A stretch of DNA of 34,361 bases. Origin: Perkinsus chesapeaki ATCC PRA-425. Its lineage: Eukaryota; Protista; Perkinsozoa. The translations under genes were made by a program, and so were the position numbers. The notes beneath the pieces are model-generated. The model was not told the origin of the DNA. It made no database searches and was given only the letters and a program-made list of their open reading frames with translations. Where the stretch lies: assembly GCA_013115145.1 (NCBI GenBank), contig JAAPAO010000382.1, positions 1 through 34,361 on the forward strand. The letters run 5' to 3'. This document shows, piece after piece, positions 1 to 34,361 of the stretch. Positions within the stretch are counted from its first letter, which is position 1. Every line of letters begins with the position of its first letter.

Positions 1-153
1 CGTCGGGCCGTTTCTCCTAGAGGGGCGGAGCGATGTAAAATATACAGTGACATTATCTTCATATGCCCTACAGTCCACTGAAACACAACCCACCAATTCG
101 TTATTGCAAGCATTGGCTAGCACGTGAATCACGATCATGCTAGTCTACGAATC

Positions 154-2793
154 TCAATGAACAACATGACGTGCAATCTGAGCAAGAACGCCCGGAATGG
201 AATCAACGGCACGCCCTGCCTCGCTGCTTAAAGCCTTCAACTGACAATTTAATGTAAGCCAAACTAGTTATTATCTTAATTGCGGAGGCTTACTTCTGCT
301 CTGGTGCTAATTTCATCGTGAGCAATAAAGTCTTCCACTCTGTTGAGAAGGGCCTCTGCTTTTTCTGACTCTGGATTCTTATTGGCGGTCTCCAGGAATG
401 AAGAAAAGTCATCTCCGGTCGTGGCGGTGGCAAGGGATATTTCCTGAACCAAGCTCATTTGCGAGGGGTTTATTATTGATGCGCCCACTGACCTTATGAA
501 GCTTTTTCAAATCTTGCTGCATTTGATCCTTAAGGTCCTTGATTTTCGCATCATCCTTGGCATCCCTCTCCTTCTGGGTCTTCATCAGAGAGTTCAGTTC
601 ATCATCCTCGGGGCCGCCGATAGGGGCCTATCAAGAAACAGTTCCAGTGGAAAGCTACAACTAAAGCAAGAAGGCGGGGGACTGAACGACTATAGCAGGA
701 TGCTACATTTCACAGTATTCAACTATCTTACGTTCCTCAGTTTCTCGGCTTCTGCTTCCCACTTTCTGTCGAGTGCCTTGATAGCATCGGCTTCCCTTTG
801 CGGATCGTAGCTAGAGGCCTCCATGAAACTGCTTGTGCCGTCCTCTCCCTCTAATCTCGACTTCAGTGCATTGCTAGCTTCCAGCTGAAATGGCGCATCA
901 ACAGCGACATCAACTGGCAAATAGCACAACGTACGTCAGCCTTAGATTCGGCGATAAGGGAAGCACTAGACTCTTTCACCTTCTGCATCGATTCATTAAA
1001 TTCCTCTTTAAGCCGTGCGACATCTCTTTGTTCCTTCTTCATTTCGTCAGTTTCCTGAATAACAACAACAATCTAAACACGTTCAGGGTTGAAAATTAAC
1101 GTACGGCGAAGGTCACTGGTGACCACTCTAAGAAAGATTCAGTCTTTTGCTTGTTGCCTGTGTCTTCCTTGTTATCGTCCTTGTCGTCCTCCTCCTTGTC
1201 GTCATTTGTCTCCTCATTCTTGGGATCTTTCTCCTTTGTAGATTTGTCATTCTCCTNNNNNNNNNNNNNNNNNNNNNNNNNNNNNNNNNNNNNNNNNNNN
1301 NNNNNNNNNNNNNNNNNNNNNNNNNNNNNNNNNNNNNNNNNNNNNNNNNNNNNNNTTGAGGCTTGCCACGGGCTGCTTCTTCTTATCCTCAGTGTCATTC
1401 TCCTTGAGGCTTGCCACGGGCTGCTTCTTCTTATCCTCAGTGTCATTCTCCTTGAGGCTTGCCACGGGCTGCTTCTTATCCTCAGTGTCATTCTCCTTGA
1501 GGCTTGTCACGGGCTGCTTCGTCTCATCTTCGGCATTCTTCTTCTCCTCGGCCTTCTGTCCATTTTGAGGAATGTCAGGGAGGCCAGCTGCTTCTCTAGC
1601 TTTATTCAGCTTCGCCTTGAACCTGTATTTTCCACATCAATATTCACAGCTTCTTTACGCCGATGACTCACTGTTGAAGCCACACGCCGAATCGGGCCTT
1701 GGAGGCAGCAGCAATCCCTGTGCCAGACTCGACGCCGTTCTCAGTCTCAAGGAAAGAAAGTCCGGGCAGCACGTTTGAGGAGTCCATTCCGATCGGGTCG
1801 AGCAGAGGGCTGGACGCTACCGGCGGAGCGGCTGGGCTTATGTCACCGAGGTCGATCTTGGCATTAGCTTCTTTTTGCTTCTCCAGCTCGGCTTGCTCCG
1901 AGGCCAATAACTTCTTCTGGGCAGCTATATCAGCATCGAGCTTACTTATCTGGAATACGATATCTCATCGAGAGCGGTGTGTGGGCGGCGGCGATGTAAA
2001 CCTACCCCTTCCTGTGCCATACTCAGGCCTCTCTCTGCGGCATCGGTGTTAGCATCCTCTGCACTCATAGCATTGCCACCGTTGTCGAGGAAGTATCCAA
2101 TATCCTTAGCCTCGAGGAATGAAGAAGAAGATCTATCCTTCTTCTCTGTCTCGGAAGCAACACCTAGAGCAGGTTAAGGTATTGTAGAAATTGCGATCTT
2201 ACGATCAATGGCTTGCGAACTGTTGAGGAGCCTTTGTGCGAACTCCTTTGCCTTTTCAGCCGCCCTGCGTAGGGGAGCGAAGATATCCTGTCCGTCTTTG
2301 CCCTGCATGAAGCTGCTTAGTGGGGGAGGGGCTAAAACCGAGCATGGTGCCCATCTACATACGATATCCAACATTCATTGCTTCTTACTTGGTATATTTA
2401 TCTTCTCGGAGGCTATCTCTTTAAGATGAGCTTCAGTCTTTTCAAGAGCCCTGACAATACACTTATATACCCAAACGTCTCATTGCTCCTCACTGATCCT
2501 CAAAGTCTTCATTTTGCTTCAACAGTTCCAAATCCTTCTTCTGCTCTGCTGTGCCCTTATCGAGATCGCTGGTCAGAGCGCCAATTTGTTCGTGAACCTG
2601 GCGAGAGGAGGCTGGATTCCTCTGCCGCGAGGTGCCAATTCACCTCCTTGAGAAGCTCTTCTGATTTCTTCTTGCTAGCTTCTAGAATTCTATCGGCAAG
2701 TCCAGTCTTAGAGGAAACGGCCGCGTTGATTTCTGTGGCCAGCGCCAAAGGGACTGTAGAGGTGGTAACGATAAAAGTGATCAAGGTGCGCAT
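154..2793 (-). CDS. Secreted coiled-coil polyprotein B with six S-Phi-X-[E/Q] motifs and an internal tandem repeat (about 11 exons; spans an assembly gap)
   Basis: ATG 2793 begins a signal-peptide-like MRTLITFIVTTSTVPLALA. GT-AG splicing of introns that are mostly ~39-57 nt (one ~110 nt) joins the ORF-track fragments into one frame ending ...IARHVVH-TGA (154-156). K/E/Q/A/L-rich helical segments are separated by SFMQ, SFLE, SFLE, SFLE, SFME and SFLE. The gene is an exon-for-exon paralog of the upstream gene. Confidence 0.8.
1257..1355. other. Assembly gap (99 N) inside a coding tandem-repeat array
   Basis: Run of Ns. Both flanks match the repeat unit (gtcattctcct on the left, ttgaggc on the right), so the array is probably collapsed. 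Confidence 0.9.
1356..1520 (-). repeat. Coding minisatellite, 48-nt unit (SLKENDTEDKKKQPVA) with one 45-nt variant; at least 3.5 copies
   Basis: Units at 1356-1403, 1404-1451, 1452-1496 (45 nt) and a partial unit at 1497-1520. They are contiguous, have no spacers and are in frame in gene B. Confidence 0.95.
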
Positions 2794-2952
2794 TGCTTGT
2801 TATCAGAGTAATTGGGGGTAATAGCTGCCACCATTCGATACCCTAACTCTTATTGACAACATAAAGCCTATACATGTTGACTATTTAACACCCTTTGGTG
2901 GCATGTAAATGCACATCGGTGCTGTTACTGCCTATACCGGTGATCATGACGA

Positions 2953-5900
2953 CTAGGAGGAATACTCCTGACTCAGCTTCTTAGCCAGGGCATCCAGCTG
3001 CGCCATAGCCATTGTTAAGTTCTTTGGGAGGGTTACCTGTAACAGCTGCATCCTATTCGTATTCTCTTCTACAACAGCAATTACCTGTCGGTGAGCCACC
3101 TGAATGAGGGAGCCCGGTTGTTGACCACCAGTGGTCTTCATCTCATCCTCAATCTCTCTCTGTTCCTCCCTATTCCTGGCCATATCAGCATCGAGCTCTG
3201 CCTTCAGCTTTTCTAGTTGGGAATGAGCTCGTGATTGTGAGCCTATCTCCAAAAAGGAGGAGGCTCCAATGTCAGTGTCTTTAGCCTTCGCCATCTTGTT
3301 CTCCTGTAGGATATCCTGACACAAGAACCCGCTATTCCCACGCTTCTATGGGGCTGATGAGCGTCCTCACAGATTTTAGTGAGACCAACGCCTTCTCCAA
3401 CTCTTCGTCGACAGCTTTAGCATGCTCTTCCGCCTTGGTCTTCTCCTTTTCAATGGCCTCCAGTTTGGCATCGCTGGTGGCCGGGACTTGATCGACAGGA
3501 GCAGCCTAAAACCAGAACACGGTATTCTAAATACGATCGTTCCCCACCGTACCGAAATCTTTTTAGCCTCCGCATCCCACTTAGCATGTAGGGATCGAAC
3601 CTCTTCATTCGCCTTCTCCAGATTGAAGTGCATCGGTTGAGTTTGTTCAACAAATGAAGGGCCAGCGGCAGCAGTAGCATTGCCCTGACATTTTGCCCTC
3701 ATACATCAGCCATTTCATTTATACATCAATCTTATTTCCCACCTGAGGTGCTTCAGTCTGGTTTATCTTTTGAGCGCTCTTGAGCATTTTGATTAGCTCC
3801 CTGGTCTTCTCTGCCTCTTTATGTATAGCATTACGTACATCCTCTACACTCTAAGACACAACACACCCATCCTACAACGCTGTCCTACTCCGATTGGGCT
3901 TACCATCGAGTTTTCTAGGAAAGAGGAGGAGCTTGACTCGTCATCATCTTCCTCATCGGGCTTCTTAGACTTTGTACTGCGTGCAGCCAATACACGTTGG
4001 TGGTCCTCCTGCATATACCTCTCAAGCCTAAAATACAGCGCAAGTCTCTCCCTCAGCCTCTCTGCCTCAGCAACAACAACAACAACGCCACTCACTCGCT
4101 AACCCAATCCCCTTGCTCTTTGGTCTTATCTCCTATTTGCAAGAATGAGGCGCCGCTGCCCTCGTCCTCGTCATCATCATTCCCCCTCCTGGCAGTGAAG
4201 CGTAGTCGTCCATGCTGCCCACCATGGGAGTCCCGCGCTAGCAGACTCCTCCACTCAGCTGCTTGCTCCTCAAGACTGAAGACAGGATCCCTACTATGCT
4301 CCTTCACAATCGGTTTAGCCTACTCAGTCTCCCAATCGCGCTTCTTAGCAGCCTCCTCCACCAAGGAGAGGCCCTCTATGCTTCCATCGGCAAGGTTATG
4401 CACCTTGGGCCGCTTGCTGGACTGCTTATCCTGGCGCTCCTCAATAGCCAACTGCCTAGCTTCATCTCGTACACTTCGTTCTAGTTGGTTAAGCTAACAA
4501 ATAGCAGTGAAACGTTATTAACAGTCATGCTGCCATACTGCATCATTGGCCTTTGTAAGATGCTTCTCTGTCCTCTCCTCATCGACGCTCTCTGCCTTCA
4601 TAGCGCTGGCGAACTCGTTATCTTCATTGTCGACAACTGTCCCAGCCTTCTCTTGAATTAATGAGAACCCACTTGTTGATGGTGTGGTGGTTACTGAAAT
4701 GTCACCAGCTTGATCACCAGATGCACCATAAAGCCCTACTTTTCCCTTCAGCCGCCGCATCCAATTCTTCTTGTTCTTTCTTCATCTCATCAGCAAAGCT
4801 CTGAGCCTTTCGTGCTACATTCCTCAATGGTTCGAGGAAATCAGGTATGTTGCCCTCCATGAAGCTGGAGGCCAGTGAAGATGGAGTAGTGGCTGTTGTG
4901 GTATCATTGCTTAGACCTGCTCAAATACCCACCACTTACTTGGGTCCTCCATCGCCTTGGCCTCCAGCGCCTCGTATCGTTTCTCGTCAGCCTCCAGTTT
5001 CCTAACATAACGTCCATACCAAGGAGGTACCAAGATGTAAGATTCTTTACTTGTTATCGTCGGCCTTCTGCTTCTCTAGTTTAGCAATCCCTTGTTGCTC
5101 ATCCGCTTGAGTCTTCTCCATCTGGACGTTGAGGCTCTTCATTTGCTGATGCACCTATCGCAAAAGTTATCCAGTTCGCCCTCATGGGCATGAACTCACC
5201 TTGTGGAGGATCTCATCGGTTTTCTGCCGGCTGCTTTCGAATGCCTTCTGCGCTTCAGCCTCAGTCATATGCCCCTCAGCATGGCTTACTACTCCTCCCG
5301 ACAGCTGCAGGAGAGAGCTCGGCCGAGCACGAGATGCAATAGAATCAATGTCATCCTTAATGTTAACGAAGGAAGTTGTCTCTCCCTGATATGCATGTCC
5401 ACCAAGGTAACGCTTGTCGATCCAACCTTGAGGCAGTTAGCCTTCTCTGCACAGGCCAAAAGATTCTTCTTCACCACATCCAAGCCCATAAGCTTATCTG
5501 TACACTTCTGGGCATCAGTCTTATCCTTGCGAGCGGAGTTGATCTCGAGGCAGGAGAACACCGCGTTGCACTCGGGGTCTGAGATTAACACCGCCACCAT
5601 CCCAGTGTGTAACATAATAAATGGTGGGGTGTTAACTTACTTTCATCACAAGAATAGAGCTCCGCTGCGCAGTGATCTTTGAGGCATGATGGTACCATAG
5701 ATTGGATAGACAACTTAGCCTTCTCTAAAGGCATGTTATTAACGAGAGAGACATCCTGTACAACGGCATCATCAGACGGTATGTCTTTAGTGGCGGCGAG
5801 CTCAGCCGGGTCTTGCCTGATCAAGTGGTTGCCGAGGTGGAGGCCGTGACTTATATCGTCTTACTTAACAACTCGTTCACAGCCAAAGTCTTGAGCACAT

Positions 5901-6420
5901 TTGAGCAGGGAACCCTCGGTAGGGCTCTCCTCGGCCGCTGTGATACCTTCAAGGGAGGCATGATAGATACGGTAGCTGTACACATCAGCTAACCATCAGT
6001 GCAGATGTCTGCTCCCCTCTCTCTTCTGGCAGCTCGAGCAAAGTTAAGGGCCTTGGATGCAGTAGGTGAGAGCTGAGTAGGGAGAGGCAACAGTAATCTT
6101 ACCGGAAAACAGTTCTACGAATCTATGATCCGCCTACCTTGTTGGGTATGTGATCCTTCTTTTCTAAACTCTCCTCGTTCTGCTCCTCATGCCATAGGCA
6201 GAGCAACATTACTCCACACTGAGACTGTTGTACTCCCTTCTTGTCCCTAAGAGATGACCATAAGCTGCCTCCTTCTCGAGGACGCTAGTTTGTGTACTTG
6301 TTAAACTCGGGATCAAGACTGGTATCAGCCTCCATAAGGCAGGTATTGAGAGCAGTGCTGCAGTGTTGTTCCATACACTGAACTCCAAAGTAGCGGCCAC
6401 CTCCAGCGGCTAACTCTGCA
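2953..6420 (-). CDS. Coiled-coil polyprotein A: two 8-Cys domains followed by helical modules split by nine S-Phi-X-[E/Q] motifs (5' end unresolved, upstream of 6420)
   Basis: About 16 canonical GT-AG introns keep one frame open from ...VAELAAGGGRYFGVQCMEQHC to ...KKLSQEYSS-TAG (2953-2955). Motifs are SLLQ, SFME, SLIQ, SLVE, SFLQ, SFLE, SFVE, SFLE and SLIQ. Candidate starts are ATG 6566 (tag|ctATG) or a signal-like exon MQHVLLTSTIYLYTALA at 6971-6921 followed by GTAAG. I could not link either start unambiguously. Confidence 0.75.
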
Positions 6421-6971
6421 ACCTGACCAGAGTGAGCTCTAAAATGAGGGCTATGTTCCTATATTACGGAAGCGGAGGGCCAAGGGACTAGTTCAGCGGC
6501 GTTGAGTGCCTGAGGGGGACAAGGACTGACCGATCGCAGGGAAACGGGGCGCTCGAGGTGCCACATAGCTATTGGGGAATACGGCTTAATCGATGATGAT
6601 TACCATCTTTCCTTTTCGTAATGACGTGGTCGGTTGTGGATTAACCTGAAGTAAGATACCTTGGAACGCACTAGCCATCAGGGACTATTCAGAGCAAGGA
6701 GGCCGATATGCCATGTTTAACGAGGACGCCGCTAACCCGAGGTACTCAAATAATATTATTATACTTTCGTTGGCTATTTAAGTACGTTCCTGAAGGCTTA
6801 GGCGACGATTACTCTACAGCAGTCCACCAGACCAAGACTATATTCCACGGTATGATGAGGAATGACGGTATGGCTGGTGAAGCAGATAAGACCCTATCCC
6901 ATGGGACCCTCCAGTCTTACCGCTAGTGCTGTGTAGAGGTATATAGTGCTGGTCAGTAAGACGTGCTGCAT

Positions 6972-7229
6972 AGTTAAGTAACAGTAATCGGGTAATAGCT
7001 ACGAAAAAGCACACTAACCTAAATAGATTTAACCAACCCGGCGATCAGAGGAAGATGCGCTGACGAAGTCACGCGCCATAAAATTACGCGCACGCCCAAT
7101 AATGAATAATTCTGCGCTGCTGGTTGTATCACCGCACTAAACCTACGTGTAGAGTAACGTGATTATCGTTAGGACAATAGTTAGGTAAAGTGACGTGGTG
7201 GTAGTTGTTGACTGCTGGCCATCTTCTAT
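6972..7229. promoter_or_regulatory. Divergent strand-switch region / candidate bidirectional promoter
   Basis: Non-coding stretch between the minus-strand block and PEX19. It contains CGCG-rich words (acgcgcc 7071, cgcgcacgccc 7087) in AT-rich sequence. Confidence 0.45.
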
Positions 7230-8492
7230 ATGCCCACCAATACTGATATACTTGATCCATCCGATGAACTAGATGATCTAATAGAATCCACATTAAAGGA
7301 GATGGATGATGTTAAGGCAGAGGAATCCAAAGGTACCTGTGTCTCTGTAGTGTAGATCGTTATGCCTATGATCAGCAGGCGATGGACATTCTAGCAGCAG
7401 CAGTCAGGGACCTGATAGGCAGCAGCAGGAAGTTGGTGTGAGCCGTCTTGAACAAAGCCTTAATGAGTTAGTCAAGGGCTTGGAGGAAAGTGCCAAACAT
7501 GAGGGTAGTGGTGGTTGGTAAGCATGTTTATGCAGACTATCTAGTAGGGTCGTCTGATGATGAGGACCTCCGTAAGCTAATGGAGGCTATGAAGAAGTTA
7601 GACTTAGGGGATGATGAGGAATTTATGAAGGAGATTAATGGCCTTACTAAAGGTAATAGAAGGCTAAAGGCAATTAGGAACAGTACCTGCTTTAACAAGC
7701 ATCTTGGTCGCTGAATAGCTTGAACTGCTTTAGGCATGTTTGCCAAAGAAGCGATACGAGAACCTGTGGTTAAAATAAGGGATGAGTTAGAAGTGTTCAT
7801 CACATCTGATGGAGGCAAGAAGTTGCCTAAAGACGAACAGGAACGGTAGTGCTAAACATCACTTAAAGCGTTGGAGCGTAACTCACTCTTTTAGGTGTAG
7901 CATGATATTAAGGAAATACAATGCTGTCCTTGAAGTTTACGACAATTCCAACGGAGATCAGCTTACGGATTCAGAACAGGAGGAGGTAAGCTTTATAGCG
8001 GGATTGGCGGTAGATAGTCGTCTGGCAGGCATCTCGGTTGTTTGGAGAGCTCCAGGCCTTGGGACCGCCCCCAGAGGTTGTCGTGGAGAAATTAGTACCG
8101 CCGGCATCAGCGTCCTCTAGTAGTAAGAATACACAGTCTGGTGCTGCTGCTCCAGCTAGTAAGGAGGATGCAGAGGAGTTTGCTCAGTTTTTAAAGGGGG
8201 TAAGTTGTTGTTGTATTCCACTAGCAGGGGGTATATTACTTTATGTTACTAGATGGGGTTCGGTGATGACTCTAGTGGTCCTGGTATGGATGAAGAGTCA
8301 GCTAAAGTGATGAAGGAAATGATAGATAATCCTGGTATAGTCCTAACTGTACTCCTCCTAGTCCATAATATCATCTTAGATTTACTCCGTCAAATGATGG
8401 GTGACCTCGATAAAGCTATGCAGGATGTTGGCAAGAGTGGTGGTGATAAACAGCAGCAGCAGCAGCAGCCTCCACAATGTTGTATTATGTAA
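7230..8492 (+). CDS. PEX19: Peroxin 19 (PMP receptor/chaperone), multi-exon
   Basis: The N-terminal DELDDLIESTLKEMD resembles the PEX3-binding helix. The spliced core MFAKEAIREPVVKIRDEL...YNAVLEVYD...LFGELQALGPPPEVV matches the Pex19 helical domain (LQxLGxPP). The protein ends in the CaaX box CCIM-stop. Confidence 0.85.
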
Positions 8493-8658
8493 ATATTATT
8501 GCTATTATTACCGTATTATCAATTTGTAAGTTCCTAAAGTAGGATTCACGATGTTTCATTATTCCTCAATGCTCAGAGTTAATATCTTAATTTATTGGCG
8601 CGCGGGAATGGATTGCCCCACAGTGGCTGTATCTTACGCTTGTCTTAACTATCATATC

Positions 8659-10083
8659 ATGCAGCGCCGTGTGGCGGGTACACTGTGTCCCTCCCAGATC
8701 AGAGCAGTAGCCGCCTTGCGCTCCGGTCTGCACCCTCGTGTACCTAGGGACCAGCTCTCAGCTGTCGACGGTACCTTGTTCCGAGGGCTCTGGCGTATAG
8801 CACGGTTCTTCGACAAGAACCCTGCCTATAAATCATTGATCACTAATGCCTATAGGACAGTCGATGAGAAGCAGGACCCTCTTTATACCGAAGCATTGAG
8901 GGCCTACTTAGCCGGTGCGGACTACTATGTGCCAGGGAAGCCGGTAGCAGTGCCAGGTCCAGATGGTCATCTAACCACGGCAACATGCGCATCTTTATCG
9001 GGCGGAGATAGCTTGGTCGACCTATTAAGAATGTGCTTCCGTGGTGACATCCACTCCACTGACTCCTGGTTCTCAGCTCTCCGTCACTTGTCTCGTATTA
9101 GAGCACTGTGCGATAAGGTGGCACTTGAGCCTTCGGTAAGTGGGGAGGTGCCGGCCTGGTTGAAGGGGGCTGTGGAGCCTTACTGGGGTCCAGTGCAGCC
9201 CGGGTTAGTACTACTAGCTCATCCGCTCTGTGAGGAGGGTACATGGACCCGGAGCGTCATCGTCATCACAGGCGGGGATAAGCCAGATGAGTCTCGCGGG
9301 CAGCACGGTTGGAGGCCCGATGGTCTGATAATCAATAGGAAGGTTGAGGAAGGCACTCGAGAGCTTCAAATCCTACGAGACCAGGCGGCGTTCTTTCGCA
9401 GTTTAAGGCGCAATAAGCGGGTCGGCCCTAGCTCACCACAAAGGCAGTCTCGAGCCGCACAGAGTGGTAAGGAGGGAGGAGGAAGTGGAAGTGAGGGAGA
9501 GGGGACAACGTGGATGTCGGATATGCATGGTAAACCTAAGGCACAGGAAGGGGCATTTATGACTGTATTATCGCATGTTACTAAGGACCCAACTAGATGG
9601 CAGTTTGGTGGGCCAGTAGCATCTGTTGAAGTTGTACATGAGAGTGTTGTCAGGGGTGTATCACCCTTACGTATAGGGCCTAATGAGACATCAATAGGAC
9701 TCTATCATGGTTGGAGGCAGAATGAGGATACTGAAGTGCTTACCGAAGTGGCTACACCACGGAGGACCTTTGTAGGGAAGGCCGCTTGGGAGCGAGGACA
9801 ATTGGAGAGGGAGATGAACTTAGGCGTTTGGTACCCTGTCCGTGTCACCAGTCCAGATGCCTTACGTACCATCATGCTCGGTAGGCATGACCTAACTCAA
9901 GATGGCCTTTGGGCCTCTATGGTCACTGAGTCTTGTGGCTCACCTGAGATGGCTAGACTTCCAGTCTCCGCTGCTAAAACAGTGCGGTCAGATGTTGACA
10001 TAGATTGGGGTTACTCAAGTGATAATGATGATGAAGAGTGGGGGAGTGCTGTAGCTAGTGAAGGTGGTGGGAGAGGCGTTTGA
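8659..10083 (+). CDS. Intronless DUF179 (YqgE/AlgH-like) protein with a mitochondrial-type presequence and LYR-like N-terminal segment
   Basis: DUF179 motifs: GLVLLAHP, RSVIVI, GLIINR, GGPV, FVGKAAWERGQLEREMNLGVW. The preferred start MQRRVAGTLCPSQIRAVAALRSG (8659) is Arg-rich and lacks acidic residues. The ORF track starts at 8551. Confidence 0.8.
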   Translation: MQRRVAGTLCPSQIRAVAALRSGLHPRVPRDQLSAVDGTLFRGLWRIARFFDKNPAYKSLITNAYRTVDEKQDPLYTEALRAYLAGADYYVPGKPVAVPGPDGHLTTATCASLSGGDSLVDLLRMCFRGDIHSTDSWFSALRHLSRIRALCDKVALEPSVSGEVPAWLKGAVEPYWGPVQPGLVLLAHPLCEEGTWTRSVIVITGGDKPDESRGQHGWRPDGLIINRKVEEGTRELQILRDQAAFFRSLRRNKRVGPSSPQRQSRAAQSGKEGGGSGSEGEGTTWMSDMHGKPKAQEGAFMTVLSHVTKDPTRWQFGGPVASVEVVHESVVRGVSPLRIGPNETSIGLYHGWRQNEDTEVLTEVATPRRTFVGKAAWERGQLEREMNLGVWYPVRVTSPDALRTIMLGRHDLTQDGLWASMVTESCGSPEMARLPVSAAKTVRSDVDIDWGYSSDNDDEEWGSAVASEGGGRGV

Positions 10084-10097
10084 TGACCGACCCTACC

Positions 10098-10206
10098 AGC
10101 TGCTGCTGCTGCTGCTGCCTCATACCTCATCGATTTCTGTTATTGAAGTTTGCGCTCATCCTCCTATCTGATGATGATGATTATGCTTGTCATGATGATG
10201 ATGATG
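10098..10206 (+). repeat. Short (GCT)n and (GAT)n microsatellites downstream of the DUF179 gene
   Basis: gctgctgctgctgctgctg near 10099; gatgatgatgat runs near 10170 and 10194. Confidence 0.7.
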
Positions 10207-10393
10207 TAATACTTGACTTGGTCCATATAACTATAATGACTGTGGTGAACTAGTGATACGGTCATTCCCTGGTAGAATAATAGAAGTTTATGGTCTATCC
10301 CCACCTACTCTTTGGTTTAGTGTAAAGGCCTCACCGGCCTGCATCCATCATTATTGAGAGGAGGCCATAACCATCGCATCATAGTTTTTGTGA

Positions 10394-11679
10394 ATGTCCC
10401 CGTCCCCAACGCCATCAGCGGAGGAGGAGGACCCGAACCTTCCCGAGGAAGTATTATCTACCTTACAAGAGCTAGACGATAGCTATACTAAAATACAGCA
10501 TGAGCTTGAAAGGTAGTGTTATTAGGCTAATAGTATGGGAATAGAGGCTCTTAGAGAGTTGAGGGCTGTGGAGAAGGCTTATGAGAAAAAGCTCAACCCG
10601 ATGCTGAAGGCCAGGAAGGAGGTATTAGACACACCAGCTGAGGAGGAAGAGGGGAAGACACTAGCAAGGGGATTCTGGAGGAAGGTGGGCAAGGTAGTGT
10701 TGTAGAGTAGAAGCAGAGCCTCGCAGGTGCTGCAGAACTGTGATGAGTTTGAGGATGATGTGGAAGAATGGGATGTACCAGTCCTGGAGTACCTAATAGA
10801 CATCACTGCTGAGGACATACTACCGCCTGGTAGTAAGTTAAAATGACTAAGATGACTAAGTCAGCAGTGCAATTAGATTGTGATGAGTGGACTGCTCCTC
10901 GAGGGTTCTCTTTGTCTTTCACCTTCGCCAATAACCCGTACTTTACCAACTCGAAGCTTACTAAATACTACCACTATAGTGAAGGGAAGGAGTACCTCAG
11001 ACAGACGGAGATTGTTGATATTGATAGTGATGAGATAGATTGGAAACCTGATATGGTGTTGCCCAAGGCTGGGTTGACGGAATATTCGGTGGTCAGGATG
11101 TTACGGTCGAAGTGGTCCAAAAGAAGCGGACCCAAGCCAGGACAGTGACACGGGAGAGGCCGAGCTTTTTTAAATACTTCACGTAAGGGGCTTCTGAGCC
11201 ATGCTTGTTGCAGCTATGAGTAGATCCTTGGGTCCAAGGCACCCTTTACCTGAATGGCTGGGTTCACTAGAGGATGATAGCTTTGATGATGATGATGGTA
11301 GGGCTGTGGTGGGCTGCTTGAGTGTAGGAGTATTTACTGTAGATGATGATGATGTGGATAAGCTACATATGGTTATGATGGATGATTGGGAGCGTGCTGA
11401 AATGCTTAAAGATAATATCATACCACACGCTGTTAGGTAGTAGCTTGTAAAAGGCCTAAATCAGCGGCGGTCATTCCACCAGGTGGTATACAGGGGAGGC
11501 ATGCTGCCCTACAGAGGATGATGAGGATGATGAAAGGGAATATACAATCAGTGATTATGTCGAAGATGTTGAGGAGTTTGAGGATGCTGATGATGATGGT
11601 ACGTAAGAATCATATTAGTTGGCTTGAGTGAGCGTGTTCAGAGTCGGTCGCCATCGCTAAAGCAGAGGCCAACTTTTAA
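10394..11679 (+). CDS. Nucleosome assembly protein 1 (NAP/SET family histone chaperone), multi-exon
   Basis: Spliced motifs GFWRKVLQN, LEYLIDI, FTFANNPYFTNSKLTKYY, IDWK, SFFKYF and IIPHAVRWYTGEA, plus an acidic tail. The protein ends at TAA 11606 if unspliced, or at 11679 via a 43-nt intron (11599-11641) giving ...DDESVAIAKAEANF. Confidence 0.9.
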
Positions 11680-11861
11680 GTGTCCCAATCTTACCAAGGG
11701 ACTGTTTCCAGTCAGGGCTTCAGGGCTTCCGCCCTTACAAGCTTGTCGAGTTCCCGGAGGCGTTTGGACAGGTCGAAGCTGGGCACTCTTCGATCTTTAG
11801 GGCACTCAACTTTACGGGGGCTATATCAAATGATAGGGCGCTTATTGAGGGACTGGGATAG

Positions 11862-14258
11862 ATGCCAGGGCTCTCCATTTGGAGTAGATCGGTAAATTTG
11901 CGCCTTCTTCTGTTACACTCTCGCCTGACACTTATCAGTTTTATATCATGGCTCCTGCTGCAGCTGCTAGAAGGTTTGCGCAAGTCTCACGTGCTGATCT
12001 TGAATTGCAGAGTCGAGTGAAAGCAGCAGCCCAACAAGGTGCCCGAAGTATAAACAAATTGATAGATGAGGAGGTTAACAACATGTCTGCGGTATGAGGC
12101 ACACTCCACTAGCTTACCTTGACTAAAATGGCAGATACATCTCTGTACCTGCCTCCACCGTTTGGCATCATCCCCACGTGATAGGCTATCACCGAAGACG
12201 CGTGTTGGTTTTGTATTGAGGCAGATTATGGAGAAAGTTGATGAGGTGCCAAGAGAGCAGATTCAGCAGCTATTGGCCAACACGGCATGGGCAGCGGCGA
12301 AGCTGGAGGCAGCTAGGATGTAGGGCAGGGCAGGTATATTACTCTACATACCTTTCAGGTCATCTGATGAGATCGACCGTACCGAGCTCAACGAGAAGAT
12401 TTATCGCTTCATCGAACAGATGGGTTCGCGGCATCTATCGACTGTTCTATGGTCAATAGCCTCCTCCCAGAATTGGCCGACAAATGCTGATACCTTCTCT
12501 CGAATCACCCGAAGCCTTGTAGCCGTTCCACGGCCTCTGCATCATCAAGAACTAGCCAATACTCTGTGGGCTTTGGCTCGGGCACCCGAGGAGTTTCGTC
12601 GGGAGTGTAGAGAGACTTCCATTACTTTGATGACTAAGTACTCCGCGCGTGCTGATCCAAAGTTCCGCTTCTCTGACCAACACTCGGCGAACATTCTTTG
12701 GTCGATAGCCAAGCTCGGTGTGAGGCCTCAACAAGCCGAAGGTGTCATTAACATCTGCATCTCATCTATACAGGATACTATTAAGGAGTATCGTCCTCAC
12801 TCACTATCCCTTTGTGCTTGGTCCTTGGCGACTTTGGGCGTTCACTCTGAAGTGGTGGCCAGCATCCTAGAAGAGGCTTCGGCAAGGCAACTCCAAAACT
12901 TCGAGAACCAGCAGGTGGCTCACCTAGTCTGGGCTGGAGGAACGCTTTTGTCGGAGTGGACTCTGGATGGTCTGCCTGAACGGCTGGCTGCTACAGTCGA
13001 TAAGGCTAAACCACAGAACGTCGCAAATGTGTTATGGGGCATCGCTCGAAGCGGACCACCGTTGAACTCGAAGCTTGTGCGATACACCCAAACCCATTTG
13101 GAGACCTCAGCCAGGCCATACTTGCCAGTTGATCTATCATCCTTGTTGTGGGCTTTGGGCACGATGACTAATAAAGGAGACGTCCCGGACAGCTTGGACG
13201 ACCTTGTGCTGAGTATTTATCGAAAGGTTAAGGCTCAGATGACCTCGGATTGGACAGCACGGCATATTGGTTCCGCAGCATGGGGAATAGCCACCTTAGC
13301 AACTAATGGCGTTGGACGGGGTGAAGCCCTCCCTTTACTTGAGGATATGATATTGCTCGCAAATAAGGCTGGCGTTGATACATTTTCAGACCAAGAGGCG
13401 GCCGGAATGTTTATGTGGGCGCTCGCTAAAGTAGAGATCCGCCCTATAGAACGAGTAAGGGCAATTCTTTATGACTTCGCGGAGCATTTCAAGAGCAAAG
13501 CTGATGCCTCACGTTCAAACACTTTGTCACTGGCAGCTTGGTCTGTGTCAGCTCTGCGGTTCAAAGATGATGAGCTCCTCAGAGTTGCGGTTGAGAAAAT
13601 GAAGAGCGACCCAGCAGCAAACTATGCCGACTTCACTGCGGTCATTCACGCAGCTGCAATCACTCAATCTGAGTTAATGCCTCCGTTACTGGTTGATGAG
13701 CTTTGGAGAACGTGTGGTGTGATTAGCGCTCCTGATACGCAGCTAGCAATCTGCGGCTGGTCACTGACAGCAATGGACTTGGGCAGAGGCATTTACTCTG
13801 ATAAAATCAATACCGTGTCTGACAGGTTATCAGCCATTGACCTCAACACACTTAATCAGTCCGCTCGGAAACTGGCCAGGACAGTGCTATCTGCCAGTAA
13901 CCGGGTTATTAACTTACCCAGAGAGAGGCTCGATATAAGATCATCGCAAGCCCATCAAAGCTGGGTTGGGGCTATGAGAAAGTATGGCATTCATGGAGTT
14001 CAGTCAGAATTCGAAGTCCTCCCTGGTGTTTTCGTAGACATTGCGTTGCCTGCTGATAAAGTTGCGATTGAGGTCCAAGGCGAAACCCATTATTTAATCG
14101 AGCTATCTACCGGCCAGCGCCTCGATACAACTGGCAATACTAAACTAAAGCGACATATGGTGGAGATGAAGGGTTGGACTTTAGTGGAGGTACCAGCTAT
14201 GAAATACATGCCTACTAAGCGTGATGTAGAGAAGTTTCTGAAACCGTTTCTCATGTGA
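11862..14258 (+). CDS. Helical-repeat (HPR/OPR-like) protein with a C-terminal RAP domain; probable mitochondrial RNA-binding factor
   Basis: About 13 repeats of the xANxLWxxAxL type (e.g. KPQNVANVLWGIARSG), with spacing of 35-44 aa where counted. The RAP domain reads VDIALPADKVAIEVQGETHY...TKLKRHMVEMKGWTLVEVP. Three 5' introns (11892-11938, one at ~12092-12134, and 12320-12358) give a presequence-like N-terminus MPGLSIWSRSFYIMAPAAAARRFAQVSR. Confidence 0.88.
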
Positions 14259-14368
14259 ATGTGTCTGTTCTTGGGTTGATAGCAGTACGCTGGAATATCA
14301 CTAACTATAAGAACTCAACTAGTACATGCAACGGAAACGGATTATTGCAATAACATGCCTCTTGATGG

Positions 14369-14661
14369 TCACGGCAGTCTAGTACGCGGGAAGTACTTCA
14401 GGCGACCACTGTGGCCACGCAGATGCTTAAAGTTCTTCCTAGGAGGACATACCTTGGCAACCGTCGTGGTACAATCATTACCGATGTCGCGGTCTATTGC
14501 ACCAAATATCCAACGGTTTCATGAGGCTGGCAAGAGGGCATATGCGGTGGACCAATGTTGGAGCTTTCCTAAGAGAACAACAATGGGTGAATCGTTTATG
14601 TACAGAATGCCTACCGAGCACTTAGAGCTGCCGATGTCGGAATCCCGCATAGAGAGAACAT
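14369..14661 (-). CDS. 67-aa basic three-exon protein, probably mitochondrial; bL36-like motif spacing
   Basis: Exons are 14661-14615, 14568-14482 and 14438-14369. Introns of 46 nt (gtaggc..cttag) and 43 nt (gtaatg..cctag) are both phase 2. Product: MFSLCGIPTSAALSARKAPTLVHRICPLASLMKPLDIWCNRPRHRKNFKHLRGHSGRLKYFPRTRLP. The gene model is fairly well supported; the family assignment is tentative. Confidence 0.65.
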
Positions 14662-14761
14662 ACTGACAAACACTGATGCATGGAAATGGTGACTCAAATA
14701 CCCAACCCACAATAGTGCAGAAACTGTGCCAGAAACATGATGAGGAAAACATGAAGGAGTG

Positions 14762-17700
14762 TTAGGGTTTACTCTCACTAGAGCGCTTATTAGCATCTGC
14801 TTCGCGCTGACGCATTTTTGCCATCTTGTACTGATAGGTGAACATATTGTCCCAACGACCATATCGGTTAGAGCTCCGAACCCTTTCACGCTTCCGTTGT
14901 AGTTGTTGTTTGAGATCGGTAACAGCATCATGAACAACCTCTTTCTTTTCTCTTATCAACCCTTGGGCTTGCTCTATCTGAGACCTCGCATCAACCTCCT
15001 CCTTGGTCATCGCCTCCTTCGGAATCTGATATGCCTTGCCAACCAGTTTCCTCCTTCTCGCCCACTCAACCCAATGTCGTTTAGCTTCTCGCCAGGTTTC
15101 ATCTGATGCCTTCTTTCGCCAGTTTCTCGGATGTATATCAGCTGCATTCACCAGATCTGCCATATCGAACCTCCGTTTCGCCTTTAGCGGTCGAACAGTA
15201 TCTGGTCTGCCCAGATATGTCCACTTCCATGTTCCCTTAGGAATGACCTTGGGGTTCTTCACATCGATATACCCCGTAGCTGTGCGCGGTTCGTACCATT
15301 CCTTCTTCTTCGGTCCACTACCCTCCTTCGGCCGTTTCAGTCTCTTCGGCGGATCATCCTTTGTACTTTCCTCCTTCACAGCAGCAGTCCAAACCTCCTC
15401 ATCTACAATATCATCCATCTCAGTCCGCCATTTCTTAGCAAATCCCTTATGTAGTTGTTCCTGGTAGCTTGACCCTTCGGCATGAGTGTCCTTGCCGCGG
15501 AACTGCTTTAAGCCCGGCATAGGAGCGTTAGCAGGCAGGGCTTCCGACTCCTCACGGCTCAAGTATCGACTCGGGAACTTGCTGAAGCCATCGTCACTGA
15601 TGCGTTCCTCAGGCTCATCTTCCGGTATAACAAATGCCGGTGGTGCCTCCTTTGGAACGCTGCCCTTTGGCCTAACACTAAAGTCCATGACAACGGCCGC
15701 AGACTCTGACTGCTGATTTGTGGTCAATGACCTGAGCCAGTCAGCACCAAGGGGGCCCGAACCTCTACTGGAAGTTAGGCGGTCTTCTCCTTTACCCACA
15801 TTCCAGTGGTGAGAAGGAGCCATGACAAGGCCCAAGTCCGGTAGGCCGCGACTCGTAACAGTTGACTTCACCATTAGCTGCTTTTGTTGAGCAATGTTCT
15901 CCTTGTCATCGTCATCAGTATCGACCTCATCATTCGTTTCATCCTCCCAACACAGTAATGCCTCTGTAGTTGATGATAGGTCATCCGTCACTTCATGGGA
16001 AGGCTCTGGAGGAGCAACATCCCCTACAACAGCTCCATCAAAGTCATCTTCGCTGTCGGTCTCCTCGATATCGCTATTCATGCCCATCATATCTCGCATC
16101 AGGTCATTAGCCTCTCTCCGCACAGTACTCTCGGCTGTTGTGGCCGCCGTAGGCTCCGCTGCATGCTGCTCGAATGCCACGCCCCATCTACCAACACATC
16201 ATCATCATCAGCTGTTCAGACGCCTCAGCTTACCTCTTCAACGCGTCACTCGCCGCACTTGTATTCAACTCTTTTTCTTCTGTAGTATCCTTCACAACAG
16301 CTGCTGTTCGAACCATGTCTGCTGCCCGAGTCAAAGCCAGGCGCTCCCTATACCAACAGCACTGATAGCAGTATAGGGTAGCGGACACCTCGAGCACCTC
16401 TTGGTCGCGAGTCTCTTTTTCCGTTTTTCGACCCGTTTAACCCTTTTTGCCTCCCTCATGTCCAGCAGCCGCTCCTCAATTCCATTTACTACGGTCCGCC
16501 TATCTAGCTTTAGACTGTTCAGTACCTGCCAATCGTCCCAACAAGTTGGGTAAGGAGGGTTACTATACGAAGCTCATCCACGCCTTGCTTTGCCAGAGCA
16601 CTGAGGGGTATCATGGGCCCAACTGCACCCTTGAACTCGGTATCCAGAATCTGCTGCATTATCACCAACCGTTTGGCTAAGAACTTCGGCTTTAGTAGAT
16701 CGCACTTTGTAACAACTACCTGTAAAAGCAAGTAATGTACTAAAAGTATCATGAACCTAGGGACGTCCTTCGCCGTTAAACGCCGTCGTCTGGTGGGATG
16801 GATATAAACACCATGACTACCTACTTGCCATTTAACACCATATCGTTCCAAAAAGGAGAGCATCTCTTTATCGGACTGCATTATCCCTCGGCGTGCATCA
16901 ACAAGAATAAGTACACGCTTTAGATTACTCCGATGTGAGAGATAAAATAGGGAGAGCTCCGTCCATTCTGTCTGAAATCGTGGCGCGTGACTGGCAACAG
17001 CTGCTGCTCCTAGAAGGAGCTGGACTCTACCCGCTTCTCCTCGCTTTGGTAAGCAAAGCCATAACCAGGCAAGTCTACCAGCATGATGACCGGAGGCTTG
17101 CCCATCTTCCAGAATAGGAGGGACTCTGTGCTACCCGGTATTTTAGATGTCTTCGAGTTCTGCCTAAGGCATGTCTTCTAAAGCAATATTGAATGCCTAT
17201 CTCACCTTCCAGCCAAGGTGTTCACCAATGTTGACTTGCCACAGTTAGACCGGCCAACCACGGCAACCTCTGGCAGTACTGGTGGGGGAAGCTGCTCTCG
17301 TCTGGATACGTTCTTATGCAACTTCATCCCTGACCATGATAGCTAGAATAGAGTAATACGCCCATCACCATACAAGGCTTCATTTGGTCCAGGAACATCG
17401 GGGCCAAATTACGCTTTCCATTCTGGAACCACATGAATTGCCGATCCTCTTGAGTGACAGGGGCACCGATGCGTCTGGAGAGAAGAGTAATCGGGAATTG
17501 AGAGCCACCACAGTAAGCCTTGCCTTTTGGCGAGATACTCCCGCACAGCCAATGGTGGCCTGCTCGCCTTCTCCCATCCCAACAGTTGCTTAGTAAATGA
17601 TACCGGCTCGACTGAGAGAAGAAGTCATCTAGAGAATTGCGGTGTAGAGAGTGATCTTGCTGAATTGTGATACACGTGATGAATGGTCCTCTGAACGTAC

Positions 17701-18011
17701 ACAAGATGAATGCATAGAGGAGGACCTTCAGCTAGCATTATAACGTGCACACCGATGTTGAAATCAATCTCAGCTGCTGCTGCGTCAAATTTACCTTCTC
17801 CTTCTAGGTGTGTCTTCATTTGATCATATAAGTGCCTCCTCCGCTGGATAAATGACTGTTGCATTCGAGCCACTTTACAGTGATACTCTCTAGTGAAGGC
17901 CAGCAATACCCCCGCAGGTGATGATGATGATGATGATGATGCCGTGGCATGGAGCCGAGGGTGCTGGCCCAGGACTACCAAAGGGTGCCGCCCATTTTTG
18001 ATAATAAGCAT
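14762..18011 (-). CDS. EngB/YihA/YsxC-family ribosome-biogenesis GTPase (GTPBP8-like) with a mitochondrial-type presequence and ~550-aa C-terminal extension
   Basis: G1 LPEVAVVGRSNCGKSTLVN, G2 SKIPGST, G3 VDLPGYGF, LVDARRG, G4 VVTKCD, G5 LSALAKQGVDELR. The 38-nt intron 16526-16563 and two further introns carry the frame into the 14762-16180 ORF. Confidence 0.85.
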
Positions 18012-18245
18012 GGCATCCTATGGCACAGGTCGATAGATGTCAACACAACTCGCTCAGTGAGTTCCAAAAGTGTTAGGACTAATCGACAACGCGTTGAGCA
18101 AGAAATCATTAACTTGAGGTTAGATATTTTACAAAAATCTAGGCGATAAAAGAAGAGGCAGTGTGGGACGCAGCACGAATACCAATAATAGAAAGAATAT
18201 GTAGACGGGAGTTCCATTATACCAATTATAGCATTATTGAAAAAA

Positions 18246-21200
18246 TTACTGCTGTCCCTTTGTGTAAAGGTCATAGTAAACCCCACCACGGGACATAAGT
18301 TCATTATGGGACCCTTGCTCTACCAGACGACCATCTGCTATAACTAGGATCACATCACTTCGTCTTATGGTAGATAGCCTATATCAGAGAGAGGGACTCC
18401 AACATTGCATTGTTAATTAGGATACCTGTGTGCAATAGTGAAGGTAGTCCTTCCGACGGCCGCAGTCTCCAGTGCATCTTGGACAACCTTTTCACTTGCA
18501 GAATCCAGGGCAGACGTTGCCTCATCGAGGAACATAACCTAAAATGGCAACTAGGCCTTCAGAGACAGGAGGGCGATGGCATAACGCTACCGATGGATCT
18601 CGGACTAGAGCCCTCCCAATGGCTGTTCTCTGCTTCTGGCCACCTGATAACCGTGAGCCACGAGGGCCAAGACCATCGTTCAAGCTGAACGGCCCGCCCA
18701 ATGGTGCTGCGAAATCCATCTTGGCCATTCTAGCCACTCGAACAAGGTCTTCGTCAGATGCTTCAGCCTTGCCGTATCTAACAATGTCAGATTACGGTCG
18801 TTCGTCGAAGCTGTCTCGCCTCAGGTTCTCAGCCAGAGTCATATCAAAGAGCACCGGCTCTTGGCTCACCAGACCACAATGTCCTCTCCACCAGGCGATA
18901 TTAAGCATACGACAGTCGGTACCACCGATGGCTACACTCCCTTCTGAGGGATCATAAAACCTCTGTAGAAGTGCTATAACTGTTGACTTCCCACCACCAG
19001 AAGGCCCTACCAAAGCTACCTGCTGCCCAGCTTGAACCCTAAATGATAGCCCCTTTAGGATAGCAACATCCGGTCGGGTAGGATATTGAAAGTATACGGA
19101 TTTAAACTCAATAGAGCCATCGCCCATCTCTTCAACTACACCTGTGGGATGTACCGCATTGATCTTGCTCTCGGTGTCCAGTATCTCTAATACGTCATGA
19201 GCCGCTACCTTAGCATCGTCCAAGTCAGGCACGAATGCCAAAGCATTGCCAACACCAATAGATCCCAACATAACAGCCATAAGTGACTGCAACATATCTC
19301 TAAAGCTCGCTCCTTCCTCCTGGATGAGATAGCCTCCATAGTAGAAGCCGGCTGCATAAGCCAAGAACATCATGCTTGTTGAGGTACCGTAGGCAAGCCC
19401 AGTCATAATAGCACCACGTTGGGCACTGGAGACAGTGCGGTTGATGTAACCTGTGTACATATCGATAGTCCATGCTTCTGCTATAAATGCACGAACAGTT
19501 CGCATGTTTTGGACTGCCTCTGATGCCGTTTGGGAAGCTTGCTTGAGGAGATCCTCGTCCACTTGCGTGCCCAGCCACCACATAGCAGAACGAATTTTCC
19601 AGGCAAATACTAGTAACGGCAAAATACAAGTCATAACCAGACCAAGCTGCCAGACACCAAAGAGAGATATTATAACTCCACCTATAAAGCCCGCGAAGGC
19701 CTCTATGTAGTTACCCAGAGCCTGCCCAGTGATGGCCTTCATCTTCAGCGCGTGCGTCGACAAAGCAGCAGTGAGCTTTCCGGGTGCATGGGACGGGTCA
19801 TCGAAGTAGCCAACGTCCTGCTCTAGTAGCTTATGAAAACATTGCTTTCTCACATTATAGGTGAAATACTCTCCTATAAAGCTGAAGAAGTAGAACATAA
19901 TAGAACAACTGAAGAATACACCAATGGCCAAGCCTATATACTTAATAGCAGTTTCCTCGACAGCATCCATCATAGCATCCTTATCGGGATAATAGAAGGC
20001 GTCAATAACTTGAGACACTATCAGGGCGTGGAGGGGCATTCCTAAGCCCTTACCAGTTGCACCGATAATAGCAGGAATGTAGTAATACAGCTCACCACGG
20101 CTGAATTGGAATAGACGACGGTAAGGCACTTTGTATGACTTAGCCACCTGCGCCAATAATTCAAAGTTGAGAATGTGGATAAGAGTATCTCACCTGCTTC
20201 TTCCTAGCCTTCTCTATAGCCACCTCATCGACACCTAGATCGATTGAAATGCCTTTGGTGTCAATCTCTGTAATTGTGCCATGATTCGACGATTCTCTGA
20301 CTGTCATTTCTGGAGTAGCTAATCTAGTTAAGTCAATCTCCCCAACGGAAGTTGGTGCAACCAGTGTATGATGGGCATCATGAGATAAGGCAGCCTCTTG
20401 AGCTGATACCTGAGATTGGTCATCGACCTATACAAGTAAATTTGCCTTTATACTTACCAGTGCGCAGTATTCTCCTTCATTCTGCATTAGGGTCTTATGA
20501 GATCCGGACTCAACGATCTGACCTCGTTTCATCACAAATATATTATCAGAATTTCTAATAGTAGATAACCTATGTGCTATTGATATAGTAGTTATATTAT
20601 AATGTGATTGTAAATGATCAATTGTCTTTTGTACCATTTTTTCACTTTCATTATCTAATGCTGATGTAGCCTCATCAAGTAATAATATTTGTGGACGTCT
20701 TAATAATGCACGAGCTATAGCTATCCTTTGTTTCTGACCACCAGATATCGTACTCCCACCAGCACCACAATAGGTATTAAATCCCTCAGGCAAGGAGTTA
20801 ATGAAGTCCAAAACCTGGGCACGTCGACAGGCGTCTATCAATGCCTTCTCATCTGGCACTTTAGACCCCGATAAACCATAAGTAAGGTTATTTCTGATAG
20901 ATGTAGCAAAAAGAAAAGGCTCCTGACCGACATAGCCATAAACAGCGCGAAGACCATACACTGGCATCTCCCGAATGTCGGCACCATTGATTAGCACAGC
21001 ACCTGATGTAGGATCATAGAACCTTTCAAGCAGCTGTACAGAGGTTGATTTGCCAGAGCCGGATTCACCAACAAAGGCGACCTTCTCGCCTGCTTTAATA
21101 GTGAAAGAGATATCACTGAGAACCTCGACCTCCGGCCTAGCAGGGTATCGAAAGCTCACGTTTCGGAAAGCAATTGATGAGATAGTTGGAGGTTTTGGGA

Positions 21201-22413
21201 CGGCTGGCGGAGCCGCGGAGGCAGTGGGCTCAATGCGAGTAGGGTCGGTTGAAACCTACAATAAGATTCGGGTAACACACTGCGAGGCCATACAAGTACT
21301 CACCTTGAGTAGAGGGAAAATCTTGGCACCAGCCGTCTTACCCTCGACAAAAAATGATATATTAGGGGCTATCTGGCTTAGACCGAATGTCGCCATAATA
21401 CAGGCGAAGTACACGGTCATGATATCACCACCATTATAGGGATCACCAGTAGAAGGGTTTGTGGTACCCTCGTAGATGAGGCGTCCACCAAACCAGAATA
21501 CCAAAGAGTATGTTAGGAAGATACAAAAGAAGACTAGACCGGTCATAACACCGCTTTGGAAGCCTGCCTTTATCTCTCCATCTCGTGCAGATGTTAGCTT
21601 TGAGCAATATCTACCGGTCTCACGCTTTTCCGCGCCGAAGGACACCACCGTTTTGATGGCCGATAGAACCTGAATGTAGCAGAAAGATCAAACGTGCTGA
21701 TTTCGAGAAAGACTGCCGACCTCTTCAGCTACAGCCCCAGCCTCTGCGTAGAAGTCTTGAGCCCTCCCTGTCTTCCTGGCGATCCTTTTAGACAATACAC
21801 CAATGGATGCCGTTATAAGAGGCATAGTTGACATCATAACAAGAGCGAGTTGCCATCCACGATACAGGCCAACGCCGTATCCGAAGGCAAATTGACAGAA
21901 ATTGGCCACGGTAAGACCAACTCTGTATCCTATAGCTTCTTGAACCTTGAAGACATCCTCCGTCATCCGTGTCGGTAAAGCCGCTGGGGTCTCTCTATCA
22001 AACCAGGCAATATCCTGGCTCAAAACAGAACGGAAGTACTCTATTCTAATACGTGTGGCGATGGTATTCGATGAATAGGTGAAAATCGAATCCCAGATGA
22101 ACGAAGATAAGAAAGCGACAGCAGCAACCACAACTAGTTGTAGCGACACTGTCTCCACTTGACTCAGAAGTTGACTAACATCCCCCGTAGCAGAGCTTTG
22201 GCCAACATCATTCATGAACTCGCCTAGGAAGAGGGCAAAGGTGGGGAAAGCAGCACCATTAACTATAGCAGCAAGGAGGCCAACGGCCAACCAGGCTACA
22301 TCTTTTCTCGAAGCGAGACTGAACAGTGTAAAAAACGACACTGTTCTAGGGCGATATTCATCTGCAGAACTTTCTCCGGAAGATGATCCTCTTCCTTTGC
22401 AACAAAGCTTCAT
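18246..22413 (-). CDS. ABCB (MDR/P-glycoprotein) full transporter, copy 1 (TMD-NBD-TMD-NBD)
   Basis: Walker A GESGSGKS and GPSGGGKS; signatures ISGGQKQ and LSGGQKQ; Walker [12 protein letters not shown] and [11 protein letters not shown]; H-loops. Starts MKLCCKG and ends [13 protein letters not shown]. About 7 GT-AG introns. Confidence 0.95.
20530..20777. repeat. 248-bp block identical to 25225-25472 (NBD1 signature to H-loop), ~32% GC
   Basis: Base-by-base comparison shows no mismatch over 248 nt. My hand count is 79 G+C of 248. The flanks are diverged between the paralogs. Confidence 0.95.
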
Positions 22414-22905
22414 AATAAGGTTTCAAAATTATTAACTGCTAATGTGTAATATAAGTAACACGAGGCTTGGCGCTAGTGACATTCAATGAGGGTAGTTCAA
22501 TTACGAATGCGAATAAGTACCATGCAGCAGTGAATACCAATGCGCTTACACCGACAATACTGTTTCAGCAAGCCTAAACGCAATAAGCAGAGAGGTTACT
22601 TTCTCTATGTATATGAGCTAACAACATTGACATACCACTACAATCAACACACAGATAAGGAGAAACTAGACACGACACCGACACATCACAGTAACATAAT
22701 GGGGGACGGTGAATCCCCTGCAACGGTTCATAGACCACATTCATATCTAATAGTATATACAAGCCAATTGGAGACTCCAATCGGCCAATCACTAAATGCT
22801 GCAGTATCTAGGGCTTGAACCAAGCCCTCGGGGTAGTGAGTGAACGACAGGGGTTATAGAGGGTTCTCGTATAGGGGACACTGTCCCCGGGACAGGGAGC
22901 TGAGA

Positions 22906-25900
22906 TTATCGTTGACCTTTGGTGTAGAGATCGTAGTATACTCCCCTCCTAGTCATGAGCTCATCGTGAGTACCGCGCTCAACTAGCTGGCCATCAGAAA
23001 TCACTAGGATGACATCGCTATCCTGGACAGTCGATAATCTGAGAACGATCCAAACTTTCTTTCCAATAAATGCCATTGATAAATTTACTTACCGGTGGGC
23101 GACAGTGAACGTGGTTCTGCCAACCGCTGCTGTGTCAAGGGCCTCTCGAACTATATGTTCACTAGCCGAGTCTAGTGCCGAGGTTGCCTCATCAAGGAAC
23201 ATCACCTGATAAAAGAATCGCTGCGCCGCGGTGTTTGAGGTCTAGCGGTACCTTGGGATCCCTGAGAAGAGCGCGGCCAATGGCTGTTCTCTGCTTCTGT
23301 CCGCCAGATAGTCGCATTCCTTTAGGCCCCAAGCTGTCATCCCACTTAACTGGGCCTCCAAGAGCTTCACAGAAATCCATCTTAGACATCTTCGCTACCT
23401 TTACCATCTGGTCCATAGAAGCATCGACACAGCCGTACCTGAGCCAGAGCTGAGCGAGTGAGGCGTGAGAGCCTGTTGCTCCCACCTAAGATTGTCTCCC
23501 AGAGTCATGTCAAACAAGACAGGCTCTTGAGCTACTTGACCACATTGTGCACGCCACCATTGGATGTTCAGCAGTCTGAGATCGTCACCACCAATGCATA
23601 CGCTACCAGTATTCGGGTCATAATACCGCTGGAGGAGGCCAAGCACTGTTGACTTACCTCCACCAGAGGGACCAACTAGAGCTACCTGCTGCCCGGCATC
23701 TACCTTAAACGACAGACCCTTGAGAATCTCCACCTCTGGCCGTGTAGGATAAGCAAAGTGCACCGATTTGAACTCTATAGAGCCATCGCCGAGAGTAGTA
23801 ACCGTTCCATCGGGATGAACAGCGTTGATCTTGCTCTCCGTGTCCAGCAGCTCGAAGACATCATGCACTGCGACCTTAGCATCGTCAATATCTGGAAGAT
23901 ATGCCATGGCTTGACCAACACTCATCGCTGATAACATTATTGACATCAAAGATTGAATCATCTGTTGATACCCTAAACCAGCATGGACCATCAAGTGACC
24001 ACCGTAATAGAAGCCTGCTGCATAGGCTAAGTACATAACACAGTTGGATAGACCATAGGTTGCACCAGTTACGATTGAACTGGTCCTGGTATTAGTGAGG
24101 GTGCGCAAGACATAGCCTTTGTAATATTCAACACTCCAGTGTTCAGCCATGAAGGCCCGAACTGTTCTCATATTCTGCAATGCCTCTGAAGCCACCAACG
24201 ACGCTTGCTTCATGATATCATCGTTTTCAGCTCCGAAGTTGCTAGTAGCACTGGCTCTCAGTTTTTGGGCTAGAACCATTATGGGCAGCATGCACATGCA
24301 AACCAAGGCCAGCTTCCACGATCCACAAAGGGAGATGATGATACCACCAATAAGACCGCCAAGAGATTCTGCATAGGTTCGTAATGCAGGGCCTGTCAGT
24401 GCCTTCATCTTAACAGCGTAGGTCGAAAGGGAAGTAGTTAACTTCCCACGTGCATGGCTCGGGTCATCAAAGAAGCCTGCATCTTGCTCTAGGAACTTAT
24501 CAAAGCAAAAACGTCTAACGTTAAAGGTGAAGTACTCTCCGATGTTTTGAAAGCAATAACTAGTGAGTAGGGAAGCCAAGAACACACCACAGGCCAGACC
24601 AATATATTTCTCTGATGCAGCATCGACAGAGTTCATCATGCTTGTCTTGTTGGGGTCATAAAAAGCAGCTACTGCATGGGACAGGATCAAAGCATGCATG
24701 GGCATAGCAATACCGCGCCCCGCAGCGCCAATGAAGGCCGGAGGGTACCACCATTTCCTGTCTTGGCTGAACACGAAGAGCCTTCTCCACGGGACACGAT
24801 AGCTTTTAGAGACCTGAAACAGCGACCTATCTGGACGGAAAAGGATGCCAATGCTTCCCACTTGTTTCTTCCTCGCCTTCTCCTTGGCGACCTCGTCCTC
24901 TCCAAGATCAACTTGAGCGTGTGAGGATGCCACTGACAGAGCACGTTGCACTCTCGCCGAATCATCTTGTGTTTTAGACAGCGAAGAAGTCATTGTCTTG
25001 GACATTGAGGCCGAGATCGTGTTTTTGCCAACAGCTACTGGTAAGCCCTCATCCGCAAGATGGCCCGTATCTGCTGCTTGCTGAGCGGCCTGTTGGGCTG
25101 ACACCTAAAGCGATCGCAATGCTTTGTAAACTATAGTGAAAAAGTCACTCACCAGTGAAGAGTAGACACCTTGCTTTGCCATCAGCTCCTCGTGGGTTCC
25201 AGATTCTACGAGATTGCCTTCTTGCATCACAAATATATTATCAGAATTTCTAATAGTAGATAACCTATGTGCTATTGATATAGTAGTTATATTATAATGT
25301 GATTGTAAATGATCAATTGTCTTTTGTACCATTTTTTCACTTTCATTATCTAATGCTGATGTAGCCTCATCAAGTAATAATATTTGTGGACGTCTTAATA
25401 ATGCACGAGCTATAGCTATCCTTTGTTTCTGACCACCAGATATCGTACTCCCACCAGCACCACAATAGGTATCCAAGCCACTTGGTAGTCCACTGATAAA
25501 GTCGTAGATCTGAGCCTTCTTGCATGCATCAATGAGCTCATCATCCTTTGGTATTTGATTCCCTACTAGGCCATAGGTGAGGTTATTACGAATGCTTGTG
25601 GCAAACATGAAGGGCTCCTGACCAACGTAACCATATATTGAACGAAGAGTGTGAATCGGCATGTCCCTAGTATCCTCGCCATTTACGAGGAAAGCGCCCG
25701 AATCAGGATCATAGTAGCGTTCGAGCAGCTGCGCAGTTGTGGACTTTCCTGAACCGGACTCGCCCACGAATGCCACCTTCTGCCCAGCTTCTATAACGAA
25801 ACTGACTCCCTTCAACACTTTAGTTTCGGGTCGTGCAGGATAGGTGAATTGCACGTCTTGAAACTCGAGGGATTGAAGCTTGAAGGTCGAGTCGAACCTA

Positions 25901-27034
25901 GGTGGTCCGGTCACGGGAGGTTCGATATGCTTCCCACCAGTTCGTTGTTGCTCAAGCAGTGGGAATATCTTAGACCCAGCTGCCTTGCCCTCGGCGAAAT
26001 ACTCAATATTAGGAGCTAGCTGGCCTAGCGAAAAAGTGGCCATAATGCAGGCAAAGAACACAGTGAGAATGTCGCCACCAGTATATACAAGACCTGTTGA
26101 TGGATTGATTGTATTATTATAGATAAGAGTACCACCGTACCAGAACGTTAAGGCATATGTACCAAAGATACAAAAGAAGACAACACCGATCATGAACCCA
26201 ATAGATACACCGGCTTTGATGCCACCGTCACGAGCCAGAACTAGTTGATCATCATATCGCTTGCTCTCCCGCTTCTCAGCACCGAATGCCTGTACAGTCC
26301 TAATGGAAGTTAACACCTGAACAACTGGGTAACACAGTGAAAGGGATATTAATGCTCACCTCCTCAGCTATAGCCCCAGCTTTGGCGTACAGTGTCTGAG
26401 ACTTCGACGTCTTCTTAGCAAGGTCCCTGCCCAATAGAGCTGTCGATACCATTATTAATGGCATAGTTGATAGCATTACGAGAGCTATCTGCCAACCACG
26501 AAAGAACCCCAGAATGTAGCCAAATACAAACTGAGATACGTTAACGATCGCCAGACCTGCTCTGTAACCGATGGCATCTTGGACCTTCATAACATCCTCG
26601 GTCATACGAGAAGGGAGCGCCGCTGGAGTTCGGACATCGAACCATGCGATGTCCTGTCCAACAATGGCTCTAAAATACTCAATACGGACCTTGGCTCCAA
26701 TAGTTTCCGAGCAGTAGGTAAAAGCACTGTTCCAGATACTACTAGTGACGAATGCTACAGCAGCAACGATACAGAGCTCCCATGCGACCTTAGTCACTGC
26801 ATCCATCAAACCCGCTACACCATCGACCATTGACTGTCCGGCGGTATTAAGGAAGTTACCGTAGAAATAGGCGAAGCCCGGTGGTACCGCCCCATTGATT
26901 ATGGCAGTAATCACGCCAATAGTGAGAACCACTTTATCCGTTCGTGTGGAGTAACTGTATAAGGTAAAATAAGGGACAGAATCGATCTCTTCTGGATCAA
27001 GATTCCTCCGACGGGACTTTAAAGTGAGCTTCAT
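22906..27034 (-). CDS. ABCB (MDR/P-glycoprotein) full transporter, copy 2, tandem paralog
   Basis: Same motif set and mostly the same intron positions as copy 1. The start [16 protein letters not shown] (27034) parallels copy 1. Ends [13 protein letters not shown]. Contains an in-frame 48-nt intron at 24814-24861. Confidence 0.95.
25225..25472. repeat. Second copy of the 248-bp identical AT-rich block
   Basis: Identical to 20530-20777 and encodes the same NBD1 segment. Confidence 0.95.
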
Positions 27035-27172
27035 ATATAACAGTACAGAGCATAACCTACGACAAGAACCCTGCGATGAGTACACTCCAGTGCCCGCCAA
27101 GCTGCTGACCGTTAAATCTCAACAAGTTATATTAATACATGATACTAATTAATTATTCAACTGTTATCCCTG

Positions 27173-27912
27173 CTAGAGTACTCGAGGCTTCAATGCACGT
27201 GCTGGACTCGGGTCGGTTTTAGATGATGCTCCCCCTCCACCACCAAACAACTTCTTCATACTATATACCTTCAACAACAACAAGGCAGGCAACCTTCGAC
27301 GTAGATGCAGTAAAGGCTACTCACCAGCCCGCCACCAGCATTATTATTCTCTTCCTTGCGAGGTGTGCTTACTGCTGGTCCCAGTGCTTGCGGACGAGGA
27401 GGTAAATCCGCAGGCCTAACACAATCCTACAATAAGCCATTGCCATCCATATCCCCAACTACTACCTATTAGGCTCTCGATTCTCTACTGCTGTAGTCGA
27501 CGGTTTATATCGAGTCCTAAGTATGCGTGAGATCGGCTTCAATGATTTCGGGTCTACGTCCGACACCTAAAAAGTGTCACTGCCTTGGACTAGCTACACC
27601 AGAAGGAGCGCAAGGAGCCAGGTAGTCTATCATGACGTGGTGCGAGCTTACTCTCATGCTCAATATGGTCTCTGGTATATTTGATAGGATTCCCTCGAAC
27701 TGTTGTTCAATTAGTGTAAGATAACGTTCTAGGACCTAACCATTGGTACTCCTATCATGGCCGCCTTAGGGTGTTGGCCATTCCTATCTAAGCTCATGCC
27801 ACTTTACTACCATATCCGCCCTTTGCTTATCCTCCAGTGCATTCTCTGCCATTAATACCTTACATCGTCCTTCCCACTCATCTGCCTTATTACTCGAGGT
27901 AGATGAAGCCAT
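27173..27912 (-). CDS. ~157-aa five-exon protein with an Nbl1/Borealin N-terminal-like helix
   Basis: The spliced product is MASSTSSNKADEWEGRCKVLMAENALEDKQRADM|VLERYLTLIEQQFEGILSNIPETILSMR|VSDVDP... followed by a Pro/Ser/basic disordered tail with TPRK and SPAR. Splice sites are canonical. The family call rests on pattern recognition only. Confidence 0.6.
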
Positions 27913-28351
27913 TCTAGTGTACTCTACTATAGCCCCGTCCTCTTAAGTGCTGCTGCTACACCAATGATACTATAACACAACAACAGCTCACAATACGTTA
28001 GTAATAGCAATGATTGATGACGGTTTGCTTTAACTATCTAGTGATCAACACAGTATAGCAGGCTTACTCAGTAGTCCGTATATAGTCCGTAGTAGCAAGC
28101 CATTGTATGCTACACCAGGGAACGACTGGGAAAATGGTCAGCAATCAGATTCAGATCAAAATAAAAAAATCGTTAAGTGTTAATGATGGTGATGATGTCG
28201 ACATTTCCACATATACAGGGTAACAGAATTCTGGCATCGAACACCGGTGACAAACAGAAGAGACCTCAACCTATCAACGTGCTACAACAGAGATCAGAAA
28301 ACTAAGCGAGTTGTATAGCAACGAGATCTCCGAGAGGTGATCTCTATGCTA

Positions 28352-31300
28352 CTAGTAGGCCTCAGTAGAGTATCTCTTATTGCCCTTGATGTCGTCCTCA
28401 AACCATTTTTCCACTTGCTCATCAGTCATCTTTCCTACCTTACCGACCGAGCTCTTAACTGCAGCTTCAACATCAGGTACAGCAATAGAGGGCCCACAGA
28501 AGAAGAAGTAACCACCAAGCTTATGAATATACTTATACAACAGCTCTGGATTCTCAGCCATCTTATGTTGTACAAATATCATATGATCCTGGTCATGAGA
28601 GAAAGCATTAATAACCTTAGTCAACACACCAGCTTCCATGAACTGCTTCCACTCTTCTCTATATAAGAATTCCTCCTTCTCATGACGGCAACCATAGAAG
28701 ACTATCATAGGACCAGTATCCATACCAAGGACCTTGCGCTTATACATTCTATCTTGTACAAACGCACGCATAGGAGCAATACCAGTACCAAGGGCAGCCA
28801 TAACCATTGGAGTACGCTCATCCTCAGGGAATACGAACGTACCACTAGCAACAGATACACAGACTTCAGTATCGTTGCTGAAGCCTAGATACTTAGTACT
28901 AGCTCCTGTGATAAGCTTACCATCAGAATTAGTCCATCTATTGATAACAACAGTAAGCTCCACAATACCAGGAGAGTAGAATGAGCTATTTGCAATAGAA
29001 TAAAGCCTGGGCTTGAGTAGTGGAATAGTCTCCAGGAAGTTGACCAGGGTCATAGACTTGGTGGACTTGGGGAACATCTTCAATATATCAGCATAAGACA
29101 CACTCTTACCAAGTAAGGCCTTGAACTTACCGTCGTCGTTAGCTATTCCAACCAACTTCTTAGACTCTGCCTCATCCGAACTGATTCGGGCCAGCTGCTT
29201 GTAGAAGCTTCTGGCAGGCTTACCGAAGATATCCAACAGCTCAGTGAAAATCTGCCTAGTAGGCATACGAGCCGTGAAAGCTGACCTCAAGCGAGCCGGG
29301 ACATCATCAGAGAGGCATTTAACCGAAACCACATCGTTACGGTCAAGCTGAGTTATGGTCTCATCGAATAGCTTGTCCACATCCTCCTTGAGATTCTGCG
29401 GGTATAGGGTAATAGCATCACCAAGCCTGAAGGGGAGATCTTCCTTGCTGACATCTAGCACAATATGACGGATATCTCTCTCATACTGCACTGGAGTCAT
29501 ACGACGGTTATCCACCACTGGTACGGCATGTGATCCAGGCGGCACAATACGCTGATATGGCAGCTTCTTCTCAGTGGCTGATAAAGGTAGAGTAGTGACC
29601 TCGAACAATGCCTCGTACTCTTCTTCATCCTCTGACTTAGCTCCAACCTCTTCACATAACCTAGGCAACCACTGGTCAAATGCAGTGGCCCAACCATCTT
29701 CAGCACGATCATCACCCTTGGCGATATCGATGACCCTCGTTACACCAAGCTCTGCCATACGATTGTCGATCTTAACAGCAGCCTCGCAGAACTTCTCATA
29801 AGAGCTGTCACCCATGCCAAACATACAGAATCTTCCACCAAGAACCTTCTTCTCATGGATAGCAGCCATCTGCTCCCACAATGCCTCGGCGGCTGAAGGC
29901 ATGTCACCATCACCACAAGTAGATGTCATAAGTATAATAAGATCCTCGGACTGGGTTGCATCCTCAAGGGCTAGCTCGTCCATACCAGTGCAAGCATTTA
30001 CGCTGACACCCCGGCGCTTTAGTATGCCGGACAAACGCTTAGCCAACTGCTCAGTGGTACCAGTATCCGATCCATAAAAAATACGTACACCAGCCGAAAG
30101 GCCAGATGTTAGAGTATCAGCCGAGTGCACCTTCTCAGCAGCGATCTCCTTTAGTTTTTTATGACGTTGCTCTACATAGTGCTTGAGCTCTGTCTGAAGT
30201 TCTTCAGCATGCTGAGGCATTCGACGAACCAACTGCTCATATCGGTTCTGATTCTTCAAGAACTGCACCAATACCTCGGGCTTGATATTTTTACAATCCA
30301 GCTGGAAAGGGTTCTTACCCGACCTAGCCAGCGATGGATCGTAACGATATAATGGATAGTAACCGGACTCCACGGCAGCCTTTTGGTCTTCAGACATTCT
30401 GGTTAAGCCAGTTTTGGTCCTATGTTCTATACAAGGGGCGTAACAAAGGACGAGCGATGGGCCTGGATGCTTCTCGGCCTCATGGAACGCTCGAACAGTC
30501 TGGGAATAGTTAGCGCCCATAGAACAGGATGCTACATATACATTGGGATAAGCCATCGCCAACTGGCCCAAGTCCTTCTTCTGCAAGGCACGACCGTTCT
30601 GCATAAACTTCGCTACAGCTCCCATTGGGGTAGCCTTCGAACCCTGACCACCAGTGTTCGAATAGACTTCTGTATCCAATACAACGATATTAACATTTTC
30701 ACCAAGTGCCAAGACATGATCAATACCACCATAACCGATATCATTAGCCCAACCATCACCACCAAGCATCCACATAGATGTCTTAACAAAGAGATCGGAA
30801 AGCCTTTTGCATTCCTCAAGGCAATGAGGCAACACCCTCATACCTTTCATAGTCTCTATAGCTCTCTCACCATACTGAGAAGATGCCTCAGGATGATCGG
30901 CATTATCAAGCCATTGTTGTAGCATCAGCCTTAGCTCACCAGTCACTGCAGTCTCATCAGATAATGCTTCTTCAACTCTCAGACGTAACTGCTGACGTCT
31001 GTGATTCATGGTCACAGCCATACCCATACCATACTCGGCATTGTCTTCGAATAACGAGTTACCCCAGGCCGGACCCTTACCAGTCTTTTTATCAACAGTA
31101 TAGGGTATCCAACCGGCGGTAGCCCCCCAAATAGAGCTGCAGCCAGTGGCATTGGCAATAACCATTCGTTTGCCAAACATCTGTGTCAATAGCTTGGCAT
31201 AAGGGGTTTCACCACAGCCTTCACAGGCTCCGGAGAACTCTAGCAACGGCTGCTGGAACTGCGAACCCTTGAGAGTGTGAGCGTCAAAGCGATCACCACG

Positions 31301-33955
31301 AGACTCCAACGTCATAGCATAGTCCCAGTTGTTCTTATGGCCTTCTTCTAGTGCATCAGGCAAAGGCTTCATCATCAAAGCGTTATCAGGGCAAGCATTT
31401 ACACATACCTCACAGCCAGTGCAATCCAATGGGGAAGCTTGGATACGGAATGCCAGACCAGATACCTGGTTACCACCAGTGGCAGGTTTGGTCAAGAACG
31501 TCTCTGGGGTATCTTCAGAGGCTAACTCTTGAGGGGAGGCCAGGAATGGTCTGATTACACCATGGGGGCATATAGCTGAGCATTTGTTGCATTGAGTACA
31601 CTTATCCATATCCACCACAGGAATAGCCTGGGCTACACCACGCTTACCCCACTGTGTCATACCAAGTTGCACTGTACCACCTGGTTGAAAGGCTGATACC
31701 GTCAAGGAGTCACCAAGACGTGTATGAATCTTATCCAATACATCACGAACAAAGGCCGGCTCCTCGCCTGTTCGAGGCTTGCTCTGATCCAAACGTTGGC
31801 ATTTCATCCATGAGCTATGAGGAACTTCAATCTTATGAAGATTATCAATAGCATATCCAACAGCTAAGATATTCTTCCTAACAATATCAGCTCCCTTGTT
31901 CTTATAGGTCTTCTCTATGGCTGCTTCAAACAGCGGTAAAGCTTGCTCGTAAGGCAAAACGCCAGATAGACGGAAGAACACCGCTTGCATAATGTTGTTA
32001 ATAAGCCTACCCATACCAGACTCCTTAGCAACTAATGATGCATTTATAACGAACAGCTTCAGCCGCTTTTCGGCAACCATAAGCTTGAACTTTGGTGGAA
32101 GTTGTTCGTCAAGGTCTTCAATAGTAATCCATGGAGCATTAAGGACTAGAATGCTTTCTGGTTTACAAGCACCGAGCAAAAGGGTGGCATCAAAAGCATT
32201 AACATACTCCTTCTTATGAATGGCAACATACTCACAACCACTGGCTATCTCATAAGGAGAATCTATGGGCTTAGGACCAAATCTTAGATGTGACACTGTA
32301 ACACCACCAGCCTTCAATGCATCGTATGCAAAGAAGCCTTGAGCGTAGAGGTCAGTGTTGTCGGCAATAATCTTAATAGCATTCTTATTAGCACCCACAG
32401 TGCCATCCGAGCCAAATCCCCAGAACATACACTGAGTGGTGGCAGGATTCGACACATTAATCTCATCAGTAACAGGCAAGGATATGTTATTAACGTCATC
32501 ATCAATTCCAACGGTAAAGGGCGACTTGGGAACGCGGGCGTCAACTAGATTCCTGACAGCTGCCAATACTTGACCAGGAGTAAAATTCTTGGACGCCAAA
32601 CCAAATCGGCCACCAATAACCTGAAAGAATGAATAAGGTGAAGACAAACCAGCAGACCAACTCACCAGAATATCCGGGCGTTTGGACTTCTGAATGCTCG
32701 CGCACACATCCACATAGAGAGGCTCGCCGATAGCACCGGCTTCCTTACAATGGTCCAACACACATATGCGTTGTACAGTGGCAGGCAGAGCATTCAAGAA
32801 ATGGGGGACAGACCAGGGTCTCAACAGCCTTACTCGGACCAATCCTAGCTTGTAACGAGGATAACGCTTCTCGAGATAGGTAATGGTCTCGGCAACGGTA
32901 GAAGATCCGGCTCCCATAGCCACAAAGACATGGGTAGCATTCGGATCACCTTCATAGTCGAACAGATGATACTCCCGACCAGTAAGGGCCTTTATCATAT
33001 CCAAGGCACCAGCCAAATGCTCCGGAACAGCATCATAATAAGGGTTAGCAGCCTCTACGTTTTGGAAGTAGATATCAGGCGACTGTGCTGTTCCGCGCAA
33101 AGTGGGATGGTTAGGGTTGAGGGCCCGAGAACGATGCTTGTCGATCTCCTTAGACATTATCTGTGCTACCAGCTTCATCTGCTCAGCCGTGAGGTCGTTG
33201 ATCTTCTGAATCTCATGGGACGTTCTAAAACCGTCGAAAAAGTGAATGAAAGGCACCGATGACTTCAATGTCGCAATATGTGCAGCTAGGGCCATATCCA
33301 TGCACTCTTGAACCGAGTTAGCACATAACAGTGCCCAACCAGTCTGGCGCACGGCCATGATGTCCGAATGGTCACCAAAAATTGACAGTGCTTGACCAGC
33401 AATGGCTCGAGCTGGGACGTGAAAGACACATGGGATAAGCTCCCCTGCTATTTTGTAGAGGTTAGGAATCATAAGGAGGAGACCTTGTGATGCTGTAAAG
33501 GTGGAAGACATACCACCTACTGCTAAAGATCCATGTACAGCACCTGCTGCACCTCCTTCACTTTGCATCTGTCTAACAACTGTACACTGACCGAAAGCAT
33601 TCTTAACTCCAGAGGCAGACCATTGATCACAGTTCTCACCAAGAGGGGTTGATGGTGTTATAGGATAAATGAATGCCGAATCAGATAGATGGTAAGCAAC
33701 GAATGATGCTGCGCTGGCACCATCATAGGGCTTCATACCAGTATTGCGAGCAGCTTCCAGCCTGGCTAGAATCTTCGGATCTTCCTGAGAGGCCCGCTGG
33801 ACAGGTGGGCCCAGCTTTTCGCCACCTGCCTTGGGTTTACTGGTAACAAAAGCATAGGTCAGTGCACTGACAGCGGCCAAGGCGGCGGCACCACCAGCGA
33901 GAGCCAAGGGAGTAAGAACGGGAACCCCTTGGTCCTCGGAGTCCTTAGAGGGCAT
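28352..33955 (-). CDS. PNO: Pyruvate:NADP+ oxidoreductase (PFO fused to a cytochrome P450 reductase-like flavodoxin/FAD/NADPH module)
   Basis: PFO motifs YPITPS and MQSEGGAAGAVHG; two ferredoxin motifs (CTQCNKCSAICP, CTGCEVCVNACP); GACEGCGE, GGDGWA..DIG and APCI; flavodoxin FYGSDTGTTE and FGMGDSSYEKFC; FNR motifs PRLYSI, GTGIAPMR and FYGCR. A single 45-nt in-frame intron (32621-32665) restores ILVIGGRFGLASK. Confidence 0.97.
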   Translation of the reverse strand: MPSKDSEDQGVPVLTPLALAGGAAALAAVSALTYAFVTSKPKAGGEKLGPPVQRASQEDPKILARLEAARNTGMKPYDGASAASFVAYHLSDSAFIYPITPSTPLGENCDQWSASGVKNAFGQCTVVRQMQSEGGAAGAVHGSLAVGGMSSTFTASQGLLLMIPNLYKIAGELIPCVFHVPARAIAGQALSIFGDHSDIMAVRQTGWALLCANSVQECMDMALAAHIATLKSSVPFIHFFDGFRTSHEIQKINDLTAEQMKLVAQIMSKEIDKHRSRALNPNHPTLRGTAQSPDIYFQNVEAANPYYDAVPEHLAGALDMIKALTGREYHLFDYEGDPNATHVFVAMGAGSSTVAETITYLEKRYPRYKLGLVRVRLLRPWSVPHFLNALPATVQRICVLDHCKEAGAIGEPLYVDVCASIQKSKRPDILVSWSAGLSSPYSFFQVIGGRFGLASKNFTPGQVLAAVRNLVDARVPKSPFTVGIDDDVNNISLPVTDEINVSNPATTQCMFWGFGSDGTVGANKNAIKIIADNTDLYAQGFFAYDALKAGGVTVSHLRFGPKPIDSPYEIASGCEYVAIHKKEYVNAFDATLLLGACKPESILVLNAPWITIEDLDEQLPPKFKLMVAEKRLKLFVINASLVAKESGMGRLINNIMQAVFFRLSGVLPYEQALPLFEAAIEKTYKNKGADIVRKNILAVGYAIDNLHKIEVPHSSWMKCQRLDQSKPRTGEEPAFVRDVLDKIHTRLGDSLTVSAFQPGGTVQLGMTQWGKRGVAQAIPVVDMDKCTQCNKCSAICPHGVIRPFLASPQELASEDTPETFLTKPATGGNQVSGLAFRIQASPLDCTGCEVCVNACPDNALMMKPLPDALEEGHKNNWDYAMTLESRGDRFDAHTLKGSQFQQPLLEFSGACEGCGETPYAKLLTQMFGKRMVIANATGCSSIWGATAGWIPYTVDKKTGKGPAWGNSLFEDNAEYGMGMAVTMNHRRQQLRLRVEEALSDETAVTGELRLMLQQWLDNADHPEASSQYGERAIETMKGMRVLPHCLEECKRLSDLFVKTSMWMLGGDGWANDIGYGGIDHVLALGENVNIVVLDTEVYSNTGGQGSKATPMGAVAKFMQNGRALQKKDLGQLAMAYPNVYVASCSMGANYSQTVRAFHEAEKHPGPSLVLCYAPCIEHRTKTGLTRMSEDQKAAVESGYYPLYRYDPSLARSGKNPFQLDCKNIKPEVLVQFLKNQNRYEQLVRRMPQHAEELQTELKHYVEQRHKKLKEIAAEKVHSADTLTSGLSAGVRIFYGSDTGTTEQLAKRLSGILKRRGVSVNACTGMDELALEDATQSEDLIILMTSTCGDGDMPSAAEALWEQMAAIHEKKVLGGRFCMFGMGDSSYEKFCEAAVKIDNRMAELGVTRVIDIAKGDDRAEDGWATAFDQWLPRLCEEVGAKSEDEEEYEALFEVTTLPLSATEKKLPYQRIVPPGSHAVPVVDNRRMTPVQYERDIRHIVLDVSKEDLPFRLGDAITLYPQNLKEDVDKLFDETITQLDRNDVVSVKCLSDDVPARLRSAFTARMPTRQIFTELLDIFGKPARSFYKQLARISSDEAESKKLVGIANDDGKFKALLGKSVSYADILKMFPKSTKSMTLVNFLETIPLLKPRLYSIANSSFYSPGIVELTVVINRWTNSDGKLITGASTKYLGFSNDTEVCVSVASGTFVFPEDERTPMVMAALGTGIAPMRAFVQDRMYKRKVLGMDTGPMIVFYGCRHEKEEFLYREEWKQFMEAGVLTKVINAFSHDQDHMIFVQHKMAENPELLYKYIHKLGGYFFFCGPSIAVPDVEAAVKSSVGKVGKMTDEQVEKWFEDDIKGNKRYSTEAY

Positions 33956-34361
33956 TAATAAAATGTCCGAAACTACAAAGATAGAATAGCCTGATGATAT
34001 GCAGCTATTGCATAGATAACTGAACGTACAAACAACTAAATGTTATGAACTAACGATTCATGTGCAAAATTGAGATGATCGGCTGGCCGCAAGAAACCTG
34101 AAGCTGGCTGAGTCTAGGAGCACCTTGTTAAGTTCAGTTAGTCATGCTTTACTGTAGTGTACCAAAAGTGTTGCGCTTAACTTTTAACACTTAACCCTTA
34201 ATTTACCCGAAGAAAGAACCGAAGATTTCAATCATATGCTGTCCCGCACGCGTGAGCAGTGCCGGGCTAGCGCGCACACAACTTATTGATGTAAGCGGAA
34301 CTCGTGAAGCGCTTCGCTCCGCTGAGTCCGACTTATATTCTTTGTGCCAGCTTGTCCCATT
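33956..34361 (-). promoter_or_regulatory. PNO upstream region with a polypyrimidine-AG acceptor (33973-33974) and CGCG-rich words
   Basis: On the minus strand, ctattctatctttgtag lies 17 nt before the ATG. cgcacgcg (34245) and cgcgcac (34271) resemble the words at 7087. Confidence 0.35.

What the first reader, a model, noticed from the sequence alone, without database searches (positions are those of the whole stretch)
154..6420. Tandem pair of probably secreted helical polyproteins punctuated by 15 S-Phi-X-[E/Q] motifs: candidate protease-matured rhoptry/extrusome system
Seen in the sequence: gene A has nine motifs (SLLQ ~5310, SFME ~4860, SLIQ ~4660, SLVE ~4360, SFLQ ~4140, SFLE ~3915, SFVE ~3650, SFLE ~3250, SLIQ ~3105). 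Gene B has six (SFMQ ~2310, SFLE ~2115, ~1750 and ~1130, SFME ~825, SFLE ~395). Most follow a Ser/Gly/Pro/acidic linker (DEEDDDESSSSSFLEN, EDEGSGASFLQI, GEDGTSSFMEA) and precede a helical or coiled-coil module of ~40-90 aa. All six B motifs sit at positions homologous to A motifs (e.g. GLSFLET vs GLSLVEE; SSFMQG..FAPLRRAAEKA vs SSFMEG..LEPLRNVARKA), although the modules are highly diverged. B has a signal-peptide-like start. Established knowledge: S-Phi-X-E/Q-type sites are maturation sites of apicomplexan secretory-organelle proteins (Toxoplasma ROP1 SFVE-type sites linked to ASP3; Plasmodium RAP1 SFLE and RH5 NFLQ cut by plasmepsins IX/X). Ciliate extrusome matrix proteins are coiled-coil proproteins that are cut into subunits. 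Inference: these are polyproteins diced into ~7 and ~10 helical peptides that form the matrix or cargo of an apical secretory organelle, outside Apicomplexa.
Basis: partly seen in the sequence, partly recalled or inferred. Interest (0 to 1): 0.87.

Follow-up and report, generated by a model that had tools for sequence, protein, structure and literature searches.

The report
Perkinsus secreted polyproteins with repeated SFLE sites
Two neighbouring genes of the shellfish parasite Perkinsus chesapeaki encode probably secreted proteins built of helices joined by flexible linkers, and each linker carries a conserved four-residue tag identical to the cutting site used by malaria and Toxoplasma invasion-organelle proteases, which suggests (unproven) that this maturation system is older than the Apicomplexa.

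Summary
The window is a whole contig of Perkinsus chesapeaki. Gene A (2953-6971, minus strand, 21 exons, about 879 aa) is KAF4661331.1. Gene B (155-2793, minus strand, 13 exons) follows it.

All 15 S-[FL]-[LIVM]-[EQ] motifs lie at the stated places. A has 9 where 0.26 are expected, and B has 6 where 0.19 are expected. The other ORFs of the window hold 1 in 5,977 aa.

- A and B are paralogues with shared intron positions.
- P. olseni and P. marinus keep the A-B tandem and every motif site, with F/L and E/Q swaps.
- A second tandem pair exists, with 9 to 15 motifs per protein.
- The motifs are islands of conservation (pairwise identity 0.80) inside variable, predicted-disordered linkers (0.42), one per linker. 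They sit 8-23 residues before the next amphipathic helix.
- The assembly gap lies inside a 48-nt tandem repeat within one exon of B. Both flanks are colinear with the P. olseni orthologue.

The motif equals the published plasmepsin IX/X consensus (SFLE/SFhE) and the Toxoplasma ASP3-linked S-Phi-X-E sites. Proteolytic dicing of secretory proproteins is the best reading (about 0.5). The protease, the cleavage, expression and organelle location are all untested. I found no homologue outside Perkinsus and no prior report.

The parts
2953..6971 (-). Gene A (KAF4661331.1 / FOL47_006742). Coding span of 21 exons, about 879 aa in my refined model: signal-peptide-like exon, a 16-Cys N-terminal region, then nine linker-plus-helix modules.
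   Evidence: Own splice model. Exon map of the annotated protein P0001 on the window. Identity of P0001.
6921..6971 (-). Exon 1 of A, encoding the hydrophobic N-terminus MQHVLLTSTIYLYTALA (signal-peptide-like). It is followed by a 411-nt intron.
   Evidence: The P. olseni orthologue starts alike. Hydropathy. No SignalP run was possible.
5427..6422 (-). Cys-rich N-terminal region of A: 16 Cys whose spacing is conserved in all Cys-bearing family members. The second half gives a sub-threshold match to the start of Pfam VDE.
   Evidence: Pfam PF07137 profile positions 3-74, E=0.005, 16.7 bits against a cutoff of 25.7. Cys positions. Alignment A3. The AF2 model was too poor for a fold search.
5305..5316 (-). 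Motif A1, SLLQ. It would separate the Cys-rich region from the helical array.
   Evidence: Invariant SLLQLSGG in four proteins.
4855..4866 (-). Motif A2, SFME. The public annotation splices out its Ser; my acceptor at 4893 keeps it.
   Evidence: Orthologues and gene B keep SSFME/Q-G.
4653..4664 (-). Motif A3, SLIQ
4356..4367 (-). Motif A4, SLVE
4137..4148 (-). Motif A5, SFLQ
3913..3924 (-). Motif A6, SFLE
3646..3657 (-). Motif A7, SFVE
3247..3258 (-). Motif A8, SFLE
3100..3111 (-). Motif A9, SLIQ (SLLE or SLIE in orthologues)
155..2793 (-). Gene B. Coding span of 13 exons, at least 646 aa plus the unread gap: signal-peptide-like start directly followed by helix-linker modules, with no Cys-rich region.
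   Evidence: Own splice model. Colinear with P. olseni P0010 residues 884-1384. P. marinus neighbour gene.
2737..2793 (-). Signal-peptide-like start of B (MRTLITFIVTTSTVPLALA)
   Evidence: The P. marinus B orthologue starts alike.
2303..2314 (-). Motif B1, SFMQ
   Evidence: Aligns to A2.
2111..2122 (-). Motif B2, SFLE
1746..1757 (-). Motif B3, SFLE
1257..1528 (-). Assembly gap (1257-1355) plus the abutting 48-nt tandem repeat (1356-1528) that encodes KENDTEDKKKQPVASL units, within exon 7 of B.
1126..1137 (-). Motif B4, SFLE
819..830 (-). Motif B5, SFME
390..401 (-). Motif B6, SFLE

Best explanation
A and B belong to a Perkinsus-specific family of proproteins that enter the secretory pathway. 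The family occurs as two conserved tandem pairs per genome. An A-type member has a signal peptide, a 16-Cys domain and a string of acidic amphipathic helices. A B-type member has only the signal peptide and the helices. Each flexible linker between modules carries one S-[FL]-[LIVM]-[EQ] tetrapeptide.

The most likely role of these tetrapeptides is as endoproteolytic maturation sites. The candidate enzyme is a pepsin-family aspartyl protease with the specificity of plasmepsin IX/X or Toxoplasma ASP3, acting in a post-Golgi compartment. Cutting at the motifs would dice A into a roughly 30-kDa Cys-rich piece and about nine helical peptides of 4-12 kDa, and B into about seven such peptides. These would be stored or released as cargo or matrix of a regulated secretory organelle.

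Shown here: gene structure, paralogy, motif enrichment, motif conservation, and motif position in predicted disordered linkers.

Inferred: entry into the ER, cleavage, the class of protease, and the organelle.
For: Motif count and conservation:
- 9 and 6 motifs against 0.26 and 0.19 expected; 1 in 5,977 aa in control ORFs.
- All nine A sites are kept in P. olseni and P. marinus, with only F/L, L/I/V/M and E/Q exchanges. The B sites are kept in P. olseni and P. marinus.
- 69 instances across 8 family sequences share a context of small and acidic residues on both sides.
- Pairwise identity is 0.80 in motif columns, 0.42 in the rest of the linkers and 0.67 in helices.

Position of the motifs:
- In the AF2 model helices alternate with coil. 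There is one motif in each of nine linkers, 8-23 residues before the next helix.
- In P0013 and P0014 the Cys-rich domain is flanked by a motif on both sides. In P0012 the first motif follows the signal peptide directly. This is what is expected of excision sites.

Secretory entry: all eight family members begin with a hydrophobic N-terminus. The 16 Cys are confined to one conserved domain.

Literature:
- The PMX consensus is SFhE and the PMIX consensus SFLE. PMX cuts after the P1 Phe (PMC9804387).
- Every position of the tetrapeptide matters for cleavage (PMC7146544).
- Ciliate granule proproteins are matured with the help of an aspartyl cathepsin (PMC4142616).
Against: - There is no evidence that the proteins are made or cut. 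The only RNA data sets listed are tiny and held nothing.
- No ASP3/PMIX/PMX-clade protease of Perkinsus was looked at; the tools gave no route to one.
- No paper in the library links Perkinsus to these proteases.
- The ASP3 TAILS study found no strict consensus for ASP3 sites.
- I did not verify Q at the fourth position in apicomplexan substrates.
- The signal peptide of A is only moderately hydrophobic, and no dedicated predictor was run.
- AF2 confidence is low (mean pLDDT 45), so 'linker' partly means 'not confidently modelled'.
- The family is restricted to Perkinsus, so there is no functional anchor by homology.
Confidence: 0.5

Rival explanations
1. The motifs are cleavage sites, but for an unrelated protease such as a subtilisin, a papain-like cathepsin or another Glu/Gln-directed enzyme. 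Under this reading the match to the PMIX/PMX consensus is convergent or coincidental.
For: Same structural and conservation evidence as for the best explanation. Perkinsus expresses many secreted subtilisins and cathepsins (PMC2868825). A subset of sites reads x-G-A-S-F, loosely like subtilisin-type P4-P1 patterns.
Against: The four constrained positions are exactly those of the SFhE/SFLE consensus. The G-A prefix is present in only a minority of the 69 sites. No such protease specificity is documented for Perkinsus.
Confidence: 0.15
2. The tetrapeptide is a short linear motif that is not cut. It could be a binding site for a sorting receptor or chaperone, a self-assembly contact, or a modification site on the Ser. 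The proteins would then act as full-length modular secretory or extracellular proteins.
For: Conserved islands in disordered linkers are typical of any linear motif. S-x-x-E fits a minimal acidophilic kinase pattern (my own knowledge, not tested).
Against: Q replaces E freely at orthologous sites, which argues against a charge-dependent kinase motif. The layout of one motif per linker, a motif on both sides of the Cys-rich domain and a motif directly after the signal peptide matches polyprotein layouts better than sorting signals, which are usually single.
Confidence: 0.2
3. The motif is purely structural, for example a helix N-capping box (S-x-x-E/Q) or a packing element of each repeat, retained from internal duplication of a module.
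For: S at the N-cap and E/Q at N3 form the classical capping box (my own knowledge). The modules are roughly one exon each, which suggests duplication.
Against: The motifs lie 8-23 residues before the predicted helix starts and are often followed by Gly/Ser-rich stretches. A cap does not explain the two hydrophobic positions. The linkers around the motifs are otherwise poorly conserved.
Confidence: 0.08
4. The proteins are not secretory. They are cytosolic or cytoskeletal coiled-coil proteins whose hydrophobic N-termini are artefacts of gene prediction.
For: No signal-peptide predictor could be run. The first exon of A lies 411 nt upstream and lacks transcript support.
Against: Eight family members from three species, annotated by different pipelines, all start with a hydrophobic segment. 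A domain with 16 conserved Cys in otherwise Cys-free proteins points to an oxidising compartment.
Confidence: 0.05

Closest known systems
Substrates of Plasmodium plasmepsin IX/X and Toxoplasma ASP3 (rhoptry, microneme and exoneme proproteins with SFhE / S-Phi-X-E sites)
   Same: The tetrapeptide is identical (SFLE is the commonest form here and is the PMIX consensus). Both have a signal-peptide-like start, a site in a flexible acidic/Ser-rich stretch, and N-terminal pro-pieces ending in the motif (P0013, P0014). Both come from myzozoan alveolates.
   Different: The host is a perkinsozoan, not an apicomplexan. There are 6-15 sites per protein instead of one or a few. The products would be short acidic helices, not enzymes or adhesins. 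There is no sequence homology to any known substrate. Cleavage and protease are unproven.
Ciliate extrusome matrix proproteins (Paramecium trichocyst matrix precursors; Tetrahymena Grl proteins matured via aspartyl cathepsin CTH3)
   Same: Both are secretory precursors that yield small acidic polypeptides (abstract of PMC2119969; PMC4142616). The predicted fragments here have pI 4.5-5.3 and sizes of 4-12 kDa, and most helices show a 3.5-3.6-residue hydrophobic periodicity. The nearest named language-model neighbours of three family members are ciliate clusters carrying PF27870, but with weak scores of about 0.5.
   Different: No detectable sequence homology. There are many more pieces per precursor. 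I did not establish what the ciliate processing motifs are or what PF27870 is. No extrusome is documented as the home of these proteins.
Polyprotein precursors cut at repeated linkers (e.g. nematode polyprotein allergens, fungal Kex2-processed repeat proteins)
   Same: A signal peptide followed by tandem modules separated by a short, conserved processing motif. This comparison rests on my own knowledge and was not tested.
   Different: Those use dibasic furin/Kex2 sites and near-identical repeats. Here the site is S-Phi-h-E/Q and the modules have diverged (27% identity between paralogues).
Violaxanthin de-epoxidase (Pfam PF07137), N-terminal Cys-rich part
   Same: Sub-threshold match of A residues 206-277 to profile positions 3-74, also seen in the P. 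marinus orthologue.
   Different: The match is below the Pfam cutoff. No lipocalin domain is present. The region is duplicated within a 16-Cys region. The AF2 model was too poor for a fold comparison.

Membership tests
PMIX/PMX/ASP3-type matured secretory proproteins | Tetrapeptide S-F-h-E (PMIX: SFLE) at the processing site | tested here: met
   15 sites in the window and 69 in the family fit S-[FL]-[LIVM]-[EQ] (F 47/69, L at position 3 43/69, E 45/69). Consensus taken from PMC9804387.
PMIX/PMX/ASP3-type matured secretory proproteins | Entry into the secretory pathway (signal peptide) | tested here: inconclusive
   All 8 members have a hydrophobic N-terminus (Kyte-Doolittle 10-residue window 1.7-2.6), and there is a conserved 16-Cys domain. 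No dedicated predictor or experiment.
PMIX/PMX/ASP3-type matured secretory proproteins | Site accessible in the folded precursor | tested here: met
   All motifs fall in non-helical, low-pLDDT linkers of the AF2 model. The model's confidence is low.
PMIX/PMX/ASP3-type matured secretory proproteins | Actual cleavage at the motif, dependent on a clade-C pepsin-like protease | not testable with these tools
   Needs proteomics, N-terminomics or biochemistry.
PMIX/PMX/ASP3-type matured secretory proproteins | A clade-C (ASP3/PMIX/PMX) aspartyl protease encoded by the organism | not tested
Scan notes only say that pepsin-family genes exist in this genome. No paper links Perkinsus to these enzymes.
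PMIX/PMX/ASP3-type matured secretory proproteins | Residence in apical secretory organelles | not testable with these tools
   No localisation or stage-specific expression data.
Ciliate trichocyst/mucocyst matrix proproteins (TMP/Grl) | Sequence homology to TMP or Grl families | tested here: not met
   phmmer against 1.84 billion representatives and two word-indexed searches found only Perkinsus proteins. Pfam found nothing. There are only weak language-model neighbours.
Ciliate trichocyst/mucocyst matrix proproteins (TMP/Grl) | Acidic helical products with heptad-like periodicity | tested here: met
   Fragment pI is mostly 4.5-5.3. 7 of 10 helices show 3.5-residue hydrophobic periodicity at p<0.05 against shuffles.
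Violaxanthin de-epoxidase (PF07137) | Match to the family profile above the gathering score, including the lipocalin domain | tested here: not met
   16.7 bits against a cutoff of 25.7; only profile positions 3-74 are matched.
PEXEL/TEXEL (plasmepsin V / ASP5) export motif | Arg at the first position of R-x-L-x-E/Q/D | tested here: not met
   The corresponding position (-1) is S, A, L, V, P or Q in at least 60 of the 69 sites.

The most novel reading that the evidence does not exclude
The S-F-h-E/Q maturation code and its aspartyl protease pathway were already present in the common ancestor of Perkinsozoa and Apicomplexa. Perkinsus uses the code on a scale unknown in apicomplexans: polyproteins with 6-15 sites are diced into a Cys-rich domain and many acidic amphipathic helical peptides. 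These peptides would form the matrix or cargo of a regulated secretory organelle, a functional bridge between ciliate extrusome matrix precursors and apicomplexan rhoptry proproteins. The motif would then serve as a sequence handle for finding secretory-organelle cargo in perkinsids and perhaps dinoflagellates.
Probability: 0.25. Interest if true: 0.88.

Novelty: new variant of a known kind. Interest (0 to 1): 0.74.

Why it matters
The proteases that mature rhoptry and microneme proteins at SFhE-type sites are current antimalarial drug targets, and they are regarded as part of the apicomplexan invasion machinery. Suppose a perkinsid, a distant myzozoan relative and an important shellfish parasite, carries proteins with up to 15 such sites that are conserved across species. 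Then the recognition code, and probably the pathway, predates Apicomplexa.

This would make the origin of apical-organelle biogenesis directly testable in P. marinus, which can be cultured and transfected. It would give a simple motif for finding Perkinsus secretory cargo. It would also define a new kind of substrate, a multi-site helical polyprotein. If the sites are not cut, the family is still an unexplained, strongly constrained linear motif array.

Tried and rejected
- RNA support. One run search listed only two small RNA data sets of the species, and they held none of the stretch. Laying them on 1520-7020 gave zero contigs. This gives no information and is not evidence of silence.
- Exact look-up of a neighbouring ORF gave nothing.
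- Pfam on single exons and on whole proteins gave nothing above threshold, only the weak VDE match.
- An exon-level homology search for B gave no hits.
- A profile search with seven family sequences gave no member outside Perkinsus. Only the 8,000 best word-sharing candidates were scored, so distant relatives may have been missed.
- The two other phmmer hits (P0002, P0003) are long repetitive proteins with many matched stretches, one a bacterial T9SS protein cluster. I took them as coiled-coil noise.
- AF2 of the Cys-rich region with five sequences gave pLDDT 45. I therefore ran no fold search, because its matches would be meaningless. A PDB sequence search of that region gave only a chance hit at E=1.
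- Helix-capping-box reading: rejected because the motifs lie 8-23 residues before the helix starts.
- PEXEL-like reading: rejected because there is no Arg.
- My first start for A (ATG at 6566) was wrong. The annotated signal-peptide exon at 6971 is conserved in P. olseni.
- Literature searches for the accession numbers, for Perkinsus with PMX/ASP3, and for the motif with Perkinsus, Chromera or Colpodella found nothing relevant.
- I could not establish what Pfam PF27870 ('T1-F') is.
Full report
**What the region is.** The window is a complete 34,361-bp contig of Perkinsus chesapeaki. A phmmer search with the last exon of the upstream gene returned a 100% identical 872-aa protein. That protein is KAF4661331.1, hypothetical protein FOL47_006742, recorded on a contig of exactly this length.

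The region 155-6971 holds two genes on the minus strand, with many short GT-AG introns (41-108 nt, plus one of 411 nt). I built splice models by hand from the three-frame translation and the splice-site lists. I then compared gene A with the public model.

- Gene A has 21 exons (6971 down to 2953) and encodes about 879 aa in my refined model.
- Gene B has 13 exons (2793 down to 155) and encodes at least 646 aa plus whatever lies in the assembly gap.
- The public model and mine agree on 17 introns.
- The public model supplied a first exon that I had missed (6971-6921, MQHVLLTSTIYLYTALA), and the P. olseni orthologue starts alike.
- The public model uses an acceptor at 4865 that removes the Ser of the second motif. 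My acceptor at 4893 keeps SSFMEG. That sequence is what the P. olseni and P. marinus orthologues and all B copies have. It also preserves the 62-nt exon shared with B.

**The assembly gap.** The N run at 1257-1355 lies within exon 7 of B. It directly abuts a 48-nt tandem repeat (1356-1528, 3.7 copies, 92% matches) that encodes units of KENDTEDKKKQPVASL.

The sequence just before and just after the gap is in the same repeat register. The protein on either side is colinear with the P. olseni orthologue: residues 16-312 match at 64% identity and the post-gap part at 67%. The two sides therefore belong to one gene and one exon.

The frame across the gap cannot be read. Two bases of a codon precede the gap and two bases follow it, so a literal 99 bases would break the frame. 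Any gap length that keeps the 48-nt register keeps the frame. All comparisons across the gap used X.

- With the pattern S-[FL]-[LIVM]-[EQ], A has 9 instances against 0.26 expected from composition, and B has 6 against 0.19.
- None of 20,000 shuffles reached these counts.
- The eleven other ORFs of 200 aa or more in the window, 5,977 residues in all, hold one instance.
- The codons differ from site to site, so this is a constraint on the protein and not a DNA repeat.

A and B are paralogues. blastp gives E=2.6e-15 at 27% identity overall. Exon lengths and phases match, and the six B motifs align with A motifs.

**The family.** A full-length search found relatives only in Perkinsus (accessions):

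- P. olseni KAF4669442.1, a gene model that fuses the A and B orthologues;
- P. marinus PMAR003575 (the A orthologue) and a second P. marinus protein of 600 aa;
- a more distant pair, P. olseni KAF4702409.1 (15 motifs) and P. chesapeaki FOL47_005687 (9 motifs).

In P. marinus the gene immediately downstream of the A orthologue starts with a hydrophobic N-terminus and carries five motifs at B-like positions. In P. chesapeaki the gene downstream of FOL47_005687 is another member, with four motifs. The family therefore consists of two tandem pairs, both older than the split of the three species. A profile search with seven members added nothing outside the genus, and Pfam has no family for them.

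**How the motifs behave.**

- All nine A sites are retained in the orthologues. The only changes are F/L at position 2, L/I/V/M at position 3 and E/Q at position 4.
- Across 69 instances the flanks are small and acidic residues on both sides.
- In the four-sequence alignment, mean pairwise identity is 0.80 in motif columns, 0.42 in the remaining linker columns and 0.67 in helices. Gaps are concentrated in the linkers.
- An AlphaFold2 model of P0001 has low confidence (mean pLDDT 45) but gives a clear pattern. Ten helices of 18-73 residues alternate with coil. Each of nine linkers holds one motif, 8-23 residues before the next helix. Only one short linker lacks a motif.
- Seven of the ten helices show a 3.5-residue hydrophobic periodicity beyond shuffles.
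- Cutting at the motifs would give a 30-kDa piece with 16 Cys and pieces of 3.8-11.5 kDa, mostly with pI 4.5-5.3.
- In the second subfamily the Cys-rich domain has a motif on each side. In one P. marinus protein the first motif follows the signal peptide directly.
- All eight members start with a hydrophobic segment.

**Comparison with what is known.**

- The consensus of plasmepsin X substrates is SFhE and that of plasmepsin IX is SFLE, with cleavage after the Phe (PMC9804387).
- Alanine replacement shows that each of the four positions matters for cleavage (PMC7146544).
[quoted passage not shown] The same study found no strict consensus for ASP3 overall (PMC5595437).
- These enzymes form clade C of the apicomplexan pepsin-like proteases (PMC8540915).
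- In ciliates, granule-core proproteins are matured into small acidic polypeptides, which in Tetrahymena requires the aspartyl cathepsin CTH3 (PMC4142616; abstract of PMC2119969).

The Perkinsus motif matches the PMIX/PMX tetrapeptide position by position. The layout of one site per linker, with sites bracketing a folded domain, is that of a polyprotein.

For three family members the nearest named language-model neighbours are ciliate clusters carrying Pfam PF27870. The scores (about 0.5) are far below the level at which such hits mean anything by themselves, and I could not find out what that family is.

**What remains open.** Nothing here shows that the proteins are expressed, cut, or housed in a particular organelle.

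- The only RNA data sets listed for the species are tiny and hold none of the stretch.
- I could not examine Perkinsus aspartyl proteases.
- No paper in the library connects Perkinsus with these enzymes or with the motif.

My probabilities are as follows.

| Reading | Probability |
|---|---|
| Cleavage by a PMIX/PMX/ASP3-like enzyme in the secretory pathway | about 0.5 |
| Cleavage by an unrelated protease | 0.15 |
| An uncut linear motif | 0.2 |
| A purely structural element | 0.08 |
| A non-secretory protein | 0.05 |

**Verdict.** I rate it a new variant of a known kind: the known kind is secretory proproteins matured at SFhE-type sites, and what is new is the multi-site helical polyprotein form outside Apicomplexa.

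Noticed in passing
window 4865-4940: The public model KAF4661331.1 joins 4935 to 4863 and so reads ..DPSKCFMEG, which loses the Ser of a motif. A 47-nt intron (4939-4893) instead gives ..DPTTTPSSLASSFMEG, which matches the orthologues and gene B.
   Followed up: partly
P0010 (P. olseni KAF4669442.1), residues about 884-1384: This 1,384-aa public protein is a fusion of the A and B orthologues in one gene model. It skips B's signal-peptide exon. It does show that the A-B tandem order is conserved.
   Followed up: partly
L002 1-18083 (P. chesapeaki JAAPAO010000313.1) and window 28352-33955: The second tandem pair of the family lies next to a gene with flavodoxin, FAD-binding and NAD-binding domains. 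The window holds a long ORF (28352-33955) that looks to me like a pyruvate:NADP oxidoreductase fusion (not checked). The two loci may derive from a segmental duplication.
   Followed up: no
window 5427-6422 (A residues about 45-272): A region with 16 Cys has identical Cys spacing in both subfamilies. Its second half gives a sub-threshold match to the first 74 positions of Pfam VDE, also seen in P. marinus. The AF2 model was too poor for fold comparison.
   Followed up: partly
window 1356-1528: A 48-nt tandem repeat encoding KENDTEDKKKQPVASL is specific to P. chesapeaki B; the P. olseni orthologue has a short non-repetitive stretch there. Each unit contains SLKE, which resembles the motif but has Lys at position 3.
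   Followed up: partly
window 18792-27100: Two tandem sets of minus-strand ORFs have ABC-transporter-like sequence (Walker and signature motifs visible in the translations). They were not examined further.
   Followed up: no
P0001, P0014, P0010 (atlas searches): For three family members, about a third to over half of the 100 nearest language-model hits are ciliate clusters carrying Pfam PF27870 ('T1-F'), at low scores of about 0.5. I could not determine what that family is.
   Followed up: partly
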